From a virus, in the IMG/VR virus record IMGVR_UViG_3300005529_000030, positions 1 through 64,000 of that record: 64,000 nt of DNA; one strand, given 5' to 3'. Numbering within the stretch: position 1 is the stretch's first letter; every line of letters begins with the position of its first letter. The position numbers were made by a program, and so were the translations under genes. The notes below the pieces were generated by a model. The model was given only the letters and a program-made list of their open reading frames with translations, was not told the DNA's origin and searched no databases. Of the stretch, positions 1 to 64,000 are shown one piece after another.

Positions 1-9
1 TTAAACCGA

Positions 10-85
10 GGTGTGGATGATGTAACGGCAGCATGGCTCTCTGTGAAAGAGTCAGTGTAGGGTTCGATTCCCACTCTTCACCCCA
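10..85 (+). tRNA. tRNA-His(GTG)
   Basis: Cloverleaf, anticodon arm ctct-ctGTGaa-agag, GGTTCGATTCC T-arm, encoded CCA. Confidence 0.85.
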
Positions 86-96
86 AAAAAAAACTG

Positions 97-125
97 TTGA
101 CAAATTTTAAGAGTTGTTGTAGATT
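97..125 (+). promoter_or_regulatory. sigma70-like promoter
   Basis: TTGACA-17 nt-TAGATT. Confidence 0.55.
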
Positions 126-226
126 TTTTATCGAAGAGTTATGCTGGGCGTAGTCGAGGCTACAATTAAAAAAAAAACATGCCCGGTTTAAGCCCGCGCC
201 AGCGGGAAAAAACCCGAAAATAGTTC

Positions 227-256
227 TTGACAAGTTTTCGGGTTGCGTGGTAAAGT
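227..256 (+). promoter_or_regulatory. sigma70-like promoter
   Basis: TTGACA-18 nt-TAAAGT with TGn extended -10. Confidence 0.55.
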
Positions 257-569
257 AAAGCGCAGAGTGAGGGCCGTGAGGTTTTCTACTACTCCTTACC
301 TTCAACCCACGGCCCTCAAGGCTGAAAGGATAAAAAATTGAAAACGTATAAAATTACCTTGACTCAGAAGATAAAGATTGAAGCCGAGGCCGAAACCCCT
401 CAAGCCGCTTTGCAGCAAGCAAAATCTCAGGTTGAGGGCCGCAAGTTCGAGCCTGATAATTACAGCGTTAAGGAAGTTTAAGGCATGGCAGACCGTAAAC
501 AATTCGAGCACGTTCCAACGTCGGACTCGGAGTTGGTTCGCCTTTTGAAGGAAAAGAGTTAAGGGGCCA

Positions 570-800
570 ATGATGATTACGGAATCCGTAGCTGAGCTTG
601 ATTTTGAAGAACGTCAAGAAGCATCGGCGTTAGAGTCGGAAATCATGGATGACCCAGAGAGCGCGGCAGTAGCAATTGTTGCCCTTCGTAAGTACTGCCG
701 TCTTTTGGAAACGGGCCTTGGGGCACATGAGGCACGCGAAAGTGTTTGGGGAGGCCATGCGGAATTATATGGTGGAAGAAAGGCCCGAAGAAAGCTTTAA
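570..800 (+). CDS. hypothetical protein
   Basis: 76 aa ORF with upstream AAGGGG RBS. Confidence 0.55.
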   Translation: MMITESVAELDFEERQEASALESEIMDDPESAAVAIVALRKYCRLLETGLGAHEARESVWGGHAELYGGRKARRKL

Positions 801-870
801 GCAGTCGCCCGTATTCGGCTTGCTGCATGAAGCGGGCCATTCTAGATTCTCAGAAAGTCAAAGTTTCTGT

Positions 871-944
871 CCCTGTTTGGTGTAGTGGCCGCACCCCTGT
901 CTGAAGAACAGGTAGTCGTGGTTCGATTCCACGGATAGGGGCCA
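871..944 (+). tRNA. tRNA-Phe(GAA)
   Basis: cctgt-ctGAAga-acagg anticodon arm, TTCGATT loop, CCA. Confidence 0.85.
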
Positions 945-945
945 T

Positions 946-1032
946 GCTTTTGTGGTGGAACAGGCAGACGCGCCGCACTCAAAACGCGGTGGGCACAGTC
1001 CCGTGGGGGTTCGATTCCCTCCAAAGGCACCA
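946..1032 (+). tRNA. tRNA-Leu(CAA)
   Basis: ctCAAaa loop, long variable arm, CCA. Confidence 0.9.
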
Positions 1033-1038
1033 AATTTT

Positions 1039-1126
1039 GCGCTGCTGGCGGAACAGGCAGACGCAGGAGACTTAAAATCTTCGGCCTTAAAACGGCGTGG
1101 GAGTTCGATTCTCTCGCAGCGCACCA
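1039..1126 (+). tRNA. tRNA-Leu(TAA)
   Basis: ctTAAaa loop, long variable arm, CCA. Confidence 0.9.
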
Positions 1127-1147
1127 ATTCGATTATCAAGAGGCAAT

Positions 1148-1333
1148 ATGCCGCATTACAATATACCCAGGCAAATGAGGTCGGGTAAGTTGCCCGAATC
1201 GGACAGGCACACTTTAACTCCGAAGTATTTATTGGGCCATGAAAATAGATTTGACCCAAATGTTTTTACGCCGGAGCAGATGATTCAGAAAGGAATTTTG
1301 CGCGGTAAGCCCGCTCCTGTACAGCAAATTTAA
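1148..1333 (+). CDS. small hypothetical protein
   Basis: ATG at 1148 after AAGAGG RBS, fills gap between tRNAs. Confidence 0.45.
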   Translation: MPHYNIPRQMRSGKLPESDRHTLTPKYLLGHENRFDPNVFTPEQMIQKGILRGKPAPVQQI

Positions 1334-1337
1334 GTTT

Positions 1338-1426
1338 ACTCGATAGCGGCGGTCCGCAGCACGCTCTTATAAAGCGTCGGGGCAGATTACCCTTGCTGGA
1401 AGGTTCGATTCCTTCATCGAGTACCA
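1338..1426 (+). tRNA. atypical tRNA, anticodon TAT (Ile), long variable arm
   Basis: Acceptor ACTCGAT/ATCGAGT, acgct-ctTATaa-agcgt, gaagg-TTCGATT-ccttc, ACCA; 4-nt D-loop; ~20-nt variable region. Confidence 0.8.
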
Positions 1427-1477
1427 ATTTTGTGTGATAGAAGGAACAAACGGAGAGTTGTTCCCAACAAAATTTTT

Positions 1478-1552
1478 AGTCCGCAGGTGTTATGACGGCA
1501 TTACTCCCTCTTAAGGAGATAGGTGACGGTTTGAATCCGTCGCGGACTACCA
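1478..1552 (+). tRNA. tRNA-Lys(CTT)
   Basis: ctcc-ctCTTaa-ggag, AGTCCGC/GCGGACT acceptor, T-loop TTTGAAT variant, CCA. Confidence 0.8.
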
Positions 1553-1558
1553 ATTTTT

Positions 1559-1638
1559 CGCCTTGTAGCTCAATTGGTAAGAGCACACGCCTTTTAAGCG
1601 TCGGGGTTGGAAGTATCCAAATCTTCCCAGGGCGACCA
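1559..1638 (+). tRNA. tRNA-Lys(TTT), enlarged T-loop
   Basis: TAGCTCAATTGGT D-arm, ctTTTaa loop, T-arm ggaag-TATCCAAAT-cttcc, CCA. Confidence 0.75.
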
Positions 1639-1709
1639 AATTTTAAGCGCGAGCCGTTATATTCCGAATGGAACTTTGGTTTATAAAATTTACGTAAAGC
1701 AAGTTTAAT

Positions 1710-1801
1710 GGAGAGGTTGGGGCAACAGGTCGCCCTACCGGGCTGTAACCCCCGGCATCCCAATGTGGATACTGTAGGTTCGAATCCTGCCTTCTCCACC
1801 A
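1710..1801 (+). tRNA. tRNA-Tyr(GTA)
   Basis: ctGTAac loop, long variable arm, GGTTCGAATCC, CCA. Confidence 0.85.
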
Positions 1802-1856
1802 ATTTGTTTCGCAGTCATTTTTAAAAAGTCCCCTTTACAAAAGGGCTGAGGGAAAC

Positions 1857-2171
1857 ATGTTAAATGCTAAAATAGCGTGGGATTGGACCGCATCCGACCC
1901 GCAAATTGTTTTTGACCATTTTGAAGTTTGGGATGCGGATTTGTCAAATAATGTTGTAGGAACAGCGCCGAGACCTGACGGAGCGGACGTAAAAACTACT
2001 CCTACCGATGCCGCGCCGTTGGTTCTTCAATACGCGAACCCAGGCGGTAAGGCGGTCGCTATTTATGCGGTTGATAATCTGGCTCAGAAATCAAGTCCGG
2101 TGTTTTTGACTTTTACGCTGACACAGCCAGTCCCAAACCCTGTAACCAACGCCCGTTTCCTTGGCCAGTAA
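1857..2171 (+). CDS. small FN3/Ig-like beta-sandwich protein (possible virion decoration)
   Basis: W-x-W-T-A-S...F-E-V-W...A-V-D-N-x-x-Q-K-S-S-P pattern typical of fibronectin type III; GAGGG RBS. Confidence 0.6.
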   Translation: MLNAKIAWDWTASDPQIVFDHFEVWDADLSNNVVGTAPRPDGADVKTTPTDAAPLVLQYANPGGKAVAIYAVDNLAQKSSPVFLTFTLTQPVPNPVTNARFLGQ

Positions 2172-2300
2172 TATTCTGGCGTTGGGTTTGCTTGATTAAA
2201 TATTTTTTGAGAAAGTTAGTGTGCAGACCGCGCAGCGCCCGTTGAGAGGAAGTCGTTCAATTAGTCCGAGGCGTAAAAAGTATCGGCTTGAATTTTTCGT

Positions 2301-2374
2301 ACTCCGCTGATGTAGTGGTAGCATGGATGCCTGATTAGCGTCTCGTCAAGGTTCGAGTCCTTGGTGGAGTACCA
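2301..2374 (+). tRNA. tRNA-Ile(GAT)
   Basis: gatgc-ctGATta-gcgtc, GGTTCGAGTCC, CCA. Confidence 0.85.
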
Positions 2375-2483
2375 AGTTTGGGATTACACTCAGGAATACA
2401 AACGGGCGTATTCTTGTGTTAGGTGTGGAGAGTCCGAATCTTGTTGTTTGGGACTCAAGCTTATTATAGAGGAGATTCATTTT

Positions 2484-2559
2484 GGGCGAGTAGCTCATTC
2501 AGGAGAGCGCCGCACTTGCAATGCGGAGGCGGCAGGGGCAGAGCCTGTTTCGTCCACCA
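2484..2559 (+). tRNA. tRNA-Ala(TGC), non-canonical T-loop
   Basis: ccgca-ctTGCaa-tgcgg, G3:U70 pair, T-loop GGCAGAG, CCA. Confidence 0.8.
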
Positions 2560-2560
2560 T

Positions 2561-2636
2561 ACGCTGTTAGCAAACTGGTAGTATGCGCTGGTCCTACAAA
2601 CCAGAAGGAATGGTTCGATTCCATTACGGCGTACCA
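2561..2636 (+). tRNA. tRNA-Val(TAC), C33 variant
   Basis: ctggt-ccTACaa-accag, TTCGATT, CCA. Confidence 0.75.
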
Positions 2637-2638
2637 AA

Positions 2639-2713
2639 AGGCTGTTCGTTTAGAGGAAAAGACAGCGGACTACGAATCCGCAGACGCGGGTCCGACTCCC
2701 GCACGGCCTTCCA
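2639..2713 (+). tRNA. tRNA-Arg(ACG)
   Basis: gcgga-ctACGaa-tccgc, T-loop TCCGACT, CCA. Confidence 0.8.
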
Positions 2714-2720
2714 ATTTTTA

Positions 2721-2795
2721 GGACTGTTAGGCTAACGGATAAACCAATGCGCTTCGAACGCATAATTAAGGGTTCAAATCCCTTGCGGTCCTCCA
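2721..2795 (+). tRNA. tRNA-Arg(TCG)
   Basis: atgcg-ctTCGaa-cgcat, TTCAAAT, CCA. Confidence 0.85.
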
Positions 2796-2899
2796 ATAGT
2801 TATAATGCAGCAGTGCAGAGAAATAGCAAGTGCCGTAGTTATGAGATACTTCTTCTAGTGTGAAAAAAGACTTATAACGCTTGTTGCCTTGCTTTTTAT

Positions 2900-2976
2900 T
2901 CCAGTCTGGTCCAATTTGGCAGGACGCTTGGCTGTTAACCATGAAGGTCTGGGTTCGAGTCCCAGGGCTGGAGCCA
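2900..2976 (+). tRNA. tRNA-Asn(GTT)
   Basis: ctGTTaa loop, TCC/GGA-GCCA ends typical of Asn. Confidence 0.85.
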
Positions 2977-3009
2977 AATTTTGAAATTTTTAAAGTGTCG
3001 TAAAATAAT

Positions 3010-3084
3010 GCACGATTAGTTTAATTGGTAGAATGGCCGTTTTGTAAACGGCGGGAGTTGGTTCAAATCCAACATTGTGCTCCA
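3010..3084 (+). tRNA. tRNA-Thr(TGT)
   Basis: gccgt-ttTGTaa-acggc, CCA. Confidence 0.85.
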
Positions 3085-3096
3085 ATTTTTAAGTTT

Positions 3097-3170
3097 GCTT
3101 TGTTGGTCTAGTGGCATGACAGCGGTTTCGTAAACCGCGAGCCGTGGTTCGATTCCACGACGAAGCTCCA
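3097..3170 (+). tRNA. tRNA-Thr(CGT)
   Basis: gcggt-ttCGTaa-accgc, CCA. Confidence 0.85.
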
Positions 3171-3189
3171 AAAATCGCTAAGTTTTTAG

Positions 3190-3218
3190 TTGACAAAATA
3201 AAAGTTTCATGGTACGCT
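3190..3218 (+). promoter_or_regulatory. sigma70-like promoter internal to tRNA array
   Basis: TTGACA-17 nt-TACGCT with TGn; -10 overlaps start of next tRNA. Confidence 0.45.
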
Positions 3219-3289
3219 TTGTTAGTTCAATGGTAGAACGCGCCCTTGGTAAGGGTGAAGTGAAAGTTCGATTCTTTCACGAAGCTCCA
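3216..3289 (+). tRNA. tRNA-Thr(GGT)
   Basis: cgccc-ttGGTaa-gggtg, CCA. Confidence 0.85.
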
Positions 3290-3291
3290 AC

Positions 3292-3366
3292 GGTGCTAGG
3301 GTCAGTTGGTAACGACACGGCCCTGTCACGGCTGAAGTCTGGGTTCGATTCCCAGTAGCACCGCCA
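3292..3366 (+). tRNA. tRNA-Asp(GTC)
   Basis: cggcc-ctGTCac-ggctg, GCCA end. Confidence 0.85.
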
Positions 3367-3367
3367 A

Positions 3368-3441
3368 GGCCCTGTCGTCTAAAGGCAGGACATTAGATTC
3401 TCAATCTAAGAACAGCGGGTCAGTACCGCTCAGGGTCACCA
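3368..3441 (+). tRNA. tRNA-Glu(CTC), non-canonical T-loop
   Basis: ttaga-ttCTCaa-tctaa, T-arm agcgg-GTCAGTA-ccgct, CCA. Confidence 0.8.
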
Positions 3442-3451
3442 ATTGGATAAT

Positions 3452-3526
3452 GGCGAAGTCGTCTAATGGCCAGGACATCAGCCTTTCAAGCTGAGAACGA
3501 GGGTTCGACTCCCTTCTACGCCTCCA
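3452..3526 (+). tRNA. tRNA-Glu(TTC)
   Basis: tcagc-ctTTCaa-gctga, CCA. Confidence 0.85.
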
Positions 3527-3530
3527 TTTT

Positions 3531-3617
3531 GCGTCTGTGGATGGAATTGGGCAGACACGCCAGTCTTAGAAACTGGTGCCTTCGGGCGTACAGGTTCGAG
3601 TCCTGTCAGGCGCACCA
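3531..3617 (+). tRNA. tRNA-Leu(TAG)
   Basis: ccagt-ctTAGaa-actgg, variable arm gccTTCGggc, CCA. Confidence 0.9.
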
Positions 3618-3629
3618 AATTTATGATTT

Positions 3630-3704
3630 CGTTCGGAAGCTAATCGGCTAGGCGGCGTTCTCATAAAGCGTGCATGGTTGGTTCGATTCCAACCCGAACG
3701 ACCA
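3630..3704 (+). tRNA. tRNA with CAT anticodon (Met or Ile2)
   Basis: ctCATaa loop, CGTTCGG/CCGAACG acceptor, CCA. Confidence 0.8.
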
Positions 3705-3709
3705 ATTGA

Positions 3710-3792
3710 AGCGGGGATGTGCTCCGGGTGCACACAAGACTCATAACCTTGTGGCTTGTCCAAAGTGGGTTCGATTCCCTCCCCCGCAACCA
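3710..3792 (+). tRNA. tRNA-Met(CAT), initiator-like acceptor, extended variable region
   Basis: GCGGGG/CCCCGC with 1:72 mismatch as in fMet tRNAs; ctCATaa loop; variable tgg-cttgt-cca. Confidence 0.7.
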
Positions 3793-3798
3793 ATTTTA

Positions 3799-3872
3799 GC
3801 GAAGTTAGTTTAGTGGCAGAACAAAACCTTGCCAAGGTTTGAGTACGATTTCGATTATCGTACTTCGCTCCA
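3799..3872 (+). tRNA. tRNA-Gly(GCC)
   Basis: aaacc-ttGCCaa-ggttt, GCG/CGC-TCCA. Confidence 0.85.
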
Positions 3873-3919
3873 TTTTTGTAGTATATGAGTATTCATTAGA
3901 TTTAACCGTGAGGTCTCTG

Positions 3920-4273
3920 ATGAGTCGTTCATATAGAAAGCCGTATGCTAGTTTTGTTTGCGGCTCCAATAGTGCTCGTTGGGATAAAACACAAGCAGCG
4001 AGAGCCGTTCGTCGCACTCAAAACCAAGCCATTAAGAAAGTTTTATCGAGTGGCGATTGGGACGAGTTTTTGATTCCCGACAGGTATGAGTGCAGTCATA
4101 ACGATGTTTGGGATTGGAGCCGCGATGGAAAGCAAGTTTACATGGCCAAGGATTCACAGTATAATAATCCTTTTGCTTATGTGAATTATGGGGATTTTGA
4201 GTTCGCTGTAAACTGTATGTTGGAAAGACAGAAACATACCGACAATTGGATTGCTAGGCTTTCAAGAAAATAA
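3920..4273 (+). CDS. hypothetical basic phage protein (MSRSYRKP...)
   Basis: ATG 3920 after GAGGT RBS; 117 aa. Confidence 0.65.
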   Translation: MSRSYRKPYASFVCGSNSARWDKTQAARAVRRTQNQAIKKVLSSGDWDEFLIPDRYECSHNDVWDWSRDGKQVYMAKDSQYNNPFAYVNYGDFEFAVNCMLERQKHTDNWIARLSRK

Positions 4274-4385
4274 TTTTTCGAGTCGCCAATCGCTGACTTT
4301 GTTACAATGTCGTCGAACGCTGACTTTCTACGTCGCTATTTTTTGTCTGGAAAAGGAACGTGCCGACAAGAAAATAATTTTTCGA

Positions 4386-4460
4386 GCGGGCGTGGTATAA
4401 AGGTTGTGCCTCAGCCTTCCAAGCTGAAGAAGACGGGTTCGAGTCCCGCCGACCGCTCCA
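4386..4460 (+). tRNA. tRNA-Gly(TCC)
   Basis: tcagc-ctTCCaa-gctga, TCCA. Confidence 0.9.
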
Positions 4461-4470
4461 AGTTTAACGC

Positions 4471-4546
4471 GAGTCATAGGTGTTAGTGGCAGCATATCGG
4501 TCTCCAAAACCGTAGGGTGGGGGTTCAAGTCCCTCATGTCTCGCCA
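4471..4546 (+). tRNA. tRNA-Trp(CCA)
   Basis: cggt-ctCCAaa-accg, GCCA. Confidence 0.85.
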
Positions 4547-4558
4547 AAAAGTTTTTAA

Positions 4559-4633
4559 GGCTCTGTCGTTCAACGGACAGGACCGCTGACTTCTAATCAG
4601 CGTATGCGAGTTCGATTCTCGCCGGGGCCTCCA
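4559..4633 (+). tRNA. tRNA-Arg(TCT)
   Basis: gctga-ctTCTaa-tcagc, CCA. Confidence 0.85.
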
Positions 4634-4709
4634 CGATTTGTCGTTTAATCGGATAAGACAGAAGTTTCCTAAACTTCTTATGCGGGTTCGAGTCCCGCCG
4701 AGTCGTCCA
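4634..4709 (+). tRNA. tRNA-Arg(CCT)
   Basis: gaagt-ttCCTaa-acttc; abuts previous tRNA with no spacer. Confidence 0.85.
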
Positions 4710-4725
4710 AAATCGAGGCACAAAT

Positions 4726-5067
4726 ATGAGGCCGTTAAAAGTAATGCTTTGTGCTCTCGTGTCTATCGTGAGTTATATATTAGGTGGTTTATTAAACGTT
4801 GCCGCCATATCGGCAAACAACGGTATGATGCCCGTTTATGTAGGAAAATTGACGAATCAAGAAATTTTTCTTGACAATGAGCACGTTTCAATGGCAACAT
4901 ACAGTCATTTGAAGATTTTATGTGACTATATTTCAATCGGAGATACGATAGCAAGTCCCGGAGACGTTTTATTGGTTTTAGGATTCTTGGGACTGATTGT
5001 TTCTTTTCTTGTGGCTACATATCTTATTGGAAAAGCCGTAAAGAATAAATTGAATTTGGTGAACTAG
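4726..5067 (+). CDS. DUF5317-like membrane protein
   Basis: Hydrophobic helices; N-x-G-x-MPV and L-x-D...S-P-G-D motifs. Confidence 0.65.
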   Translation: MRPLKVMLCALVSIVSYILGGLLNVAAISANNGMMPVYVGKLTNQEIFLDNEHVSMATYSHLKILCDYISIGDTIASPGDVLLVLGFLGLIVSFLVATYLIGKAVKNKLNLVN

Positions 5068-5384
5068 GCTATCGCGGAACGGTGGCTCCCTCAAACCGTA
5101 AGGTGTCGTCAAGGCGTACCTTGAGCATCGTATTACAGGGGGCGAAATTCCGAGGAAGTTCAGGACACATCTCAACATCAGACCGTGGAAGTTGCGGGCC
5201 GAGTAATTGGACGGGTAAGCCTCGATATTCTAATTATTGGCGGATAGTTAGAATCATTGGAGTCGAGAAACTCCCTCTGAGTGCAATGCCAAATAGGGCG
5301 GGAGTGAGTTGAGCACGCAGAACGCCGGGTAGGCAGCTTAGATGGATGATGGCCGTTATACAGAATCCTGGCTATTGTTCACCA
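5057..5384 (+). ncRNA. rnpB: RNase P RNA (bacterial type A-like), phage-encoded
   Basis: P1 ggtgaac/gttcacc; CR-I GAGGAAGTTCAGG; GTGCAA..CCAAATAGG; CCGGGTAGGCAGCTT; AGATGGATGAT; CR-V ACAGAATCCTGGCTA. Confidence 0.85.
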
Positions 5385-5392
5385 CATTATAC

Positions 5393-5479
5393 GGAGTGCT
5401 GGCGAAATTGGTAGCCGCACTTGTTTGCTAAACAAGCGACCGAAAGGTTGTGGAGGTTCAAATCCTTCGCACTCCGCCA
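5393..5479 (+). tRNA. tRNA-Ser(GCT)
   Basis: cttgt-ttGCTaa-acaag, long variable arm, GCCA. Confidence 0.9.
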
Positions 5480-5484
5480 ATTTT

Positions 5485-5570
5485 AGAGGGTAGCGGGAGA
5501 TGGTTCCCAACTAGTCTTGAAAACTAGGCTAACCGAAAGGTTAATCGTTCGACTCGGTTATCCTCTGCCA
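5485..5570 (+). tRNA. tRNA-Ser(TGA)
   Basis: ctagt-ctTGAaa-actag, long variable arm, GCCA. Confidence 0.85.
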
Positions 5571-5576
5571 TTTTAT

Positions 5577-5625
5577 AGTGTCACATATTTTACCATAAGC
5601 GTTTTACAGTGAAATATGTGACACT
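5577..5625. repeat. 14-bp perfect inverted repeat
   Basis: AGTGTCACATATTT-21 nt-AAATATGTGACACT between tRNA-Ser and tRNA-Cys. Confidence 0.8.
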
Positions 5626-5628
5626 TAA

Positions 5629-5704
5629 GCACGAGTAGCCAAGTGGCAAGGCATTCGTCTGCAAAACGAATATACGAAGGGTTCGATTCCCTCCTTGTGC
5701 TCCA
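5629..5704 (+). tRNA. tRNA-Cys(GCA)
   Basis: ttcgt-ctGCAaa-acgaa, U73 (TCCA). Confidence 0.9.
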
Positions 5705-5706
5705 AT

Positions 5707-5781
5707 TGCTTTGTCGAATAATTGGCAATTCGCAAGTCTTTGAAACTTGTTATTCAGGTTCGAGTCCTGACGAAGCAACCA
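5707..5781 (+). tRNA. tRNA-Gln(TTG)
   Basis: caagt-ctTTGaa-acttg, CCA. Confidence 0.85.
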
Positions 5782-5797
5782 AATTTTGAAATTTTAT

Positions 5798-5872
5798 TGC
5801 GATGTCATTCAATTGGTAGGATGCTAGTCTCTGAAACTAGTCATCTTGGTTCGAGTCCAAGCGCCGCAACCA
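5798..5872 (+). tRNA. tRNA-Gln(CTG)
   Basis: ctagt-ctCTGaa-actag, CCA. Confidence 0.85.
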
Positions 5873-5890
5873 TATTTGAGTTTTAAGCAG

Positions 5891-6097
5891 ATGAACATAT
5901 CAAAACAAGCATCAATGGGAAAGTATCTTTCTCATGGCGAGGATTTTCTTCATTTGATAAATAGGAATGGAGAAATACTTTTCTCAATTGATGGAAAAGG
6001 CACAGTACACACTCCAAGAATTACGTTTTTTGACGGAACTACTCAAATATCGGCGGCTGCCATAACCGAAACTTCAATTGATGCGGGTACTTTTTAA
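5891..6097 (+). CDS. small virion/fibre-associated protein
   Basis: ITFFDGTTQISAA and IDAGTF fibre-type motifs; stop overlaps next start. Confidence 0.5.
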   Translation: MNISKQASMGKYLSHGEDFLHLINRNGEILFSIDGKGTVHTPRITFFDGTTQISAAAITETSIDAGTF

Positions 6098-6618
6098 TGA
6101 GTCTTAATGTATCTATTCAGCTTTATCGAGGAACGAAATCTAGTTTGTCAACTTTGCCGTCCACGGGTTTTGCGGGTGTACTTGCGTGGACAACAGACAC
6201 TAATGAAATTTATGTTGATACTGGAAGCGGAACTGGAATACCTGCCGCTTGGTCTAGATTAGCCAATGATGTAAAAGTTTTTACGGCAGCCGACCAAACA
6301 TCTAGGTTGGCGCTAACTGGTGTTCTTATCGGAGATTTGTGTTTACAAGCCGATAACAATCGTACATACATTTTAACTGACGAGCCAGCGTCGAATAATG
6401 TAAATTGGACAGCCATAGGAGTTACATCGGGAACGACTATTCAGGGTTTATCGGCACCTGTAACTCATCAGTTTGTGACATATATTGATAATAACGGTGT
6501 TCAGCATTTAGCACAACCTTCATTTGCTGATATTTCAGGCTTACTCGCTCAAACTCAATTACCGACTTCGATTGGAGCAGGCTCAAGCCTAACGAATATA
6601 GATTGCGGTAGCTTCTAA
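6097..6618 (+). CDS. tail fibre-like protein with Mtd/hyaluronidase N-terminal-type domain
   Basis: IQLYRGT...G-x-LAWTTDTNEIYV; C-terminal IDCGSF. Confidence 0.65.
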   Translation: MSLNVSIQLYRGTKSSLSTLPSTGFAGVLAWTTDTNEIYVDTGSGTGIPAAWSRLANDVKVFTAADQTSRLALTGVLIGDLCLQADNNRTYILTDEPASNNVNWTAIGVTSGTTIQGLSAPVTHQFVTYIDNNGVQHLAQPSFADISGLLAQTQLPTSIGAGSSLTNIDCGSF

Positions 6619-6908
6619 TGGCTAGAAATGTAGGTATTCAAGTTTTGCGCGGCATTAAAGCAAATATGCCCATATTGCAAACGGGAGAGTTGTATTTTGC
6701 AACAGATGAAGCTCAGCTTTATGTCGGAACTTCGTCTGGAAATCAGTTAGTTTTGTTGCATCAGTTGGGTGTAGGTAATGGGGGTATTCAGACAGTACGT
6801 GCTCCTCAGAAAGGAACTGGCGACGGGCCGTCTAATCCACGCGATATAGTTGGTTTTTTGAAAATAGTTTTGTCGGGAACTACATATTGGGTTCCTTTAA
6901 TGCAATAA
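6618..6908 (+). CDS. small fibre-like protein with Mtd N-terminal-type domain
   Basis: IQVLRG...GELYFATDEAQLYVG; coupled TAATG junction. Confidence 0.65.
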   Translation: MARNVGIQVLRGIKANMPILQTGELYFATDEAQLYVGTSSGNQLVLLHQLGVGNGGIQTVRAPQKGTGDGPSNPRDIVGFLKIVLSGTTYWVPLMQ

Positions 6909-6911
6909 TTT

Positions 6912-6999
6912 CGAGTCATAGGCGGGTAAATGGAAGCCCTCTGGTTTTGGAAACCAGTGCCTAACGGCCTTGCAGGTTCGAGTCCTGCTGATTCGACCA
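6912..6999 (+). tRNA. tRNA-Pro(TGG) with extended variable arm
   Basis: ctggt-ttTGGaa-accag; variable gcc-taac-ggc; C1:G72, A73. Confidence 0.8.
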
Positions 7000-7008
7000 A
7001 TTTTTAAT

Positions 7009-7087
7009 CGAGAATTAGAGAAGCCTGGTTGTTCTCGCCTGCTTCGGAAGCAGGAGGTCCAAGGTTCAAATCCTTGATTCTCGACCA
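7009..7087 (+). tRNA. tRNA-Pro(CGG)
   Basis: cctgc-ttCGGaa-gcagg, CCA. Confidence 0.85.
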
Positions 7088-7094
7088 ATTTCTG

Positions 7095-7128
7095 ACCCCG
7101 CTGTTTCAAACGGCGGGGTTTTGTATTT
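7095..7128 (+). terminator. rho-independent terminator closing the tRNA array
   Basis: ACCCCGCTGTT-TCA-AACGGCGGGGT followed by TTTGTATTT. Confidence 0.75.
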
Positions 7129-7142
7129 ATAGCGGAGAAAAC

Positions 7143-7520
7143 ATGACAGCAACACAACAGGCTTTGTATTCACAAAATAGTTCTCAGAACGGCTCGACGG
7201 TGGCTACTGCGTGGCCTCAAGTCACTCCCAATGCTGTTGGCGGGCAGAATTTGGATTTGCTTCAGATTGTGGATAATAATGGCGGTAAAGTTCTCTTAAA
7301 TGTTGATTATACAGGAACGGTTCATAACCCTGCATCTAACTTTACAAATGGCACCCGCATCGGACAGTTTTTAACCCACCTAAGTTCGACGGCCACTACC
7401 GCTCAGTTGTTCGCAGATGCTTTTTCTAATCCGTCAAAACTTGATATTTTGCAGGTCATAAACTCTGGCGGAAATATTCACTATTATTTGGATTATTTGG
7501 GTGTAGCTCACGGCAGTTAA
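7143..7520 (+). CDS. putative virion structural protein
   Basis: ATG 7143 after GGAGA; internal repeat LDLLQIV..GG / LDILQVI..GG. Confidence 0.65.
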   Translation: MTATQQALYSQNSSQNGSTVATAWPQVTPNAVGGQNLDLLQIVDNNGGKVLLNVDYTGTVHNPASNFTNGTRIGQFLTHLSSTATTAQLFADAFSNPSKLDILQVINSGGNIHYYLDYLGVAHGS

Positions 7521-7534
7521 TCTGTGAGGCTTTT

Positions 7535-7648
7535 ATGAGCCTTTTACGTTTTATAGCAACAAGGCTTTGCCCTCGTTGCGGACGTGTTTTAGAACAGCGC
7601 GAACACGGTCAAGAAGTTAAATGTGTATGCGGATGGATTTGGAAGTAA
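7535..7648 (+). CDS. 37-aa zinc-ribbon peptide
   Basis: GAGG RBS; CPRCG...CVCGW; directly abuts next ORF (below ORF-track cutoff). Confidence 0.5.
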   Translation: MSLLRFIATRLCPRCGRVLEQREHGQEVKCVCGWIWK

Positions 7649-8941
7649 ATGTCAACCGATAATAAATTGAGAGCTATCGCATTTTTGGGGCAGTATCAGG
7701 CCGCAGGCGTTAATTTACAAGACGGAGAAGTTTGTCCGTTGCAGGTGACGCAAGACGGCAAATTGATTACAAACGCTAGCAGTGCGGCTGTTACAAATGT
7801 AAATATATCTGAAATTGCGGGGTCGCCTGTTACAATATCAAATGCTCTGCCCGTAGAACTTTCGGATGGAACAAATTTATTTGGTAATCCTTCAAATCCC
7901 ATTAGTGAAAACATGGCCCAATGGGGCGGAGCCGCAGTAGGTGCGGCGTCGAATATTTCAGGAGATGGCTCACAGGTTGCCCCATTTTACAGGCCCATTC
8001 CGAGAAGATATGCCTCTATCTCTACTTCTACTCCTTTAGGAGCGGGAGCAAGTTTTGTGTCGGCTTGGGTGGATACTCAGGCAACTGGAGGTAATTGGGT
8101 TGTTTTGCAGCACCGTGCTGATGTTGCCAGCGGGACGGTTTCGATTCAGGGAACAAATGATACATCTGTTCCAAATTTTACAGCAACTCTTAATACTTTA
8201 GGACCTGGCGGAAGTGCGGTTCCAAACACTACTTATACTTGGGGAACCTATATTCCAACTAGGTATTGGCGTGTTAACTATATTAATGGCGGCAGTCCGC
8301 AAACCACATTTAATTTGACGGCCTTTGAGGCAACAGTTCCTCCAAATTTAGTAATTGGCGGAAATGGAAGCCAACCTCAAATTAGTCCAAATCAAGGCAC
8401 TTTATCAATTTCGACAACCGGCGCCATTGTCGTGGCAGCCGGAACGAATGTTTCTGGGGCCACGCCTGATAATATTAGAGAAGATGTTCAAAATTCAGGG
8501 GGCGCGGCCCGCCCTATGGGTTCGGCGCAAATGCTTTTACAATCCGCAGTTGGAACTCCCACTTGGATTGAAGCCCGAACGCCTAGTACATTTAAGACCG
8601 CAATCGCCACGGCGGCAGGAAATACCGCTCTTTGGACTCCAACAGCCGGAAAGAAATTTCGTTTGATGCGATTGGTTTTTCAGCTTACTGGAAATGCGGC
8701 GCAAGCCGCAGCAGGCATATTAACAATAGATTTACGAGACAATGTAACTTCAACAAATATCACTTTTAGTGCGTTTGTTCCGAGTACTGGCGGAATAACA
8801 TTTACTGATGACCATTATACGTATCTTGACCTTGGTAATGGAATTTTATCGGCAGCGGCTAACAATGTTTTGAACATTAATCTTAGCGCCGCTCTTACAT
8901 CAGGGCATGTTCGTATTATTGCAATGGGAACAGAGGAATAA
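7649..8941 (+). CDS. putative virion structural / receptor-binding protein
   Basis: 430 aa, G/S/T/A/N-rich beta-type composition. Confidence 0.65.
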   Translation: MSTDNKLRAIAFLGQYQAAGVNLQDGEVCPLQVTQDGKLITNASSAAVTNVNISEIAGSPVTISNALPVELSDGTNLFGNPSNPISENMAQWGGAAVGAASNISGDGSQVAPFYRPIPRRYASISTSTPLGAGASFVSAWVDTQATGGNWVVLQHRADVASGTVSIQGTNDTSVPNFTATLNTLGPGGSAVPNTTYTWGTYIPTRYWRVNYINGGSPQTTFNLTAFEATVPPNLVIGGNGSQPQISPNQGTLSISTTGAIVVAAGTNVSGATPDNIREDVQNSGGAARPMGSAQMLLQSAVGTPTWIEARTPSTFKTAIATAAGNTALWTPTAGKKFRLMRLVFQLTGNAAQAAAGILTIDLRDNVTSTNITFSAFVPSTGGITFTDDHYTYLDLGNGILSAAANNVLNINLSAALTSGHVRIIAMGTEE

Positions 8942-8943
8942 TA

Positions 8944-9216
8944 ATGGCTACACATACATATGTAGTTAGTTCGGCTTCTTATGTTCCTTTGAACGACCCT
9001 AATGCGGACCCTCTAGTAACTATCGTGGGTACTGTAGACGGTGTGGATGTTACAGTTCAAATTTGGTTGAGTGCCATAAAACAGGCGGCGCAATCGGGCG
9101 GTATGGCAGCCGTAAAAAATTTAATTGCGCCAATTATGTTAAATCAGGCACTTATTAATAATCCGCCTCCGCCGCAGCAGCCAGTTCAATTACCAACCGG
9201 AACTTTTGTTCAATAA
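8944..9216 (+). CDS. hypothetical structural protein
   Basis: Operon spacing, RBS. Confidence 0.6.
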   Translation: MATHTYVVSSASYVPLNDPNADPLVTIVGTVDGVDVTVQIWLSAIKQAAQSGGMAAVKNLIAPIMLNQALINNPPPPQQPVQLPTGTFVQ

Positions 9217-9228
9217 AGAGGATTTATT

Positions 9229-9609
9229 ATGGCTATATCACAAGTGAATATGTCAACTCCAACGAATCAGTTTGTATTCACTGATTCCGTGATGGGAAAT
9301 TCTCCCGATGGAGTTAAAGCATCTAGTGCGGTTTTGTATGGGGTTCGCGCCGATAATTCGGCTAACGGAACTCCCGTTTATGTGAAATTGTATAATGCGA
9401 CTTCAGGAAGCGTTGTTGTGGGCACTACTGCGCCCGATGAAATTATTTATGTCCCAGCCAACTCAGTTGTAACTCGTACATATTTTACTGGCGCTTCGGT
9501 TGGAGTGACTTTTGCAACGGCCCTTACGGCGGCTTGTGTAACTTCGGGAGGAACGGCTGGAACTACATCGCCAGCCCTTTCCGTGTCCGTTTCTATTACA
9601 TACGCATAA
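9229..9609 (+). CDS. putative virion structural protein
   Basis: AGAGGA RBS; YVKLYN...VGTTAPD small jelly-roll-like pattern. Confidence 0.6.
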   Translation: MAISQVNMSTPTNQFVFTDSVMGNSPDGVKASSAVLYGVRADNSANGTPVYVKLYNATSGSVVVGTTAPDEIIYVPANSVVTRTYFTGASVGVTFATALTAACVTSGGTAGTTSPALSVSVSITYA

Positions 9610-9777
9610 TTATTCTTTCGGTTTAACCGAAGAAAATCAACTGTCTTTAAACATTGAGCACTTAGACAGTGTGCTTTAGATTATGCCCATTTAGGGCATT
9701 TTCTATTAAAGCGGCAGGGAGCGAACATCGTAACTCGAATATCGTAGCCTTGTTCGTATATAAAGGAGAAAAACAAA

Positions 9778-10413
9778 ATGGGTGTAATTAAATCGTATCT
9801 TATTAACGGCGGCAACCCCGTAACTGTTGGCGGAGTAGGAACGGCGATTAAGTATTTCGCTAACGTTCCCGGCGCGGCCAATTGGAACAGCGGAGTCAGC
9901 GGAGTTAATGCTGGAGTGAGCGGAGCGCAGACTCAGGGTCAAACTCCAAGTTCTACCAGCAATGCCGGAGGTTTGCAGGTTCCGGGTAATAACGAGTTGA
10001 ACGGCCAATTGTTCCGTGTTACGGCATCTGGAAATATTTTATTCGGTGCGGGCGAAGCTTCTACAACTGGTAAGGTTGGGTTGTATTTGAGCAACGTTGC
10101 AGCCGGAGTTGCTCCTAACTATCAGACAATTCTTGAAGAGACTATTACAAACCAGGCTCAGGACGGAGTTTTCTATCCTTGGACAATTGATGTCTATATG
10201 CAGGGAGACACAAGTTCGGGCTTGTTGCAGTTCTACAAGAATGCGTGGAGCATGATTAACGGCACTGCCACATCGGCGGCTGCTGGTACCCCGATTAGCG
10301 GTATTAGTTTTGCAACCGACCCCGCTTTCGTATTGGTAGTAGGCGTTACATTCGGAGCATCAAACTCTGGAAATAGCGCAAATATGTACCAATTCCAAGT
10401 AAGTTTGCCATAA
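9778..10413 (+). CDS. putative virion structural protein
   Basis: AAGGAG RBS; G/A/S/T-rich 211 aa. Confidence 0.65.
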   Translation: MGVIKSYLINGGNPVTVGGVGTAIKYFANVPGAANWNSGVSGVNAGVSGAQTQGQTPSSTSNAGGLQVPGNNELNGQLFRVTASGNILFGAGEASTTGKVGLYLSNVAAGVAPNYQTILEETITNQAQDGVFYPWTIDVYMQGDTSSGLLQFYKNAWSMINGTATSAAAGTPISGISFATDPAFVLVVGVTFGASNSGNSANMYQFQVSLP

Positions 10414-10426
10414 AAAGTTAGAGACT

Positions 10427-10460
10427 GACGGGGCGCACGGATGAAACGCGCCCCTCGTCA
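10427..10460 (+). terminator. GC-rich hairpin after structural gene
   Basis: TGACGGGGCGC...GCGCCCCTCGTCA; weak U-tail. Confidence 0.4.
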
Positions 10461-10525
10461 TCTAGTCTGTGGAATCCAGAACAGGATGCGCGTGATAGTC
10501 GCGCCAAATTAAACGGGACTTAATT

Positions 10526-10762
10526 ATGGCAGACGAACAGAAACAGTTACGCATAGACGTAACAAACGAAACGGCGTATAAGGTTGGGGTTGTTCAAATG
10601 TTGCAATTACTAGACGACCGAACAGCCTGTTTAGCCGAAATGAAAAAGAAAGTAGATAGGCACGAAACAATCGTTCAGGTTGGGAAATGGGCGTCTATTC
10701 CAATTTTGGGGCTTTTTAATTTAGCAATTAAAAGCATACTTCATAAATTGGGTTGGGGATAA
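10526..10762 (+). CDS. coiled-coil + C-terminal TM small membrane protein
   Basis: Charged N-terminus, single hydrophobic helix. Confidence 0.55.
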   Translation: MADEQKQLRIDVTNETAYKVGVVQMLQLLDDRTACLAEMKKKVDRHETIVQVGKWASIPILGLFNLAIKSILHKLGWG

Positions 10763-10771
10763 GGAGTGTTT

Positions 10772-10954
10772 ATGCCAGCGGTATCACGCGCACAGCAAGC
10801 GGCAATGGCCATTGCTGAACACGAACCAGAAAAATTATATGAACGAAATAAGGGGCTTTTAGAGATGTCTAAAAAGCAGTTGCACGATTTTGCGGCTACT
10901 TCTAGAAAGCATCTTCCTTCCTATGCTCATGCCAGAAAAAAGAGGAACGAATAA
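10772..10954 (+). CDS. DUF3008-like protein
   Basis: MPAVSRAQQ.A...MS..QL.DFAAT.RK.LP. Confidence 0.65.
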   Translation: MPAVSRAQQAAMAIAEHEPEKLYERNKGLLEMSKKQLHDFAATSRKHLPSYAHARKKRNE

Positions 10955-11274
10955 TGGCGGAAAAAAGTTGGCTGAAAAAGATTTCTGCCTTAAAAAGATT
11001 AATTTCTGAAGTAGGTCCTTTGTGGCCTAAAAGCACTCGTCTTTCTGGCTATGCCGAAAGCGGACCCTATCATTGCGAAGATTGCGTTTATTTGAAAGGA
11101 AAGAAAGAAGGCGAAATTTTTGTGGATAAAGAGGGCCAAGGGCGCTGTATGCACCCCGTTGTTATAGCCGACCGAGAAACTAAAAAGGATAAGAATTTTC
11201 TTCCTATCGTTAATATACAAAAAGGCTGTTGTGAATTTGTGGAGCCGCCCGAAGATGAGGAAGAATCGGAGTAA
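10954..11274 (+). CDS. HiPIP-like Cys-motif protein
   Basis: C-E-D-C...GRC...I-x3-GCC-E-F spacing like high-potential Fe-S proteins. Confidence 0.5.
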   Translation: MAEKSWLKKISALKRLISEVGPLWPKSTRLSGYAESGPYHCEDCVYLKGKKEGEIFVDKEGQGRCMHPVVIADRETKKDKNFLPIVNIQKGCCEFVEPPEDEEESE

Positions 11275-11279
11275 TTTAT

Positions 11280-11519
11280 ATGCATGCTAAACATGGATTT
11301 ACAAGAACTACCATAGAACATCATGCGGACGGCAGTTCGACGATAGTACATGAACGCCACGATGGTGAGAAGAAAACTCATGCGGTAGCAGATTTGGATG
11401 GAGTGCACGACTCTTTGGAAGACCATCTAAGAGTTCCCGGCGATGAGGAAGAAGCAATGGAAGAAAAAATCCATCCGGGAATTCATGAAGAGATAAAAGA
11501 AGGTTTAAAACATGGCTAA
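11280..11519 (+). CDS. His/acid-rich small protein (paralog 1)
   Basis: HG..RT.IEHH.DGS....H...HAVA.LD..HDS..DHL. Confidence 0.65.
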   Translation: MHAKHGFTRTTIEHHADGSSTIVHERHDGEKKTHAVADLDGVHDSLEDHLRVPGDEEEAMEEKIHPGIHEEIKEGLKHG

Positions 11520-11802
11520 GAAAAAACACGCTGGCCACGGCTATCATCGTACTCATATTGAGCATCACCATGATGGCTCTGCTACGGTTCATCATGTGCA
11601 TGAAGACGGCCCAGAGCACGACAGAAAGCACGCAGTGGCTAATTTAGACAAAATACACGACAGTATTCAAGACCATTTGGGGCAACCGAATCCAGGGGAA
11701 GCGGAAGCCGACATGGGAAACCACGGCATTCCTGCGGAGCAAGCAACCGCAGCCGGAGTTCCTGTTGTGCCGTCCCAAACGCCTCAAATGCCCGGAGCAT
11801 AA
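11512..11802 (+). CDS. His-rich small protein (paralog 2)
   Basis: Same motif as upstream gene; overlapping stop/start. Confidence 0.65.
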   Translation: MAKKKHAGHGYHRTHIEHHHDGSATVHHVHEDGPEHDRKHAVANLDKIHDSIQDHLGQPNPGEAEADMGNHGIPAEQATAAGVPVVPSQTPQMPGA

Positions 11803-11804
11803 TC

Positions 11805-12005
11805 ATGGCAGATAAAGTTAAAAATCCTTCGTTGTACAGAGCAATGCATCATCTTCGTAAAGGTGGATTGCACAGAGCGTTGCACGTTCCCGAAGGCGAA
11901 CCGATTCCTGAGTCTAAACTAGAGGCGGCAACGCATTCGGAAAACGAGCACGTTCGGCACATGGCCAACTTTGCTAAAACAATGAAGGGGTTTAAAAAGG
12001 GATAA
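11805..12005 (+). CDS. small basic phage protein
   Basis: KGGLHRALHVPEGE.IP.SKL..A...A.FAKT pattern common near phage terminases. Confidence 0.6.
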   Translation: MADKVKNPSLYRAMHHLRKGGLHRALHVPEGEPIPESKLEAATHSENEHVRHMANFAKTMKGFKKG

Positions 12006-12007
12006 GC

Positions 12008-12268
12008 ATGTTTGAAAAATTAAAGATTGGATTTGTTGCATTAACCAATAGAAGCCTAGTGGCTCCAATTTTTAATTTGTTTTCTGGCCGATGCACTTTT
12101 TTTGCGATTGTTTTTACTGTGGTAGGAATCAAGCTCGCTTTAATTGGTAAATTAGATGCAAACTATGCTTTATTTGTAGGCGCAATTCAGTCATTGTTGG
12201 TTTTGCATTCATGGAAAGAGGATATTGCGGAACAAAACGAAATTAAACGTATGAAAAATTCATCCTAG
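12008..12268 (+). CDS. two-TM membrane protein, holin-like
   Basis: Two hydrophobic helices, charged C-terminus. Confidence 0.45.
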   Translation: MFEKLKIGFVALTNRSLVAPIFNLFSGRCTFFAIVFTVVGIKLALIGKLDANYALFVGAIQSLLVLHSWKEDIAEQNEIKRMKNSS

Positions 12269-12276
12269 AGGCAGAG

Positions 12277-12465
12277 ATGTGTAATGAGGAAGCCCTTAAA
12301 AAAGTTATAGGTATTTTGATGTCTCAACTCGAAGAAGAGCGTCAATTAAGGGAAGACCTCGTAAAGTTCTTGATAACGGGAAAATTTTTCATATCATCAA
12401 GAAAAATCATTTCTGAAAAAGATATAGAAAATAAAATTTTGGAGTTGTCGGGAGTCGGGTCGTAA
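12277..12465 (+). CDS. hypothetical protein
   Basis: Operon spacing. Confidence 0.5.
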   Translation: MCNEEALKKVIGILMSQLEEERQLREDLVKFLITGKFFISSRKIISEKDIENKILELSGVGS

Positions 12466-13071
12466 ATGGAAAAGACTGTAGCTTTCATAGTTCGTCATGG
12501 GTCAACCCGTCTTAACGATGAAAACAAATACAGAGGCCAATTGGATGTTCCATTAGACGAACGTGGAAAAAGAGAAGCTAAGGAAGTTGCAGAGTTTCTG
12601 AAAAATCAACCAATAGGACAAGCTTGGACTAGTGATTTAAGACGGGCAAAAGATACGGCAAAAGAAATTCTAAAGGGCCGAGGTTTAAAAGCTATTCCTA
12701 CGGAAAAATTGCGACCTTTGGATTCGGGAAAATTTGCGGGAAAGAGCAAAGACGAATATAAAGAACAGATGGAATATTATCACGAACATCCAGAAGAGAA
12801 AATTCCCGGCGGCGAATCTATTAATGGGGCCAATAATAGGATGAGAAAACCTCTTCTTAAAGCATTTCGCGCGGGATTAAGAGGAAAGCCTAGTCTTGTT
12901 TCGGCACATGCTAGTGTGATACACAGCGCGGGGCACTTGTTGCATAATAACCACAAAGCGGCTTTGGTGAAACCTGGAGGAGCCGTAAAAGTTATTTATG
13001 ATGGAGAGAAATTTAAAGCTCGCCCCATATTTAAAGCTAAGATGGAAGATGAGAAACATTATGCATCTTAA
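12466..13071 (+). CDS. histidine phosphatase (phosphoglycerate mutase family)
   Basis: VRHG, SDLRRA, PGGES, SAH motifs. Confidence 0.85.
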   Translation: MEKTVAFIVRHGSTRLNDENKYRGQLDVPLDERGKREAKEVAEFLKNQPIGQAWTSDLRRAKDTAKEILKGRGLKAIPTEKLRPLDSGKFAGKSKDEYKEQMEYYHEHPEEKIPGGESINGANNRMRKPLLKAFRAGLRGKPSLVSAHASVIHSAGHLLHNNHKAALVKPGGAVKVIYDGEKFKARPIFKAKMEDEKHYAS

Positions 13072-13082
13072 AGAGGTGACAC

Positions 13083-13340
13083 ATGGCAGCTCTCGATAAT
13101 ATAGCATCAAAATTGATGGAAGCAAAAGAAACTCTAAGAAAGGCAAAAGAGTGGGCACCGCCATTGAAGATTGGCACACCGATGGCTCCTAGTGTTCATC
13201 CTAGCTATGCCAACGCGGCCTATTCGGCTGTGAAAGACGCGGCAAGAAAAGCCCTGTCTTCACCGCAAACAGAAAAAGAAGCTAAAGACATAGCATCAGG
13301 AATAAATTGGAGATTGCAACAGCAAAAATCGGTGAAGTAG
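13083..13340 (+). CDS. hypothetical protein
   Basis: GAGGT RBS; precedes terminase. Confidence 0.55.
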   Translation: MAALDNIASKLMEAKETLRKAKEWAPPLKIGTPMAPSVHPSYANAAYSAVKDAARKALSSPQTEKEAKDIASGINWRLQQQKSVK

Positions 13341-13352
13341 AGAAGGTAAACA

Positions 13353-16121
13353 ATGCCTTTGGCGGGATTAGAAAAAGGTAAAAATAATTTTATTAATAAG
13401 CGTATAAACGACCAAAAAAGTTTTTGGCCAGGATACGTTAAAAAATGGGATGAAGAAAACGGCGGAAAAAGATTTCGTTCAGAGATAATGTCTTTGTCGG
13501 AACTTTGGAAGCTTTATTTGACGGGAGTTAGTACGGAGCTTTCAGCGGAAGAAGAAGCTCGTGGTAAAAAACCCGACAAGATAGACAGAATAAGTCAAGT
13601 TGTTCCTATAAAAGCATTTGAGTTACCGGGCCGATTTCACGAGCCATACATAACCGAAGACGGGACTAGAATTCACAAGGAAGGTTGGGGATACCTTCAT
13701 TTCGACCAATGGTTATATGCGCGAGACCAAGCCAGAAAGGATTTGTTTTGGCTGTGTAAAGAAGTCTTCAGTATGGACTTGTATGAAGATGTACATAGGG
13801 TTGTATGCAATCAGTTTGTGAGTAAAAATTTCGACGGTGTTTATGAAGAAAATTACTCTCTAAGGGACTTTCATCGCGCTTTGTCTAATCAGAGTCGCGT
13901 TCCTACGATTTGGGCGGAAACGAAGCCATATGTGAATGGATATTTTCCTGAAAAAACTCTTGACGATTATGGAAATTATATAAGAGACCCAATAGAAGAA
14001 ACGAAACAAACAAATTTTGCTAAAACGATGATTCTTTTAGACCCTCGTGGGTTTTTTAAATCATCTATAGACGTTGCTGATTGTATTCAGTGGATTATTA
14101 ATTGCCCCGACATAAGAATTTTGATTGTTAGCGGAGTTAATAAACTAGCGGCTCAATTTATGGTGGGCGTTAAGCAAGGGCCGAAAGGAAAGTCATTCTA
14201 TCTTCCGAGAGGGGTTCCGCCGTCTCCGTTTCATTATTTATTTCCTGAATTTGTAGTTCGCGGAGTGGATGGAACTTCAAAAGAAGATTTCCGCGTTAAC
14301 GAAAATATAAAAAAACATCTAAGTTTGGACCCAACTCTCGGAATTATTTCAGTGGGTTCGTCTTTATCGGGTTTTCACTGCGACGTTTTGAAGTTTGACG
14401 ATATAGTTACAGACGATAACTGTCTAACAGAAGATGCGCGAGAAGCCATTCTTTTGAAAGCAGACGGCGCGGTCAATTTGTTAATGGATTGGGGTTGGCA
14501 CGATATTATCGGAACTAGATATTATCCCGATGATTATTACGGCCAAACAGAGGCAACTCACAAGAAAGACCCTGAGATGTTCAATCTTAAATTCTTTCAA
14601 AGGGCCTGTTGGACCGTCAAGGAAGAGTTTAAGGACGTAGAAGCTAGAAGTTTATATGACCTTACGGAAGATATGGTCACGTTGACTTTTCCTCAGAAGC
14701 ACCCTAAAGGTCCGCATTATTCTTGGTTGGAGCTAAGAGCCAAACTTAAGAATGAAAAAAGTTTTAGATGTTTTCCTGCTGGGTCAAAAGTTCTCATGGG
14801 TGATTGGACTGAGAAAGCAATAGAGGATATTAGGCCCGGTGACGAAATAATAGGTTTTGATAGCGGCTTAAAGAAGGCTGTTGTTACTCATGTTCACGAG
14901 AAGCGAGATTTAGTTTCCAAGTTTCTAACAGAACAGGGGCGTACTATCTTCTCGACAAGAGACCATAAATTTCTTCGACCTAATACAGGAAAAAAGAAAG
15001 TTTATGGACCTTTGAAAATAGGAACTAAAGTTGTTTCTGTTTATAGCCCGTCAGGAGAATTGCTTTCCAAACAATGCAGTCGAGATATGGATTGGCTTAG
15101 AGGCGGCTCATCTATAGATAAAATTATTTCTATAGAAGATTTGAACGAGCAGCCTGTTTACACTCTCACGACAACTACAGGAAATTATGTTTGCCAAGGT
15201 TTTGCTGTGGCTAATTGTCAGCAGCTTAATCAGCCTGTTTGGGGCGAAGAATCCACAATTAGTTTCGACAGGCCGTTATTGGAATCTAGGAAAACTAAAA
15301 CTTTATCGGAAGTTTTGTCTGTGCCCGGATATGTTTACGGCGCCATTGATTTGGCAAAAGAGAATAAACAGTTTTCCGATTATACCGCTCTAGCTATAGG
15401 AAAAGTGTACCAAGAAGGAGTCGGTATAATTCGTCCGGATGAAAACGGTAATCTTCCAGAAAGACCCGACGGAAAATGGGTCATGGTCATATTGGACGTG
15501 GAATTCGGAAAGTGGTCTCAAACTGAGATAGCTAACCGAATTGCTAAAATGAACGATAAATGGCGACCTAAAAGATGGTACGGAGAAGACCTTGGCGGAT
15601 TGCAGACCTTCAAAGAAAAAATAATAGAAGTGTCAAAAACAACTTATGGTCATTGGCCGTATATTCCGTGGGTTACACCCGATAACAACGAAAATTCAAA
15701 GAGAAATAGAATTAAGGGCGTTGAAATTCTTCTTAGAGCGTCAAGACTATATTTTCTAATTGCGCCTTGGAATGTGGATGTTTTTGAACAGCTTGAAAAT
15801 TACAAAGGTCAAAAAAGCACTCGTTATTCTAAAGACGATGTGCCCGATGTAATTTCCCTTCTAACGAAGTTTATTCCGTCTTTGGTCCCTCTATCGAAAA
15901 GAGAGATGGAGCAAGTGGCAATTCAAAGAGAGACGGAATACAAAGAATTGCTTAGAAGAGAAATAAAGAAAGTTGTTTTCGGGGACGACGGCGGGGGTTT
16001 CGGAGTGAATAATATTAATAGAATATGGACAGAAGTGGAGTCTCCCAAAGAAGACACTAATCGGGGTCCGATGGCGGACATTAGCCGAAAATTTTTCGGC
16101 GGTAATGGAATGCGAGCATGA
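13353..16121 (+). CDS. terL: terminase large subunit (intein-containing)
   Basis: Walker A PRGFFKS, Walker B DVLKFDD, GTRY coupling motif, RNase H-like GAIDLA..SDYTA and DDVPD. Confidence 0.9.
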   Translation: MPLAGLEKGKNNFINKRINDQKSFWPGYVKKWDEENGGKRFRSEIMSLSELWKLYLTGVSTELSAEEEARGKKPDKIDRISQVVPIKAFELPGRFHEPYITEDGTRIHKEGWGYLHFDQWLYARDQARKDLFWLCKEVFSMDLYEDVHRVVCNQFVSKNFDGVYEENYSLRDFHRALSNQSRVPTIWAETKPYVNGYFPEKTLDDYGNYIRDPIEETKQTNFAKTMILLDPRGFFKSSIDVADCIQWIINCPDIRILIVSGVNKLAAQFMVGVKQGPKGKSFYLPRGVPPSPFHYLFPEFVVRGVDGTSKEDFRVNENIKKHLSLDPTLGIISVGSSLSGFHCDVLKFDDIVTDDNCLTEDAREAILLKADGAVNLLMDWGWHDIIGTRYYPDDYYGQTEATHKKDPEMFNLKFFQRACWTVKEEFKDVEARSLYDLTEDMVTLTFPQKHPKGPHYSWLELRAKLKNEKSFRCFPAGSKVLMGDWTEKAIEDIRPGDEIIGFDSGLKKAVVTHVHEKRDLVSKFLTEQGRTIFSTRDHKFLRPNTGKKKVYGPLKIGTKVVSVYSPSGELLSKQCSRDMDWLRGGSSIDKIISIEDLNEQPVYTLTTTTGNYVCQGFAVANCQQLNQPVWGEESTISFDRPLLESRKTKTLSEVLSVPGYVYGAIDLAKENKQFSDYTALAIGKVYQEGVGIIRPDENGNLPERPDGKWVMVILDVEFGKWSQTEIANRIAKMNDKWRPKRWYGEDLGGLQTFKEKIIEVSKTTYGHWPYIPWVTPDNNENSKRNRIKGVEILLRASRLYFLIAPWNVDVFEQLENYKGQKSTRYSKDDVPDVISLLTKFIPSLVPLSKREMEQVAIQRETEYKELLRREIKKVVFGDDGGGFGVNNINRIWTEVESPKEDTNRGPMADISRKFFGGNGMRA
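14769..15215 (+). mobile_element. mini-intein (149 aa) in terminase
   Basis: Starts CFPAGSKV, TRDHKF block B, ends VYTLTT..GNY..GFAVAN/C; no full endonuclease. Confidence 0.85.
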
Positions 16122-18226
16122 CAGAACCGTTAAACGAGCACGCGCATAATGTATTAGAACAAAGAGTGATTACACCTGTAGCAGATATTACTTCTGCGGA
16201 AATACACAAAGATAAAGAAACAGGAACGTATCAGTTTTCAGATAGGGCCGCATTAAAATTGGTTCTAGATGATGCTTCTTTGGCTGATAATTATGCGAAT
16301 ATCAATCAGTGGGCATCGCAATGGGCGCAATCATTAATTCTCCTTCAGAGTCCGCAATCAGCGGCGGCTTTCGATGGAGTATTTATGAGTTCCGTTCCGA
16401 AGTTTACTCTATCGAATCATATAAGCAGTATTGTGCCTAAAATTATGGAGGGTTTGTTTTATGAAGACCCTCCTTTTTTACTTAGACCCAGACCAGGAAC
16501 TAAACAGGAACTAGTAAGAGCTAAAACTGCCTTATTTTCCGCCCAATTGTGGGACATGAAGTTTGAGGAAGAGGTTGAGGCGGGTTTAGAGCAAATGGCC
16601 CTATTCGGAACTTGCATATTTAAATGGGGATATTTAGAGCGAGATGACACTGTTAAAAAATACAGGAGAAAATCGGAAAAAGTTCCCCTTACTAGTGGTT
16701 TATTAAATGATTTAATTGATACTCCAGATAGTGACGATTATGAGATATTGACCGAGGTCGTTAAGATAAGTCGCCCATGGTTTAAATGTACTGACATTCG
16801 TACAGTTTTGGTTGACCCCGGCTGTCGTGTTGGAGATATACGAAAGGCGAAGTGGGTAATTTATCGTGACTACGCCACATTTGATGATTTAAATGCTCTT
16901 AGAGAAGTTCCCGGCTACGACATCCCCGATGAAGAAGCTTTGAAATCATTCTTTCTATCGAATGAAATGTCGGGGCCGGATAATATTACCATGACAATTC
17001 CAGAAGGCATGCGTGGATATTTACAGCAAGCCTTGCCTAGGAATTTCAGAACTTCTGCCGACCATTTACAGAACCCAATGGAAATTTTAGAGCGTTGGGA
17101 TGCTGATAAAGTTATTGTCGTATTGTCATTCGGCGGAAAAAATATTCTTATCCGAAACGAGCCTAATCCTTACGGAAAAATTCCGTTTTATAGTGCAAAT
17201 TGGCGTAATTTAGTTGATTCTTTTTACGGTCAGGGATTGGGACAATTAATAGGAGCCGAGCAAGTTGTAGAACAGGGTGTGACAAATCTTTCTCTTGATT
17301 TACTAGCTTATGGTTTGCAGCCAACGGCGGTTAGAAAGAAAGGGTTCAATGTTCCTACCCAAATGGTTAGATGGAAGCAGGGTGGAATTATTGACGTTGA
17401 TGACGACGTAGATAAAGCATTTAAGTTCTTGCAAATGCCGAATGTCCCTGGTGAGGCTTGGGCATTTATTCAGCAAGCTCAGGGTACCGCTCAACAAACA
17501 TCGGGCGCAAACGAACAGGTTATGATGGGCGCAGGCAGCGCAGGAATTAAAACAACAGGAATGCGTACTGCGACAGGAGCTTCGGCCATCATTCAGGCTA
17601 ATGCGTCTAGATTGGATGGTCCTAGCGGTCGTTTTGTAAGACAAGTATTTGTTCCTTGGTTGTATCAGATGGATGAACTTAATAATGACCTTCTTCCTAC
17701 GTCTGTTTTAAGAAGAGTTTTAGGCGAAGAGTTGGGCAATGAATACATGGTTGACCATGTAGAATTTAGAAACGCTAGATTTGAATATGAAGTTTTGGCT
17801 GGCGGTCATTTGGGGGCTAAAAAAGAAATGGCCCAATTTTTGCCGATTGTCGTTCAGCTTTTGAACAATCCTACATTTGTGAAAAACGTAAACGATGCGG
17901 GTTATCAATTTAATGCGGCGGCAATCTTTAAGGCTTTTGCTGATGCGGCAGGATGGAAGTTTAGTCAGGACTTCTTAGAAAAGATGACGCCGGAGCAACA
18001 GCAGAAATATGAAGCAAATTCTCCTGCTGCTTTGCAAGTAGCACAAGCGCAGATAGCGCAACAATTACAGACTCAGAAATTTGAGCAAGAAAAAGAACTA
18101 GAAGACCAACGTCAGCTTGGCAAGGCGGGAGCCGAAGTTCTTCGTCAAGCCACCGAACACAGTCTTCAAAGTGAAATAGGCAGAGAACCGCCGCCGGGGA
18201 GCTACGGTTTTGAAACAGCACTTTAA
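16118..18226 (+). CDS. portal protein
   Basis: 702 aa after terL; FGTCIFK, FYGQGL, RTATGA motifs. Confidence 0.85.
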   Translation: MTEPLNEHAHNVLEQRVITPVADITSAEIHKDKETGTYQFSDRAALKLVLDDASLADNYANINQWASQWAQSLILLQSPQSAAAFDGVFMSSVPKFTLSNHISSIVPKIMEGLFYEDPPFLLRPRPGTKQELVRAKTALFSAQLWDMKFEEEVEAGLEQMALFGTCIFKWGYLERDDTVKKYRRKSEKVPLTSGLLNDLIDTPDSDDYEILTEVVKISRPWFKCTDIRTVLVDPGCRVGDIRKAKWVIYRDYATFDDLNALREVPGYDIPDEEALKSFFLSNEMSGPDNITMTIPEGMRGYLQQALPRNFRTSADHLQNPMEILERWDADKVIVVLSFGGKNILIRNEPNPYGKIPFYSANWRNLVDSFYGQGLGQLIGAEQVVEQGVTNLSLDLLAYGLQPTAVRKKGFNVPTQMVRWKQGGIIDVDDDVDKAFKFLQMPNVPGEAWAFIQQAQGTAQQTSGANEQVMMGAGSAGIKTTGMRTATGASAIIQANASRLDGPSGRFVRQVFVPWLYQMDELNNDLLPTSVLRRVLGEELGNEYMVDHVEFRNARFEYEVLAGGHLGAKKEMAQFLPIVVQLLNNPTFVKNVNDAGYQFNAAAIFKAFADAAGWKFSQDFLEKMTPEQQQKYEANSPAALQVAQAQIAQQLQTQKFEQEKELEDQRQLGKAGAEVLRQATEHSLQSEIGREPPPGSYGFETAL

Positions 18227-18240
18227 AAAAGGATTAAACA

Positions 18241-18567
18241 ATGAATCAAACCCCGTTATTAGCCGATGAACTTACGGCTGCTCAACGTGCTGCATTAGCA
18301 TCGCTGATACAACATCCTGGATGGGCTGTTGTGGAAGAAATGCACATGGCTGCGTGTAGGAGAGCGACGGAAGATGTTTTAAAGCAAGACCCCGGATTGG
18401 AGGGCGCGGAAAAGAAAATTGTCGCCCTTCAACTACGGGCTAGAGAACGAAATGAATTTTCTCTTTTAATTCTTGGCTCTGTTAATTGGCACGCGAAAGC
18501 GTTAGCCGTATTAGAGCAAGAGAAAGAGATAAAGATGGACAATCCAATAATAAAAGGACTCAAATAA
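18241..18567 (+). CDS. hypothetical protein between portal and scaffold
   Basis: L..HPGW motif, synteny. Confidence 0.6.
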   Translation: MNQTPLLADELTAAQRAALASLIQHPGWAVVEEMHMAACRRATEDVLKQDPGLEGAEKKIVALQLRARERNEFSLLILGSVNWHAKALAVLEQEKEIKMDNPIIKGLK

Positions 18568-19758
18568 ATGACAGAACAACTTGCTCTTGTCCCAGAGAAT
18601 ATAACTTGGGATATGGTGAACGCATGGGACGGAAAAACCATGCGAAAATATATGTCTATTCCTGAGTACAGAGACGCAATTACCAAAGTAGTTGCATCTA
18701 GGTCGTATCAAGAAATTCAAGATTTGGCCGTTAAACAAGAGGAAACGGCATCAGAAGTGAATATTGAAAATTCGGATATTTCTACTAAAGATGCTTTGGC
18801 GGCTCCCGCAGCATTGGAAGATGCTGCTTCTAGTAAAACTACTACAGACTCAGCCCCAATTGCCGTGCCTGAACCTCCAAAAAAGATTATAGTGGAGTAT
18901 CAGGTCAGAGATGAAGATGGAAATCCTATTGGTAGGCCCACGCACTTAGAAGCCTACACCGAAGAAGAAATGCGAAAAAAGATAATCGAGGCGCATGTTC
19001 AGGCGACTCGCGCATTTCATCGTTTAAAGAAACAGAAAGTACAAAGCATTCAAGAAATATCTAAACAAGACGAACCGTCTTCTACTTCCCCTCGAACTAT
19101 GACTGACGAAGAGTTGATGGCCACGTTAAAAGATTTAAGGTCAGACGACCCTCAAATTCAATTGGCGGCCCATAAAAAGTTGATGCAATCTTATGAAGAA
19201 AAGGCCAAAGCAGAACGGGAAGCCAAGGAAGCCGAGCAGCGCGAATTTGAAAGGCAGAAGCAAGTAAGTATTGAGTTTTTGAAAAGACACAAACACGATT
19301 TTAATAATTGTCAAGCCAACGTGGATTTAATAGGCGAGTATTTTAAGGAAAATAAACTTCCTTGGACGCTTGATAATTTGGAAGTAGCTTTTATAGCTCT
19401 TGAAGATAGGCTGGCACCTGTAGCGACGCCAGCGGTAGAGGTATTACCAGAGCCTAATCCGCCTGTTCCTCAACCAACAGCTACGACAACAGCGGCGGCG
19501 GTTGTGCAGCCGACACCGACTGTGCCTGTCGCTCCTCCGCAGCCAATTAATTCGGTTGCGGTTCCGAGACCAGGAGTCAATGGGGGTATTGTTCCGGGAC
19601 AAACTTCAGCACCGCGCCCGTCGCAAAAACCTCAAGGACTAACGATGGAAGAAATCCTTTCTTGGGATGCTCAAACCATGCGAGCGAAAATGCGTTCGCC
19701 GCTACGTGCAGAAATAGAGCGCGTAACAATGGAAGCGCGACTAAGAAGAGGACGGTAA
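18568..19758 (+). CDS. putative capsid scaffolding protein
   Basis: Coiled-coil + Pro-rich linker, repeated W-D-x-x-TMR ends, position before capsid gene. Confidence 0.6.
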   Translation: MTEQLALVPENITWDMVNAWDGKTMRKYMSIPEYRDAITKVVASRSYQEIQDLAVKQEETASEVNIENSDISTKDALAAPAALEDAASSKTTTDSAPIAVPEPPKKIIVEYQVRDEDGNPIGRPTHLEAYTEEEMRKKIIEAHVQATRAFHRLKKQKVQSIQEISKQDEPSSTSPRTMTDEELMATLKDLRSDDPQIQLAAHKKLMQSYEEKAKAEREAKEAEQREFERQKQVSIEFLKRHKHDFNNCQANVDLIGEYFKENKLPWTLDNLEVAFIALEDRLAPVATPAVEVLPEPNPPVPQPTATTTAAAVVQPTPTVPVAPPQPINSVAVPRPGVNGGIVPGQTSAPRPSQKPQGLTMEEILSWDAQTMRAKMRSPLRAEIERVTMEARLRRGR

Positions 19759-19803
19759 TCCTAAGCGGCGCGTAACGCCGACTATAGCACGAGGGAACTT
19801 CAC

Positions 19804-22800
19804 ATGGCTGGAGGCCCAAACCCGGCAATTGCTAATGTCGGGAATATATTAACGGCTCAAAGCATCCTCAAGTAAGGGGCTGTTTCGAGGGAAACAGAAA
19901 TCTTCTCTGATTGACTTGGAACCTGAAATGGCGACAAGGCGGAAGCGCAAGCACCGTGAGAGACTAAGCGAGAAGACACCTAAAAGGTGATACGATAGTC
20001 CGTTCTAATAGGAAAGAAAACTGTTAGGGAAAAACGCTTTGATAAGGAGCTAATCCCGAACTTATTTTTATAGAGTGAAATGCCGAAATTTGATAATCTT
20101 ACTGGAGTGAAATTCGGACGCCTGACGGTTATAAGCAGAGCACCAGACGCCGTTTCTAAATCTGGTTTCGTATATACAAGATGGAATTGTTTGTGCGATT
20201 GCGGAAAAGAGAAAACGATATATGCTGGTTCTTTAAAAAGAGGAGTAACCGTTTCTTGCGGTTGCCAACTTAAACAAGTTTGGCGACGAATAGGTCTTTC
20301 CAGTATCAAACACGGCGGCAGTTCAAAAGATGCGTCGGTAGATAAAAAAATACAATTTCAAATTTTACAACATATCCGTCAGCGAGCCAGAGCCAACGGA
20401 TATGAAACTGATTTAGAATTATCGGATATACCTGAAGTTCCTGATGTTTGTCCGGTTCTCGGAATTAAACTTAAAAAAGGAAAAGGTCCTCTATCTGATT
20501 TTTCTGTATCTATTGATAAAATCAATCCTAATTTACCGTATCTTAAAAAATACAAAAATAATTTGCGATTGATTTCATATAGAGCTAATCGTATTAAAAA
20601 CGACGCTACTATTGATGAATTGGAAAAAATCATTCTATATATAAAAATGAGCCGCTCTGAAGAGAGCGAGAATCTTCTCTGATTGACTTGAAACCTGAAA
20701 TGGCAACAAGGCGGAAACCGAAAAGGTGCCGTGAGAGACTAAGCGAGAAGACGCCGAAACGGCGATGCGATAGTCCGCTCTAACAAGAATAAAATTGTTA
20801 GTTAACAACAGGAAAGGGAGAAACGGATGCATTTGTTGTTGCCGCCGAGCGTCGTGTTCAACCGAATAACACTGGTATTAACCGCCAGTTTTTTCAGTAC
20901 AATACGCTTGTAGGTGACACAACCCAAGCTGGTGATGGTGTTATCGGAGCACCAGAGTTCATTGGTCAGATTTCATCTCCGGCTCAACTGGGCGAATGGA
21001 ATAACTATACCAACTTTAGCGCGTTTGTTGTTGCGAGCGCACTAGATGATTTGGTTGGAAACAGCGCAGTTGAACTTGGGTAAAACTTGATGCCCAAGTA
21101 AAATCACGTTATATCAGATTAGGTCTTTTTCTAAAAAGATGAGTCTGAGACATTGTATATTGCCTTAAGGCAGAAGAGGAACTAGAAGTGCAAAGAAAAT
21201 CTTGGCCGTATGTGGCCGGAATATTGGATGCCGAAGGAACTATTGTTATTGGCGAAACAAACGGTGGTTTTTATTCTAAAATAAAAATTTCCAACACCAA
21301 CAAAAAGTTAATGAAGTGGTTGGTTCAAAATTTTGGAAATGTTTTTTATAAAAACCTAAATTCAAGAAGTAATAGAAGTGTTTTATATGAATGGAATTGT
21401 TTAGCCAATCAACAAGAGGCTTTTCTTTTAGGCGTTTTGCCGTTTTTATTGGTTAAGAAACCTCAAGCTTTGACTTTGCTTGAGTTCAGAAGAACCGAAT
21501 CGTTGGAAGAAAAAAAGAAGTTGTGCGACAGAATAAAACAGCAGAATCAGCGTCTTATTGAGAATAAAACTTCTTTTATTAATTCTCATAACAAAGACCG
21601 TTTTAAATATGCTGCCGGATATATGGATGGAGACGGTGGTTTTTATTTCGGAGATTCGAGCCATACAAGAATATATCTAACGAGCATAGATTTTATAATT
21701 ATAAAATGGTTTTTAGCTAATTTTGGCGGTAAATTCTATAAATACAATTCTTCTAATGAAAATCATTCTGACTACTTTAGGTGGGTTCTTAGCGGACGGA
21801 AAAATAAAAAGTTGTTTTTGCTTGGAACTATCCCGTACATGATTTTGAAGAGGGAGCAAGCAAAAAATCTTTTACAAATTATAGATTCTAGTTCTGTTCA
21901 AACGACTAATACACGTGAGATTTCCTCGTCGGAAATCAAGAAAGAGTCTTAACTTATTGGTGACAATAAGAGCTTAATTTCTGTGAAGAAAATTAACTAA
22001 AAACATTTAATCAGGCTGGCCAAAGCATCTCTCAGTTATACGCTGCCGTTGCAGACAGCGCAGCAACTGTAGATTCTCAGGTAAACCAAAGCAGCTTGTT
22101 AACCTCTCCATTTGTTTTGGATTTGGCTACGTTACGTGAATTGAAACAGCAGTTAGTTTCAAAGAACGTACTACCAAACCGAAATGGAAGGTTCGCAGGA
22201 GTTATTTCGCCTAACGTTTTGGGCGATATTTTCAACTCGACCACAGTGAACAACTCCATCAACTAAGGTGGACATTTAACGAAAGTTAAATTGAATAAAT
22301 CAGTTCTAATTGACTCGAACCCTGGGATGGGAACGAGGGCCAAGCGAGACGACGCAGGCTGAGAGAACAAACGAACTGACTCCCAATAGGGAGATGCAAT
22401 GTTCCGTTCTTGTGAGAATCATTCTTTTGATTGGAGAAAAATTCGGTCGTTTACTAGTTATCAAAAAAGCGTTTTCCAAACATGGACGCTCTCGTTGGAT
22501 TTGTCAGTGCGATTGTGGTAAAACTTATAACGTTTTAGGTCACAACCTTCGCAAGGGAAAAACTAAAAGTTGTGGATGCTTGCGAAAAGAGTCGGCACGT
22601 AATTTAATCAGTTTCGCCAAGGAAAAAAACTTTTTAAGTCCTGGCGAAGCGGCCTTTAACGTTATGTATTATACGTACAAACAGCACGCAAATGAACGAG
22701 GATTGGATTTTAGTTTGGAAAAAGATAGTTTTCGGCATTTAACACAAATGAATTGTTATTATTGCGGAGACGAGCCGAAGGATTTTTTCAAGCCTAAAGC

Positions 22801-23412
22801 TCCTAATGGCGGATACCTAAGTAACGGAATAGACCGAAAAGATAACGCGATGGGATATACAATTGAAAATTGTGTTCCATGTTGTCGAATCTGCAATCAA
22901 ATGAAAAGTAATAAATCATACGAAGATTTTATTACTCGTTGTTGGAAAATCACAAGAGGCCACAAGCCCTCTACTTTGGTAGAGTAACAACAAGCGTTGA
23001 CCTGTGGAAATATGCAAATATGGATAAGTTCGATAAAATCGCTGGCGCAGACCAGAAGATGGACATCGAACTTCCCGGCACTTCTATCGTATTACGACAG
23101 ACGCCTTTCGTAACTACGACGCCTAATTATTCTGGAACGACAAGCACCGCATATCGTACCTATATCTTCGGACAGTACGCAATGATTGGTGTTTGGCAGA
23201 ATGTACCAGGCGATACCGATTTGGGAGACGGAGATTGGCGCACTATTGACTGCAAGGTAGTTGAGAATGCACCAGCGTCTGCGTTTGACCCGGTTGGTAC
23301 AATCGGAAGCTGGTGTTCTTATAGATTCCACCAGACGGTAACTCTACCGCCTGCTCGTGGGGCAAACACTCAGCGCCTTCGCTTCATAGATAGCGTACCT
23401 GCTATTCAGTAG
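19804..23412 (+). CDS. major capsid protein (N4-gp56-like), 5 exons: join(19804..19868,20037..20063,20813..21081,22010..22259,22995..23412), 342 aa
   Basis: Exons sum to 1029 nt in one frame: MAGGPNP...SIL|FDKELIPNL|KGETDAFVVAAERRVQP...ELG|YQAGQS...NNSI|VDLWKY...FDPVGTIGSWCSY; GAGGG RBS; position after scaffold. Confidence 0.85.
19869..20036 (+). ncRNA. group I intron 1 (168 nt, no ORF)
   Basis: P1 CCU|C..GGGG with U-G; P3 TCTTCTC/GAGAAGA; P7 GACTA/TAGTC; terminal G. Confidence 0.85.
20064..20812 (+). mobile_element. group I intron 2 with HNH endonuclease
   Basis: Core ~20668-20812 closely matches intron 1 core; terminal G restores L-K-G-E frame. Confidence 0.85.
20080..20682 (+). CDS. intron-encoded HNH homing endonuclease
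   Basis: KFGRLTV..WNCLCDCG..SCGC DNA-binding module; CPVLG..SIDKI.P..Y..N...IS.RAN.IK. Confidence 0.85.
   Translation: MPKFDNLTGVKFGRLTVISRAPDAVSKSGFVYTRWNCLCDCGKEKTIYAGSLKRGVTVSCGCQLKQVWRRIGLSSIKHGGSSKDASVDKKIQFQILQHIRQRARANGYETDLELSDIPEVPDVCPVLGIKLKKGKGPLSDFSVSIDKINPNLPYLKKYKNNLRLISYRANRIKNDATIDELEKIILYIKMSRSEESENLL
21082..22009 (+). mobile_element. group I intron 3 with LAGLIDADG endonuclease
   Basis: P1 ACTTGGGU/GCCCAAGT; P10 CTTGAT/ATCAGG; P3 TCACGT/ACGTGA; P7 GACT/AGTC. Confidence 0.8.
21188..21952 (+). CDS. double-motif LAGLIDADG homing endonuclease
   Basis: YVAGILDAEG and YAAGYMDGDG. Confidence 0.9.
   Translation: MQRKSWPYVAGILDAEGTIVIGETNGGFYSKIKISNTNKKLMKWLVQNFGNVFYKNLNSRSNRSVLYEWNCLANQQEAFLLGVLPFLLVKKPQALTLLEFRRTESLEEKKKLCDRIKQQNQRLIENKTSFINSHNKDRFKYAAGYMDGDGGFYFGDSSHTRIYLTSIDFIIIKWFLANFGGKFYKYNSSNENHSDYFRWVLSGRKNKKLFLLGTIPYMILKREQAKNLLQIIDSSSVQTTNTREISSSEIKKES
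22260..22994 (+). mobile_element. group I intron 4 with HNH endonuclease in P9
   Basis: P1 TCCAU|C..GGTGGA; P3 TCAGTTC/GAACTGA; P7 GAACA/TGTTC; P9 CTTGTG/CACAAG; terminal G. Confidence 0.85.
22310..22987 (+). CDS. intron-encoded HNH homing endonuclease (true start probably ~22394-22427)
   Basis: KFGRL..WICQCDCG..KSCGC; CYYCG..NGIDRKDN..GYT.ENCVPCC..CN.MK. Confidence 0.85.
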   Translation: MTRTLGWERGPSETTQAERTNELTPNREMQCSVLVRIILLIGEKFGRLLVIKKAFSKHGRSRWICQCDCGKTYNVLGHNLRKGKTKSCGCLRKESARNLISFAKEKNFLSPGEAAFNVMYYTYKQHANERGLDFSLEKDSFRHLTQMNCYYCGDEPKDFFKPKAPNGGYLSNGIDRKDNAMGYTIENCVPCCRICNQMKSNKSYEDFITRCWKITRGHKPSTLVE

Positions 23413-23462
23413 TAACTTCTTTTTTTTCAATAACTTACAGACGAGTTAGTTACTCGTCTTAG

Positions 23463-23500
23463 TCGAGGGGCGCTCTTATGACGCGCTCCTCGGCGTTTTT
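23463..23500 (+). terminator. rho-independent terminator after capsid gene
   Basis: TCGAGGGGCGC...GCGCTCCTCGG followed by TTTTT. Confidence 0.6.
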
Positions 23501-23514
23501 CATAGGGAATAATA

Positions 23515-23973
23515 ATGCAATTACCCGATTCTCTTAGTTTAGCTGGGTTAAAGCCGGGAACCAAGGAATATGCTCGAATGACGGGTCGTAGATATTACTA
23601 TCGTCACCGTGACAAGGAAAAGGCCCGCACTAAAATTTGGCGATTGTCTAATCCCGATAAATATAAAAAATGGGTTGAGAAAAACAGAATTAAATTAATA
23701 CAAGCGGCTCGGCGACATGACCATCAAGTTACCTCTGAATGGTTTGAATTAAAATTGAAACAACAAAACGGTCGGTGTGCCATTTGTAATAAAATTCCAA
23801 AAAGATTTGATATAGACCACAACCATTCCTGTTGTCAAGGAAGGAAAAGTTGTCATAAATGTAATCGTGGTTTGCTATGTCGAAGTTGTAATACTTTTAT
23901 AGGGTTGGCAAAAGAATCTACAGATTTTCTTTTGTCCGCTATTAATTATCTACAACAGTATAATAAGGATTGA
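23515..23973 (+). CDS. endonuclease VII-type free-standing nuclease
   Basis: Q.GRCAIC..DIDHNH.CC....C..C.RGLLC..CN..IG. Confidence 0.85.
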   Translation: MQLPDSLSLAGLKPGTKEYARMTGRRYYYRHRDKEKARTKIWRLSNPDKYKKWVEKNRIKLIQAARRHDHQVTSEWFELKLKQQNGRCAICNKIPKRFDIDHNHSCCQGRKSCHKCNRGLLCRSCNTFIGLAKESTDFLLSAINYLQQYNKD

Positions 23974-23974
23974 T

Positions 23975-24610
23975 ATGGCTTATATAAAGCCCCCACTGCA
24001 AAATTTGCCTAATCCTTGGGAAGGAAGGCACGATTTCAAGGTCACGCGAGAAACAATAAGAAAACTTCTCGCGGGCGGCACCCCCAATTGGGTGAAGTGG
24101 CCGAAAGACTATAGAGCAATGGCTCAGGAGGCGTACTTAGCTGATAAAGAAGTATCAGATAAGATGATGTCTCAGTTCAAGATGGAAGACCAAGAGCTTC
24201 TGTTGAATGAACAGGCGCGTAAGGTCAATCCAATACGTACTAGAGATTTCATTGATAAGTTACGCAGAAACGGAGTCAAGTGCTACACCATTGATAACGG
24301 CTTCCCACCGTCAACAGTGGCACTATGGGCTTTCAAACCAGGAACTGATTGTGTCGTACCAGTGTGCTATCTCCAAGTGCCCGCCATGTACGAATGGTCA
24401 GTCCTGCGACTCGACAAACGCGGATTGCCTAATGGAGAGGCATTTCGCGGTTGGCGAACAGTCGAATCCGAACTTATCAAGAAAGGAATCATCTCGGAAG
24501 AAAAAGCTAACGAGATTTTTGGTAGGGTGGTTGATGGAGAAGTCAGCCATAGATTCCGAAGAACTATGTACTATTTTCGTAATAGGCGAGAATTAGCATA
24601 CAGTTCTTAA
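23975..24610 (+). CDS. hypothetical protein (head module)
   Basis: 211 aa, AAGGA RBS. Confidence 0.65.
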   Translation: MAYIKPPLQNLPNPWEGRHDFKVTRETIRKLLAGGTPNWVKWPKDYRAMAQEAYLADKEVSDKMMSQFKMEDQELLLNEQARKVNPIRTRDFIDKLRRNGVKCYTIDNGFPPSTVALWAFKPGTDCVVPVCYLQVPAMYEWSVLRLDKRGLPNGEAFRGWRTVESELIKKGIISEEKANEIFGRVVDGEVSHRFRRTMYYFRNRRELAYSS

Positions 24611-24656
24611 AGGTCCGTGACCTATATTTTTGGGCCGTGCCCAAGAGGAAAAATCA

Positions 24657-25187
24657 ATGAGTGATAATCAAAATAAAGCCCCTCAATCACCCGACAAGGC
24701 AGTATCGTCGGATTTGCTTCAAAGTCTTGTTCAGCTTCTTCTAGAGGAACGACGCGAAGCATTAGAAAGAAGAGAGGAGGCCAAAAAAGCGTTTGAGGCT
24801 AGGCGAAAGCAAAGGGAAATAAACGCCGCGCAGAACTTAGCCGATTTAAATCGCATACAATCAATTTGTAGTCATAGAAAAGGCGGAAAAGGGCTAAAAG
24901 GACCTAAAGTAGATTATGCCGTCTCATTCCATACTTTTATCAATGGCGAGAGTTACATTCGTTGTCTGATTTGTGGTATGAAGTGGAAGAACCGAGACAC
25001 CCAAGAGTTTTTGTATCGTCGCGGTAAGAAGATTCCTAATCATACGGGAATGGGTTGGCGCGAGGCATATAACATGGTTCTAGATAGTTCTAACACCGCA
25101 ACATCATCTGAAGTACAATTGACAGCAACAACGGAACCTTATGAAATTCCAGATTTTGAAAAGAGTCCGCATGCGGTTGAAATCTAA
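24657..25187 (+). CDS. coiled-coil + Zn-binding hypothetical protein
   Basis: CSH...CLIC; ATG 24657 after GAGGA. Confidence 0.6.
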   Translation: MSDNQNKAPQSPDKAVSSDLLQSLVQLLLEERREALERREEAKKAFEARRKQREINAAQNLADLNRIQSICSHRKGGKGLKGPKVDYAVSFHTFINGESYIRCLICGMKWKNRDTQEFLYRRGKKIPNHTGMGWREAYNMVLDSSNTATSSEVQLTATTEPYEIPDFEKSPHAVEI

Positions 25188-25253
25188 AACATGGGGGCTG
25201 ATTTACGTCAGCCCCATATTTCACAGATAAATTTTAAGTCGAGTTGGCTAAAA

Positions 25254-25772
25254 ATGGAAATTACGGATTTGGAAAAAAGAGTGGCTCTTTTAGAGCAGAA
25301 AGTAAAGAGCTATGAAAAAGATTCTCGTCGCGGTTTGGCAGGTCCTATTGGACCTCGCGGACCTCAGGGACCTCAGGGACCTCAAGGCGAGCGAGGAATC
25401 CAAGGAGATAAAGGCGACACAGGTCCGCAAGGTCCGCAAGGTCCGAAAGGTGACACAGGTCCGCAAGGTCCGAAAGGCGACACAGGTCCGCAAGGTCCGC
25501 AAGGTCCGAAAGGCGATAAAGGCGATAGAGGCGACATAGGTCCGCAAGGTCCGAAAGGCGACATAGGTCCACAAGGTCCGAAAGGCGATAAAGGCGATAG
25601 AGGCGACATAGGTCCACAAGGTCCGAAAGGCGATAAGGGAGAACCAGGAAGGGACGGCAAAGACGGACTTTCGGGGCCGAGAGGGCCAGCGGGAAACATT
25701 GAAGCCGCAGTTCAGGCGGCGATTGATGCCGTTATGAAACTTTTGAAAGAAAAAGGGTTGATAAATGGCTAA
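25254..25772 (+). CDS. collagen-like triple-helix repeat protein
   Basis: About 40 Gly-X-Y triplets ([15 protein letters not shown]) flanked by short coiled coils. Confidence 0.85.
25350..25650 (+). repeat. tandem 9/27-bp repeats encoding collagen
   Basis: GGTCCGCAA / GGTCCGAAAGGCGAC units. Confidence 0.85.
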
Positions 25773-26844
25773 TTCTCAGAGCACGTTGACGCTACAACAG
25801 ATGTTGGATAAAATTTTGCCGCTAGGTGATATAAAACCAGTTTTGGCGGATGTTGCTGCGTATCAACTAGAACCATTTGTTACAATTTGTTCTGACGTAT
25901 ACGCAGAAATAGTAGGATTGCCGTTTCCTCATAAATGGAATGAAATAAAACTTCCTCAGTTTTATACAAACAGTTTTCAGCAAGATTATGCTCTTGTTAA
26001 TTTAGACGGTTCTAGCGTATATAATATTGAATGGCTCGCTCAAGGAATAGCCGTAGAAATTAGTTCTTCCGCTCAACCGAAACCGTGGGGATATGTGGAA
26101 TGTGGAAGAAGCCAAAGCCAAGCAACTGGAAGTTTATTACAGCCGATGAATTGGTCTTGGCCAACGTTTACTGCTAATTTACTTTATAACTATATGCAGT
26201 ATTATGGAACTTGGGGTGCGGCGAACACCGGAAATAAAACTTTTGGAAACAACCCAGGTCCAAACTCTGTTTATACGTCGCCGCTTGCTGGAACAACGCA
26301 ACAAGCCAATCCAATAACTCAAATCCAAGATACAAATGGAAATTTTCAGGTAGTTACTGTATATGGAACATGTGGAAGTACTCAACCTATTTGGCCAGCA
26401 CCTAACGCTGCGCCAGGAACGCAAACTGTTGATGGAACTACTGTTTGGACAGTTGTTGACCCGAACGGCCTCGGTGTAAGGATTTTGCCAGTTCCATCTC
26501 AGACGGGCGTAGTGTTTCAGTTTAATTTAATCGGCCAGAAGCCAGCAATTCAGTTTACAAGTCTCGACCAAACATTCGACCCATTTCCCGACAAATACCA
26601 AAGTTATTTGAGGCAGGGAATTATTGCTCAGTGTTATAGATACAGCAGCGACCCTAAGGTTCAGGCTAAGTTTGAAAAAAATTATCAACTTTGGCAAAAG
26701 AGTTTATTAGACCTTAGAGAACTTGAAGACCGAGAACTCGAAGAGTATAGATTTGTTCCCGAAAGAACTATATTTGGCGCTGGAACAACTGGTCGAGTAA
26801 GTTATGTAGGTCCGGCGTATCCGTTCAATTATCCGTGGAGATAA
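25765..26844 (+). CDS. putative head-tail adaptor protein
   Basis: Helical ends with KWN..QQDYAL pattern; T.DGTTVWT insert. Confidence 0.55.
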
Positions 26845-26847
26845 ACA

Positions 26848-27561
26848 GTGGCAAATCTTCTTAGCGATACTATTAATTATATTCGCCCGTTTTGTCGCTA
26901 TCAAGAGGCGAATATCGGTACAAATAACATGCCTATTATAGGCATTGCGAATATAGTTCGGAACGTCATATTAGCTGCGCCGATGAGATGGAATTTTAAT
27001 CGTTCGGAAAATTCATCTTATACTTTATCTACAGGTGTTCAAGATTATACTTTAGCTATATCAGATTTTGGATATTTGGAAAGAGCGTCGGTAAAAGACC
27101 CAGATGATGGGAAGTTTTATGAAATACCCGACGTTTTAAATAACGCTTCTTTGGCGCGGTCTAGTTTGCCCACTGGCCGTCCTCAGACAGTTTCTATACA
27201 TAACATATCCGGCCCAATTTTAAGGTTTTCTGCGGTTCCAAATAAAAATTATTCGTTGTATTTAGTTTATCAGAAAGTTGCATCACAATTTGTAGCAATA
27301 TCAGACCAATGGTCTCCGATTCCCGATACGCTTTCGGATGTTTATAACAATTTGTGTTTAGGTTATTACATGGACAGTTGTCAAGACCCAAGAGCGCCAC
27401 AATATATAAGCAAAGGTATTGCCAGTTTATTGGCGCGTCAGAGCGGTTTATCAGAAATGGATAAGGCCATATTTGCCCAAAGTTATATGAATTTGAATTC
27501 AGCTTTTATAACTCAGGGCTTGGAAACACAACAAGGTCGTCAAGCACAGGCGGTTAGATAA
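26848..27561 (+). CDS. putative adaptor / tail tubular A-like protein
   Basis: WNFNR..GVQDY..GRP....L.F..VP.K.Y adaptor pattern. Confidence 0.6.
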   Translation: MANLLSDTINYIRPFCRYQEANIGTNNMPIIGIANIVRNVILAAPMRWNFNRSENSSYTLSTGVQDYTLAISDFGYLERASVKDPDDGKFYEIPDVLNNASLARSSLPTGRPQTVSIHNISGPILRFSAVPNKNYSLYLVYQKVASQFVAISDQWSPIPDTLSDVYNNLCLGYYMDSCQDPRAPQYISKGIASLLARQSGLSEMDKAIFAQSYMNLNSAFITQGLETQQGRQAQAVR

Positions 27562-30500
27562 TGGTTGGATTATTTGAAAGCGCGGGAGCACAGCCACGTA
27601 ATCCATCTCGTGGAAAGCCAATTCATGTTGCGAGAATGGAAACGGGTTTATTCACAAACAGAAATGCCCTTCATGACCCTGCCCAATATGTTATTTCAAA
27701 ATTTTATGGCGGTTACATTGACGCTTTAATTGACGGAAGTAACATGGAAGTTTCAAATCAATTAAGTTTGATTCGACGCCCAGGCTTATCAAGATGGTCT
27801 AGTGTGGCAATACCAGACCAAGTGAATTGGTTCTATAATTGGAGAACCTTAACTCAAGGTTTGAAGGTTATAGTAGACACTGCAACCGCTACCTATCTTC
27901 AAACTCCTACAACACAGCTACAATTGTTTACTAAATCTGCGGGCGCGGGGCAGGGATATTATCAAGGCGTCGCAGATACTCTTTATTATGGCGACGGCAT
28001 AGACCTTCAGAAAGTTCAAGTTAACGGAAATAACAAGATAGGTCCGTATAATTGGGGAATTGCAGCCCCTACGTCTGCGCCCACAGTAACTGAAAAAACC
28101 GTAACGGCTGGAACGACGTGGGTAGCCAACACTGTTTGGTCAACGATGGGTATTATTTTTGACGCTACATCTGGAACTTTACAGCAGCTAATTTCCGTTA
28201 ATGCGTCAGGAACAAATACTACTCAATTCGGAACGTCTGGAACAGGCGAACCCGCGTGGAATTTGACTCCCGGAAATACTACGTCTGATGGAACAGTAAC
28301 TTGGACTAATTTTGGTCCCGTTAGATTGTGGAAAGCTAATCAACTTTATAATAACTTTAATGTGGGCGGAACTCTTACAAATCCTTGTATGATTTACGAC
28401 CCTACCACAAACACTTTACAAGGAAATACAAACGCCGGAAACGCTCAAGGAACTTCTGGAACATCCAAACCTGCTTTTAATGCAACTGCTGGTGGAAACA
28501 CATACGACCCAATTGGGGATGCTCCACCAGGTGTAAAATGGGTTGCCATACCGCCCAATGTGCCTCGAACTATTGATGGTGTCGGAAAATGGGCTAAGAA
28601 TACTGCATATACTAAATGGGGCGTTTCGGGTTCGACAGCATTTTCTGCGGTTCTCGTTCCTTATACGCTCCCGCCGCCGAACGGGGACGGCTCTCTAGGA
28701 AAATCCGACATATTTTTAATGGTTTGTACGACCGCTGGAACGTCTTCTAACACTCCCGTTCAACCACATTTTTCATCGGTTGCCGGAACGCCGACTCCAG
28801 ACGGTGATTTGATTTGGATGAGCTTGGGTTCGGCTACTTATCAAAGTTCTCATGCTTATACCGCATGGACAGTTCAAGGAGCCGTATTTTCTGCGATAAA
28901 AGATTCTAATAATAATATCCAAGTATGTACAACGTCGGGAACGACGGACGTTGCGGCCAATGCGCCAGGAACAACAATAAGCGGAACTATAACAGTGGCC
29001 AATGCTGTTGGAGGCAACACGGTTTATACGCTTCCTTCTTCTCAAAGTTTTACAACAGGCCGTCCTGTAGTTATTTCTGGTTTTACAAATGCTGCGAACA
29101 ACGGTACGTTCAATGTTGTAAGTTCTTCGGGAACCTCTCTTACGGTTAATAATTCGGCTGGAGTGGCCGAAACAAGCGCGGCAACCGTTGTTTATAATCC
29201 ATTTGGAACAGCATACGGACAATCAACACAAGATGGCTCTGTTGTTTGGGTTTGTGTGGGGAATTCCATGACTTGGGCTGCGAGCACAAAATGGTATTTG
29301 CCTAGCGCGGGTTTTGTTCCTCCCGTGGGTTCCGTAACTTATGGCGGAGCATCCGTAATAGATTCAAACAATAATATTCAGTCTGTTATAGCCAGCGGTT
29401 TAGGCGGAGCGTCTGCGCCATCTTGGAGCACGGGAATAGGAAATACTACCACTGATAACGCCGCAACATGGATTAATGTGGGAGCAGCTTCGGCAAATTT
29501 CTTTACTTGGACTAAAGGTTATCAATACGCATATTCATTTTCGGCTAGAACATCGAATGACCAATTCAATACTACCACTCCGCCTGGTTGGGGATTGCTT
29601 CCGAACACGGGCGGCCCGCTAGGACCGCCAACGGGTTCTAAGTCTGGAGGCGTTTCAACTGCATCGCCTTTGGCGACTATTACAGGGCCTAACGGAGGAA
29701 CTGGAGCGGCCAACTTCTTGCAAGGAGTAGGCTCTACCGACCCACAAGTGGATACAATTATTATTTGGCGAACCTTGGATGGCGGCAGTACATTGTTTTT
29801 CTTAACGGAAATTCCGAATCCCGCGCCAAACGGAAACAATCCAGGAAATTGGTCTTTTACTGATTTTCTTTCGGATTCTGTGGTTAATGAATTGATTCCT
29901 GCGCCAATTAATCATCAGAATGACCCGCCGCCCGCTGGATTTTTACCGATGGCGTATCATTTTGAAAGGATTTGGGGAGCGGTTGGAAATTTTGTTTTCT
30001 GTTCGGGCGGACCTGATGTTCAAACAGGAAATCCTAACGAGTCATTTGACCCCGCAAATTTTTTCGAGTTTCCTAGCCCTGTTACGCGCATAGTTCCCAC
30101 GGCAACAGGAATTTTGATTTTCTTGACTTCGGATATATACGCCATTCAGGGCGGGCCTGTGTTTGACACATTTTTTCCGACTCCGATGATTCCGGGAGTG
30201 GGTTTATTGCATTTCAATGCTTTGGATGTTTATGGCGGGGTTATTTTTATGTACACCGCCGACAACCAACTTATGAGCATTGACCCAAGTAGCGGAGTGA
30301 ATCGAATTGGCGGACCGATTGCGGATAAATTGCAGTTGTTCGACGCTTCTAAAGTATATGTGACGGTACATCAAAGCGGAAATGATAATGCCGTTTTTGT
30401 TTCGGACGGGCAAACGGGATGGTACAGATTAAATCCGAATCAATTTCCGAACGGAAATGCAGTTTGGAGTCCGTTTGCCATGATTACAAATGGAGCGGGA

Positions 30501-30980
30501 GCGGTTCAATCCATAGAAGTATCTCCAGGAATACATAGATTGTTGGTTGGAGGTATTGGAAATAATACTCACATTTTACAAAGAGACTTTAGCACTTATC
30601 AGGATGACGGAACAAATTATACTTGTTTCTTCACTATGGGAAGCATTAATTTAGTTCATCCAGGTCAAATTGCAGGTCTTACTTTTATAAATGTTAGAGC
30701 TACTAGAGTCGGAAGTTCTCCGACCGTCTCTTTTTTGCTGAACGAGATAAACGGAACGTTTACAACTTTTCCTGAGTCTCAGCCATATCCTTGGCAGATT
30801 TATGGAAGTACCTTACAGCCGACAAGTCTTTATTCAAACGCTTATTATTTCAGGCCGACAGGAGTTCCCGCTTTGGCGGAACATTTGCAGGTTAAAGTAA
30901 GTTTTCCAGCCGAAAATTTTGCTAATGAAGTTTTGACGTTAACTATTTTCGGAGTTATCGAACAGCCTCCAGAGGAATAA
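27561..30980 (+). CDS. tail tubular B / stabilization-like protein with large repeat insertion
   Basis: 1139 aa; L.RRPGL near N-terminus, repeated T.DG.V.W units, beta-propeller-like C-terminus. Confidence 0.6.
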   Translation: MVGLFESAGAQPRNPSRGKPIHVARMETGLFTNRNALHDPAQYVISKFYGGYIDALIDGSNMEVSNQLSLIRRPGLSRWSSVAIPDQVNWFYNWRTLTQGLKVIVDTATATYLQTPTTQLQLFTKSAGAGQGYYQGVADTLYYGDGIDLQKVQVNGNNKIGPYNWGIAAPTSAPTVTEKTVTAGTTWVANTVWSTMGIIFDATSGTLQQLISVNASGTNTTQFGTSGTGEPAWNLTPGNTTSDGTVTWTNFGPVRLWKANQLYNNFNVGGTLTNPCMIYDPTTNTLQGNTNAGNAQGTSGTSKPAFNATAGGNTYDPIGDAPPGVKWVAIPPNVPRTIDGVGKWAKNTAYTKWGVSGSTAFSAVLVPYTLPPPNGDGSLGKSDIFLMVCTTAGTSSNTPVQPHFSSVAGTPTPDGDLIWMSLGSATYQSSHAYTAWTVQGAVFSAIKDSNNNIQVCTTSGTTDVAANAPGTTISGTITVANAVGGNTVYTLPSSQSFTTGRPVVISGFTNAANNGTFNVVSSSGTSLTVNNSAGVAETSAATVVYNPFGTAYGQSTQDGSVVWVCVGNSMTWAASTKWYLPSAGFVPPVGSVTYGGASVIDSNNNIQSVIASGLGGASAPSWSTGIGNTTTDNAATWINVGAASANFFTWTKGYQYAYSFSARTSNDQFNTTTPPGWGLLPNTGGPLGPPTGSKSGGVSTASPLATITGPNGGTGAANFLQGVGSTDPQVDTIIIWRTLDGGSTLFFLTEIPNPAPNGNNPGNWSFTDFLSDSVVNELIPAPINHQNDPPPAGFLPMAYHFERIWGAVGNFVFCSGGPDVQTGNPNESFDPANFFEFPSPVTRIVPTATGILIFLTSDIYAIQGGPVFDTFFPTPMIPGVGLLHFNALDVYGGVIFMYTADNQLMSIDPSSGVNRIGGPIADKLQLFDASKVYVTVHQSGNDNAVFVSDGQTGWYRLNPNQFPNGNAVWSPFAMITNGAGAVQSIEVSPGIHRLLVGGIGNNTHILQRDFSTYQDDGTNYTCFFTMGSINLVHPGQIAGLTFINVRATRVGSSPTVSFLLNEINGTFTTFPESQPYPWQIYGSTLQPTSLYSNAYYFRPTGVPALAEHLQVKVSFPAENFANEVLTLTIFGVIEQPPEE

Positions 30981-32815
30981 TGAAACTATCTGATTTTTAT
31001 CCTAATTTCGATAATTGGGTTTCGGCCTCTTCTGATTCTGCGGGACCAAAGCCTCAAATTCCTGACTCAACAACTCAAGTAAATCCGTTTTTAGCCGCGA
31101 CGGTGCCGCTGCCTTTGCAATATTCTCCCGACTCCTTACGTCAGTATAATAGGCCGGGATTATCAAGTTTTAGGGTTTCGCCTTTATCGCCTAGTTCTTT
31201 TCCGTCTATTAACAGTGCGTCTGCAAGCGTAACCAAGACCATTGTTCAAAATAGCGGCAGCGGTCTGCTTTTAAAAACAAACGGAATAGTTAATCCAAAT
31301 CAAAGTGTGGCAAATTTTCAAGGCACGGGATTATCTATCACATCAGATAGCAGCGGTAATATATCGTTCGTAAGTACTGCGACTGGCGACGGTATAACTC
31401 ATGGGACTCTTCCGTGGGAATATGACTCGGCCTATGTCATTTTAAGGGATGATTTCTCCAATCTATATAATGGTAGCTTAGACCCCGCAAACGTTAGTGC
31501 CCAAATTGGCGAATTGGGGTGGATAAGTACATTTGCATCGGGCATCACTACGCCTCAAACTACCAGCTATGTCTTTCCTTATTTTGGAACTTTTAGTTGG
31601 GAAAACAGTACGTCCGCCAATAGTGTTGGCGGATATATTATAAATAGCGTTACTATAAATTCAGCAGGTGTGCCTCAAGTAGCGTGGCCTTTATTGGACT
31701 ATCCAGGTTGGAAATTGACTTTTGTTTGGAAAGTAGATAGCAGCACGCAGTTTGCGTTTTCAAAAGCAAAAAAGAGTTTGTATGTAGGTCTTTGTGGTAA
31801 TTTTATTAATAATCTAGCAAATGGGGTTGGTCGGCCTGATGTATTTATGGGCGTCCGTTATGATACGAGCGCCACACCGGGAACACTTACTCTTTCATCT
31901 GTTGCGACATCATCGGGCGGAAATGCGACTTATACAGGAACCATTACTGGAGGAGCTAACGGAGCCTATAACGGTATTACTTTTACAGTATCGGGCTTCA
32001 CTAACGGTGTTAATAACGGAACATTTGTGTGTGTGGGCAGTTCTACCACAACATTAACCTTAGCTAATGCATCTGCCGTTGCTGAAAGCCATGCCGCTAC
32101 TGCATCGGGAACGGGGTTGAATGACACCAATTATACATTTGAAGTCGTTTCAAATAGGAGCTATACGACAGGCAGCCCTAGACATAATCTTCAAGGTCAA
32201 ACTTTTATAACTCCGTTTACTCCTACTCAAGGAACTTGGTACAGATTAGAAATTACTAGCACTGCCGTGGGCCAAGTAACTATTTCTATGACCGATGGTA
32301 ACCAAATAATTTCACAAAATTTTACTGTGCCTTTATTTACTATACTTACAAATGGGGCTATTACGGCTGGCGCATCTATAACTTCGGTAGGTACTTCAAC
32401 TAATATCGGCTTGGTTAGTAACAGTCCATTATCCGCAACTAGTAATGTACTGACTAATGCAAGTGCGGCTCCTTTCGGACCCGGAAGTAAAGTTACTTTT
32501 GCGAATCTTCCGGGGGCGGCTTCTGTTCTTAATGGGCAAACTGTAACTTTAATTCCAAACGCAGAGTCTTCTAATAGGAATTTAACTTTTAATACAACTA
32601 TTGCTTCATTTGCAAGCACTAACTTAGCGAGTAACTCTTCTGTAATTGGATACCCGGCTTATCAGCCATATTTTGCTTTTGGTAACGATGATACGACAAG
32701 TCCGGCAGGAAGTTCTATGCGATTTTTTATGGATTACTTTTCTTTTGTTTGGAATCCAAATTTCGGACCTAACGCGCCGGGCGTTCCAAATTCAGTTAAA
32801 CCGAGGTATTGGTAA
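30980..32815 (+). CDS. tail fibre/spike-like protein
   Basis: 611 aa S/T/G/N-rich. Confidence 0.6.
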   Translation: MKLSDFYPNFDNWVSASSDSAGPKPQIPDSTTQVNPFLAATVPLPLQYSPDSLRQYNRPGLSSFRVSPLSPSSFPSINSASASVTKTIVQNSGSGLLLKTNGIVNPNQSVANFQGTGLSITSDSSGNISFVSTATGDGITHGTLPWEYDSAYVILRDDFSNLYNGSLDPANVSAQIGELGWISTFASGITTPQTTSYVFPYFGTFSWENSTSANSVGGYIINSVTINSAGVPQVAWPLLDYPGWKLTFVWKVDSSTQFAFSKAKKSLYVGLCGNFINNLANGVGRPDVFMGVRYDTSATPGTLTLSSVATSSGGNATYTGTITGGANGAYNGITFTVSGFTNGVNNGTFVCVGSSTTTLTLANASAVAESHAATASGTGLNDTNYTFEVVSNRSYTTGSPRHNLQGQTFITPFTPTQGTWYRLEITSTAVGQVTISMTDGNQIISQNFTVPLFTILTNGAITAGASITSVGTSTNIGLVSNSPLSATSNVLTNASAAPFGPGSKVTFANLPGAASVLNGQTVTLIPNAESSNRNLTFNTTIASFASTNLASNSSVIGYPAYQPYFAFGNDDTTSPAGSSMRFFMDYFSFVWNPNFGPNAPGVPNSVKPRYW

Positions 32816-33229
32816 ATGAGATTGGAGGCGTCCACAGTTAAGGACATCACTAAGTTAGTAGAATGGATTTCTAACGACTCTTATCATAAGGATTGTTTAA
32901 ACCCTGAATGGTGGCTGACAGGCAACGGATTATTGAGTTTTTGTATTTACGACGACAACGGACCAACAATGTTTGCGAGAGTTGAAAAAGAGGGAGATTT
33001 ATTGCGTTTACACTGTCAATTTGGGCCTGAAACGGAAGTTAGTAAATCTCGGACTATCAAATCCCTGTTGTGGGCAATTCCTATAATGGAAAGTCTGGCA
33101 AGACAAAACAATTTGGATGGATTGATATATAAATCAACCCACTCATCACTAATCAAATTTATGCATAAGAAATTCGGTTTTACCGAAATTGATTCAAACG
33201 ACCACGTACTATTTTTCGAGGAAAGTTAA
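32816..33229 (+). CDS. possible GNAT-fold virion assembly protein
   Basis: Position before ejection genes; C-terminal K.FGF.. Confidence 0.4.
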   Translation: MRLEASTVKDITKLVEWISNDSYHKDCLNPEWWLTGNGLLSFCIYDDNGPTMFARVEKEGDLLRLHCQFGPETEVSKSRTIKSLLWAIPIMESLARQNNLDGLIYKSTHSSLIKFMHKKFGFTEIDSNDHVLFFEES

Positions 33230-33927
33230 TGTGCGGACCTAGTAGCGAAGAAACAATGGCTCAAGCGCAGCAAGCATCGCTCGCTTCTAGCTTGGCGGCA
33301 AATTTTAATGAGAATTTTAAAAATCAGAGCGATATTTTGGGAAAGCTCAATGCAATGTGGACGCCCATTGCTGCGGCAGGACCCGTCCAAACAGGAATGG
33401 GCGCGGCAGAATTGGCTGCACTAACAACAGGGGCCACCGAAGGCGTTGCTCAAGAATATGCCAAAGCTGGACAGGCTTTACGAACCACCTTGGCGGCTCG
33501 CGGCGGCGGTCAAGAGTTTTTGCCTAGCGGAGCTAGAGAATCTCTAGAATCAAGTTTGGCTAGTGCTGCCGCTTCTGAAGCGGCCCGTCAAAAACAGGCC
33601 ATAACTTTACAGAACTATAATTTGGGTAGACAGAATTGGTTGGCTGCAACGGCTGGATTGCATCAGTTAGCGTCTCAATATAACCCTCTAGGATTTGCTG
33701 GCGCGGCGCAGCAAGGGTTTTCAAGTTCGTTCGATATGGCTAATAAAATAGCTCAACAAAGAAGCCAAAAGCAAGCCATGCTTGGAGGCTTGATTGGTTC
33801 GGGCCTGATGGATTTGGCCACTTTTGGCGCTGGCGGCCTTGCCAATTTAGGCGCAGGTGAAACTTTCGGAGAAGGAGTGGGAGATTTCTTTAAAGGCGGG
33901 TTAAATGCCTTAACGGGACAGGGATAA
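33229..33927 (+). CDS. putative DNA ejection/pilot protein
   Basis: MCG start, Ala/Gly/Gln-rich, C-terminal Gly-rich hydrophobic segment. Confidence 0.6.
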   Translation: MCGPSSEETMAQAQQASLASSLAANFNENFKNQSDILGKLNAMWTPIAAAGPVQTGMGAAELAALTTGATEGVAQEYAKAGQALRTTLAARGGGQEFLPSGARESLESSLASAAASEAARQKQAITLQNYNLGRQNWLAATAGLHQLASQYNPLGFAGAAQQGFSSSFDMANKIAQQRSQKQAMLGGLIGSGLMDLATFGAGGLANLGAGETFGEGVGDFFKGGLNALTGQG

Positions 33928-33931
33928 AAAT

Positions 33932-36271
33932 ATGCTAGACCCAAAAGTTAATCCGGCAGGAACGTTATCACAATTGCCCGGAGATAATCCATTAATACAA
34001 AATATATTGAGACCGCAAGATGCTGTTTCAACGTTGGCGTCTCCTACATTAGTTGATACAGGCTCAGAACCTTTCACTCCTTTAGCTCCTGCGGTAAAAT
34101 CTTCTATTCCTTTGGCTCCTCAAGAAACTCAAATTCCACAACGTTTGCCCGTTTCAGGCGGAGCATCACTCGGACAAATTATTGCAACCAAAGGCCAAAT
34201 TCTGCCTCACGTTCAAGCGATAGGCGACAGCATAAACAGAACAATCAGGTCCAACCCAGAAGTTGCGGCCAAGCCGGGCGGAATTATGAGAGCCGTAGTT
34301 GGCGGAGCTTTGGACGCGCTTAAAGGTGTCGGACAATCCATAGGCGATGTTGCGGCAGTCGGTACTGTTCCGGCAGGAGCAGGTGCGCTTACGGGATTTG
34401 CTCGAACGATGGCTGCTAGAAATCAGAGACTGTCCCAAGAGAAGCTTTTAAAGACCGAAGAAGATAAAAACAGAGCTTTGATGGCTGAATCTGCGGTCAG
34501 GAGAATGCACGAACAGCGATTGGTAAGTAAATTAGATATGGAAGCAAAGCAGGCTTCGGTGGATTCCGGTCTTCGACAAATTCAACTTTACAGGAGTTTG
34601 CCGAATCCTGTGCCCGTTCTAGGCGACCATCTCGACAGCGATGAAATTAATCAATATTTAAAAGAAGGAAAACTCGACCCTACAAAAGAGACGGCAATTC
34701 CTGATGGATTAAAAACGGTGGGGGAGGATGAGAACGGAAACCCCATTGTTCGCACGACCTATACTTTAATGGGCATTCCGAAGGAAGTTACACTCAATGA
34801 AAGTTTACCAGGATATAAAGATGTGTTGGATGAATTAAATAAATATAATCCTCCCGCCCCCGGACAAAAATGGAAGGAAGGACAAACATTTTCAGGGGAG
34901 CAATTTAATTTGATGATGCAACACGCTGCGGATGTTCGCGCCGCAACGAAAGCCCGTAACCAAGAATTGATTGACTCTAAGATGGCGGATGAAAAAATGG
35001 TTCTAGATTTGGAAGCCGTCAATTTTCGAGGAGTCGAAGATTGGGTTAACGCCTTATCCCACAATAATGGAGACGTTATGGCAGCTAGAAATGCCATGCT
35101 TGCAAACCCTCAAATGAGGGCGAAATATCCTAATTTAGATAACGATTTACGCAAGTATTATGGTCAAGATGATAAAGGAAACTATTTTTTTGATAAACTT
35201 CTTGAAAAATATCAAGAAAAATTAGGCAAAAATGATACCGATTTAACCGATTTACAGAAAAAGTTAGATGGCGCTCACGGGGCCGAGGCTGCTGCGATAG
35301 CTTCGGGAATCCAATCTAGAATAGACGACCCCAACACTCCTAAAGAAATCGTTCCTAAATTACAACAAATGCTTAAACAGGCAACGGCACAATCAGCGGC
35401 ATCTCTCGCTTTTCAAGAGAAATCGGCAGAAGTTACTAGACAAGCCGAAAGAACAGAAATGCAAAAAGATATAGAGCCTGCCGCGCAATCTATCGCCAAT
35501 GGAGATTTGACTGATTTGAAGGATATTACTACGGCATTTAAAGGTAATCAGAGACTACTTCTTTATAACAGAGTTAAAGAACTGAATCCTAAATTTAATA
35601 TATCCGCGTTAAAGCGTCAAATAAAAATAATGGATGATTATACGACGGGTTCGGAAGGCAAACAATTACAATCATTTGGAACTTTTTTGAGGCACGCCGG
35701 TGAAGCTGCCGATGTAATTGGGAACCTTCAGTTAACGGATGTTAAATTAGCTAATAAACCGTTGGTGTGGTGGAAAAAGAATATTTCTAGCGACCCTAGG
35801 TTTACTTCATATATGACGGCTCTAGAACCTGTGCGAAAAGAGTTTGAAGGATTTTTATTGGGGGGAAGGGCGCTTTATGCGGAAGACCGAAAAGCGGCGG
35901 AAACGATACTTTCAGATGATAGTACTCCGTCCCAAGTTGGGGCCGCATTGAAACAGATGGGAAGAACTGTTCAAGCAAGATACGGAGAAATGAACCAAAG
36001 GTTTAAAAATCAAATGGGTAAAAACATTTCACAACTTGTTGGACCTTTATCCGAGGACGCACTTGAAGGCGCTAAAAAAATTGGTTTGCCTGTCCAGGAT
36101 AATGACTTATTGTCAATGAGTTCTGCTTCTCCTGATGCTCAAGCAAAATCTAGTTTGCCCGCTCCTCCTCCGGGGAGAATTTATATTAAAACTCCAAGCG
36201 GAACCATTATGACCATTCCTCAGAATCAAAAAGATGCGGCGGTTGCCAATGGAGCTACGGTAATTCAATAA
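33932..36271 (+). CDS. putative internal virion (ejection) protein
   Basis: 779 aa helical, synteny. Confidence 0.6.
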   Translation: MLDPKVNPAGTLSQLPGDNPLIQNILRPQDAVSTLASPTLVDTGSEPFTPLAPAVKSSIPLAPQETQIPQRLPVSGGASLGQIIATKGQILPHVQAIGDSINRTIRSNPEVAAKPGGIMRAVVGGALDALKGVGQSIGDVAAVGTVPAGAGALTGFARTMAARNQRLSQEKLLKTEEDKNRALMAESAVRRMHEQRLVSKLDMEAKQASVDSGLRQIQLYRSLPNPVPVLGDHLDSDEINQYLKEGKLDPTKETAIPDGLKTVGEDENGNPIVRTTYTLMGIPKEVTLNESLPGYKDVLDELNKYNPPAPGQKWKEGQTFSGEQFNLMMQHAADVRAATKARNQELIDSKMADEKMVLDLEAVNFRGVEDWVNALSHNNGDVMAARNAMLANPQMRAKYPNLDNDLRKYYGQDDKGNYFFDKLLEKYQEKLGKNDTDLTDLQKKLDGAHGAEAAAIASGIQSRIDDPNTPKEIVPKLQQMLKQATAQSAASLAFQEKSAEVTRQAERTEMQKDIEPAAQSIANGDLTDLKDITTAFKGNQRLLLYNRVKELNPKFNISALKRQIKIMDDYTTGSEGKQLQSFGTFLRHAGEAADVIGNLQLTDVKLANKPLVWWKKNISSDPRFTSYMTALEPVRKEFEGFLLGGRALYAEDRKAAETILSDDSTPSQVGAALKQMGRTVQARYGEMNQRFKNQMGKNISQLVGPLSEDALEGAKKIGLPVQDNDLLSMSSASPDAQAKSSLPAPPPGRIYIKTPSGTIMTIPQNQKDAAVANGATVIQ

Positions 36272-39200
36272 TGGAAGACCAAATACAGAATCAAAATTTG
36301 GTGATGCAAGACCAAACGCAGAATCAAAATGAGCCTGAGCAGTTGGATATTTCAAAACAATATCCAAGCGCCACGAGAGTAGAGAATGGTGTTGCGTACG
36401 ACGCGACAGGTAAAGCATTAGGTCCTGTCGCAGTTTCTGCTGTTTCAGCGCCTTCTACTGCGGCATCGGTGCATAAAGACGATAATTTTTTCCTCAAATT
36501 AGGGGCGGAACCAACACAAATACTGCAATCACAGCCTTCAAAACCCGATGATTTTTTTATGAAACTCGGCGGCAGTGTTGTTCAGACTGAGCAGCCACGG
36601 TCTATTAGTCTTTGGGAAGCCCTTAATAAGCCTGTTGGCGGCGATTTTGATGCGAATAAAAGAGTATATCAAAAATTTAACCAAATGATAACAGATTGGT
36701 TAGCTCTTCACGAACCCGAAAAATTGCCGGAATGGGCGAGACAAGCTTCTATTATCGCTGCGAGAGCACCGGCGGATATTATAGGGGCGGGCGTTGAGTC
36801 GGCAAGAAGAACTTTATCTCCTCTTGGAATTATGACTTTGGGTTTGGGACCCTTAGCGAAGGGACTCATTTCCGAGGCTCCCGTTTTAATTAAAGGAGGC
36901 GTGGGAGCATTAGAAGCGGCAACTGCGGGAGGATTTACTGTGGCGGGAGTGCAACAGGCTTTATCTAAAGGCCCTGAAGGAGAAACCCCGCTAGAGTCTT
37001 TTGAGCGTCGAGTATCAGGAGCGGGTCAAGCTTTATTGGGAGTGTTGGGAACTGCTGTTGGCTTACATGAGACAGTAAAACCTTCTACAGATTCCGTTTT
37101 AAATAAAGTAGAAAAACACTTCAGTAATAATGATTATAAAGAGGGTTTGAATTTATTAGGAAAAACCGAAATTCCTAATACCATGAAATCTCACGCAGCA
37201 ACTATTATTTCAAAAGGAACCGTAGCAGACGCTGCGAATTCGTCGTGGAAAACACGAGTAAATGATGCTATGGCCGCGTCTAAACAAGCCGATGAAGCCC
37301 GTGAGGCGGCGCATGCGGCAGAACAGGCGGAGCTAAACGGAACGGGAACACGAGAACAAACCATAGAAGCGTATAATAAAGCATCCGAAGCAGCCAAAAA
37401 TGCAGACAAAGCCATTGATGCGATGAACAAAGCTTCGGAAAATCGCGCCAAAGCGGCGGTAGATGCTTTGAACGCAGTTAAAGCAGCTAAAAGAGCATTT
37501 ATGGCTCCTAAGATAGTCAAAAACATAGCAACAGTTAAAGAAAACTTTAAAAAGGCTTTTCCTCCGACTTCGCGGGCACCTTACACCGACCAAGATTTAG
37601 ATGTGGCTCTTTCTCACATCTCCGATTATCATGCTCAGGAAAATATAAGTGATGCCGAGCAACTTCACGACGCATTAAATCGTGCGGAAAATAGAATTGA
37701 TAATGAGATTGCCAAAGCATCTGCGCCGCATTTGAATCAGCCTATTGCCACAAATCCTACTTTAGATGTTGCTGCGGCTTTGAAGCCTGCCGATTTATTG
37801 GAATCGGGGTGGTTAGAACGCGGATTAAATTCCATCGAAGATTTTAATTTGAAGGATATGACAATTGGCGAAGCTCAAGAATTAATTACTAGACTTAACG
37901 ACCAATTGCGCGGAATTCGTAGAAAAAATCTTTGGGATTGGAGAACAGCTATTTCTAACAGTCCTGAATATGCAGCTAAGGCGGCTTTGGTTGATAGTTT
38001 GAGAAAGGGTGTAGCTGAATCGTTGGAAAATTTAGGGGTTTCTGACGTGGCTAAGGCTAGGCTTGAACAAAAGGCTGTAATTAACGTTCGTGACGCGATA
38101 GAATCAAAACTTTCTAGAGCAAAGCAGCAAGTTCGAGGAACAGCCAAAACAACTCCGTTTAGGGAATTTTTGTCGAATCAGGCTCGACGCGCGGGCGCAG
38201 GCGTAGGAGCGATATTAGGTCGAGGAGCGGGCCACGCGATTCTTGGATGGGAATTCGGAGGAGCGGCAGGAGAAAAATTGGGAAATCTTATTTCTCCGTC
38301 CGATTTAACAAGAGATAGAATTGCTGCGGAGGCGGCAAATATTTCGGGAGATATAAATACAAGATTGGCTCAAATTACGACGTCTCCTGCGAGACCGTTA
38401 CCTTGGGAAAGTCTTCCTCCTCCTGTTTTGAGCGTGTTATCCGCCGACGATATAAGACAATTATTGCGGGAATCCTCTCAATTACACGCGGATTTAGCAT
38501 CTCATTATGGCGAATATGTCGGAGATACTAGTTACGCAGATTTAGAACAGAGATTTTTAGAGGATGTAGCCAACAAAAAATTACACGGCGTCGAGTTAGA
38601 TTCTGCCGAGAAAAAATTGCTGTCAAATTTCAATAATCAAAATTTGGCGGATGACGAACTGATTAGAAAGGCCACACAAAAAGCACAAGAAAATGCCGCT
38701 GAACAGACCGTTCCTACTGCTACGCTGCCTAAGAACGCCGAACCGTTATTGCATCCTGATATTGAATTTCATAACAATCTTGATACTCAATCTGCGTTAG
38801 CGCATGATATAGTGCATAATATCATTGCGAAAATGCGCGGTATTCCTATGCTCGATGAAGTTTGGTCGCACGAGCATCCCGAAATTGGGGACAATGTAAT
38901 GCTTGCGCCCGTTGATTGGGACGCGGAATTCGGGGACAGGCAAGGCGGCTTCGACTTAGAAAAAGCCGCTAAGAGAATAGACGACATCGCAGATGTGTAT
39001 GTGGCGGGCGCTGTAGCCAATGATTTGTGGCATGACGTTCCGTTTACAGAGAACGAACATGCTGGCGCAGATATAGCGGCTTTGAGAAAATTTCTTCAAG
39101 ACGCGGGATTGTCAGATGCGGAAGCTTCTAGAGTTATAGCGGCTGCTGCGGAAAGGGTTCGTGCTGACTTGTCTAGACCGGGAATGAAAGAATTCGTTGA

Positions 39201-40704
39201 AAGCCACGCATCAGTAAGAGAACCCGGCCTTGACAGAAGTTTACATATCAGCAAAGATAGAATGAATCAAATTTACAAAGATTTGGGATTAGGAGAGAAA
39301 AATGAACCAAGTAACAAGCAGCTTGCAGGGCAGCCTGAGCGACATGCTGAAAAAGTTGAGCCAACAACTAAAACAGGCGGAGCCGAAGCAGAAACAGGTG
39401 TTCAAGGACGCCCTACTGAAGAGTCAGACCAATCTCCCGAAACCTCTAGGACAGGAGAAGGGACTGCTGAAACAACAGGAGGCCCCAGCGCCAGCATTGC
39501 CAAGCCCGAACAACCCGCCTTTTCTAGAGTAGCGGAACTTCCGTTGAAGCACGAGTATCGAGCGCAGATAAAAAGGCAGGGAGAAGAAAAACCCATAATT
39601 GAAATTATTCCTGCCCATTCTAGCCATGAAGTATTTGATATTGCTAGAGAAAAATATCCCGATGCCGTAGCTATTGATGTGGGAGAGCCGAAGCCACCAG
39701 CATTTGAAGATAAATACGCGGTACCTAAGAAAAAAATTCTTTCGTTGCCTATGCATCGTATTCCCTCAAGAATCCCAATAGAAATTATAAAACACGAACT
39801 AGGTCATGCTCTTGTGGGAACTAAAGAAGGCGTGGGTTTAAATGGCATGCTAAGGCATACGTATCCAAAAATGGGCAAGAATTTTATCGCCGCCGTTGAT
39901 TGGAAAACCGAAGGTCTTTTTGAACCCGGCCCGCACGGCCCTATATTAAAACCTGACAAGGTTATGCCTGTAATAAGGGCCGTTATGGGCGGCATAGCTG
40001 CGGATGAAGTTTTTAACAACATTCCACGAAATGAAAATCATAATTTTAATTCAATGCTTACGAGACAGGATTCTGATGGAGGCATGGCTCTAAGATTTCT
40101 AAAAGAGGTAGGATACGATAATACCTCAGCCCTAGATGTAATAAATAAAGCCATAGATGAAAATAAACAGTTCTTGACAAACAAGCACGTATCGGACATA
40201 ATTAATGAGAATGCAGGAGTAAGAGAAGAGGGCTTATCCGAGCAATATCATTACAGCCCGCAACGCATACAACAGATGTATAATGAAATTGTGAGGAGGC
40301 AGAATGCAGAACAAGCAGCAGGACCAGCAGAACAAAACGCTGACTACGGAAGAACTAATGGAGAAGGCGATAGAGAGCGCAAAACGGATGTCGCCCGAAC
40401 AGAAGCGGCAAGTGAGGCAGCAAATAGACAAAGAACTGAATCGGTAAGACCTGAGTCTCCTGCTTTTTCAATTCCAAAAGAAAGAACCACGGGAAACCCC
40501 GAACACGACGCTGCAATTAAGGAAGGCGGAGGCGTGCCTGCTGGAGTTATGCGCGGCGACCCTCAGATAGGACTTCCTGAATTAACCTTATTCCACGACC
40601 CGCAAACAGGAACTACCTTAGCCCTGAAAACGGCGGATGGAATAGACTCTGAAAAAGTACGTCGAAAACTAGAAGACAGCCGTGCCCAATATGCGAAAAA
40701 ATAG
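36271..40704 (+). CDS. large internal virion / polyvalent protein with M41-like metallopeptidase domains
   Basis: HELGH..MGGIAADE..SD and degenerate HDIVH..VAGAVA..GAD; N-terminal glycine-zipper segments. Confidence 0.65.
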   Translation: MEDQIQNQNLVMQDQTQNQNEPEQLDISKQYPSATRVENGVAYDATGKALGPVAVSAVSAPSTAASVHKDDNFFLKLGAEPTQILQSQPSKPDDFFMKLGGSVVQTEQPRSISLWEALNKPVGGDFDANKRVYQKFNQMITDWLALHEPEKLPEWARQASIIAARAPADIIGAGVESARRTLSPLGIMTLGLGPLAKGLISEAPVLIKGGVGALEAATAGGFTVAGVQQALSKGPEGETPLESFERRVSGAGQALLGVLGTAVGLHETVKPSTDSVLNKVEKHFSNNDYKEGLNLLGKTEIPNTMKSHAATIISKGTVADAANSSWKTRVNDAMAASKQADEAREAAHAAEQAELNGTGTREQTIEAYNKASEAAKNADKAIDAMNKASENRAKAAVDALNAVKAAKRAFMAPKIVKNIATVKENFKKAFPPTSRAPYTDQDLDVALSHISDYHAQENISDAEQLHDALNRAENRIDNEIAKASAPHLNQPIATNPTLDVAAALKPADLLESGWLERGLNSIEDFNLKDMTIGEAQELITRLNDQLRGIRRKNLWDWRTAISNSPEYAAKAALVDSLRKGVAESLENLGVSDVAKARLEQKAVINVRDAIESKLSRAKQQVRGTAKTTPFREFLSNQARRAGAGVGAILGRGAGHAILGWEFGGAAGEKLGNLISPSDLTRDRIAAEAANISGDINTRLAQITTSPARPLPWESLPPPVLSVLSADDIRQLLRESSQLHADLASHYGEYVGDTSYADLEQRFLEDVANKKLHGVELDSAEKKLLSNFNNQNLADDELIRKATQKAQENAAEQTVPTATLPKNAEPLLHPDIEFHNNLDTQSALAHDIVHNIIAKMRGIPMLDEVWSHEHPEIGDNVMLAPVDWDAEFGDRQGGFDLEKAAKRIDDIADVYVAGAVANDLWHDVPFTENEHAGADIAALRKFLQDAGLSDAEASRVIAAAAERVRADLSRPGMKEFVESHASVREPGLDRSLHISKDRMNQIYKDLGLGEKNEPSNKQLAGQPERHAEKVEPTTKTGGAEAETGVQGRPTEESDQSPETSRTGEGTAETTGGPSASIAKPEQPAFSRVAELPLKHEYRAQIKRQGEEKPIIEIIPAHSSHEVFDIAREKYPDAVAIDVGEPKPPAFEDKYAVPKKKILSLPMHRIPSRIPIEIIKHELGHALVGTKEGVGLNGMLRHTYPKMGKNFIAAVDWKTEGLFEPGPHGPILKPDKVMPVIRAVMGGIAADEVFNNIPRNENHNFNSMLTRQDSDGGMALRFLKEVGYDNTSALDVINKAIDENKQFLTNKHVSDIINENAGVREEGLSEQYHYSPQRIQQMYNEIVRRQNAEQAAGPAEQNADYGRTNGEGDRERKTDVARTEAASEAANRQRTESVRPESPAFSIPKERTTGNPEHDAAIKEGGGVPAGVMRGDPQIGLPELTLFHDPQTGTTLALKTADGIDSEKVRRKLEDSRAQYAKK

Positions 40705-40729
40705 AAGAAAAGAAAATTAGTGAATTGAG

Positions 40730-41236
40730 CAAATATGACCAAGCCGCCGCAATATAGGAAATGGTCACAAAGTAAGAAGTTTTTATAACAATATTATAGA
40801 CCCGTCTAAAATCCTGATGACGTGACCGTGGATACTCATGCGGTTGCTGCGGCCACGCTGATGCCTTTAGGTGCTGATTCCCCGGAAGTTAAAGATAACT
40901 TCGGCGCTGCGGGAGAATCTAATTACACTGGTGTTGTCGGAAATTATCCGTTATACGTTGAAGCATATCGCCGAGCCGCTAAAGAACTTGGCCTTCTGAA
41001 TTGCAATCCGTAGTATGGGAAAAAATAAGGAAATTATTTCCGACTGAGTGGAAGACAAAACAAAACTTAAAAAAGCGGTTAAAAAGGAATGGGAAAAGTA
41101 CGAAGACGGCAAACAGTCTGCGGAAACCACCCGACAAAAAATTATGGATATGGCCCGAAAAGCAAATATTGACAAACAGCCTGAAACCAAATATACTAAA
41201 ACAGGACTAGAAACTCTGTCGAAAGGATTAAAATAA
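40730..41236 (+). pseudogene. frameshifted fragments of a DUF7178-like domain (possible continuation of upstream protein)
   Basis: KVRSFY.NI, VTVDTHA, YRRAAKELG, QSVVWE motifs spread over several frames. Confidence 0.55.
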
Positions 41237-41412
41237 TGGAAAAAGACATTGTTCTTGAAAAAAAAATGAAGCAAGACAAAATTCCTCTTACTCGTAAAAA
41301 CTATTTGGAATTAGCTTATTTTGGTAATCCGCCAGATGAATTAAGTGCCGAAGAAGAGGCCGAATTGCCCGAACAATTTAGAAAAATGTCGGAGGAGAAT
41401 TCAGATGAGTGA
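41236..41412 (+). CDS. small hypothetical protein
   Basis: 58 aa IPLTRKNYLELAYFGNPP..; AAGGA RBS. Confidence 0.5.
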   Translation: MEKDIVLEKKMKQDKIPLTRKNYLELAYFGNPPDELSAEEEAELPEQFRKMSEENSDE

Positions 41413-41477
41413 CTTTGCTTATGTGGATGCGAAAATTATTCCTGGAAAAATAGCCGTTCCCATAGAGGATTTAACCA

Positions 41478-42269
41478 ATGAACAGCGACAGCAGTTGGCT
41501 ACAGAAGAATTCGAGCGTCTCTTGCGTCGTTATGCCGACTCACAAACGACCCGAAATGTTGGCCTTGGCCTTGGAGAAAATCTCTAATTCGGAAAATCAA
41601 GTTGATGACGTAAGAATATTTGCAGATACTGACTGTAATATTGAGGAAGTAGAATTTGTCAGAGATGAGTATTGTCCAAGAGCGTTAATTTTTCATGCCC
41701 GTCCGCATGTTTCCGTTCCTTCGGGAATGTGGAACATACTTCAAGCCCTAAAAGCTGGATACGAGACTAAAGCCGAATACGTGTTTCTTATTGAAGAAGA
41801 CGTATTGGTGGGCCGAAATTTTTTCAATTGGCATTTTACGGCGCAGGCCGCCAATGATTATTTTGCTACGTGCGGTCGAAGAATGCGGCATCTGCCAAGC
41901 TATAATCAGTACACTAATCCTGGAAGTTGTTTTAAGCGCGGTTCTTTGTCTTTGGTAGTGGAACACATAAATGACAGTCTATTTGAAAACAGGCAAGCCT
42001 ATATGGACCGCACCTTTGGGCCGATGCCTGAAGTATCCGATTTAGATGACGGATTGATTAGACGCATAGCTAAATTTTATGGCCTATCCGTTCTTTACCC
42101 CGACACGCCACAATGCGCGCATATCGGGTTCAGAGCATATAATCATTACATGGATTGGGTTAATACAGGGAACATAGAGCAAAGAATTTCAAAACTCAGG
42201 ACCATGCTATCTGAAATAGACCCCAATAACAGGTTTACCGGAGACTTTGAGCCGATTTTACTCTCTTGA
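41478..42269 (+). CDS. GT-A fold glycosyltransferase
   Basis: VVMPT.KRPE.L..L; IEEDV; HIG. Confidence 0.7.
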   Translation: MNSDSSWLQKNSSVSCVVMPTHKRPEMLALALEKISNSENQVDDVRIFADTDCNIEEVEFVRDEYCPRALIFHARPHVSVPSGMWNILQALKAGYETKAEYVFLIEEDVLVGRNFFNWHFTAQAANDYFATCGRRMRHLPSYNQYTNPGSCFKRGSLSLVVEHINDSLFENRQAYMDRTFGPMPEVSDLDDGLIRRIAKFYGLSVLYPDTPQCAHIGFRAYNHYMDWVNTGNIEQRISKLRTMLSEIDPNNRFTGDFEPILLS

Positions 42270-42339
42270 GTGCTCTAAAAGCGGCTCGGTTTCGATTTCG
42301 TCCCAAGCCTTATTTGGCGTTGGGTTTAAAAGCGTAGTC

Positions 42340-42670
42340 TGCTCTTCAACCGTTGCGTTTGATTCTTCTTGTTTTTTCATTTTTCTTTCTTTTACGATTC
42401 TCAAAATTTTTTACGAAGCTGCCGTGTTTGCATAAGTACGATTCCGGGCACAGTGGACGAGTCAGTTAATTTACGAACCATAAAATCTTTGCAATCGCAG
42501 AAATATCTAGCAAAAAGATGGCCTACGCGAGTCACAATGTGAACTTCCGTAGGGTCGGATTCGGACGACACGTAAAAAATTTTACAAAAACCGTCTCCAT
42601 TTTGTTTTTTAGGCACAGTTAGTTTGATACTCCCAGGGCAAACCCTGGGATTCTGTTTGCCTAGTTGCAT
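42340..42670 (-). pseudogene. SWIM zinc-finger gene, 5' end displaced by IS and internally frameshifted
   Basis: CDCKDF in one frame, LCKH in another; native ATG lies at the other IS flank. Confidence 0.55.
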
Positions 42671-43725
42671 TGCTGCACCTCGGTTCCCAGAAACGGGACT
42701 ACCAATAGGCCCGAATCGGAGCGCACTGAGTCTCCGACTACTCCACCGATAGGCATCGCGCGTCCTGCGACGTTAAATGCCGCGTTAGCGTCTCGGTGGT
42801 CATTGTGTCCGCAATGTCCACAACGATATGACTTACCGTTGGGCTTGGTTAACTGATGGCATCGGGAGCACTCCTGCGATGTATACGCAGAATCTACTTC
42901 CAGCACCATTACCCCGCGCAAAGCGGCTTTGTAGAGAATGAATTGAAGCAACTGATAGAAAGACCACTGAGACGACTCGCTATAACGGCGAATCTTCCCC
43001 TTCCTGACGTTCTCCAATTTCTCTACGTTAATGCACCGACGATGTTTCGCGGCGTAGTCCACAATCTGCTTGGACACGACATGATTTTCGTACTTCGTGC
43101 GTCTTGATTGCTTATTACGAATCTCGTGAAGAAGACGCTTCTTCCCAAGACCCTGCAAATTTGCTTTCCGCCCCCTCCAGACTTCTTTTGTCTTTGCTGG
43201 GTTGAAACCAAGATGCAAAACTTTCCCGCTTTGTGGGTCTGCCAACGTTGCGACAGCACCAACCGAGTTACGGTCAACGCCCACTGTTCCCGTGCACACG
43301 AACTGCTTATCCGCTTTTGCGTTGTAGCAAACTGCTGCGTACCACCCGCCTTTGCGCATAAAAAATTCTGCACTACGGATGAATCCTACAGGCAGTCGCA
43401 ACCATATAACGGGCAGAATTTCTTTTTTGAATAGTGCAGGGATTCTCAACCCGCCTGCTTCCAACTTAATCTGCCTGCCTTTGTCTCCGGAGATAGGCAA
43501 CACGAGGTTGGTTACCGATTTGCATTTCTTATTTCTTTGGTACTTCGCAATCAGACTCTTGCTGATTGCGCTCGGTATCTCGTGATAATATTTACTAGAG
43601 GACTGGTCGCGATGAGCGAGCATTCTATCAACGCAGGCACGAGCCTTGGGTACCAAGGAATCAAGTACGGGACGAAGAAAATCGGGGCACTTGATTTTGA
43701 TACAGCAAGTCACTGTGTCTACCAT
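42661..43725 (-). CDS. tnpB: TnpB RNA-guided endonuclease (start MVDTV likely; frame open to 43983)
   Basis: RuvC-I GVDRN, RuvC-II VEKL, YTSQECSRC, CGHCG, RuvC-III DANAAFN. Confidence 0.9.
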   Translation of the reverse strand: MVDTVTCCIKIKCPDFLRPVLDSLVPKARACVDRMLAHRDQSSSKYYHEIPSAISKSLIAKYQRNKKCKSVTNLVLPISGDKGRQIKLEAGGLRIPALFKKEILPVIWLRLPVGFIRSAEFFMRKGGWYAAVCYNAKADKQFVCTGTVGVDRNSVGAVATLADPQSGKVLHLGFNPAKTKEVWRGRKANLQGLGKKRLLHEIRNKQSRRTKYENHVVSKQIVDYAAKHRRCINVEKLENVRKGKIRRYSESSQWSFYQLLQFILYKAALRGVMVLEVDSAYTSQECSRCHQLTKPNGKSYRCGHCGHNDHRDANAAFNVAGRAMPIGGVVGDSVRSDSGLLVVPFLGTEVQQCN

Positions 43726-44082
43726 CTTTGTGTGCGCGTCGTCTTTTGCACGAAGTTCCGCAGGAAGCTTCTTGCCGACCTTCCGTTTATTCGTGAGATG
43801 CTTACTGGCGTTGTTGATAGCATCGGCTGTGCGGTTGTTGAGTTTGGTGGCGATGCCGACCACATCCACTTTCTTCTCCGCTACCCTCCCACGGCTAACT
43901 TGAGCGCAGTTGTTGGCACTCTCAAAAGTAAGAGTGCTTCCGCCTATCTCAGCCGATTTGGTTCCTTCTATTGGGGTCGTCATGCTCGTACTCTTTGGTC
44001 TAGCGGTTTCTTCCTTTGCTCCGTAGGTGGAGCGACGTTAGAAATTCTCAAAACGTATGTCAGTCAACAAGGACGCGGCTAA
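43612..44082 (+). CDS. tnpA: IS200 Y1 HUH transposase (start uncertain)
   Basis: HCVY..VFCTKFRR, DHIH, LWS.GFF..SVG, catalytic Y in KTYVSQQ. Confidence 0.9.
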   Translation: MSEHSINAGTSLGYQGIKYGTKKIGALDFDTASHCVYHLCVRVVFCTKFRRKLLADLPFIREMLTGVVDSIGCAVVEFGGDADHIHFLLRYPPTANLSAVVGTLKSKSASAYLSRFGSFYWGRHARTLWSSGFFLCSVGGATLEILKTYVSQQGRG

Positions 44083-44088
44083 CCCAGA

Positions 44089-45066
44089 CTAAAGTCCGGG
44101 ATTGCGCCCGCGTATCGGTTCATCCAAATTAAAACCTAAACCTGCTTTATTGGCCGCTTCTCTTCTTGCTTCGATTTCTGTTCCGACTTCGGTGTACCTG
44201 CCTGTTACGGTAGAATCTTCATGTCCAATCCAAAAATGAACTAGACTGTCGGGAACCCCCTGCATACGCAAATGTGTAACCCTGAATCGCCGTAGACTGT
44301 GGAATCCGCCTAAAATGCCGCATTTTGCAAATTCACGTCGGTAAAAGCTTTCGGATTCAGGAAACATTAATCCGTTTTCAATCCTAAAATGCCGCTTTAG
44401 ATAGTCATTAAGCTCGCTAGGCAAGTCTACTTCTCTAATTCCTGCCTTCGTTTTCGGCGGCATCATTCTTTGGCCATCTCGTTGTCCGAATACGACTATT
44501 TTTGATTCGGACGGCACCCAATAATTAAAATTAGGCAGTCTTTCCTCATTCGTGGCCATAGTCAATGCCAAAGCCTCTTGAATTCGCAGCCCAGAACCCG
44601 CTAGAACGACCAAAAGGGCTTGGGTATGGCTTGGGGCCTTGGAAGTGCATTTAAATGCGTCTTGAACCGTCTGTGCGCTAGCCACGGGCCTTTTCTGTTG
44701 ATTCTTATCTACAATGGGCAAGTCCATAAATTCCGTGTTCCATTTATACGGATAGACTTGCTCACCCTCTGAATTAACGATAGAACTTCGTATCTGCTTG
44801 ATAATATTGACGTTAAGCTGAATCGTGCTGGCCGATAGTCCTTTGGCGGCCAAGATTGCCACAAGTTCTTTAACTTCTTTATTTCCAACGGAATCTACGG
44901 CAAGTACGCCTATATTCGGATTCAAATTGGTTTCAATTTGCGATTTATAGGTCTTGACTGTTTCGGGACGAAGCGGATTTCTTTTACGCTTTTGTCCATT
45001 TCGTAGCCACACTTCGGCCTGTTCCCTGAATGAAGGAGTTGTCTTGTTCTTTACTTTTGTTATCAT
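44089..45066 (-). CDS. tyrosine recombinase / integrase
   Basis: GLRIQE, KT, HSLRR, IGH, Y catalytic residues. Confidence 0.9.
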   Translation of the reverse strand: MITKVKNKTTPSFREQAEVWLRNGQKRKRNPLRPETVKTYKSQIETNLNPNIGVLAVDSVGNKEVKELVAILAAKGLSASTIQLNVNIIKQIRSSIVNSEGEQVYPYKWNTEFMDLPIVDKNQQKRPVASAQTVQDAFKCTSKAPSHTQALLVVLAGSGLRIQEALALTMATNEERLPNFNYWVPSESKIVVFGQRDGQRMMPPKTKAGIREVDLPSELNDYLKRHFRIENGLMFPESESFYRREFAKCGILGGFHSLRRFRVTHLRMQGVPDSLVHFWIGHEDSTVTGRYTEVGTEIEARREAANKAGLGFNLDEPIRGRNPGL

Positions 45067-45108
45067 CGGACAAACCCTTTCAGTCTGTTTTTGATTTTAC
45101 GATACAGC

Positions 45109-45137
45109 AGCATACCGTAAAAAATCATGGCTGTCAA
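45109..45137 (-). promoter_or_regulatory. sigma70-like promoter of integrase
   Basis: TTGACA-17 nt-TATGCT on minus strand. Confidence 0.6.
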
Positions 45138-45265
45138 GACCAAAAAAAGTTTTAGTACTACTCGATGAGTTTTATACATTTTGAAAGTAATGCTATATTA
45201 CATTATCATTTTTAAGGACGGATTCGATGTTCTTTTTTACATTGTTTCTCAGGCTCGATACAATT

Positions 45266-45931
45266 TTATGCATCGGTCAGATATTCGCGGTTCTTTTCGG
45301 CAATCGAAATTAAATCCAAAGGAGGTCTGGCCGTATTACAATAATATACGGCTTTAGCGGACATATATCTAATTATTAAAGACTTGTCGAATGTAGAAGA
45401 AGAATTGCGTAGTGCAGATGCCGCTTGATATAATAATGACGCTGGCATACGTAGTCGAGAATTAGAGGAAATCGTCGTGAAATAATTTAAAAGAAGATTT
45501 AAAAGTTCGCCGTTGTTAAACCGTACTATTTCATCACTATTAAACACAGTACTGCTAGCTTGGACGAGGGCTAAAGCTCCGAAAATAATAAAATGTTTGT
45601 CTTGTACCTTAGGCAGCGGGATTTCTTTTATGGTCTTTAAAGTTTTACATCCTACTTTTAATTGTCCGTCGCGTATGTCAATTTTGCCTTCCGCTTCCCA
45701 CATTCTAGGATTTTTAAAGTATGCGTGTATCGGGTTAAGAAATACGGCAATAAATGGGTGTTCGTAAGCGTGAATCCATCCCTCGCTACAAATCGGTCCC
45801 TTTCCCGTTCCTGAATGTGATACGCCTTCGCCCCACAGGGTTTTATTGTAAGTATAGCCGTTTTCGTTTGTTAATTTATATAGTTTCATTTTTGTATTAG
45901 TCAGCGGCTCAGCCCCCAACACCTTAGTCAA
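45266..45931 (-). CDS. hypothetical phage protein (DUF7666-like N-terminus; start likely MKLYK)
   Basis: LYKLT..ICSEGWIHAY..P..A pattern. Confidence 0.55.
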   Translation of the reverse strand: MTKVLGAEPLTNTKMKLYKLTNENGYTYNKTLWGEGVSHSGTGKGPICSEGWIHAYEHPFIAVFLNPIHAYFKNPRMWEAEGKIDIRDGQLKVGCKTLKTIKEIPLPKVQDKHFIIFGALALVQASSTVFNSDEIVRFNNGELLNLLLNYFTTISSNSRLRMPASLLYQAASALRNSSSTFDKSLIIRYMSAKAVYYCNTARPPLDLISIAEKNREYLTDA

Positions 45932-45951
45932 AAAGGAGTTGCGGGCTGAGC

Positions 45952-46049
45952 AGTGTACTTGAGCGGCAATTGTCCGCCAACCCTAGCGCGTTCCTAAGCA
46001 AACTGGCAATTCTGAAAGTGTACTTGAGCGGCAATTGTTTGTCAACTCT
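45952..46049 (-). promoter_or_regulatory. tandemly duplicated sigma70-like promoter (65-bp period)
   Basis: AGTGTACTTGAGCGGCAATTGT at 45952 and 46017; minus strand TTGACA-17-TACACT and TTGGCG-17-TACACT. Confidence 0.65.
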
Positions 46050-47017
46050 TAAATTCGGTGTTCCCACAAACTGCTGTTGGCTATCCTATTTACCCTAACA
46101 AATGTCGCGCATTTAGGCAAGTCTTTTATGTTTTTAGCCCCGACATAGGCACAGGCCGACCGAATGCCGCCTGTAATTTCTTGAAGAGTGTTTTCTAGCG
46201 GACCGCGCCGAGGTAAATTAAATTCCCATCCTTCCGAAGCCCTGTAGTTTTTAAGGCCACCAGCTATCTCGGTAGCGCCTTTTTCTGATGCCATACCGTA
46301 AAATTCGGTGCCGTTTTCATCGTGACTGGCCAGCATTGCGCCAAGCATAACAAAATCCGCTCCAGCGGCAAAAGCTTTCACGACATCTCCTGGTGTACCA
46401 CATCCGCCGTCCGAGATGATGTGGCCGCCGAGACCGTGGGCCGCATCGGCACATTCAATTACTGCGCTTAATTGTGGGTACCCGACGCCAGTTTTAATAC
46501 GGGTCGAACAAGCTGCTCCGCTTCCTATTCCTACTTTCACGATGTCGGCTCCCGCTAGAATTAAGGCTTCGGTCATTTCTGGAGTGACGACATTTCCAGC
46601 CATGATTACAACATCTCTAAATTCAGACCTGATTTCACGAACTTTATCCACAACCGATTCTATGTAGCCGTTCGGTACATCCAAACATAAAAAACAACAA
46701 TCGTAATTAATATTAGAAACAAAGGAATTGAGACCTATACTTTTGATTAGAAAATCCGAATTAATCGAAGATGAGCCGTTAAAATTCTTCGGCATACAGG
46801 CTAACATGCCGCGCTCCGACATAACCCGCGCAACTTCAATAGTCGTGACCGAAGTCATATTGGACGAAATGATTGGCACTCCTGTCCACGTCCAATCAAC
46901 GTAGCGAAATTTAAAGGTTCGCAACAGATTTATTTCTTTCCGACTCTGAATTGTAGAGCGTTTCGGAACTAGAAGCACATCTTGAAAATCCAATTTTGTG
47001 TCTTGTATTAATCTCAC
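46049..47017 (-). CDS. guaC: GMP reductase
   Basis: KLDF.DVLL.PKRS, GIGSGAACSTR, ECADAAHG, SDGGC, FYGMAS, RASEG; GTG start. Confidence 0.9.
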   Translation of the reverse strand: MRLIQDTKLDFQDVLLVPKRSTIQSRKEINLLRTFKFRYVDWTWTGVPIISSNMTSVTTIEVARVMSERGMLACMPKNFNGSSSINSDFLIKSIGLNSFVSNINYDCCFLCLDVPNGYIESVVDKVREIRSEFRDVVIMAGNVVTPEMTEALILAGADIVKVGIGSGAACSTRIKTGVGYPQLSAVIECADAAHGLGGHIISDGGCGTPGDVVKAFAAGADFVMLGAMLASHDENGTEFYGMASEKGATEIAGGLKNYRASEGWEFNLPRRGPLENTLQEITGGIRSACAYVGAKNIKDLPKCATFVRVNRIANSSLWEHRI

Positions 47018-47019
47018 CT

Positions 47020-47379
47020 TTAACTCCAAAGCGGCAAATAATCGATGACACCCTGAACCTGTTTTGGCAATCCGCATATGGCCACGGCAGTTAAAAACTG
47101 TCCGTCGCCGTAGGCGGATAAATTTTCGTCATAAAATGCGACGTGACGCAGCTTTTTTGTTTTGGCTAAACGCATAATATGCTGCAATTCTGCCGAATCT
47201 CTTGCTTGTAAAATTATTATTGTTGTAGTATAAGCATTTAATAATTTACCATATTCAAAACAAAAAGCCGCAGCGGCATGCGCGGCCTGAGCCGTTTGCC
47301 GTCCTTTGGGTTGCTTTATCTTCCCGAAATCCGTTTCTATTGAATTAGCCACCACTACGTAAAGCTGTCTTTTTTCCAT
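47020..47379 (-). CDS. peptidyl-tRNA hydrolase PTH2-like
   Basis: KGR..AQAAHAA, IIL, TAVAI motifs. Confidence 0.7.
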   Translation of the reverse strand: MEKRQLYVVVANSIETDFGKIKQPKGRQTAQAAHAAAAFCFEYGKLLNAYTTTIIILQARDSAELQHIMRLAKTKKLRHVAFYDENLSAYGDGQFLTAVAICGLPKQVQGVIDYLPLWS

Positions 47380-47875
47380 GCCTATCCCTTGTTTTAAGCT
47401 TCCAAATAGAAATTCTCCTGCCCCGATTTTCGGGTCTGACGCTCTTGACCGTCACTCCCGTATTTATAAATTCGGGCGTATTAAAAACCGCTCCAGCCGC
47501 TCCCTTCGTTATAGGCCCGAATTTAGTCTCTTTCATGGCCGATTGGACTTCATCAATTGTAACAAAGCCGTTTCGTTTAGATATTTTTTTAGCAATGTCT
47601 CTGGCTTCCTGAATTGGAGAAATTTTCTTTAAAACAAAAGAGGGGAACAAATATTCAGGCATGCCATCTCCGAAATCTAGCTCGATTCCTATATCTTCAT
47701 AAATTGCTTTAACGCGCCCAATCTTACCTACGTAACAATTCATCGCGCTCGGAACCCAAACATTGTTCCAACCATTTTCATAGCTTTTGGCCTTTCGTGT
47801 CACGTAAACTTCGTCACCCACTTTTAATGTGTTTTTCATGCAAGTTTTCCTTTCTGTTCGTTCAAATTCAAACAT
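47345..47875 (-). CDS. hypothetical protein (SH3/KOW-like N-terminus + small DNA-binding-like domain)
   Basis: LKVGD.V..W...M..Y.GK.G; GAVF..TG..VKS.RP...R.I..W. Confidence 0.55.
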   Translation of the reverse strand: MFEFERTERKTCMKNTLKVGDEVYVTRKAKSYENGWNNVWVPSAMNCYVGKIGRVKAIYEDIGIELDFGDGMPEYLFPSFVLKKISPIQEARDIAKKISKRNGFVTIDEVQSAMKETKFGPITKGAAGAVFNTPEFINTGVTVKSVRPENRGRRISIWKLKTRDRHGKKTALRSGG

Positions 47876-48093
47876 CTATACCCTAATTTTTCAAATATCG
47901 TGCCTTTGACCAAATGAGCAAACCACATCGGAACATTTCTTTGTATTAGAATTTTTCCCTTGAAATTTCGGAATTTGGCCATCATAAGTGCCCTTTCTAT
48001 GGCGGCATCTTTTGTGTCGTACAAAGCTTCGCCGTTTTTATCAAACCCAATAAATCCCACGCTATCCTCCTTTCTGTTTTTTAACAATCGCAT
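47836..48093 (-). CDS. hypothetical protein
   Basis: Operon-like packing. Confidence 0.4.
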   Translation of the reverse strand: MRLLKNRKEDSVGFIGFDKNGEALYDTKDAAIERALMMAKFRNFKGKILIQRNVPMWFAHLVKGTIFEKLGYRCLNLNEQKGKLA

Positions 48094-48472
48094 CTCGGAG
48101 TTTTCTTCTCATTTCATACGTTGCAAACCAATCTATTTGACCTTCAACTTGCACTAGGACGCCTAAGAGCATATCGGTATATTCGTGATTCACGGCCCCG
48201 GCATGCTTTCCCTTTGTTATAGGAATAATCATTTCCTCGGCTTTACCACGATACTCTTTTTGGAGCATTGTGTCAAGTATTTTTTCTTCTGTCGTCCAAT
48301 TATATCTGTGTTTGGCGTAAATGGCGGGAATATCGTAGCAATCCTTCATCTTATGGCATAGCTCACACGTGGCCTTAAATATGTCAACATAGGGATAGGA
48401 CGGCGGTAATTTCAAATTGTTGTATATTCGACAATCTTCACAGTACAGCATATACTCACCGTTCCCTGACAA
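48062..48472 (-). CDS. Zn-finger hypothetical protein
   Basis: CEDC...CELC. Confidence 0.55.
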   Translation of the reverse strand: MSGNGEYMLYCEDCRIYNNLKLPPSYPYVDIFKATCELCHKMKDCYDIPAIYAKHRYNWTTEEKILDTMLQKEYRGKAEEMIIPITKGKHAGAVNHEYTDMLLGVLVQVEGQIDWFATYEMRRKLRDAIVKKQKGG

Positions 48473-49211
48473 ATCTATTGATTAAAATACTGAATGCGCT
48501 CGCAGCCACTGTTGGAATCTGTCCGTTTCCAATGGCCGAGATTCTGTCCACGTAATCGGCCACCCCATTGCTTCCTCTGCAAAGTTGGGGTGAGTATATA
48601 TCGGTTCGTTTTCGCAAATCCTCAATCCCTCGGACATCTTGGCACCACGGTACTCTGTGCTTCCACGGTATCTTTTTCGAGACGAACCTTTGAACTCGTT
48701 CTTGCCTATTGTCGGCAGCGAGAATCCAGATGCGTTTTCTTTGATGCCAAGCTCCAACATCGGAGCCTCCGAGCACACACCATTCCGCATCGTACCCCAT
48801 TTCGGCCAAGTCCCCAAGAACAACGTCGAGTCCTCGACTGGTAAGCGCGGGACTGTTTTCCAAGAACGCGAATCCAGGTCGTACTTCACCAACAATTCTG
48901 GCTGCTTCTTTCCACAAGCCGCTTTGTTTTCCTGAGATTCCCGCTCCTTTTCCTGCGACACTAATATCCTGACACGGGAAGCCCGCAGAAACCACGTCAA
49001 CAATTTCTTTCCAAGGTCGTCCGTCAAAACTTCTAACGTCGTCCCAAATAGGGAAGGATTTGAGAAATCCTTCATTCTGTCTTTTGATAAGAATACTTGC
49101 AGGGTAGGGTTCGATTTCAACAGCGCAGACAGTTTTCCATCCCAGGAGTTTTCCGCCAAGTATTCCTCCACCAGCGCCCGCGAAAAGTGCCAACTCATTA
49201 AGGGTCTCCAT
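48456..49211 (-). CDS. C5 DNA cytosine methyltransferase (alpha frame)
   Basis: LFAGAGG, GFPCQ, ENS, RKRIW, GNG motifs. Confidence 0.9.
   Translation of the reverse strand: METLNELALFAGAGGGILGGKLLGWKTVCAVEIEPYPASILIKRQNEGFLKSFPIWDDVRSFDGRPWKEIVDVVSAGFPCQDISVAGKGAGISGKQSGLWKEAARIVGEVRPGFAFLENSPALTSRGLDVVLGDLAEMGYDAEWCVLGGSDVGAWHQRKRIWILAADNRQERVQRFVSKKIPWKHRVPWCQDVRGIEDLRKRTDIYSPQLCRGSNGVADYVDRISAIGNGQIPTVAASAFSILINRFVRER
48482..49198 (-). CDS. overlapping alternative-frame ORF carrying MTase motif IX (beta-like subunit)
   Basis: 238 aa nested; HPNFAEEAMGWPITWT. Confidence 0.55.
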   Translation of the reverse strand: MSWHFSRALVEEYLAENSWDGKLSALLKSNPTLQVFLSKDRMKDFSNPSLFGTTLEVLTDDLGKKLLTWFLRASRVRILVSQEKERESQENKAACGKKQPELLVKYDLDSRSWKTVPRLPVEDSTLFLGTWPKWGTMRNGVCSEAPMLELGIKENASGFSLPTIGKNEFKGSSRKRYRGSTEYRGAKMSEGLRICENEPIYTHPNFAEEAMGWPITWTESRPLETDRFQQWLRAHSVF

Positions 49212-49233
49212 TTTTTATCTCATTTCAATTAAT

Positions 49234-49725
49234 TCACCACAAATCATGGAAAGCGTGTCGCTCTGCCAAATCAATCATGCATTGTTCGTGGGCAGGCCCA
49301 TGAGGGTCTAGGCTAGATTCGATTGCCGTATAACCCGCAGGAACGTTTATGCGTAATTCCAATTTCTCGTGGCACATTTCGTGCAATAGACTCATGTCGG
49401 CTTCTCTTAAGTCAGGATTGAGCCGAGGGTCTATGGATATAAGAACTGAGCCGTCGGGTCTTTTATCCATTCTAGCCATATCATTATAGCGCGACAAATC
49501 CGACCATATAACTTTTGTGTTGTTTGGCAACGCTCCGTAAAAGTATTGTTCGTTATAATAATCGAAATCGTTTTGAAGATTGTACTTCGGAGACGCCCCC
49601 AATAAATACGATGTTATTAAGGCCAATCCGAATATGATTATGATTTTCTTGATTAAGTTCATAAAATCCCATATAATGACAATAAATATAAAGTTATAAA
49701 CAATAATACGTCTAACAAAAACCAT
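49234..49725 (-). CDS. SprT-like zinc metalloprotease with N-terminal signal/TM
   Basis: YN..YF.G.L, LLHEMCH, HGP. Confidence 0.75.
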   Translation of the reverse strand: MVFVRRIIVYNFIFIVIIWDFMNLIKKIIIIFGLALITSYLLGASPKYNLQNDFDYYNEQYFYGALPNNTKVIWSDLSRYNDMARMDKRPDGSVLISIDPRLNPDLREADMSLLHEMCHEKLELRINVPAGYTAIESSLDPHGPAHEQCMIDLAERHAFHDLW

Positions 49726-49774
49726 ATTAAGAAGAAGGCTTTTCTTGCTTTCGACATCATGCGATAAACTCCTA

Positions 49775-50014
49775 TTATCGTATTCCAGGATTTACAGTTC
49801 CAAAATTTTTCGATGCCTCGGTTTTCATAAATTTATTATTGTCATCAAATTTTTGAGGCGCGGTATTTTCGTAAATGACATTTAGAATAACGGCCCAAGC
49901 TTGGTCAATTAAAGCTCCCGTTTTCTGTCGGGCCTTCCTTCGCAAGCGACCGCGAAGCTGTTTGGCGGGCATCGTTTGAATATTCTTTTCTGTAATTTCA
50001 GATTTATTTTTCAT
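49775..50014 (-). CDS. hypothetical protein
   Basis: GAGGA RBS. Confidence 0.55.
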   Translation of the reverse strand: MKNKSEITEKNIQTMPAKQLRGRLRRKARQKTGALIDQAWAVILNVIYENTAPQKFDDNNKFMKTEASKNFGTVNPGIR

Positions 50015-50264
50015 ATTATCCTCATTTCCTCAGGCCGCGCCAGATTAAGTCGCCATCTTCGCCCCTGCCGCGACGAACGGGGCAGGCACGGCCTGAAGCT
50101 CGTATAATCTGCCGTCATTTATGATGCGCTCGTATTTATTTGTCAATCCTGAAATCCACCACCATTTCTTTCCAATGAATACCGCTCGGTGATTACATGC
50201 ATAACATCCTCCACAACGAGAGCAGAGAAATAAATATTCTCCGCCTTTTCCTTGCGAAAAGCAA

Positions 50265-50513
50265 TTATGCTCGGAAGATGTTGTAATGTCCGACATGGCC
50301 GAATCCATATTGACCATAAATTTTTTCAGCGATTGCTTTCGCTTCTTGATTGCAACTAGCCTCAAAAGTCTCCACAATTGGAGGGAATGGAACCGGTTCA
50401 TCCGTTTTTGGATGAAAATCCGAAATTCCGGGAGCATAAATACTAATTTCAAAAATCACGCCGAAAGCCTCCTTTTGCTTCAAAATAATCTCATATTTAC
50501 TGTGGCTTGTCAA
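50265..50513 (-). CDS. hypothetical protein
   Basis: Operon packing. Confidence 0.45.
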   Translation of the reverse strand: MTSHSKYEIILKQKEAFGVIFEISIYAPGISDFHPKTDEPVPFPPIVETFEASCNQEAKAIAEKIYGQYGFGHVGHYNIFRA

Positions 50514-50833
50514 GCCCTTCCTTGTGTACCCGATAAAAAGGCCGCTGTTCTTCTATTAATTGCTCCGTTTCAGAAATTCTTTCGGCCTGCGAGCGAGCAA
50601 AATCCAAAAGTTTCGCGGCACTTGCCACGGTTTCGTTATATTGTTTCTTTAATTGGTTGTTTTCTTGTATTAGTTCGTCAAATTTATCTTTAACAGCTTG
50701 ATACCGATTTCTATAAAAAGATATGGCATCGGCCACGGTCTTCAAATGTTCCGACACTTGTTTCGGATGTCCTTTTAACCATTCTTCCAAAAAACCCAAA
50801 CTATAGGCAAAATCTTTCTCTTCGACTTCCATA
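50497..50833 (-). CDS. coiled-coil hypothetical protein
   Basis: Likely start MEVEEK after GGAGA. Confidence 0.5.
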
Positions 50834-50837
50834 TTTA

Positions 50838-51149
50838 TTATTTCTCCAATCGTCCTCTTAGGGCATAACAAAAGAACTGAAGGCTCCGCTTCCAATTTAA
50901 ATAGCCCGCAATGATGTCGGCATGACACGGTTCCGGCGAACAGTAGCACCCTATTTTGGCATTTTCCGGTATTTCCTTTAATGCCTTTTCTCGCAATTTA
51001 CGTCCGTCTTCCGAATAAAAGTATAAAGCAAAGGCTTCCACCGCGTTTTTTCTAGGGTTTCCAAAACCCATAAAATTACCAAAAATTGTGGGTCGGCACA
51101 CGGGAATATCGCAAGACTCTTTTTTAATGTTCACTACCTTTACCGACAT
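50838..51149 (-). CDS. DUF4326 family protein
   Basis: VVN...D....RP..FGN; GC.C.P.PCHAD.I. Confidence 0.8.
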   Translation of the reverse strand: MSVKVVNIKKESCDIPVCRPTIFGNFMGFGNPRKNAVEAFALYFYSEDGRKLREKALKEIPENAKIGCYCSPEPCHADIIAGYLNWKRSLQFFCYALRGRLEK

Positions 51150-51447
51150 AAATAATATCCTCGTCTATGGAAATTCCCCTCGTCTTCAGAAAAAGTATGT
51201 CCTGCCAATTACAGTATAATTTATTATAATCCTTGTTTTTAAATTTGTTCTGTTCATCATATCTTTTCATGCTTTCTTGAATTTCAAGAAAATGGTCCGC
51301 CTCATGCAGGCGAATCAAAATGTCCAAACCTTTTTCGCTATAACTCCAAAAGTAAGGATTGGGGCAACCTTTATGGCGACACATGTAACAAAATTTAATC
51401 ATAAATTTGGGGCACGGGCGACGGATACGGAAAATAAACTCTGGCAA
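51124..51447 (-). CDS. hypothetical protein
   Basis: CRHKGC; operon packing. Confidence 0.4.
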   Translation of the reverse strand: MPEFIFRIRRPCPKFMIKFCYMCRHKGCPNPYFWSYSEKGLDILIRLHEADHFLEIQESMKRYDEQNKFKNKDYNKLYCNWQDILFLKTRGISIDEDIIYVGKGSEH

Positions 51448-51934
51448 GCCAACCCGATAAAAATTTATTTTGATTATTATATGCGGCTATCTGTCTATAA
51501 AAATCCTCCCACTCCGCTCGAAACATTGAAGCCACTATTTCAGGCTGTTTGGAGTTACAAGTGTTAATGGTAATCGGTCCGCAAATTCCATCCTGTTTTA
51601 TGTCCAAAACTTTTTGTAAAACACGAACGGCACCGGATGGAGAATTATTTACAGCCAAACTAAACACGGGAGCGGCCACAATATCGGATTGAATTTCATC
51701 TCCTCGTATGGGCACCCAATAAAATTTCTTGTACACCGATTTGGCGTAAGCTACGGCTTGGGCAAACGGCATTGTAGTAAAGTATTCGGAAGGAACATCA
51801 TTAGCATGATAACGCTGAGTAATTCCAAGCCGAGTTAATCCTGCCCCGTCCCCTAAATCCACGATTTTACCTGGTTCTTTTTTATCGTCTTCTTGGAAAA
51901 GAACCCACCTAACAATAGGTTCAAAGTCGGCCAT
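51395..51934 (-). CDS. glycoside hydrolase family 108 lysozyme (endolysin)
   Basis: E..D.G.T..GIT, YK..YW, AVN, LQ..L...DG.CGP.T, FL.GWL.R. Confidence 0.85.
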   Translation of the reverse strand: MADFEPIVRWVLFQEDDKKEPGKIVDLGDGAGLTRLGITQRYHANDVPSEYFTTMPFAQAVAYAKSVYKKFYWVPIRGDEIQSDIVAAPVFSLAVNNSPSGAVRVLQKVLDIKQDGICGPITINTCNSKQPEIVASMFRAEWEDFYRQIAAYNNQNKFLSGWLARVYFPYPSPVPQIYD

Positions 51935-52513
51935 TCATCTTCTCCACGCCCATCCTTTCGCCACGAATTTATCAAATTCTACGGGCATATAATTGGTGTA
52001 CTCCACGGCAAGCAATCTTTGCCAAGGATATAAAAGTTTTCCTTTTTTGGCCGAAATAAAAAACTCATCTTTTTGTTTTTCGGGGTCGTCGGCAAGAAAT
52101 CCATCCCAAACATTGTGTAAATGTCCGTGAATATTGATATGAGTACCGCGAGGCAAAGGCGCTCGCCACGGTTTATGCGTAAGCCAAGCGCCGCGATAAA
52201 TCAGTCCGTCGCAAGCCATATCGAATCCATTTTGTACATACCATTGGCACGATTTTGTGTCGTGGTTCCCGCGAATGAGCCACTTCTTGCCCGGCCATTT
52301 TTGCACAGTCGGCATAAATACGTCAGTTTTGCCTATTCCTATATCGCCCAAATGAATCAAAATATCATTCGGACTCACCATTCGACGAATGTTGGCATCA
52401 ATACGTTCCGTATGGTCATCCGGTCGCTGACAATAGGTCTTAATATTGTTGTGGTTCAAGTGAGTATCAGTAATTAGCCAAGTTTTCATTTTTTTTCTAT
52501 GTCTCGATACCAA
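51935..52513 (-). CDS. calcineurin-like metallophosphoesterase
   Basis: DTH, HLGD, GNHD, THKP, HGHLH. Confidence 0.9.
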   Translation of the reverse strand: MVSRHRKKMKTWLITDTHLNHNNIKTYCQRPDDHTERIDANIRRMVSPNDILIHLGDIGIGKTDVFMPTVQKWPGKKWLIRGNHDTKSCQWYVQNGFDMACDGLIYRGAWLTHKPWRAPLPRGTHINIHGHLHNVWDGFLADDPEKQKDEFFISAKKGKLLYPWQRLLAVEYTNYMPVEFDKFVAKGWAWRR

Positions 52514-53267
52514 AAAAATCTATGTATTTCTTTATCTCCAAAATTTGCTTCATTTTATTGTGGCCGTCCCAACATCTACGACGAAGCATATCATATCTTG
52601 AATCTTTTTTGCTAGGATTATTTTCCTGTGTTTGTATGTTCACTCCGGGAACCCAAACAACTATTCTGCCCGCCTGCTTCATTCTTAAAAACCACAGACC
52701 ATGCTCTCCGCCTATTTTAATTGATTCGGGCCAATGAATCAACCGATGCGTTCGCGCCAAAAAATAGTTAGCTGCAATATCTACCTTATAGCAGTTGGGG
52801 TCGGTATTGTAAAGCGGATTTTTATCGCCATCAAACAAAATCTCTTTTAGGTAAGTTCCTCTAGAATACTCAAGAAACCCCTCATACGGTCTATCATTTA
52901 CTCTGCCTGCCGCTACGCTCACTTCGGGATTTCGGTCTAAAGTCATTTTGAGTAACTCAACGCCCATTCTAGATTCTTCATCGAAAACAAAATCGTCGCT
53001 CGCTAGAAGTAAATATTCAGTCTTGGTATTTTCAATTAGAGCGTTTCTTTTTGCGCCTAAGCCCGAATCGAAGCTTAAACGTACCATTTCTTCACTAGAC
53101 AAAGGCGGCGGAACGTCTGAATCGTCCGCCACAAGCCACCTGCAATCAGAGAAATTTATTCTGATACCATGCAAAGATTGTCGCAAATATCCGTGACGAA
53201 GAAATGATGTTATGCCTATAGTTATATTAGAAAGATTCATTTTAATTTCCACGACTCCCACACCCAA
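52497..53267 (-). CDS. GT2-family glycosyltransferase
   Basis: GITSF.R, VADDS, GL.AKRN, SDD, GEH..F. Confidence 0.8.
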   Translation of the reverse strand: MGVGVVEIKMNLSNITIGITSFLRHGYLRQSLHGIRINFSDCRWLVADDSDVPPPLSSEEMVRLSFDSGLGAKRNALIENTKTEYLLLASDDFVFDEESRMGVELLKMTLDRNPEVSVAAGRVNDRPYEGFLEYSRGTYLKEILFDGDKNPLYNTDPNCYKVDIAANYFLARTHRLIHWPESIKIGGEHGLWFLRMKQAGRIVVWVPGVNIQTQENNPSKKDSRYDMLRRRCWDGHNKMKQILEIKKYIDFFGIET

Positions 53268-54868
53268 GGATAATTGAAACTCTCGACATGGGTTTTTCTA
53301 AGCTCTGTTCTAATTGCTTCTCTAAGAATCTCGGCATTAGGGTAAAATTTGTGAAATTGAATTTGAACATTTCGGCACTTTTGAATGTATCCCGTTTCTA
53401 TGAGACGAGGCAATATCTCAAACTCCGCGCCTTCTGCGTTAAGACTTATCAAATCGGCTTCAATTATGTTTCGTTCAAAAAATTCGGCTGCATCTACAAC
53501 ATTAGCAATTATCGGAACGGGTTTTCCGTAAACAGGGTCCGGCGGAAGCTCCGGTTGATTTTGTCCGCCGCGAAACAAGCTGCTGTTTTGACCTTGGCTA
53601 GCAATGGTTCTATTTCCATTTTTATGCGACAATCCTATATTATGCAGCGTCACTTTAGGATTGTTTTTGAATCTAAAAACGCATGCATGATAAAAATCCT
53701 CTATTGGTTCTATTACGTGAACAAAACAATTATATCTTTTTACAATATCGTCCGTAAACGCTCCTCTATATCCACCAACATCTATCACGACACTGTTTTC
53801 ATTAAGAGGATAGTTTTTCGTATCTTCGTGGTCGGAATACTGCCCCCAATAAATCTGCCTTAATATGTCATCGAATATATAATCTAAATTCTTTGTTATG
53901 CCCCAATTCGGATAATGTTTTTTTAATTTGGAAAAATCCGTAATGTAGCATTTGTGGTCTCCCGAACGAGGAACATTTACATATTCTCGTTTTACGGGTT
54001 TTCCTATGATGCCTTCCACCTTGGCAATGGCCTCAAGTATTGATATGCTGTTTCCTCTGCCTCCGCCAATATTATAAATTTCTCCTGCTATAGGATTTTT
54101 GATTATCTCTTCCACGGCTCGCATAACGTCATAGGAATGGATATTATCTCGAACTTGCTTTCCTTCATAACCAAAAATTTTATACACGCCGTCTGTAGCG
54201 GCTGTTTTAATTAAGTGCGAAAGAAAGCCGTGCATTTCAACACCCGAATGCCCCGGACCCGTCAAACAACCGCCTCTAAGAACTACGGTTTTTAAGCCTT
54301 TCGCCGCATAAATTTGAACCGTTAAATCTGCTTCGAGTTTATGCCGTCCAAATGTATTATTGGCTCCGATTGAAGTCGTCTCATCGAATCCTCGCCACGC
54401 TCTTTTATCAAAACGAGTTTGAAATTCTTCAAATTCCATACTGTTAACGGCATTATCGTAAACTTTATTGGTGCTCATAAATATAAAGACAGCGTTCGGA
54501 CTATGCTTTAACGTACATTCCAATAAATTCTTGGTGCCCTGAACGTTGACGCCGTAATCTATTTCAGGATTCTTTTCGGCATAATCATGCGAAGGCTGAG
54601 CGGCGCAATGAATAACCGCGTCGTATGGTGCGCCTTGAAAAACATAATTTTGCAGCGCATTCATATCCTGAATATCGGCTTCGTGATGTGCATATCTGAT
54701 AACTTTATGAACCACGCGATGCAAATTCCATAAAATATCCGCCGAATCTCCGAAAAACTTCTTTCGCATGTTATTGTCCACACCTACGATTTCGTGGCCG
54801 CGAGAACCAAAATATTCTACTGCTTCGCCTCCAATTAATCCGCCGCTTCCCGTCACTAAAATTTTCAT
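53237..54868 (-). CDS. NDP-sugar epimerase (CDP-paratose 2-epimerase-like) fused to FkbM methyltransferase
   Basis: TGSGGLIG, HCAAQPSHD, STNKVY, GKQVRDN; then IDVGGY.G..IEP..NAEGAE. Confidence 0.85.
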   Translation of the reverse strand: MKILVTGSGGLIGGEAVEYFGSRGHEIVGVDNNMRKKFFGDSADILWNLHRVVHKVIRYAHHEADIQDMNALQNYVFQGAPYDAVIHCAAQPSHDYAEKNPEIDYGVNVQGTKNLLECTLKHSPNAVFIFMSTNKVYDNAVNSMEFEEFQTRFDKRAWRGFDETTSIGANNTFGRHKLEADLTVQIYAAKGLKTVVLRGGCLTGPGHSGVEMHGFLSHLIKTAATDGVYKIFGYEGKQVRDNIHSYDVMRAVEEIIKNPIAGEIYNIGGGRGNSISILEAIAKVEGIIGKPVKREYVNVPRSGDHKCYITDFSKLKKHYPNWGITKNLDYIFDDILRQIYWGQYSDHEDTKNYPLNENSVVIDVGGYRGAFTDDIVKRYNCFVHVIEPIEDFYHACVFRFKNNPKVTLHNIGLSHKNGNRTIASQGQNSSLFRGGQNQPELPPDPVYGKPVPIIANVVDAAEFFERNIIEADLISLNAEGAEFEILPRLIETGYIQKCRNVQIQFHKFYPNAEILREAIRTELRKTHVESFNYPWVWESWKLK

Positions 54869-54885
54869 TTAGAATTTCTCCGGTA

Positions 54886-55437
54886 TTAGATATTATATCT
54901 ACCATCGTGCACAATTAATACGCCGTGTAAAAATACAGCTTTATAACCTTCAGGTATTGTAATAGCCGCATCGGGTCCTTCGTATCCATTGCATCGGTCA
55001 GGTTTCACGTCGTCTATCACAATTAAAGAATCGGGCCGTTCCTCAGTAATGATTTTCAATTCCTCGTTTATTTGGTCTCCGTCGTTTTCGGTTGTTCCGC
55101 CTGTTATATGAGCATCTAGCCAAAATAGCAGAGGTCCTGAGGGAACATTTGATAATACGCCTCTTAAAATACGCCGACTAGAACCATGATACAATTTAAC
55201 ATGTCTGTCTTCCGCAAACCGTCTCACAACACTATCATATATGGATTTTTGAATCTCAATACTGTGTATCTCAGAAAAGCAATGTTTAACCGCATTAATT
55301 GTGCCGCCATAACACGTTCCAGTTTCCACTAGAATCTGAAGATTGAATCTTTCCCCCAATTCTATAAGTAGAGCGTGCTTCCACTCAGCTTGCGGGGATA
55401 AAAACGACACAAATTTAGGATTATTCAAATCAATCAT
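54886..55437 (-). CDS. class I SAM methyltransferase-like protein
   Basis: VETGT..G, SIE, FWLDAH, IDD. Confidence 0.75.
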   Translation of the reverse strand: MIDLNNPKFVSFLSPQAEWKHALLIELGERFNLQILVETGTCYGGTINAVKHCFSEIHSIEIQKSIYDSVVRRFAEDRHVKLYHGSSRRILRGVLSNVPSGPLLFWLDAHITGGTTENDGDQINEELKIITEERPDSLIVIDDVKPDRCNGYEGPDAAITIPEGYKAVFLHGVLIVHDGRYNI

Positions 55438-56282
55438 AGTTTAATCCACCTTTCAGGAATTATATCTTTTGGATTTTCTGGCGCATTTAAGAACCATTGG
55501 GACGGGGCACAAATAATTCCTTTTTGTCTGATTTCTCCGAGCCATGCGCCCCACCAAGCAAATGTAGAATTAGCTATAATGTGATGCCTACACCAAGACA
55601 TTAAATTAATGTCTAAATGTTCAGTGCCTAAATGTTCCGGCGTTGTTTGGTCAAAGCTACCCATGATTTCAAACGGAACATCGGGAATAATATTCGTAAA
55701 ATTTTGTTCGCACCATTTCGGTTCGTCAGAGAACACGAAAAACGTAGGATTTTCGGCATTTATAAATTTGGCTGCTGTCCTGTAGTATTCGGCGGGTAAG
55801 ACGCCGTGAAAATCAGATTTCAAATAATCCGTGCGGCGTATGCAAACTGCGATGCTGTTTTCAACGCTTTTTATTCGGTTTAGCCTGTGATAATAATCTC
55901 CTTGTATAGAAACATCAGTAAAAATTGAAAACAAATCTTGCTTTATGTCCCCAAAAGGAACGGACGAACCGAGCGCATCCCAAGAAAAATACTTTTCGGT
56001 TTGCCAATATCCGCTTAAAATTTCGTCGCACTTTATGGAATCAACTATGGCTTTATTATACGGCATGCCCGATTCGGAAATTGTGGCCTTCACGTATCCT
56101 ATTACCGTTTTTTCATTCACTCGTGGAAACAAATTAAGATTGAAACGCCTTAAAGAATCTCCCACAAATGATGAAATATCCAACAATAAATCAGTCTGCC
56201 ACCTTTTTGCTTGGGCCAATCCCATAGCATATTGGAACATTTGATTTCCAATGCCGCCCCGCAGTCTAGTTACTATTGTCAT
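55434..56282 (-). CDS. alpha-1,2-fucosyltransferase (GT11)
   Basis: GGIGNQMFQYA, GYWQ.EKYF, IRRTDY, VFSD, IIANSTF.WWGAWL. Confidence 0.9.
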   Translation of the reverse strand: MTIVTRLRGGIGNQMFQYAMGLAQAKRWQTDLLLDISSFVGDSLRRFNLNLFPRVNEKTVIGYVKATISESGMPYNKAIVDSIKCDEILSGYWQTEKYFSWDALGSSVPFGDIKQDLFSIFTDVSIQGDYYHRLNRIKSVENSIAVCIRRTDYLKSDFHGVLPAEYYRTAAKFINAENPTFFVFSDEPKWCEQNFTNIIPDVPFEIMGSFDQTTPEHLGTEHLDINLMSWCRHHIIANSTFAWWGAWLGEIRQKGIICAPSQWFLNAPENPKDIIPERWIKL

Positions 56283-56967
56283 TATCTTCCTTATACATTA
56301 AATCTGGATTCCCCAAGCGAAAACTTCGGTACATCATTTCAGGACAATAAAATCTGTATTTCCGCGTTCTCTTAAAATGCCAAGCGGAATAATTTTCTAA
56401 TTTGGGAAGATGAGCCGCCGTCATTCTTCCCGATTGTATCTCAGGACCTAGAACTTGGCCTACCCATAAATCTTCCGCCCAAACATCGGGAGTTTTCTTC
56501 GCTATAAATTGCGCTGCTTTTTTAGACAAAAAATATCCGACTCCACCACTAGCCCAAGGATGGCAATTTGGATAATATCCTATATGGTCTCTATAATCTT
56601 TTGTCTGCCCTATGGGGCAGTGTCTATCCATTGAACCCGAATAGTCATACCTATCATAATCCAAGGACATTAATCGTGTTGGTATTATAAAAGTGTCGTT
56701 ATCACAGAGATAAATATATTCAAATCTATCTCCCGCCCATTCTAAAATTTTCTTTGTCTTGAGCGGCAAACTAAGATAATCGTCAGGACAATCAAGCAGA
56801 ACCTCATCGGAAGAGGGAACCACCCCCGTTAAACCACCCATAAAAAATACCATTCGGGATACTTGTTTGCCCCAAGTATCCCTGATAGCTTGATGGTACG
56901 ATTGATGCTGTTGACAGCTTTTAACGGCTATCAACATGTGTTCAACGGCCATAACTAATTCCATCAA
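56266..56967 (-). CDS. GT31 / fringe-like glycosyltransferase
   Basis: IRDTW, D.Y..L..KT, CDND, SGG.GY.LS, EDLWVG. Confidence 0.8.
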   Translation of the reverse strand: MMELVMAVEHMLIAVKSCQQHQSYHQAIRDTWGKQVSRMVFFMGGLTGVVPSSDEVLLDCPDDYLSLPLKTKKILEWAGDRFEYIYLCDNDTFIIPTRLMSLDYDRYDYSGSMDRHCPIGQTKDYRDHIGYYPNCHPWASGGVGYFLSKKAAQFIAKKTPDVWAEDLWVGQVLGPEIQSGRMTAAHLPKLENYSAWHFKRTRKYRFYCPEMMYRSFRLGNPDLMYKEDNDNSN

Positions 56968-57777
56968 TTACAGCGCGGCCTTCCGAAATCGGTAGTACGA
57001 ATCCAGCGGCATTTTTATGCCCGCCGCCACCAAACTGTCTTGCAATTTCGCTAACGTCTAAATCTCCCCTGCTTCTCAATGAAAATTGAATTTTATTGTC
57101 GGCCCGTTCAAACCAAGTCAAACTTAATCCCGTCTCTTCAGTTAATTTTTCTCCTACTTCACTGCAATTTATATAAGGGACATTCAGAATCATCAAATCT
57201 AGTTCGTTTTCTCCGACCTTAATTTTTCCTCGCTTAGATTGTTTTGCTACATCATTAACATAATGTTCTATTTGTAAAGTTATGTATCTTCCTATAAAAA
57301 TTGCTTGTTCCTCGTCGTATTTTACAAGACGGTCCCAAGCTTCCAACGAGCGCGGAAATGTCATAATAAAAGCATTTACATATCGTGAATACGGAAGTTT
57401 CCATCTCCACAAATCTCTGTCTTCGACATAATTCACCCACCAAGGGCGCGGCCCATTAAAAAATAATCCCAAGTAATTCCGACTCCGCTCTTATTCATGT
57501 CAAAAACAGCATACGGTTCATTTTCGAGTTCCGCCTGTGCGGTTTTATGGTGGTCAAGAATAAGAAAGCTTTTCGACAATTCGGCTAATTTTCTATTTTG
57601 TTCTCTTTTTCTCCAAGAAAAATCCACAACTAAAACATCTCTTCCAGAGACTCGATTATACGGAGGCTCCGTACCGTAGTCTAATGGTAATAATTCCGCT
57701 TCGGGATATTTCATTTTCGCCACGTAAGCGGCAGAAAAACCGTCTGGACAGTTATTATGATATATAATTATATCCAT
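56942..57777 (-). CDS. DHH/DHHA1 phosphoesterase, split by a -1 frameshift near 57460
   Basis: YH..CPDG, VDFS, DHH in 57433..57777; EDRDLW, SLRS, GGGGH..AAG in 56942..57472. Confidence 0.8.
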
Positions 57778-57943
57778 TATTTTGCGTACCTAAATTTACA
57801 AATTTTACTGCTTCTGTGGCGCGTTCCGCAAATTTGACACTTTATCATTTTTCCCAATTCTGGGTGTCTGCCCGAAAAAGAACGAGACCTGATTTCTTTT
57901 AATGCTATATCCGCCACAATCTTCACTTTTGTCTTATCTTCAT

Positions 57944-58582
57944 TCATACGGACCTGCCATAATCGTACTTCCGTCCAACCATTGTTGTCAAATCATTTTT
58001 TGGCTCTAATCTCAATGAAAGAGGAAACGGAGTTTCATCGGGAGATTTTATCCACTCGGCCCATATTCGGTCGAATTCCTTAACATTAATATAATCAGTC
58101 AAAAGTTGGACAAAACACTTTTTGGTGAGAAGATTATACTCTTCCCATCTCTCTCTTGCCGCGTTTTGGCCGCCACCGTAAAGTCCCAACGCTCTGAGAA
58201 TGTGCTTAGCTTCTATAGTTGGAGACTTCTTGACTTTAACCGTAGTTATGTTTCTTTTTCCATCTCGTGAAATTGTGCGTATTATATCGGGGCCAAAAAT
58301 CTTAGTAAATTTTTTAACAATGACTCGCCCAGTACCCAAACAATTTTTACAAGATTTTTTGAAACTTTTTCCGTCCAAACAACAATTTAAGCAGACAACA
58401 ATTTTTTCTATTGTCTTTTTAACTTCTGTGTATTTGGCCAAGCCGAGTTTCACTTCTTCAGCGGCTTTTTCCGATGATATACGCTTGCGGCATCGGCATT
58501 TCTCAGGACTTGCAGGCGTATCTTTTTCAAAACCTTTCTTGTGCTGAAAACATGTATGCACAAGTACAGTATCTTTTTCCAT
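57944..58582 (-). CDS. Cys-rich hypothetical protein
   Basis: C..C...CKNC.GTG DnaJ-like Zn motif. Confidence 0.55.
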   Translation of the reverse strand: MEKDTVLVHTCFQHKKGFEKDTPASPEKCRCRKRISSEKAAEEVKLGLAKYTEVKKTIEKIVVCLNCCLDGKSFKKSCKNCLGTGRVIVKKFTKIFGPDIIRTISRDGKRNITTVKVKKSPTIEAKHILRALGLYGGGQNAARERWEEYNLLTKKCFVQLLTDYINVKEFDRIWAEWIKSPDETPFPLSLRLEPKNDLTTMVGRKYDYGRSV

Positions 58583-58636
58583 TTATCCCCAAATAGCTCC
58601 TTTGGACGTAAATTTCGCGCCCCAAAAATTAAATCT

Positions 58637-59020
58637 TCAATAGGCGGACCGTGTAGTTTTGTTACTTTTTATCCACCCATTTAGTCTTTCTAATATCCTC
58701 TTTACTGCTTTTCTTGACATCCCCATTACTTCGGCTGTGGCGGCAGCGGTCAGTCCTACTCGATAATATAAGTAAATGACGCAAACAGTTTTACGGGCCG
58801 CTTTATGCTCACGACGATTAGTATTTAATCTAGGAAATCGTTTCTGTATTAACTCTTTCACTTTTGTATCGCTTAATACCCAAGTCGGCACCTTCATCAT
58901 TCTTTCTGCATGTTTCGTGGCCCCTCCTACATTAATAATGCTGTGGCCGCCATTTACGAATGAGTCTGCGCCATCTAAAGACGTTCTAAGTTTAGAAAGA
59001 GCCTCTCTTTCTTTAGACAT
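58637..59020 (-). CDS. sigma-region-4-like HTH protein
   Basis: LYY..GLT...TAE.MGMS..AVK. Confidence 0.6.
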   Translation of the reverse strand: MSKEREALSKLRTSLDGADSFVNGGHSIINVGGATKHAERMMKVPTWVLSDTKVKELIQKRFPRLNTNRREHKAARKTVCVIYLYYRVGLTAAATAEVMGMSRKAVKRILERLNGWIKSNKTTRSAY

Positions 59021-59315
59021 CTCTAAAAAACTCCGTTTTTAATTTATTTTGTTCTGTCTTAGAAAGAAATTGAAAAGATTCCCAATCATACCCACAATTA
59101 ACCAAAAACTCAAGAAATTTTTTGATTATAATTTCTTCGTCAATGGATTCTATAAGCTCATCTTCGGCGCACCGCGGCCCAAAAACGGTCTCCCCCAATA
59201 CAGAACTATGTGGAGCGTTCCCTGATAATTTTTCGCCTGTAGGGAATACTACAAAAGTGTTCATTTTCATTTTATTGCTAATCCTCTTGAAACAGTTCGT
59301 CAAATGATTGTTCAT
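59013..59315 (-). CDS. hypothetical protein
   Basis: Operon packing. Confidence 0.45.
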   Translation of the reverse strand: MNNHLTNCFKRISNKMKMNTFVVFPTGEKLSGNAPHSSVLGETVFGPRCAEDELIESIDEEIIIKKFLEFLVNCGYDWESFQFLSKTEQNKLKTEFFRDV

Positions 59316-60414
59316 CTAATTTGACGAAATTATGCTGTTTGAAAACTTCGTCCCCAAGCACGAACGCTCTAAAATATGCGTCATCTCTATCGTTTCGTGG
59401 GTATCTAATTCCAAAAGTTTGTGGCCAATTTCCAGTTTTCCAACAGTTTACAATTTGAACAATCTGTCGAGCCGCGTTTCGGCCCGCATCTTCAGCGGAT
59501 TGCTCTGTAACAATTCCCGAATTAAATTGCAGCCGTTGTTTGGTCACGGAAGATTTGGGAACACGAACGGCATTTTTTTCTAGCCAAGCCTGCTGTTCGT
59601 CGGCTTTAACTTTATCCGTTTCCCTGATTAGGAAATCCGCCATAACTAGCCAAACGAAATCGTCATCAATTTTAGCTGTGATGTATTCTTTTCCGACTTC
59701 CAAATTTCCGAAAGATTCTAAAAGTGTAACATTACTTCCTCGTTTTATCCCCAATGGCGATTTCTTGAACCAAAGGAACGCCACATCCCGAATGCCTGTT
59801 AGCCAAGAATACCTTCTAAGTTGAGAGTCGAAGGCGGCGATTCCTTGCTGCTCGGGAAAATCTACTGCGCTTGTTTTAATGTCAACAATAAGCGGCCTGA
59901 CGGCGGCTTGGCACCCATTATCAATAAGAGCGGGATGTTTCGGGTCGGTATAGCATACTATATCAACTTTGCCCGCATCTTCAATTTCTCCGTAATTCGG
60001 GTCTCCTGGAAAGACTTCTTTTGCATATTCACGTTGGAAAATAGAATTTGCCCCTATCGGTATCGGAAGTTTTGGTTGAACGGCTGAGTACAACCTAATC
60101 ATATCCGTTCCAATTTTCAGGCAAGTCTCCCAATTTTTTTCAACATCAGTGTAGGCTATATTTTGGGCATCTTTATATTCAGCCCAACGTCGAGAAAAAT
60201 CTTGAACCGCGCCTTCTCCATTATGGCTATGATAAAATTCAATACTTTCTTCTAACGCTCGGCCAAATAAAAATCTAGCCTTATTATCTTTTTCCTTCCA
60301 TCCTAAAACTCGGCGTAAATAATATTTGTAGGGGCATTGGTCGAAATCGTTCCCCGCCGAATAACTGTGTTTTTTCCAAGGTACACCTTTTGAATTAATG
60401 TATAAATAAGGCAT
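59278..60414 (-). CDS. PD-(D/E)XK RecB-like exonuclease
   Basis: SYS....CP..Y, G.VD, IVDIKTS, QL..Y. Confidence 0.8.
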   Translation of the reverse strand: MPYLYINSKGVPWKKHSYSAGNDFDQCPYKYYLRRVLGWKEKDNKARFLFGRALEESIEFYHSHNGEGAVQDFSRRWAEYKDAQNIAYTDVEKNWETCLKIGTDMIRLYSAVQPKLPIPIGANSIFQREYAKEVFPGDPNYGEIEDAGKVDIVCYTDPKHPALIDNGCQAAVRPLIVDIKTSAVDFPEQQGIAAFDSQLRRYSWLTGIRDVAFLWFKKSPLGIKRGSNVTLLESFGNLEVGKEYITAKIDDDFVWLVMADFLIRETDKVKADEQQAWLEKNAVRVPKSSVTKQRLQFNSGIVTEQSAEDAGRNAARQIVQIVNCWKTGNWPQTFGIRYPRNDRDDAYFRAFVLGDEVFKQHNFVKLDEQSFDELFQED

Positions 60415-62005
60415 TACTCCTCTCTACCGAATCTTCTTCGGGCTCATAAAATTTGAACGGCACATCTTCCAAAAACATGCTTTTACTTCCGCTCCAACTT
60501 ATATGCAAATGCTTGGCGGCGCGACTACAAGCAACGAAGAAAATTCGTTTTTCTTCGGGCAATTCTCCGTTTTTATGGGGCATTATACCCTGTTCCGCTC
60601 CGATAATGAAAACATTATCCCATTCCCGTCCCTTAGCTTGATGGACGGTGGCCAAAGTTAAATCTTTTTCTTTTCGGCTCTTTCTTCCATACGTTAACTT
60701 TCGTATGTAATTAAGAAATTCGGTCACATTCATGTTTTTCTGAGCCGCTAATTTTACCACGTTATTAAGATTTTCTATGGGGTCGCTATTCATTAAATCG
60801 CCCGTATCTCTATATCGGTAATACAAATTGTTATCGGCAATAATTTGTCTCAAAGCAGAACTTGCGTCTTGTTGTTGGTTCACCGTCTTAGCCAAATTCA
60901 ATAAAACTTTAACTTCGTTCTGCTCCCAAAAATCTTTTTTGCCTAGATTCTTATATTTTATGTTTCTAGCGGCAGCTATTCTTTGAACGTCAAAAAGCTG
61001 TCTGTTAGTTCGAGCTATGATTACCGAATTTTCAGGGTCCTCTACTGCCTTATCCAATACTCTTCTTATTTCTATGTCGGTATCAGGATATTGTATAAGA
61101 ATTGGGTCTTTGCCTTCATCGTTTTCGGTTATCATATGAGACGCGATACCGTTATCAACCGGAAGAATGAACTTAAAAAACTCTACAAGTCTCTTTGTGC
61201 TTCTATAATTTTTTCCTAGGTACAACGTTTTGGCTCCAGGAAAAAGCCTTGCAAAGTTGCTTAAATTTCCTGATTGGGCCGAACGCCATTCGTAGATGCA
61301 TTGATTTTCGTCTCCTACTACAAGAATGTTGCCATTAAATAATAGTTGCAAGAGCCGAAACTGAAGCACATCCGTATCTTGACATTCATCCACGGAAATA
61401 TACTTCTTTTTATTTCGATTTCGCACCTCTTCATTCGTTTCCAAAAGGCGAACCGCTTCTCTAATCAAAGAATCGAAATCCAACCAACCGCGTTCTCGAC
61501 ACTTTTTTTCATACTCTTCGTAAGCCAACGCCAAATAATACTCACGTCCTACGGCTTCTCGCAGAGCTTGTTCAGGCTCTATTCCGTCTCTTTTCCATGA
61601 AGATATGGCTGTTTGCAGAGTTCTAAAATTAGTTACTCCTCTTGATTTATAAATATCCACTAACTCGAAAAGCAGTTGATAATCTTCTCCTCTGACGGGA
61701 ATTATTTCATCTGTCATTTGGAATGGAACGAATCTTCTTTCACGCTTCATTAAATCCAACGCATAACTATGAAATGTGCGAAAAATCTGTTCCGCGTTCA
61801 CAAGTCCTACACGGTTTACCATTTCCGTGGCTGCCGCATTAGTGAAAGAAAGATTAAGAATATCTTTATGAGATATTCCCTTTGACAACATATTTAGGTG
61901 CCGCTCAACTAAGCAATGAGTTTTTCCTGAGCCAGGGCCTGCTATGACAACCCAAACTCCGTCTATCGCTTCTACAACGGCTTGTTGTTGGACGTTTAAT
62001 TTCAT
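60395..62005 (-). CDS. UvrD/Rep-family SF1 helicase
   Basis: AGPGSGKT, VDECQD, VGD.NQ.IY, NYRS, TVHQAKGREW, EE.R.F.VA.SRA. Confidence 0.95.
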   Translation of the reverse strand: MKLNVQQQAVVEAIDGVWVVIAGPGSGKTHCLVERHLNMLSKGISHKDILNLSFTNAAATEMVNRVGLVNAEQIFRTFHSYALDLMKRERRFVPFQMTDEIIPVRGEDYQLLFELVDIYKSRGVTNFRTLQTAISSWKRDGIEPEQALREAVGREYYLALAYEEYEKKCRERGWLDFDSLIREAVRLLETNEEVRNRNKKKYISVDECQDTDVLQFRLLQLLFNGNILVVGDENQCIYEWRSAQSGNLSNFARLFPGAKTLYLGKNYRSTKRLVEFFKFILPVDNGIASHMITENDEGKDPILIQYPDTDIEIRRVLDKAVEDPENSVIIARTNRQLFDVQRIAAARNIKYKNLGKKDFWEQNEVKVLLNLAKTVNQQQDASSALRQIIADNNLYYRYRDTGDLMNSDPIENLNNVVKLAAQKNMNVTEFLNYIRKLTYGRKSRKEKDLTLATVHQAKGREWDNVFIIGAEQGIMPHKNGELPEEKRIFFVACSRAAKHLHISWSGSKSMFLEDVPFKFYEPEEDSVERSNALFIH

Positions 62006-62985
62006 AGCCCGACCACACTCTCTATGTATTTGATTGTAGATTCAGTTCCCTCACTTTTAATTTTATTTTCTAGCGCCGACAAAAAACTTTCCCATTGTTC
62101 GGCTGTTAATTCCGATAAATTTTCTACTTCAGGAAACATAGAAGATGCAAATAATCTCATTTTATCCGAATTGCCCATCCCAAGCTTAGGCAAAAATCCG
62201 TTTGGCTCCAAATAATCATTTATAATCCTAAATAAACGTTGCCGGAAAGGCTTAACTTGTTCTACAGATAATTTAAGATTAGATTTCGGAACGGACGGAG
62301 GCGGAACGGACGGAGGCGGAATTGGCGGAACAGGAGACGAAACAGAAGACGACTCCATATCCACTATCCGAGGCTTACGTCCGCGTTTTTTGCTTTCCGT
62401 TTTTCTTTCAAATTCCGAATCATCGTGTCGCGTTGCTTTTGCTGGTTCGGAATTAGGGGCTAAAGTGGGTTGAGAAAAATTTGACATTTCACCGAATTTA
62501 GTCTCGATTGATGATACTGATATACTAGGATTAATTTCGGACTCATCCAAAATTCCAGCGCCAACAAACTGCAAAGTTACTCTGCGGCATGCCCTTGTTT
62601 GTGCCGTCATAATCGCATCGTCTAGGGCTTTTCCGCTGAGGTCTTTAATCCATTTCGCCCCAGTGGATATTTCTTGGCGTCCGTTGCTGTCTTTTGCCGT
62701 GGCGGTAAACACGATAGAGCCGCCCACCACATCATGCGTAAGATTTATGATGTTAATACCTCTGCTGTTCCGTATAATTTCGGTTGCGCCTCTTTTAGCA
62801 TAAGCGACTAGACGCTTGGGGCCGTCGCCCTCATCAATATACGCCAACATAACTAAATTAAGTTCTGGCGGCACGCCGATGTAATTACAAACTGCTTTTA
62901 TATAATCTTGTCTTTGCTGTTCACTCAAAGCATCAAGGTTATATATGGGAATAAACTCAGGACTGTCTAGCATAACGCTCCTCAA
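62002..62985 (-). CDS. putative single-strand annealing/recombination protein
   Basis: A.M.AQTRA.RR.TL...G...LDESE motif; next to exonuclease/helicase. Confidence 0.55.
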   Translation of the reverse strand: MRSVMLDSPEFIPIYNLDALSEQQRQDYIKAVCNYIGVPPELNLVMLAYIDEGDGPKRLVAYAKRGATEIIRNSRGINIINLTHDVVGGSIVFTATAKDSNGRQEISTGAKWIKDLSGKALDDAIMTAQTRACRRVTLQFVGAGILDESEINPSISVSSIETKFGEMSNFSQPTLAPNSEPAKATRHDDSEFERKTESKKRGRKPRIVDMESSSVSSPVPPIPPPSVPPPSVPKSNLKLSVEQVKPFRQRLFRIINDYLEPNGFLPKLGMGNSDKMRLFASSMFPEVENLSELTAEQWESFLSALENKIKSEGTESTIKYIESVVGL

Positions 62986-62991
62986 AACATA

Positions 62992-63021
62992 ATAATATCA
63001 TAATGTTAATATTATTGTCAA
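62992..63021 (-). promoter_or_regulatory. sigma70-like promoter
   Basis: TTGACA-18 nt-TATTAT on minus strand. Confidence 0.45.
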
Positions 63022-63025
63022 GATT

Positions 63026-64000
63026 TTATTTGTGATAAAATGTATCTTCAAAACCTTCAGCGCCTAACGGCAGACTTAGTGCCCAAGATACAGGACGACT
63101 CATTATTTTTTCCATTTCGGCGGCCCCCGGAGAAAATGGGTCGGCAGAAGTTAAGCTAATGCCTTCGTCATGTACATGACCGATTATATTTAACCCCTTA
63201 GCGTCGAGTTCTAGCAGCTTCTCGGCCAAAACGTCCCTTGCGATAGCTTGTACAATATTTTCAAAAATCTTCCCTCCGTGACTGATTATTAAACCCCATT
63301 GTCCTGTTTGCTGATTTTTTCCGTAATAGGTAAACCCTAATTTATATACATCCACATCTTTAATTTCAAATTTTGTTCCTTCGCCACTTTCATCAAACTC
63401 AACCGCGATTTCTTTTTTCTTTTTCCACGGCATTTTAACTTCTTGCAAAGACGAGTCAAAATAATGTAAGTATCTACCCGAAGGAAGTTTAATTCTAAGA
63501 ATAGGATTTCGGTTTTTTATGGTTAGTTTATCAATTACAATACAGTCATCGGGTCCAAGTTTACGAACTGTCCTACTTCCTTTTAGAACGTCCCGAACCG
63601 CGTTTTCTAGCAAGTACCATATGCCGCCAGAAAAGCCAATGTTAAGGTCGGGTTGGCCGCCTATTTCCTTATAGGCTTCCCTAAACACTTTCACGACTTG
63701 TTGGGCCTGCTCTTTGGTCATATCAACGCCCATATTTTCGGCGTATCCCCAAAGTCCCATCTTAATCACGTCGCCATTTTTATCTTCTCCCCAATCCCCT
63801 CCGCTCAAACGATATACGGCACCCAATACGCCTGGCTTGGCAATTTGCCGCATTTGTTTTGCCTTAGCGGTTCTAGCCTTTCCGTCGGATGTTTGTCCTT
63901 CAGGTGTTTTTGGAAGAATCTTCAAATCATGCCAAATACTATCATATGTCACGTTAAAAATTTTACTTGCGAAATCTATATACGGGTCTCTTTTATCTTC
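63026..64000 (-). CDS. family A DNA polymerase, C-terminal part (continues beyond window)
   Basis: DPY..FA, RQ.AK...LG..Y, LPSGR.L.Y, GGK..EN.VQA.ARD, HVHDE. Confidence 0.85.
   Translation of the reverse strand, partial: EDKRDPYIDFASKIFNVTYDSIWHDLKILPKTPEGQTSDGKARTAKAKQMRQIAKPGVLGAVYRLSGGDWGEDKNGDVIKMGLWGYAENMGVDMTKEQAQQVVKVFREAYKEIGGQPDLNIGFSGGIWYLLENAVRDVLKGSRTVRKLGPDDCIVIDKLTIKNRNPILRIKLPSGRYLHYFDSSLQEVKMPWKKKKEIAVEFDESGEGTKFEIKDVDVYKLGFTYYGKNQQTGQWGLIISHGGKIFENIVQAIARDVLAEKLLELDAKGLNIIGHVHDEGISLTSADPFSPGAAEMEKIMSRPVSWALSLPLGAEGFEDTFYHK

Follow-up and report, generated by a model that had tools for sequence, protein, structure and literature searches.

To our knowledge, RNase P RNA is among the few ribozymes common to all cellular life. 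In bacteria, as set out in PMC4919922, pre-tRNA can be cleaved by the catalytic domain on its own, whether or not the protein subunit RnpA is present, the GGU of L15 pairs with the 3′ RCCA of the tRNA, CR-II and CR-III are universally conserved, tRNA-contacting blocks of the specificity domain (S-domain), and RnpA, which is interchangeable among bacterial species, usually grips the leader at positions −4 to −7. For the P18 hairpin, PMC8457005 names the L18-P8 contact. Several departures from this plan are described. P13, P14, and P18 have been lost not uncommonly among bacteria, according to Lui, Nielsen & Arkin 2021 (PMC8172020), and the RNAs of CPR bacteria, which are encoded by cellular, chromosomal genes, were missed at default thresholds and needed manual refolding; many are without P13/P14 and some without P18, many are without P16/P17, and the CCA-binding motif is absent in 23 of 35. 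Archaeal type-A RNAs (RF00373) correspond to type A without P13/P14 and P18, function together with at least four proteins, and for the most part show no activity without them (PMC4919922). The RNAs of Mycoplasma fermentans and Pyrobaculum (type P) have naturally lost much of the S-domain, being without P12 or without nearly the whole domain (PMC8172020, PMC4919922).

Phage tRNA arrays follow a similar logic to the locus described here: the phage supplies parts of the host translation apparatus, and an RNase P RNA fills one slot of the array. Another translation-related RNA carried by phages is tmRNA. Unlike phage tRNAs and tmRNA, RNase P RNA is a ribozyme that processes tRNAs, not a substrate. 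No virus-encoded RNase P RNA was found in the literature searched (CC-licensed PMC papers and bioRxiv; Rfam hit tables or supplementary annotation lists could hide one), and the P finder and Bcheck papers contain no mention of phage, virus, or plasmid.

The stretch of DNA analysed here (the window, 64,000 nt) comes from a soil phage, an IMG/VR virus record of 72,596 bp (72.6 kb) with phage hallmark genes (terminase, portal, and helicase). The following features define the locus.

Positions 11 to 7087, + strand: tRNA array, each of its 32 genes being in + orientation (ARAGORN).
Positions 5057 to 5384, + strand: whole RNase P-like RNA, from one side of the outer P1 pair to the other (RF00010).
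Positions 5385 to 5392, + strand: spacer of 8 nt that separates the RNA from tRNA-Ser(GCU), whose first position is 5393.
Positions 7094 to 7120, + strand: strong terminator-like hairpin, 12 pairs and then a T run, directly after the last tRNA (consensus scan only).

A permissive search of 501 nt with RF00010 matched positions 5056-5389 (+) to model positions 1-367 at 78 bits (E = 5e-24), and the same match was obtained in the whole record (E = 1.7e-25). Because this score is below the curated Rfam gathering score of 100 bits (the E. coli RNA scores 318.6 bits), the RNA is missed by a default Rfam scan, which reported 27 tRNAs and no RNase P RNA in the window; homology is nonetheless shown by the E-value and by coverage of the whole model. 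The bacterial type-A model was the best-scoring one and was matched end to end. The type-B model (RF00011) had matches in none of five records, and type-B identity was rejected. By the RF00010 alignment, 5057-5384 (+) is homologous over its full length to the type-A RNase P RNA of bacteria. A first-pass annotation, made from the letters of the window, had proposed such a homologue on a phage, together with a search using RF00010 and RF00011, and was borne out by the result; the ends it gave, 5057 and 5384, coincide exactly with the outermost P1 base pair of our helix map, which was drawn by hand and then checked against the structure of the family described below. A blastn search with positions 4700-5800 against 50,697 GenBank phage records left the RNase P part unmatched; six records were matched, all at two tRNA-Ser genes (query 700-889).

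The window RNA is a member of a conserved family, not a one-off. The copies collected number 50 and reduce to 35 distinct sequences (260-384 nt, compared with 377 nt in E. coli). Most were obtained with a single exact probe, and one later addition (L194) was found with another probe. Every copy was in the tRNA array of a phage-like contig, on the tRNA strand. The smallest members (260, 264, and 266 nt) are shorter than the M. fermentans RNA, taking the length of the latter as 276 nt. RF00010 matched in all 11 related records searched (72.7-104 bits), and three of these exceeded the cut-off (102-104 bits); scores of other copies were 79.6 (G001), 89.4 (G003), 95 (L152), and 92.5 bits (L194). 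A CR-I probe of 14 specified bases was too unspecific, with at least 119 stretches matched and one related sequence (L105) among the matches listed. Of 185,579 species genomes, a single one contained the exact probe block, on a phage-looking contig that is titled “uncultured archaeon”, carries the same 19-tRNA array, and is probably mis-binned. The RNA is retained in phages whose terminase shares only 59% identity. Among five records of terminase relatives the RNA was seen in one, the other four being fragments (7-36% complete) that are uninformative on absence. The nearest clusters of a DUF5317 cargo protein are themselves viral.

Across the alignment of the distinct members (n = 35), standard pairs filled 93.1% of pair cells, versus 33-40% when the partners were slid; the shuffle mean was 75.3%, and none of 500 shuffles attained the observed value. 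Compensatory changes on both sides were found at 52 of 74 pairs, including the P4 and P6 pseudoknots. A 16-sequence seed behaved similarly, and RNAalifold scored 33 of 55 pairs as compensated. The family has a type-A structure that is under selection. The single-sequence fold energy of the RNA in the window was unremarkable (z = −1.23; 10 of 100 shuffles were equally stable), so support for the structure comes from homology and covariation, not from thermodynamics.

The elements of the catalytic domain are as follows.

Positions 5057 to 5064, + strand: P1 5′ strand, pairing with 5377-5384 (8 bp).
Positions 5067 to 5074, + strand: P2 5′ strand, pairing with 5347-5354.
Positions 5075 to 5152, + strand: P3, basal stem 5075-5079 with 5148-5152 and a 68-nt inserted module at 5080-5147.
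Positions 5152 to 5165, + strand: CR-I and P4 5′ strand, the counterpart of E. coli G61-G74 (P4 occupies 5157-5165, U5160 being bulged).
Positions 5166 to 5168, + strand: P5 5′ strand, pairing with 5281-5283.
Positions 5171 to 5176, + strand: P6 pseudoknot 5′ strand (J5/7), pairing with loop 17 at 5308-5313.
Positions 5283 to 5286, + strand: J5/15 GCAA, A5285 being the equivalent of E. coli A248.
Positions 5287 to 5335, + strand: P15-P16-P17 arm (P15, 5287-5290/5332-5335; P16, 5297-5300/5323-5326; P17, 5304-5306/5314-5316).
Positions 5291 to 5296 and 5327 to 5331, + strand: internal loop of this arm, AAATAG and GGGTA, with G5328/G5329 corresponding to E. coli G292/G293.
Positions 5340 to 5348, + strand: J18/2 (CR-IV region), AGATGGATG, corresponding to E. 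coli A328-G336 except that G stands in place of A333.
Positions 5360 to 5373, + strand: CR-V, with ACAGAA at 5360-5365 and the P4 3′ strand at 5366-5373.

In common with type A, the phage RNA has P1-P12, P15-P17, the P4 and P6 pseudoknots, the bulged U of P4, GCAA, the L15 GGU, J18/2, and CR-V. E. coli numbering was transferred via RF00010 model positions, and the CR-I/P4 equivalence was taken from ungapped RF00010 alignments of the window and E. coli rnpB. P4, with its bulged U, is flanked by CR-I and CR-V, and both GAGGAA and ACAGAA are kept. The strings quoted for P4 in the first-pass annotation, GAAGTTCAGG at 5155-5164 and CCTGGCT at 5367-5373, do pair as P4 and leave U5160 bulged. Compared with E. 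coli, P4 has three pairs with both partners exchanged and a U-G in place of one G-C pair; the alteration of three nearly invariant bacterial P4 bases, although compensated, counts against a functional RNA. Across the 35 sequences P4 pairing was 99.6%, with covariation at five of eight pairs, as expected from the earlier claim of a conserved catalytic domain with compensatory P4 changes. The core residues kept include A65, A66, bulged U69, A248 in GCAA, AAAUAG, and CGGGU.

The remaining catalytic helices were similarly well maintained. The 8-bp P1 duplex was bettered by none of 100 shuffles, and P1 is 7-10 bp long in all 35 members. P2 (helix 2) was 100% paired, with both-side changes at six of eight pairs; P5 (helix 5) was 100% paired, with all three pairs altered on both sides; and P6 (helix 6) was 98.3% paired, with both-side changes at five of five pairs. 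A 2-bp helix “P15a” proposed by RNAalifold was dropped because it clashes with the covarying P5. The P15-P16-P17 arm and P6 typical of type A are present, P15-P17 (helices 14-16) being 92.8-97.1% paired and covarying. At the P3 position the window has 68 nt versus 14 in the RF00010 model; the basal pairs covary, and the 68-nt module is common to L182 and L162 and free-standing in L188. J5/15 is GCAA in 33 of 35 sequences and TCAA in two. J18/2 follows the pattern AGA-N-G-R-ATG throughout (35/35), with G at the A333 position in the window and 9 of 35 members. L15 reads CGGGT, equivalent to E. coli G291-U294, in all 35, so the GGU is kept in every phage RNA, whereas the CCA-binding motif is absent from most of the CPR RNAs. 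Unlike many of the latter, the phage family also retains P16/P17 and P6; this comparison was made by description (PMC8172020).

A different situation was found in the S-domain and at P18.

Positions 5178 to 5182, + strand: P7 5′ strand, pairing with 5276-5280.
Positions 5183 to 5197, + strand: P8 hairpin (5 bp, 5-nt loop).
Positions 5199 to 5210, + strand: P9 hairpin with a GUAA (GNRA) loop.
Positions 5213 to 5273, + strand: reduced S-domain arm (P10, 5213-5216/5270-5273; P11, 5221-5226/5262-5267; P12 hairpin, 5227-5254).
Positions 5255 to 5261, + strand: 7-nt bulge CATTGGA between P12 and the P11 3′ strand.
Positions 5336 to 5339, + strand: P18 site, 4 nt with no helix.

In the RF00010 alignments of the window, L152, and L194, the S-domain blocks (ACAGAAAacAgA and GUGAAAa) and P13/P14 fell on gaps, which confirms the first-pass remark that CR-II/III could not easily be recognised. 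Instead of the CR-II/CR-III junctions and P13/P14 of a type-A RNA there is the 7-nt bulge, which occupies the place of J12/13, P13, P14, and J14/11; among the 35 sequences it reads CATTCGA in 13, CATTCAA in 12, CATTGGA in six, and otherwise in four. At P18 the model has 24 nt and the window none; the helix is absent in 33 of 35 members (the site being 3 nt or shorter), and a hairpin is seen only in L121 and L182. What is left of the domain is well paired: P7 (helix 7), 87.4%, with five of five pairs covarying; P9 (helix 9), 100%, with two of four pairs covarying; and helices 10-13, 91.9-98.5%, with P11 and P12 covarying. P8 and L9 (GTAA) are identical in all 35 sequences, but both belong to the probe block, and their invariance is partly built in because most members were fished with one exact probe; in L194 the P8 stem is kept with one loop base changed, and L9 is GCAA. 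On these alignments the S-domain is strongly remodelled. Together with the three swapped P4 pairs, the loss of P13/P14, P18, and the junction blocks distinguishes the phage RNAs from type A; the retention of P7-P12 distinguishes them from the minimal M. fermentans and Pyrobaculum RNAs. Since CR-II, CR-III, P13/P14, and P18 are absent, tRNA binding could be weak or different.

Unlike a bacterial type-A gene, the locus is phage-borne, lies inside a tRNA array, and has no rnpA beside it. A six-frame PF00825 search found no rnpA at E ≤ 1 in any of five records (the 72,596-bp record and four related ones), extending to the whole record what had been noted for the window. As a control, the same search was positive in 10 of 14 known genomes, and the protein-only enzymes HARP and PRORP lie outside it. 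The searched records include one that is 95% complete, but absence of rnpA is not proven by them, since the phage records (7-95% complete overall) are fragments or near-complete at best. The holoenzyme's RnpA subunit was thus seen in the same genome in none of the five cases, and use of host RnpA by the phage RNA is plausible.

The tRNA genes themselves look ordinary. CCA is encoded by all 32 and the Rfam tRNA cut-off is passed by 27 of the 32 ARAGORN predictions, so the “atypical phage tRNAs” that the first-pass annotation had offered as a reason for the ribozyme found no support. They are tightly packed: many are 0-12 nt apart, the spacer is at most 7 nt long in 11 of 31 cases, and the shortest is 0 nt, as in the tRNA-Arg/tRNA-Arg pair at 4559-4709. 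Within 4 kb, all tRNAs were on the strand of the RNA at 35 of 35 loci. A downstream tRNA began 10 nt or less after the RF00010 match at 19 of the 33 loci with a visible tRNA, an upstream tRNA was as close at 9 of 30 loci, and the RNA mostly occupies one of two places in the array, preceding tRNA-Ser at 12 loci and tRNA-Lys at 16. With tRNA-Ser adjoining across an 8-nt spacer, cleavage by RNase P at the 5′ end of this tRNA would at the same time define where the RNA ends at its 3′ side. Cleavage of this tRNA in cis was judged unlikely, the tether appearing too short; engineered cis-cleaving RNase P constructs need a longer one.

Taken together, these observations make it probable that the RNA encoded at 5057-5384 is a functional RNase P RNA, borne by a phage and descended from the bacterial type-A ribozyme. 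Most likely it is catalytically active and, with RnpA supplied by the host, matures the tightly packed phage tRNAs. The RNA would be transcribed with the phage tRNA array and released by the same cuts as the tRNAs. It would adopt a normal catalytic fold (P1-P6, P15-P17, the bulged U of P4, the J5/15 adenosines, and J18/2), pair its L15 GGU with the 3′-CCA of tRNA, and carry a cut-down S-domain of P7-P12 only, the 7-nt bulge replacing the junctions and P13/P14. Since the phage appears to be without its own rnpA, host RnpA would be bound, and at least 32 phage pre-tRNAs would have their 5′ leaders removed by cleavage. With tRNAs 0-12 nt apart, a single RNase P cut would nearly finish two tRNA ends, and RNase P capacity would therefore limit expression of the array. 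Weighing against this reading are the score under the curated cut-off, the missing CR-II, CR-III, P13/P14, and P18, the altered P4 bases, the G at the A333 position, and a fold energy no better than that of shuffles.

A reading that overlaps with this one, and differs only in the role of the S-domain, is that the RNA is active with altered substrate recognition, the remodelled domain reading the tRNA elbow anew; the enzyme could be tuned to near-spacerless tandem tRNAs, or could cut non-tRNA targets. Both canonical S-domain blocks are deleted, and the bulge is conserved and family-specific, with C-A-T-T in 31 of 35 sequences and T-N-N-R-A as the last five bases in 33. The latter is presumably akin to the T-loop motif from which the usual receptor for the tRNA elbow is built, a likeness that we infer and that weakens the case to that extent. 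The short spacers point the same way: at 7 nt or less the leader would be the acceptor end of the previous tRNA, whereas RnpA normally holds positions −4 to −7 (PMC4919922). However, the sequence indicates no alternative substrate, the phage tRNAs look ordinary, and the loss of P13, P14, and P18 is not uncommon in bacteria (PMC8172020). We consider altered recognition unlikely.

The RNA could also act as a decoy, sequestering host RnpA or pre-tRNAs without cutting and so stopping host tRNA maturation. The lack of a detected rnpA would suit such a role, as would retention of the regions beside P4, J18/2, and P2/P3, which contact RnpA. Yet a decoy needs neither the L15 GGU (35/35), the GCAA (33/35), and the covarying P6 (5/5), nor the bulged U of P4, and a blockade of RNase P would also hit the phage's own 32 tRNAs, which leaves this reading very improbable. 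Less credible still is a decaying, functionless piece of host rnpB acquired with the tRNA genes: the score under the curated cut-off, the large deletions relative to the model, and the apparently foreign 68-nt P3 module would fit decay, but 35 distinct sequences maintain the fold with compensation at most pairs, the RNA is kept in phages with 59% terminase identity, and the only genome-collection match to the probe is phage-looking. Equally hard to credit is an archaeal-type RNA of an archaeal virus working with archaeal protein subunits, which would account for the archaeal helix set (P13/P14 and P18 missing; PMC4919922), the “archaeon” title of the sole genome-collection match, and weak RF00373 matches in 4 of 5 records, but which we rejected, as RF00010 outscored RF00373 in five of five records (78 versus 37 bits in the window), RF00373 never reached its cut-off of 84 bits and also matched bacterial control genomes, the CCA of all tRNA genes and the L15 GGU form a pairing tied to the bacterial-type interaction (PMC4919922), and the titled contig is probably mis-binned.

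Returning to a phage-borne ribozyme that works with host RnpA, a more specific account can be offered tentatively, in which viruses can possess an RNase P of their own. A lineage of soil phages (ca. 100 kb) may long have kept a minimal type-A ribozyme (down to 260 nt), in which the tRNA-elbow reader (CR-II, CR-III, P13/P14) was replaced by a 7-nt T-loop-like bulge. By capturing host RnpA, it might give priority to the near-spacerless phage tRNA array, and could sustain the tRNA supply if host RNase P is limiting or if defence nucleases attack host tRNAs. Default Rfam thresholds hide such genes, the window copy and most relatives scoring 73-99 bits versus the required 100. If the RNA is active, tRNA 5′ maturation would join the translation steps brought by phages, and 32 tRNA genes with spacers down to 0 nt would offer a reason. 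The family would then comprise at least 35 naturally occurring type-A ribozymes that covary, are very short, and have no “universal” CR-II/CR-III, and would be a ready-made experiment on the requirement for the S-domain and on other ways of reading the tRNA elbow.

At default settings, an Rfam scan of the window listed 27 tRNAs and no RNase P RNA. A permissive Rfam scan of positions 4950–5450 returned a match to RF00010, the family of type-A bacterial RNase P RNAs, spanning 5056–5389 (+), and a whole-record search was concordant, yielding a single match (E 1.7e-25). The covariance comparison proposed in the first-pass annotation, which had claimed a phage-encoded RNase P ribozyme, thus gave a match over model positions 1–367 (78 bits, E 5e-24), yet one under the curated cut-off of 100 bits. 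The ends given in that annotation, 5057 and 5384, form the outer pair of P1, and the two strings it quoted were located at 5155–5164 and 5367–5373. The minimum-energy fold of the RNA as a single sequence was unremarkable (z = −1.23).

Relatives were sought with several probes. Of the 119 or more stretches matched by a short CR-I probe, one was a true relative. G003, a related contig found via its terminase (59% identity), carries the RNA at 89.4 bits against RF00010 and has the same tRNA order as the window. A P8–P9 probe with 22 specified bases matched 14 viral contigs, 35 metagenome contigs, and one contig in a one-genome-per-species set of 185,579 species. The last, L152 (CABMCB010000038.1, “uncultured archaeon isolate LFW-28”, 36.7 kb), belongs to an archaeal genome bin and encodes a phage-type RNase P RNA (95 bits); because its 19 tRNAs in 8 kb are in the style of the phage family, it probably comes from a phage and was mis-binned. 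RF00010 matched over its full length in all 11 further viral records (72.7–104 bits, three above the cut-off), and the RNA was present in all 36 new loci. The family totals 50 copies, or 35 distinct sequences, of 260–384 nt. Most members came from one exact probe, and because this probe covers P8–P9, the finding that P8 and L9 are identical in 35/35 sequences is in part a product of the search. An independent probe, to the 3′ side of the specificity domain (S-domain), matched seven contigs, six known and one new (L194; 92.5 bits, one base changed in L8, L9 = GCAA), and the family is therefore wider than the P8–P9 probe.

RNAalifold, applied to 14 sequences, recovered P2, P3, P7–P12, and P15–P17; 33 of the 55 pairs showed compensatory changes. 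The type-A structure, comprising 74 pairs including the P4 and P6 pseudoknots, was also written out and counted on two alignments.

Pairing in the type-A structure (16 sequences; 35 sequences)
Standard-pair cells: 95.7%; 93.1%
Standard-pair cells, partners slid 1–3 columns: 31.7–38.3%; 33.0–39.7%
Standard-pair cells, shuffle mean: 78.8%; 75.3%
Shuffles attaining the observed pairing: 0/500; 0/500
Pairs changed on both sides: 45/74; 52/74

Individual helices, 35 sequences (cells paired; pairs changed on both sides)
P1: 59.2%; 5/7
P2: 100%; 6/8
P4: 99.6%; 5/8
P5: 100%; 3/3
P6: 98.3%; 5/5
P8: 100%; 0/5 (invariant, hence uninformative)

The low P1 score arose only because MAFFT mis-registered the 3′ ends; sequence by sequence, P1 has 7–10 pairs in 35/35, and no more than 2 in 100 shuffles did as well. 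Since the sequences are related, the shuffle control overstates significance, and the slid control, together with the many pair types, is the stronger argument from the alignments for a structure under selection.

E. coli K-12 rnpB scores 318.6 bits against RF00010. Both alignments are ungapped through CR-I, J5/15, L15, J18/2, and CR-V, so E. coli numbering can be transferred.

E. coli residues kept in the window
5152–5157: G61–A66
5160: bulged U69
5283–5286: G246-C247-A248-A249
5291–5297: A254–G260
5326–5331: C290–A295, including G292 and G293
5360–5365: A347–A352

P4 pairs changed in the window
A67-U359 to G-C
G68-C358 to U-G
C71-G356 to A-U
G74-C353 to A-U

The compensatory P4 changes noted at first pass are thus borne out, three pairs being swapped on both sides and one now being a wobble pair. 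The bacterial AAAGTC form of P4 is retained in three family members, and at the position of E. coli A333 the window and 9/35 members have G. According to the review PMC4919922, P4 is home to the active site and catalytic metal ions, the 3′ RCCA pairs with the GGU of L15, the catalytic domain can cleave with or without RnpA (the protein subunit), and the D- and T-loops of tRNA are contacted by CR-II and CR-III.

It is in the S-domain that the RNA departs from the model. P13 and P14 are absent from the window RNA, L152, and L194, and both conserved S-domain junction blocks fall on gaps in the RF00010 alignment, in agreement with the earlier failure to recognise CR-II/III. The P18 site is at most 3 nt in 33/35 members. 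On the 5′ side, P12 begins directly where P11 stops; the 3′ side carries a 7-nt bulge (CATTCGA in 13 members, CATTCAA in 12, CATTGGA in 6, other forms in 4). Its last five bases match T-N-N-R-A, which we take to be the T-loop motif pattern, in 33/35, and we infer that the bulge is T-loop-like. An additional hairpin lies between P2 and P4 in 18/35 members (GNRA loop in 15/18) and is absent from the window RNA. P3 of the latter holds a 68-nt module (5080–5147) made of a closing stem, a covarying GNRA hairpin, and an invariant hairpin. The module is near-identical in two otherwise divergent members, L182 and L162, and so occurs in 3/35 RNase P RNAs; a free-standing copy occupies an intergenic spacer of another viral contig (L188, 3842–3912), where no Rfam match was found at E ≤ 0.001 across the 5,014 bases scanned. 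The module may be a mobile RNA element.

Judged from sequence, the phage RNA descends from, and would work like, bacterial type-A RNase P RNA. The window RNA lacks three of the type-A features examined, namely a score at the curated cut-off, CR-II/III with P13/P14, and P18, and is therefore best named a reduced type-A variant carried by a phage. Its closest described counterparts are the diverged RNAs of CPR bacteria (PMC8172020), archaeal type A RNA (PMC4919922), and the minimal Mycoplasma and Pyrobaculum forms (PMC8172020, PMC4919922). No report of a virus-encoded RNase P RNA was found in the main texts of a limited set of literature. The simplest reading of the sequence is that the window RNA is a working ribozyme; its interpretations as an archaeal-type RNA, a relic, or a decoy are contradicted by specific results.

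The window comprises the first 64 kb of an IMG/VR virus record of 72,596 bp (estimated completeness 70%) and has genes for a portal protein, a helicase, and a large terminase. The gene just before the terminase belongs to the histidine phosphatase superfamily (His_Phos_1, 12466–13071, E 5.6e-34), and a 440-aa transposase-like gene (42661–43983 (−), phrog_506, E 6e-30) sits where gene orientation and GC skew switch, at about 42 kb. ARAGORN finds 32 tRNA genes in the window, spanning 11–7087; every one is on the + strand and encodes the CCA end. The RNA is embedded among them, 346 nt after tRNA-Arg(CCU) and 8 nt before tRNA-Ser(GCU).

Other features of the array
4726–5067: DUF5317 membrane-protein gene (E 2.3e-10, above the Pfam cut-off)
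7094–7120: strong terminator-like hairpin, directly after the last tRNA

The DUF5317 gene lies in the 346-nt gap and overlaps the RNA by 11 nt, its stop codon lying 11 nt inside P1; the nearest DUF5317 clusters are mostly viral. The same slot in the syntenic G003 holds an unrelated 164-aa ORF (1004–1498 in L127 coordinates), which marks this part of the tRNA array as a site of variable cargo. Two small ORFs between tRNA genes (6097–6618 and 6618–6908) have weak matches to Mtd_N, the major tropism determinant N-terminal motif (E 0.005 and 9e-6), both just below the Pfam cut-off. A long tRNA-Ile(UAU) call (89–91 nt, anticodon at position 30–32) at 1338–1426 recurs in the related phages L121, L144, L145, and L146; the window copy was not listed by the Rfam tRNA model at the gathering score. 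At 1710–1801, ARAGORN reports a “tRNA-???” of 92 nt whose anticodon has four bases (gtaa) and which, like the others, ends in CCA.

Across the family, tRNAs within 4 kb are all on the strand of the RNA in 35/35 loci. Of the 33 loci with a visible downstream tRNA, 19 have its start no more than 10 nt away, and the preceding tRNA ends within 10 nt in 9/30. Downstream of the RNA lies tRNA-Lys in 16 loci and tRNA-Ser in 12; a different tRNA takes this place in 5, and in 2 no downstream tRNA is visible. The tRNA 2 nt upstream of the L162 RNA, called “tRNA-Pyl” by ARAGORN, i.e., with a CUA anticodon, may be an amber suppressor.

A six-frame search with PF00825 (RnpA) matched none of five records at E ≤ 1, including the window's own and one 95% complete, and was positive in 10 of 14 known control genomes; the first-pass remark that the window lacks rnpA therefore holds. 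Bacterial RnpA is described as interchangeable between bacteria (PMC4919922), and host RnpA would complete the phage RNA. The RNA would be co-transcribed with the tRNA array and freed as the tRNAs are processed, with RNase P cleavage at the following tRNA defining the 3′ end of the RNA itself. The phage RNA may simply tolerate its remodelled S-domain, the absence of P13, P14, and P18 being described as “not uncommon” (PMC8172020); alternatively, this S-domain may be a new way to hold tRNAs arriving in tandem.

Spacers between window tRNAs are at most 7 nt in 11/31 cases and at most 12 nt in 16/31. Genes abut at 4633/4634 (0 nt), and this and ten other junctions have spacers of 0–7 nt, so that the CCA end of each preceding tRNA doubles as the 5′ leader of the next. 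With many spacers of 0–12 nt, one cut would nearly finish two tRNA ends, and RNase P capacity should therefore govern the rate at which the array yields usable tRNA.

What the first reader, a model, noticed from the sequence alone, without database searches (positions are those of the whole stretch)
19804..23412. Hidden major capsid gene split by four group I introns
Seen: no intact capsid ORF follows the scaffold, but five exons (65+27+269+250+418 nt) join into a 342-aa N4-gp56-like protein using splice sites defined by U-G P1 helices and P3/P7 cores. About 72% of the locus is intron. Established: phage group I introns occur mostly singly and mostly in nucleotide/DNA metabolism genes. Inference: the most abundant virion protein depends on four self-splicing events, a potential timing or GTP/Mg-sensing checkpoint (the phage also encodes GMP reductase).
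Basis: partly seen in the sequence, partly recalled or inferred. Interest (0 to 1): 0.92.

Follow-up and report, generated by a model that had tools for sequence, protein, structure and literature searches.

The report
Phage capsid gene with four introns
The main shell-protein gene of an uncultured soil phage is cut into five pieces by four self-splicing-type (group I) introns, one of which oddly ends in A instead of the usual G.

Summary
Exons 19804-19868, 20037-20063, 20813-21081, 22010-22259 and 22995-23412 (65+27+269+250+418 nt) join into a 342-aa frame without stops. It is 303/344 identical to an intact 344-aa homologue and colinear across all four junctions. That homologue folds as an HK97-type capsid protein whose best solved match is the phage N4 capsid.

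Introns 1, 2 and 4 belong to one compact group I family. Its P3-P9 core, including the P3/P7 pseudoknot, has strong covariation support. The family sits in the capsid gene of 31 of 80 related viral loci.

Intron 3 belongs to a second family that carries a LAGLIDADG gene. It ends in A, whereas 8 of 8 aligned relatives end in G.

Rfam RF00028 matches none of the four introns. No RNA data exist, so splicing itself is inferred.

Selfish homing introns are the simpler reading. The kind is known (capsid-gene introns, multi-intron phage genes), so this is a striking new member. The scan's earlier notes concern this same genome only.

The parts
19804..19868 (+). Capsid exon 1 (65 nt, aa 1-22; ATG at 19804)
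   Evidence: tblastn of the intact homologue P0001 matches aa 1-23. The join was verified.
19869..20036 (+). Intron 1: 168 nt, no ORF, compact group I intron of the 'R1' family (core 19897-20029). The exon ends in U and the intron ends in G.
   Evidence: Model R1 scores 140.3 bits. Covariation of P3-P9 is shown. P1 is 4 bp with a U.G pair.
20037..20063 (+). Capsid exon 2: a 27-nt micro-exon (aa 23-31, FDKELIPNL)
   Evidence: The join was verified. These residues are invariant in 14 homologues. The related locus L078 has the same micro-exon layout.
20064..20812 (+). Intron 2: 749 nt, R1-family group I intron (core 20669-20803). An HNH-type endonuclease ORF (20080-20682) lies between P1 and P2, and its stop codon UGA lies in J3/4.
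   Evidence: R1 scores 143 bits. The ORF matches PHROG 374 'HNH endonuclease' at E 4e-20. Relatives L030 and L060 carry 758/778-nt ORF-bearing introns at the same site.
20813..21081 (+). Capsid exon 3 (269 nt, aa 31-120)
   Evidence: tblastn match at 88% identity. The join was verified.
21082..22009 (+). Intron 3: 928 nt, second intron family. The LAGLIDADG ORF (21188-21952) is closed by a 9-bp helix (21178-86 with 21887-95, read here as P6).
Helices assigned:
- P1: 21074-82 with 21091-99
- P10: 21086-91 with 22010-15
- P3: 21104-09 with 21913-18
- P8: 21919-25 with 21931-37
- P9: 21953-59 with 21964-70
- P9.1: 21974-80 with 21990-96
The last base (22009) is A, not G.
   Evidence: Helices were found by coordinate windows in 4 family members. 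P7/P9/P9.1 covariation in 9 members is shown. The ORF matches PHROG 5046 at E 8e-31 and Pfam LAGLIDADG_3 at 21.6 bits, below the 22.5 cut-off. R1 does not match this intron.
22010..22259 (+). Capsid exon 4 (250 nt, aa 121-204)
   Evidence: tblastn match at 83% identity. The join was verified.
22260..22994 (+). Intron 4: 735 nt, a divergent R1-family group I intron (core 22296-22431). The HNH-type ORF probably runs from AUG 22394 (inside J8/7) to UAA 22985-87 (inside the conserved 3' tail).
   Evidence: R1 scores 104 bits. P7 keeps pairing through two compensatory changes. The ORF matches PHROG 374 at E 5.6e-21 and is 37% identical over 106 aa to the intron 2 ORF.
22995..23412 (+). Capsid exon 5 (418 nt, aa 204-342, stop TAG 23410-12)
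   Evidence: 88% identical to P0001 and 87% by tblastn.

Best explanation
The only major capsid gene of this uncultured, probably soil-dwelling tailed phage is interrupted by four mobile group I-type introns at four invariant stretches of the protein.

The late transcript must lose all four introns to give a 342-aa HK97-fold (N4-like) capsid protein. Unspliced RNA runs into stop codons right after exon 1 and at the exon 3/intron 3 boundary.

Introns 1, 2 and 4 are members of one compact ribozyme family, here called R1. It has P1-P9, the P3/P7 pseudoknot and a G-C guanosine site after a bulge in P7. Intron 3 belongs to a second family.

Three introns carry homing-endonuclease genes (two HNH-type, one LAGLIDADG) whose reading frames overlap ribozyme core elements.

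The layout is best read as repeated invasion of a conserved, essential gene by selfish homing elements, tolerated because they splice out. It is not best read as a built-in regulator.

What is shown:
- exon structure
- capsid identity
- RNA structure, by covariation
- spread in relatives

What is inferred:
- actual splicing
- homing
- any effect on timing or on competition between phages
For: Exons and gene identity:
1. The exon join is colinear with intact homologues: 303/344 identical, no stops.
2. Exons are under purifying selection: pN 0.08-0.14 against pS 0.77-0.82 versus four intact genes.
3. No other copy exists in the record.

Capsid identity:
4. The AlphaFold model of homologue P0001 has pLDDT 87.9.
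5. The Foldseek top hit is the phage N4 capsid 9e99_A at E 3.4e-13, and the listed top hits are nearly all phage capsids.
6. A profile search hits 'Major capsid protein' 9d7z_A at E 2.4e-6.
7. PHROG 1357 'major head protein' matches at E 1e-6.
8. The only cultured relative, Tunturiibacter phage Tunturi_3, is annotated 'major head protein'.
9. The gene lies between the scaffold-like gene and SU10-adaptor-like genes.

R1 family structure and spread:
10. On 22 introns, 98.7% of 763 cells pair and 27 of 35 pairs have changes on both sides. 0 of 500 shuffles reach this, and slid controls pair at 35-47%.
11. The G-C at the guanosine site is present in 22 of 22.
12. Model R1 finds exactly three places in the window and in the whole record.
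13. It finds 41 places in 31 of 80 related loci, all on the gene strand. By their coordinates I read all as lying within the capsid gene; exons were mapped for 11 loci.
14. It also matches a split ribonucleotide reductase gene of Roseobacter phage CRP-118 and a split P22-type coat gene.

Intron 3 family:
15. P1, P10, P3, P8, P9 and P9.1 sit at the same relative places with different letters in 4 members.
16. P7/P9/P9.1 pair in 91.5% of cells, 15 of 21 pairs are compensatory, and 0 of 500 shuffles reach this.

Other support:
17. Endonuclease ORFs are present in introns 2, 3 and 4.
18. The insertion sites fall in invariant residues F23-G33, E118-Q125 and T200-D208.
19. Independent DNA assemblies agree.
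Against: - Rfam RF00028 gives no match even at E<=10, while the same model passed its cut-off in 2 of 14 control genomes.
- There is no RNA evidence of any kind.
- P1 of introns 1 and 2 is only 4 bp. The P1 test barely beats non-cognate exons: mean 4.7 bp against 3.3 bp, and 35% against 15% reaching 5 bp or more.
- Intron 3 ends in A although its P7 keeps the ordinary G-C site. All 8 aligned relatives end in G. By established knowledge the terminal G is needed for exon ligation (mechanism passage in PMC3984707), so intron 3 may splice poorly or not at all.
- The record is only about 70% complete.
Confidence: 0.87

Rival explanations
1. The capsid gene is crippled. Intron 3 lost its terminal G (G to A) and can no longer ligate exons 3 and 4. 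On this reading the record would be a decaying prophage, or a phage that depends on a helper, carried along clonally.
For: - Omega is A in the window but G in 8 of 8 aligned family members, within the same conserved 3' tail.
- The G-binding pair in P7 is unchanged, so there is no visible compensation.
- The intron's LAGLIDADG ORF lacks about 31 residues present in its five closest relatives and stops earlier, which hints at decay.
- The record has a tyrosine-integrase-like frame.
- Identical sequence in all runs laid would fit clonal carriage.
Against: - All five exons are intact and conserved.
- The same DNA is held by 11 runs of 5 studies, 2017-2024, which a dead phage would not easily achieve. 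Seven of those runs may be the source sample.
- P1 (8-9 bp) and P10 (6 bp) of intron 3 are the strongest of the four introns and could hold the 3' splice site in place.
- Portal, terminase and tail genes look whole.
Confidence: 0.2
2. The four introns act as a regulatory checkpoint. On this view, capsid output is gated by GTP or Mg2+ levels or by timing.
For: - All four introns must be removed, so the yield is the product of four efficiencies (inference).
- Group I splicing needs a guanosine cofactor (PMC3984707 passage).
- An IMPDH/GMPR-family gene is present.
Against: - 47 of 80 related capsid genes have no intron and the others have one to three at varying sites, so the arrangement is not a conserved feature.
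- Three introns carry homing endonucleases, the mark of selfish mobility.
- No data on splicing kinetics exist.
Confidence: 0.07
3. The interruptions are not group I introns. Alternatives are assembly chimeras, inteins, group II introns, or plain insertions that split the gene into separately translated pieces.
For: RF00028 does not match. No RNA data exist.
Against: - Independent contigs bridge the junctions covered by contigs.
- The inserts carry in-frame stops, so they cannot be inteins.
- They are 168-928 nt and lack a reverse transcriptase, which argues against group II introns.
- Exons 2-5 have no start codons of their own, and exon 2 is only 27 nt.
- Covariation supports the group I pseudoknotted core.
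Confidence: 0.02

Closest known systems
Staphylococcus phage Twort orf142 with three group I introns (Landthaler and Shub 1999). I saw only its title in the reference list of PMC6669764.
   Same: A single phage protein gene broken by several group I introns. Short exons raise the possibility of exon skipping.
   Different: Here there are four introns of two families, three of them with endonuclease genes. The host gene is the major capsid gene, and 71.5% of the locus is intron.
Capsid-gene introns of mycobacteriophage LittleE and lactococcal phage Tuc2009 (PMC3706429, passages read)
   Same: An intron in the major capsid gene, judged group I from U at -1 and G at the intron end. LittleE carries an HNH gene, and its splicing was shown by RT-PCR and N-terminal sequencing.
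   Different: Those genes have a single intron. Here there are four, and splicing has not been tested.
Intron-rich jumbo phages AR9 and MarsHill (bioRxiv 10.1101/2020.12.14.422802, passages read)
   Same: [quoted passage not shown]
   Different: The genes named there are RNA polymerase subunits, scaffold/protease, DNA polymerase, terminase and gyrase. Its Table 4 is an image I could not read, so its highest intron count per gene is unknown to me.
Compact bacterial group I introns such as the Azoarcus tRNA-Ile intron (recalled, not from a call)
   Same: Small size, P2-P9 without large peripheral domains, GNRA loops, and a P7 with a bulged base before the G-C site. I recall similar R and S core motifs (GAGACUA... 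and ...GAUAGUCC).
   Different: Introns of 168-250 nt sit in protein-coding phage genes. RF00028 does not match them. I could not assign a subgroup.
PhiPA3 intron endonuclease acting in phage-phage competition (PMC11620839; only the start of the abstract, seen in search listings)
   Same: An intron-borne homing endonuclease in an essential phage gene, which may cut intron-less alleles of co-infecting relatives.
   Different: No functional data exist here. It serves only as a model for a possible benefit.
Phage N4 major capsid protein (PDB 9e99)
   Same: Best structural match of the intact homologue: E 3.4e-13, TM 0.59.
   Different: Only 12% identical, with no Pfam family match. The protein belongs to a separate, mostly uncultured lineage whose one cultured member is Tunturiibacter phage Tunturi_3, at 35.7% identity.

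Membership tests
Group I intron | The last exon base is U and pairs with G of an internal guide sequence (P1) | tested here: met
   Met in 4 of 4 window introns, with P1 of 4, 4, 8 and 5 bp. The 4-bp helices alone do not exceed chance: non-cognate controls average 3.3 bp.
Group I intron | The intron ends in G (omega-G): introns 1, 2 and 4 | tested here: met
   Bases 20036, 20812 and 22994 are G. In relatives, 9 of 10 uniquely placed joins obey the U/G rule. The tenth (L074) was mis-specified because it holds two introns.
Group I intron | The intron ends in G (omega-G): intron 3 | tested here: not met
   Base 22009 is A under both possible joins. Contigs of two runs spanning it agree. 8 of 8 aligned relatives have G.
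Group I intron | Conserved core P3-P9 with the P3/P7 pseudoknot, supported by compensatory changes | tested here: met
   R1 family: 98.7% of cells paired, 27 of 35 pairs compensatory, 0 of 500 shuffles.
Intron 3 family: P7/P9/P9.1 pair at 91.5% with 15 of 21 compensatory. P3, P8 and P10 come only from a four-sequence comparison. P4-P6 of intron 3 were assigned by eye and by MFE only.
Group I intron | Guanosine-binding G-C pair in P7 next to a bulged base | tested here: met
   G-C in 22 of 22 R1 members, with the outer pair covarying G-C/A-U at 12:10. G-C in 8 of 9 members of the intron 3 family; the ninth row is misaligned. The role of this pair is taken from recalled Tetrahymena and Azoarcus work.
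Group I intron | Match to the curated model Rfam RF00028 | tested here: not met
   No match at the gathering score or at E<=10. The control run passed the cut-off in 2 of 14 genomes.
Group I intron | Self-splicing with a guanosine cofactor | not testable with these tools
   No RNA run holds the stretch.
HK97-fold major capsid protein (N4 gp56-like) | HK97-type fold | tested here: met
   Tested on the intact homologue P0001, which is 88% identical to the spliced product. The model has pLDDT 87.9. Foldseek gives the N4 capsid at E 3.4e-13, and the listed top hits are nearly all phage capsids. The spliced window protein itself was not folded.
HK97-fold major capsid protein (N4 gp56-like) | Sequence-family match | tested here: inconclusive
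   PHROG 1357 'major head protein' matches at E 1e-6. A profile search against PDB capsid chains gives E 2.4e-6. Pfam and NCBIfam give nothing.
Homing endonucleases (LAGLIDADG; HNH) | Family domain present in the intron ORF | tested here: inconclusive
   Intron 3 ORF: Pfam LAGLIDADG_3 at 21.6 bits, below the 22.5 cut-off. Its relatives carry PF00961/PF14528.
Intron 2 and 4 ORFs: PHROG 374 'HNH endonuclease' at E 1e-20 and PHROG 1035, with no Pfam match.
Cleavage was not tested.

The most novel reading that the evidence does not exclude
Intron 3 may be a naturally working group I intron that ligates its exons with a 3'-terminal adenosine while keeping an ordinary G-C guanosine site, held in register by unusually long P1 and P10 helices. 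If so, the capsid supply of this phage passes through four ribozymes in series, one of them with non-canonical 3' splice-site chemistry. The lineage would also offer a natural series for studying how essential genes tolerate serial intron invasion: 168-nt ORF-less introns, ORF-bearing forms, and more than ten insertion sites in one gene.
Probability: 0.45. Interest if true: 0.8.

Novelty: new member of a known kind. Interest (0 to 1): 0.6.

Why it matters
Gene callers and Rfam both miss this gene, so the phage appears to lack a capsid protein. The same blind spot applies to 31 of the 80 related viral contigs examined here, and to unannotated split genes in two GenBank phage records.

The case shows that group I introns are not confined to nucleotide-metabolism genes in phages. 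In one soil lineage the most highly expressed structural gene is an intron hot spot with one to four introns.

It also yields two covariation-supported intron families that could extend the current group I models. One includes 168-169-nt members.

Finally, it provides one natural intron with a terminal A, which is a direct and cheap test case for the rule that exon ligation needs a terminal G.

Tried and rejected
Rfam search:
- Gathering and E<=10 searches, plus RF00028 alone on the whole record, found no group I match.
- I do not read this as absence, because covariation is strong. [quoted passage not shown] 2018). My recollection that they built subgroup-specific models, and that RF00028 is insensitive to some subgroups, comes from no call.

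Structure prediction:
- The first run used 14 close homologues and failed (pLDDT 34).
- It was repeated with 67 diverse sequences.
- A single-sequence PDB search found nothing.

P1 as a statistical test:
- It was weak and is not used as main evidence.

Tree of 37 intron cores:
- It shows partial grouping by insertion site.
- The alignment is short and no support values were read, so I draw no conclusion on homing versus site switching.

Close relatives of intron 3 (LAGLIDADG proteins P0272-P0276, about 60% identical):
- Their DNA could not be fetched.
- Scans of viral and metagenome contigs with the protein or its alignment found only relatives at 26-39% identity.
- One DNA pattern found nothing. 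A second pattern found 11 places, one of them (L107) judged a chance match.

RNA evidence:
- No RNA holder is listed.
- Contigs of the DNA runs showed no joint, meaning no intron-less allele. Contigs drop rare variants, so this says nothing about absence.

Alternative 3' splice sites for intron 3:
- I considered sites using a nearby G (21988, 22014, 22015).
- They give stops, frameshifts or loss of invariant residues (reasoned).

Literature:
- I found no paper describing a phage capsid gene with four introns.
- I found none on natural terminal-A group I introns. These searches cover only the held library.
- Supplements were not opened, and Table 4 of the MarsHill preprint is an image. Either could hold higher intron counts per gene.
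- Recalled, not seen here: the work of Michel 1989, Been and Perrotta 1991 and Price and Cech 1988 on the G site and terminal G.

Not used: complex prediction and the protein-atlas search.

Full report
**What is in the window**

The record is a 72.6-kb linear viral contig, about 70% complete. It holds 27 tRNA genes at 11-7084. The structural genes run in order:
- a 922-aa terminase with an intein-like insert
- an SU10-type portal
- a 108-aa ORF
- a 396-aa scaffold-like ORF ending at 19758

Downstream of 23412 come an endonuclease VII-like ORF, a collagen-repeat protein and SU10-adaptor-like genes.

Between 19804 and 23412 there is no long capsid ORF. The stretch instead holds three endonuclease-like ORFs and short open pieces.

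The last open piece (22996-23409) finds 226 longer proteins. Most of the 120 listed are 340-345 aa, and the best are up to 88% identical.

Ten of these were read. Searching the record with one of them (P0001) finds four pieces in order, and nothing else.

I joined 19804-19868, 20037-20063, 20813-21081, 22010-22259 and 22995-23412 by coordinates:
- The join is 1029 nt, or 342 codons plus a stop, with no internal stop.
- It is 303 of 344 columns identical to P0001.
- The single gap is 2 residues and lies away from any junction.
- My first guess for two exon bounds was off by one base and gave 8 internal stops, which shows how tight the fit is.

Introns are 168, 749, 928 and 735 nt, together 71.5% of the locus.

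Against four intact relatives the exons show pN 0.08-0.14 and pS 0.77-0.82. This means strong purifying selection.

Contigs of four DNA runs from three studies repeat the stretch with no difference.

**It is a capsid protein**

- A first fold with 14 close sequences failed.
- A profile search of 1.84 billion representatives gave 240 relatives.
- With 67 of them the homologue P0001 folds at pLDDT 87.9.
- Foldseek against the PDB puts the phage N4 capsid first (E 3.4e-13), followed by the capsids of GP4, Pan3, Moo19 and others.
- The sequence profile hits solved 'Major capsid protein' chains at E 2.4e-6.
- PHROG 1357 'major head protein' matches at E 1e-6.
- Pfam and NCBIfam have no model for this protein.
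- The only cultured relative is Tunturiibacter phage Tunturi_3 (35.7% identity, annotated major head protein, gene intact).

The spliced window protein itself was not sent to the fold tools. The evidence is by way of an 88%-identical natural protein.

**Introns 1, 2 and 4 form one family (R1)**

*Spread in relatives*
- Eighty related viral loci were fetched.
- 47 have an uninterrupted gene and 2 are cut by a contig end.
- 31 carry insertions of 169-778 nt.

*Splice-site rule*
- In 9 of 10 loci with a unique best join, the exon ends in U and the insert ends in G.
- The tenth locus turned out to hold two introns.
- In the other loci one of the tied joins obeys the rule.

*Covariation*
- I aligned 19 of these inserts with window intron 1 and the cores of introns 2 and 4.
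- I tested a hand-drawn P3-P4-P5-P6-P6a-P7-P8-P9 structure with the P3/P7 pseudoknot.
- 98.7% of 763 cells pair and 27 of 35 pairs change on both sides.
- No shuffle in 500 reaches any measure, and slid controls pair at 35-47%.

*P7 details*
- P7 has a bulged base followed by a G-C pair in 22 of 22 members.
- The pair outside the bulge switches between G-C (12) and A-U (10).
- From memory, this is the layout of the guanosine site in Tetrahymena and Azoarcus.

*The covariance model*
- A model built from the core (R1) finds three places in the window and in the whole record, at 140, 143 and 104 bits.
- It finds 41 places in the 80 loci, all on the gene strand. By their coordinates I read all as lying inside the capsid gene; exons were mapped for 11 of the 31 loci.
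- 22 loci have one, 8 have two and one (L016) has three.
- About half of these 41 were not in the training set.

*Insertion sites*
- From the joins placed, sites lie near residues 22, 29-31, 288, 309-318, 329, 334-337 and 340.
- Window intron 4 sits at 204.
- Locus L078 repeats the window's intron 1, 27-nt exon, ORF-bearing intron 2 layout.

*Beyond this lineage*
- R1 also matches the gap between two 'ribonucleotide reductase' CDS of Roseobacter phage CRP-118 (80 bits).
- It matches the gap between two 'P22 coat protein' CDS of a spring-water podovirus (95 bits).
- So the family is broader than this lineage and also occupies a classical group I host gene.

**Intron 3 belongs to a second family**

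R1 does not match intron 3. Its LAGLIDADG ORF has relatives at about 60% identity whose DNA I could not fetch. More distant relatives were reached in other capsid genes.

*Shared helices*
- In four members, coordinate-window searches find P1 (8-10 bp, with U.G at the splice site), P10 (4-7 bp, directly 5' of the P1 guide), P3, P8, P9 (7 bp, GNRA loop) and P9.1.
- These sit at the same relative places with different letters.
- A pattern built from the 3' part found 11 places in viral contigs, one judged a chance match.
- On nine distinct members, P7, P9 and P9.1 pair in 91.5% of cells with 15 of 21 pairs compensatory, and 0 of 500 shuffles reach this.
- In the window, the ORF is closed by a 9-bp helix (21178-86 with 21887-95). 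It runs on through P7, P3', P8 and P7' to a stop just after P7'.
- P4-P6 of intron 3 rest on inspection and an MFE fold only.

*The terminal A*
- All eight aligned relatives end ...UAAACAnAUUU(U)G at the exon boundary.
- The window has ...UAAAAACAUUUA.
- Both possible joins give A, and independent contigs agree.
- No nearby G gives an in-frame product that keeps the invariant LGYQAG stretch.
- The G-C site of P7 is unchanged.

The terminal G is the nucleotide attacked at exon ligation (PMC3984707, mechanism passage). Two readings follow:
- This intron ligates with a terminal A, helped by the longest P1 and P10 of the four introns.
- Or the capsid gene is impaired.

In favour of function:
- The exons are intact.
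- The DNA is held by 11 runs of 5 studies.

Pointing towards decay:
- The endonuclease ORF is shortened by about 31 residues relative to its closest relatives.
- There is an integrase-like frame.
- An earlier, unchecked note reports an IS insertion.

I put the impaired-gene reading at about 0.2.

**How the locus most likely works**

*Shown*
- the exon-intron structure
- the capsid identity
- the RNA folds, by covariation
- the endonuclease ORFs (PHROG 374, 1035, 3322 and 5046)

*Seen in the sequence and model alignments*
- The intron 2 ORF ends with the UGA of J3/4.
- The intron 4 ORF probably starts at the AUG inside J8/7 and stops in the conserved tail.
- Translation of these ORFs and folding of the ribozyme cores should therefore exclude each other (inference).
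- Unspliced RNA meets a stop two codons into intron 1 and a UAA at the exon 3/intron 3 boundary.

*Inferred*
- self-splicing of the late transcript
- homing into intron-less alleles
- The insertion sites lie in invariant protein stretches, as expected for endonuclease targets.
- A possible edge in mixed infections follows the PhiPA3 case. I saw only the start of that abstract in search listings.

However, it is not needed, and the patchy, variable presence of the introns among relatives speaks against it.

**Comparison with what is known**

- Single group I introns in capsid genes are described for LittleE, and cited for Tuc2009 (PMC3706429, passages).
- Three introns in one Twort gene are cited in a reference list.
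- Jumbo phages have several genes with one or more introns (bioRxiv 10.1101/2020.12.14.422802, passages).
- A recent paper states that phage group I introns are sporadic, with a preference for nucleotide and DNA metabolism genes (PMC12350094, passage).
- My searches found no phage capsid gene with four introns and no natural terminal-A group I intron. The library is partial, and I could not read supplements or image tables.

**Verdict**

The finding is real and well placed. It is a new and extreme member of a known kind: mobile group I introns in phage genes. Three points raise its interest above the ordinary:
- a lineage-wide intron hot spot in the capsid gene
- two intron families invisible to Rfam
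- one intron with a terminal A

Splicing remains to be shown.

Noticed in passing
window 13353-16121 (+): The 922-aa large terminase carries an intein-like insert at about residues 469-619. Pfam Hint, Hom_end_hint and Intein_splicing all match below their cut-offs. The phage therefore has a protein-splicing element as well as the RNA-splicing ones.
   Followed up: no
window 23515-23973 (+): A free-standing Endonuclease VII-family ORF (Pfam E 7.9e-14) lies directly downstream of the capsid gene. It may be another mobile nuclease.
   Followed up: no
L090 2500-2636 (Roseobacter phage CRP-118, OR420741.1) and L091 2500-2648 (MW202674.1): R1-type intron cores (80 and 95 bits) lie unannotated between two 'ribonucleotide reductase' CDS and between two 'P22 coat protein' CDS. 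These are probably split genes in public records.
   Followed up: partly
L016 4383-6596; L078 4872-6939: The related capsid gene in L016 has three R1 introns and a 48-nt micro-exon. L078 shares the window's layout of intron 1, 27-nt exon and ORF-bearing intron 2.
   Followed up: partly
L099, L100, L102-L106 (viral contigs): Further members of the intron 3 family sit in capsid genes of other phages. By reading the downstream letters, most are near the ...YADYANFS / EWNNYTNFS stretch (about residues 90-95). All end in G.
   Followed up: partly
window 21188-21952 (+): The intron 3 LAGLIDADG ORF lacks about 31 residues present in its five closest relatives. It also stops where they read on through P9. 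This may be endonuclease decay.
   Followed up: no
window 19869-20036; L033 6093-6261: ORF-less R1 introns of 168 and 169 nt retain P1-P9. From memory this is shorter than the roughly 205-nt Azoarcus intron. I did not check the record for the smallest natural group I intron.
   Followed up: no
window 44185-44304 (-) and 46085-46993 (-): There is a tyrosine-integrase-like frame (33.4 bits with its neighbours) and an IMPDH/GMP-reductase-family gene (E 4e-55).
   Followed up: no
window 25191-25772 (+): A collagen triple-helix repeat protein (Pfam E 2e-21) lies in the structural module.
   Followed up: no
window 23425-23500: Two GC-rich hairpins lie just after the capsid stop codon, the second followed by a run of T. 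They look like terminators (read). The terminator scan was not run.
   Followed up: no

What the first reader, a model, noticed from the sequence alone, without database searches (positions are those of the whole stretch)
19869..20063. 168-nt minimal group I intron followed by a 27-nt micro-exon
Seen: intron 1 retains P1, P3, P4-P6, P7, P8, P9 in 168 nt, shorter than the ~205-nt Azoarcus model intron; the next intron starts 27 nt later. Inference: candidate for one of the smallest natural group I ribozymes; skipping the 27-nt exon keeps frame (both flanks phase 2), so alternative splicing could yield a 9-aa-shorter capsid isoform.
Basis: partly seen in the sequence, partly recalled or inferred. 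Interest (0 to 1): 0.75.

Follow-up and report, generated by a model that had tools for sequence, protein, structure and literature searches.

The report
168-base self-splicing intron in capsid gene
A soil phage's main shell-protein gene is cut by four introns, and the first is a complete but unusually small (168-base) ribozyme-type intron followed by a 27-base exon, one member of a large family of compact phage introns that the standard RNA database model does not detect.

Summary
Window 19869-20036 is a 168-nt ORF-less group I intron in the major capsid protein (MCP) gene of an uncultured soil phage. It is followed by a real 27-nt exon (20037-20063) and a second, 749-nt intron of the same family that carries an HNH-type endonuclease gene.

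- **Boundaries:** They are fixed by intron-less homologues. Joining five exons gives an open 342-aa MCP, 303/344 identical to an uninterrupted relative.
- **Structure:** In 18 introns 93.8% of cells pair, against 35-43% in slid controls.
- **Family:** Rfam's group I model finds nothing here, yet the family is abundant in viral contigs.
- **Size:** The 168-nt intron belongs to a short class (168-177 nt) that lacks the two 3' hairpins present in most members. It is smaller than the 205-nt Azoarcus intron, but degenerate fungal introns of 56-81 nt are known.
- **Exon skipping:** It keeps the frame and has phage precedents, but exon 2 encodes a nearly invariant peptide, so a useful isoform is unlikely.
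- **Missing evidence:** No RNA data were available, so splicing is inferred and not shown.

The parts
19804..19868 (+). MCP exon 1 (65 nt; ends in phase 2; last base U19868)
   Evidence: ATG at 19804. The N-terminus matches intron-less homologues. Part of the spliced model.
19869..20036 (+). Intron 1: 168-nt ORF-less group I intron, short class
   Evidence: Boundaries come from homologues. Covariation supports the fold. Family HMM hit of 122.3 bits.
19866..19879 (+). P1: 19866-19869 pairs with 19876-19879 (guide GGGG); U19868·G19877 wobble at the 5' splice site; loop 19870-19875
   Evidence: Found by the MFE fold and the P1 scan.
19880..19897 (+). P2 hairpin, 7 bp (19880-86/19891-97), 4-nt loop
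   Evidence: MFE fold. 6 of the 7 pairs (1 unchanged) are changed on both sides yet still paired relative to L009.
19901..19976 (+). P3: 19901-19907 pairs with 19970-19976; it encloses P4-P6 and crosses P7 (pseudoknot)
   Evidence: 100% of cells paired and 6/7 pairs with double changes. 98.4% canonical over 168 cores.
19915..19956 (+). P4-P6 domain in 42 nt: P4 19915-18/19935-38; P5 19922-23/19930-31; P6 19940-42/19954-56; P6a 19945-46/19951-52 with a GNRA loop at 19947-50
   Evidence: In this copy 19921/19932 is an A·C mismatch where relatives have C-G.
19960..20001 (+). P7: G19960-C20001, bulged A19961, 19962-66 paired with 19996-20000 (G19962-C20000 is the presumed guanosine-binding pair); P8 hairpin 19977-80/19986-89 lies inside
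   Evidence: Across 168 cores, 19960:20001 covaries A-U 94 / G-C 73 with no unpaired combination, and 20001 was not part of the search pattern. P8 is 100% paired, 3/4 pairs with double changes.
20005..20027 (+). P9 hairpin, 7 bp (20005-11/20021-27), A-rich 9-nt loop
20028..20036 (+). 9-nt 3' tail ending in the terminal G20036; it lacks the two extra hairpins of the long class; a possible P9.0 (20002-04 with 20033-35) is my inference
   Evidence: Alignment A2. 143 of 168 distinct cores have the extra-hairpin motif downstream.
20037..20063 (+). MCP exon 2, a 27-nt micro-exon encoding (L)FDKELIPN(L); its first 3 nt can pair with 19870-72 (P10, inferred); its last 4 nt form P1 of intron 2
20064..20812 (+). 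Intron 2: 749-nt group I intron of the same family; guide 20073-76; HNH-type endonuclease ORF 20080-20682 in place of P2; core 20671-20801; short-class tail
   Evidence: Core 84% identical to the intron 1 core. ORF hits phrog_374 and phrog_3322. Boundaries.
20813..21081 (+). MCP exon 3
21082..22009 (+). Intron 3: 928 nt with a LAGLIDADG-like ORF (21188-21952); not of this family; by homology its last base is A, not G
   Evidence: No family HMM hit.
22010..22259 (+). MCP exon 4
22260..22994 (+). Intron 4: 735-nt family member (core 22299-22419) with an HNH ORF (about 22394-22987) downstream of the core
22995..23412 (+). MCP exon 5 (with stop codon)

Best explanation
Window 19869-20036 is a genuine group I intron that must be removed from the capsid mRNA by the usual two transesterifications. 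In the first step guanosine attacks after U19868, which is held in P1 by the guide GGGG. In the second step exon 1 attacks after G20036.

It is an ORF-less, pared-down member (the 'short class') of a large family of compact phage introns. It keeps P1-P9 with a 42-nt P4-P6 domain. It has lost the two 3' hairpins that most members carry, and it has no endonuclease gene.

**Shown**
- The exon junctions.
- The conserved, covarying secondary structure.
- Family membership.
- An intact core.

**Inferred**
- That it actually splices, alone or with help.
- That it spreads passively. It lies only 27 bp from the insertion site of intron 2, so homing by the intron 2 HNH endonuclease could co-convert it.
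- That the family reaches new sites by reverse splicing into ...CCU sequences.
- That it is a derivative of an endonuclease-bearing intron. L032 carries a 775-nt endonuclease-bearing intron at the same site.
For: **Junctions**
- Intron-less relatives read straight across both junctions.
- The five-exon join is 1029 nt, open, 342 aa, and 303/344 identical to the L007 MCP.
- Unspliced, the frame stops after 23 codons.

**Structure**
- 93.8% of cells pair against 35-43% in slid controls. 32/43 pairs have double changes and 0/500 shuffles match.
- RNAalifold recovers P3-P6, P8 and P9.
- In a sequence-only alignment of 168 distinct cores, P3, P4, P6 and P7 are 98.4-99.9% canonical, with balanced alternative pairs.

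**Splice-site rules**
- U at -1 and a terminal G were the selection criteria for the 21 family introns examined, so they are not a result. 18 of them have a P1 of at least 4 bp including a U·G pair.

**The copy is not decayed**
- Against its nearest relative (intron 2), 36 comparable pairs are 32 unchanged, 1 changed on one side but kept, 3 compensated and 0 broken. Against L009 the split over 42 pairs is 31/1/10/0.
- It deviates at only 1 of 40 columns that are at least 93% conserved. Of 168 cores, 112 have 0 deviations and 22 have 1.

**Family and siblings**
- 47 HMM hits in the window plus the related MCP loci.
- Short-class siblings of 169, 171 and 174 nt sit in the same essential gene of other contigs.
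- Endonuclease-bearing relatives share the same short tail: L010, L032 site A and window intron 2.

**Persistence**
- Identical DNA occurs in contigs of four soil and mine metagenome runs from up to three studies. Two of those runs may be the source of this DNA.
Against: **No direct evidence of splicing**
- No RNA run was available, and none of this was tested in vitro.

**Rfam does not recognise it**
- Rfam RF00028 gives no match at E <= 10 in the window or the whole record, nor in four loci with longer family members. The model does ring in control genomes.

**This copy has possible weaknesses**
- P1 is only 4 bp.
- P5 is 2 bp plus an A·C mismatch where relatives pair.
- A19992 in J8/7 sits where 98% of cores have G.
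- The 3' tail lacks the UAACA motif seen in nearly all relatives.
- The two 3' hairpins are absent.

It could therefore be slow or dependent on a cofactor. Four of eight Bastillevirinae introns spliced only in infected cells (PMC11878797, abstract).

**Bias in the conservation figures**
- 119 loci were fetched with a pattern that fixes columns 19956-67 and 19990-20000, so conservation there is inflated.
Confidence: 0.85

Rival explanations
1. The intron is real but is not an autonomous ribozyme. Having lost its 3' peripheral hairpins, it splices only with a protein helper (an intron-encoded endonuclease acting as maturase, or a host factor).
For: - It lacks the hairpins found downstream of 143 of 168 cores.
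- P1 and P5 are weak and J8/7 has an unusual base.
- Four of eight tested Bastillevirinae introns spliced only in vivo (PMC11878797, abstract).
- Three endonuclease genes sit within the same gene.
Against: - Nothing direct.
- Short-class introns occur in contigs where the fetched locus shows no endonuclease-bearing intron in the MCP gene, for example L009 and L019. Those loci are only partial genomes.
- Engineered deletions of the 3' domain of the T4 sunY intron stay active (recalled, not checked here).
Confidence: 0.3
2. The two tandem, closely related introns skip exon 2 at an appreciable rate, and the resulting MCP lacking 9 residues is a functional isoform.
For: - Exon 2 is 27 nt and both flanks are in phase 2.
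- Exon skipping by tandem phage group I introns is documented for Twort orf142 and for one SIOphi gene (PMC11878797, passages).
- All P3, P4, P5, P6 and P7 pairs are identical between introns 1 and 2. A chimeric core using the 3' P7 strand and terminal G of intron 2 is therefore feasible (my inference).
Against: - The skipped peptide FDKELIPNL is identical in 44 of 48 related loci, and 2 more differ by one residue.
- No relative lacks it.
- The P10-type pairing of intron 1 fits exon 2 (CUU), not exon 3 (my reading).
- Intron 1 is transcribed and can fold about 780 nt before the 3' end of intron 2 exists.
- RNA-level skipping as a by-product is plausible (about 0.3). A functional isoform is not.
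Confidence: 0.04
3. Intron 1 is a decaying, non-splicing relic, and this capsid gene (and phage) is dead.
For: - No RNA evidence.
- The atypical tail and the J8/7 base.
Against: - No helix pair is broken relative to two relatives, despite 18-20% sequence divergence with compensated changes.
- The exons are intact and 88% identical to an intron-less MCP.
- The same sequence, without a single difference, is in contigs of four runs from up to three metagenome studies.
Confidence: 0.05
4. 19869-20812 is one composite intron (a twintron or nested element), and the 27 nt are not an exon.
For: Two cores lie close together. Gene callers would not see a 27-nt exon.
Against: - The 27 nt encode exactly the residues that intron-less relatives have between the two sites. 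Differences from L032 are only synonymous.
- Relatives carry an intron at only one of the two sites: L032 at site A, and L009 and others at site B.
- Each core has its own guide sequence matching its own upstream exon.
Confidence: 0.02

Closest known systems
[quoted passage not shown]
   Same: A compact bacterial-type group I intron without large peripheral domains. It has P1-P9, a short P4-P6 and no ORF.
   Different: - The window intron is 37 nt shorter and sits in a protein-coding phage gene, not a tRNA.
- Its P4-P6 domain is only 42 nt, and it has no hairpin after P9.
- Self-splicing is proven for Azoarcus and untested here.
- Subgroup membership was not tested. I had no reference alignments, and Rfam's model does not hit.
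Tandem group I introns with exon skipping in phages: Twort orf142 (Landthaler & Shub 1999, seen only as cited in PMC11878797; full text not held) and one SIOphi gene (PMC11878797, passages; named terminase in the results, polymerase in the discussion)
   Same: Several related group I introns in one phage structural or replication gene, small internal exons, and a documented joining of the first intron's 5' site to the next intron's 3' site.
   Different: Here skipping is only arithmetically possible. There is no RNA evidence. The intron family is different (no Rfam hit) and the introns are much shorter.
Capsid-gene intron of Cluster J mycobacteriophage LittleE and the 265-bp insertion in BAKA/Optimus tail genes (PMC3706429, passages)
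   Same: An intron in the major capsid gene of a tailed phage that must be spliced efficiently. Related endonuclease-bearing and endonuclease-free copies sit in different genes.
   Different: LittleE has a single intron of about 820 nt, with the endonuclease ORF on the opposite strand. This window has four introns, three of them from one compact family.
PaSSU and related 56-81-nt degenerate group I introns of fungal SSU rDNA (PMC3160393, abstract and passages)
   Same: Natural group I-derived introns far below the usual size.
   Different: Those introns lack most core helices and end in U instead of the terminal G. The window intron keeps the full canonical core.
Deletion derivatives of a group I intron in Streptococcus thermophilus phage lysin genes (Foley et al. 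2000; seen only in the reference list of PMC11878797)
   Same: Natural shortened versions of a phage group I intron coexisting with longer forms.
   Different: Paper not read. The sizes and the parts deleted there are unknown to me.

Membership tests
Group I intron | The 5' splice site follows a U that forms a U·G wobble with an internal guide sequence in P1 | tested here: met
   U19868·G19877 lies within a 4-bp P1. The same holds in 18 of 21 family introns, each with a P1 of at least 4 bp.
Group I intron | The last intron nucleotide is G | tested here: met
   G20036. The junction is fixed by intron-less homologues, apart from a 1-nt C/C ambiguity.
Group I intron | Helices P3-P9 in the canonical order, with P3 and P7 forming a pseudoknot around P4-P6 and P8 | tested here: met
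   (93.8% paired, 32/43 pairs with double changes).
Group I intron | Guanosine-binding G-C pair in P7 next to a bulged nucleotide; conserved J8/7 and R/S-type core sequences | tested here: inconclusive
   - G19962-C20000 is invariant in 168 cores. The flanking pair 19960:20001 covaries across bulged 19961.
- The match to the classic Tetrahymena arrangement is recalled, not computed.
- J8/7 carries a rare A at 19992.
- Function cannot be tested here.
Group I intron | Match to the curated covariance model Rfam RF00028 (gathering score 50 bits) | tested here: not met
   - No match at E <= 10, while the control genomes ring.
- PMC11878797 (passages) states that the Rfam and GISSD models may miss phage introns.
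- I treat this as a gap in the model, not as exclusion from the class.
Group I intron | Guanosine-dependent splicing, with or without protein | not testable with these tools
   No RNA holder is listed among the public runs.
Group I intron | P10 pairing between the guide region and the 3' exon | tested here: inconclusive
   Only 3 bp are possible (19870-72 with 20037-39), by my reading. No covariation test was done.
Subgroup IC3 (Azoarcus/cyanobacterial tRNA introns) | Subgroup-specific junction lengths, P7 constraints and tetraloop-receptor contacts (L2-P8, L9-P5) | not tested
   No reference alignments were at hand. There are no insertions between P7 and P3 or between P3 and P8. This argues against the IA type with P7.1/P7.2 (that feature is recalled).

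The most novel reading that the evidence does not exclude
The short class (168-177 nt, five distinct ORF-less introns here plus endonuclease-bearing relatives) would be the smallest natural group I ribozymes that keep the complete canonical core. They would self-splice without protein despite lacking any structure beyond P9. That would make them a naturally minimised catalytic scaffold, about 18% smaller than Azoarcus, drawn from a family of hundreds of natural sequence variants that current RNA-family models do not see.
Probability: 0.4. Interest if true: 0.7.

Novelty: new variant of a known kind. Interest (0 to 1): 0.55.

Why it matters
- **Minimal ribozyme.** Small, well-folding group I ribozymes are workhorses for RNA folding studies, structural biology, trans-splicing and circular-RNA production. 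A natural 168-nt version with a full core, plus many natural variants showing which parts can go, would define the minimal working architecture better than engineered deletions.
- **Annotation.** The family escapes Rfam RF00028 and splits capsid, coat and ribonucleotide reductase genes into fragments. GenBank records annotate those fragments as separate CDSs (MW202674.1, OR420741.1). Gene callers therefore truncate a key viral marker gene.
- **Intron spread.** One gene holds the family at six or more sites, often after ...CCU. This makes it a compact natural data set on how introns spread.
- **What is ordinary.** Introns, micro-exons and even exon skipping in phage genes are already known, so the multi-intron arrangement itself is not remarkable.

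Tried and rejected
- **Rfam.** Gathering and E <= 10 searches of the window, of the 3.9-kb gene region and of four related loci, plus RF00028 over the whole 72.6-kb record, gave no group I hit.
- **RNA evidence.** No RNA holder was listed among 11 runs. Laying four DNA runs gave identical contigs and no joints, so they say nothing on splicing or on intron-less alleles.
- **blastn against 50,697 phage records.** Only two records matched with the window gene and one with a long-class intron. No experimentally studied phage could be linked to the family.
- **Pfam.** Nothing for the intron 2 and intron 4 ORFs or for the MCP. PHROGs named them.
- **Literature on the smallest group I intron.**
  - The phrase 'smallest group I intron' returned 0 papers.
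  - Searches gave only PaSSU (67 nt) and unrelated uses of 'smallest'.
  - Search 58 was swamped by unrelated text.
  - Passages of the GISSD paper and of the 2025 database paper give no minimum length.
  - I therefore cannot state that no canonical intron under 168 nt is in print.
  - Supplementary tables of PMC11878797, GISSD and PMC11835236, which may list lengths, are closed.
- **Twort paper.** PMC22036 is not held.
- **Earlier scan notes.** Nothing by place or by sequence.
- **Readings considered and dropped.**
  - A twintron or single composite intron.
  - Translational bypass: a covarying ribozyme fold and clean junctions make it unnecessary.
  - Intron 1 as a recent copy of intron 2: it is only 82-84% identical, with compensated changes.
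- **Covariance model.** I did not build one. The sequence HMM already recovered the family.
Full report
**What the window is**

The window is the first 64 kb of a 72.6-kb IMG/VR virus record. Upstream lie 27 tRNA genes. An SU10-type portal gene sits at 16118-18226. Two small or scaffold-like ORFs follow, and then a gene starting at ATG 19804.

Its product is a major capsid protein (MCP):
- An intron-less relative hits phrog_1357, 'major head protein'.
- Exon 3 hits the annotated major head protein of Tunturiibacter phage Tunturi_3 at 32.5% identity.

**Checking the observation**

Read straight on, the frame from 19804 stops at 19873-75. A scan of IMG/VR with the C-terminal exon returned 49 related loci.
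- In 20 of the 49, a tblastn query with the 344-aa L007 MCP gives one uninterrupted match.
- These intron-less genes read ...TAQSIL FDKELIPN LKGETDAF....

This places the window's junctions exactly:

| Piece | Coordinates | Length |
|---|---|---|
| exon 1 | 19804-19868 | 65 nt |
| intron 1 | 19869-20036 | 168 nt |
| exon 2 | 20037-20063 | 27 nt |
| intron 2 | 20064-20812 | 749 nt |

Two further introns lie at 21082-22009 and 22260-22994. Joining all five exons gives 1029 nt with no internal stop, a 342-aa protein that is 303/344 identical to L007.

**Is it a group I intron?**

By hand I folded:
- P1: 19866-69/19876-79, with U19868·G19877
- P2: 19880-86/19891-97
- P3: 19901-07/19970-76
- P4: 19915-18/19935-38
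- P5: 19922-23/19930-31
- P6/P6a: 19940-42/19954-56 and 19945-46/19951-52, with a GNRA loop
- P7: G19960-C20001, bulged A19961, then 19962-66/19996-20000
- P8: 19977-80/19986-89
- P9: 20005-11/20021-27
- a 9-nt tail ending in G20036

The MFE fold recovers P1, P2, P3, P8 and P9 (z = -2.17).

Covariation on an alignment of 18 ORF-less relatives whose boundaries were set by homology:
- 93.8% of 752 cells form standard pairs, against 35-43% with partners slid by 1-3 columns.
- 32 of 43 pairs show changes on both sides, and 0 of 500 shuffles reach the observed values.
- RNAalifold, which knows nothing of my fold, predicts the same P3, P4, P5, P6, P6a, P8 and P9, with 30 pairs of which 23 have compensatory changes.

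In a purely sequence-based alignment of 168 distinct family cores:
- P3, P4, P6 and P7 are 98.4, 99.0, 99.4 and 99.9% canonical.
- Alternative pairs are balanced, for example 19942:19954 G-C 84 / C-G 82.
- Across the bulge, 19960:20001 is A-U 94 / G-C 73 with no unpaired combination. Position 20001 was not part of the pattern used to fetch the loci.

The 21 family introns examined were chosen to have U before the intron and G at its end, so that is not a result. 18 of them have a P1 of at least 4 bp including the U·G pair. The order of helices, the P3/P7 pseudoknot and the bulge next to an invariant G-C pair in P7 are those of group I introns. The comparison with Tetrahymena's P7 and with the classic R and S core sequences is from memory.

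The one failed test is Rfam:
- RF00028 gives nothing at E <= 10 in the window, in the whole record or in four loci with longer members.
- The same model rings in control genomes.
- A 2025 study states that the Rfam and GISSD models may fail on phage introns (PMC11878797, passages).
- I read the miss as a blind spot of the model.

**The family**

A core HMM built from 11 sequences finds 47 copies in the window and the related loci. Three are in the window: introns 1, 2 and 4.

In this MCP gene the family sits at many sites: residues 22/23 (site A), 29/30, 31/32 (site B), 206/207, several places between 310 and 323, and beyond 340. 14 of the 21 examined introns follow an exon ending in CCU and use a GGG-type guide, spread over four sites. 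That pattern is what spread by reverse splicing into short matching sequences would produce (inference).

Occurrence outside this gene:
- blastn links the core to a split 'P22 coat protein' gene in MW202674.1 and a split ribonucleotide reductase gene in Roseobacter phage CRP-118. Both are annotated as separate CDSs.
106 of the 119 fetched loci hold 144 near-full cores.
- The same pattern hits only 31 stretches among 185,579 species genomes, all in metagenome bins.

The family is therefore essentially viral.

**Why 168 nt**

Most members (143 of 168 distinct cores, by a crude motif test) continue after P9 with two further hairpins and a conserved UAACA-containing tail. This gives ORF-less lengths of 198-247 nt.

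A short class ends 9-13 nt after P9:

| Intron | Length | Basis |
|---|---|---|
| window intron 1 | 168 nt | homology |
| L009 | 169 nt | homology |
| L019 (same as L020) | 171 nt | homology |
| L041 | 174 nt | homology |
| L116, which also lacks P2 (longer tail, about 23 nt) | about 177 nt | my hand estimate |
| one in L076 | about 183 nt | my hand estimate |

The endonuclease-bearing introns L010, L032 site A and window intron 2 have the same short tail. So 168 nt is the smallest I found but is not an outlier. For comparison:
- Azoarcus is 205 nt (PMC3895272, PMC13168695, passages).
- Degenerate fungal introns of 56-81 nt exist, and the 67-nt PaSSU intron has shown group I activity (PMC3160393, abstract and passages).
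- My searches did not settle whether a canonical intron under 168 nt is already in print.

**Is this copy alive?**

Its nearest relatives are intron 2 of the same gene (82-84% identical) and site-B introns of other contigs (78-81%).
- Against intron 2, 36 comparable pairs are 32 unchanged, 1 changed on one side but kept, 3 compensated and none broken.
- Against L009 the figures over 42 pairs are 31/1/10/0. P2 is changed on both sides at 6 of its 7 pairs yet is still fully paired.
- It deviates at 1 of 40 highly conserved columns, within the family's normal range. Some of those columns were fixed by my search pattern.
- The identical sequence occurs in contigs of four runs from up to three metagenome studies. 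Two of those runs may be the source of this DNA.

Against full vigour:
- P1 is 4 bp.
- P5 has an A·C mismatch where relatives pair.
- 19992 is A where 98% of cores have G.
- The tail lacks UAACA.

I conclude that it has been under selection to fold, and so to splice. Whether it does so alone is open.

**Origin and spread (inferred)**

L032 carries, at exactly the same site A, a 775-nt intron with the same GGGG guide and a tail ending in the same four bases as the window's. It holds an endonuclease gene in the P1 loop, and that endonuclease is homologous to the one in window intron 2. Window intron 1 therefore looks like an endonuclease-free derivative. Lying 27 bp from the insertion site of intron 2, it could be co-converted whenever that intron's HNH endonuclease (phrog_374 and phrog_3322) drives homing.

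**The micro-exon and skipping**

Exon 2 takes part in both ribozymes without overlap. Its first three bases can pair with 19870-72 (P10 of intron 1). Its last four form P1 of intron 2.

Skipping it is mechanistically conceivable:
- All P3-P7 pairs of the two introns are identical, so a chimeric core could form.
- Exon skipping by tandem phage group I introns is documented for Twort orf142 and one SIOphi gene (PMC11878797, passages).

But the peptide that would be lost is identical in 44 of 48 related loci, and no relative lacks it. I therefore rate skipped RNA as a possible by-product (about 0.3) and a functional isoform as unlikely (about 0.04).

**Verdict**

This is a real and well-supported compact group I intron. 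Its family is large, viral and missed by the Rfam model. Multi-intron capsid genes with micro-exons are already known, including in earlier notes of this scan. The new element is the naturally minimised short class. Splicing itself remains to be shown.

Noticed in passing
window 21082-22009: Intron 3 carries a LAGLIDADG-like ORF at 21188-21952 (PF14528 just below cut-off, phrog_5046). It is not hit by the family HMM or by Rfam. A 7-bp P1-like pairing with a U·G wobble fits a 5' splice site after U21081. But homology with intron-less MCPs (...VELGYQAGQ...) forces its last base to be A, not G, under either of the two possible registers. Its type is unexplained.
   Followed up: partly
window 22260-22994: Intron 4 is a third family member. 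Its P7 carries two compensated pair changes relative to introns 1 and 2. An HNH endonuclease ORF (about 22394-22987) is inserted after the core, and it has the long-class tail.
   Followed up: partly
window 20072-20082 and 20680-20682: In intron 2 the guide sequence (20073-76) lies within the purine-rich stretch just before the endonuclease start codon (20080). P1 formation could therefore mask the ribosome-binding site. The ORF's stop codon is the invariant UGA of J3/4.
   Followed up: no
window 23515-23973: A free-standing endonuclease VII / HNH-like ORF (phrog_2633, phrog_2914) lies directly downstream of the capsid gene.
   Followed up: no
window 11-7084: A cluster of 27 tRNA genes on the + strand.
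   Followed up: no
L001 2692-4207 (MW202674.1) and L002 2010-4083 (OR420741.1): GenBank records annotate a P22-type coat protein gene and a ribonucleotide reductase gene as two separate CDSs each. In MW202674.1 a 'hypothetical protein' is also called inside the gap. The gaps hold members of this intron family, so these look like unannotated introns.
   Followed up: partly
L181 5700-7320: A 209-kb contig of a Bryobacterales (Acidobacteriota) genome bin encodes an MCP 77% identical to the intron-less L007 MCP used as query (itself 88% identical to the window's), interrupted by family introns. Other pattern hits are in Terriglobia, Terracidiphilus and Acidobacteria bins. This hints at an Acidobacteriota host, in line with the Tunturiibacter phage match.
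   Followed up: partly
L032 6112-6520; L050 6277-6730; L030 5224-5427; L116 1605-1781: There are further micro-exons between family introns, for example a 48-nt exon at L032 6319-6366. Some family members lack P2 altogether (L030 at 204 nt, L116 at about 177 nt). The gene carries from none to at least five introns among relatives.
   Followed up: partly
whole family (window 19899-20027, 20671-20801, 22299-22419; L006-L204): Rfam RF00028 detects none of the family members tested, although the family is abundant in IMG/VR. A dedicated covariance model would be needed to annotate these introns.
   Followed up: partly
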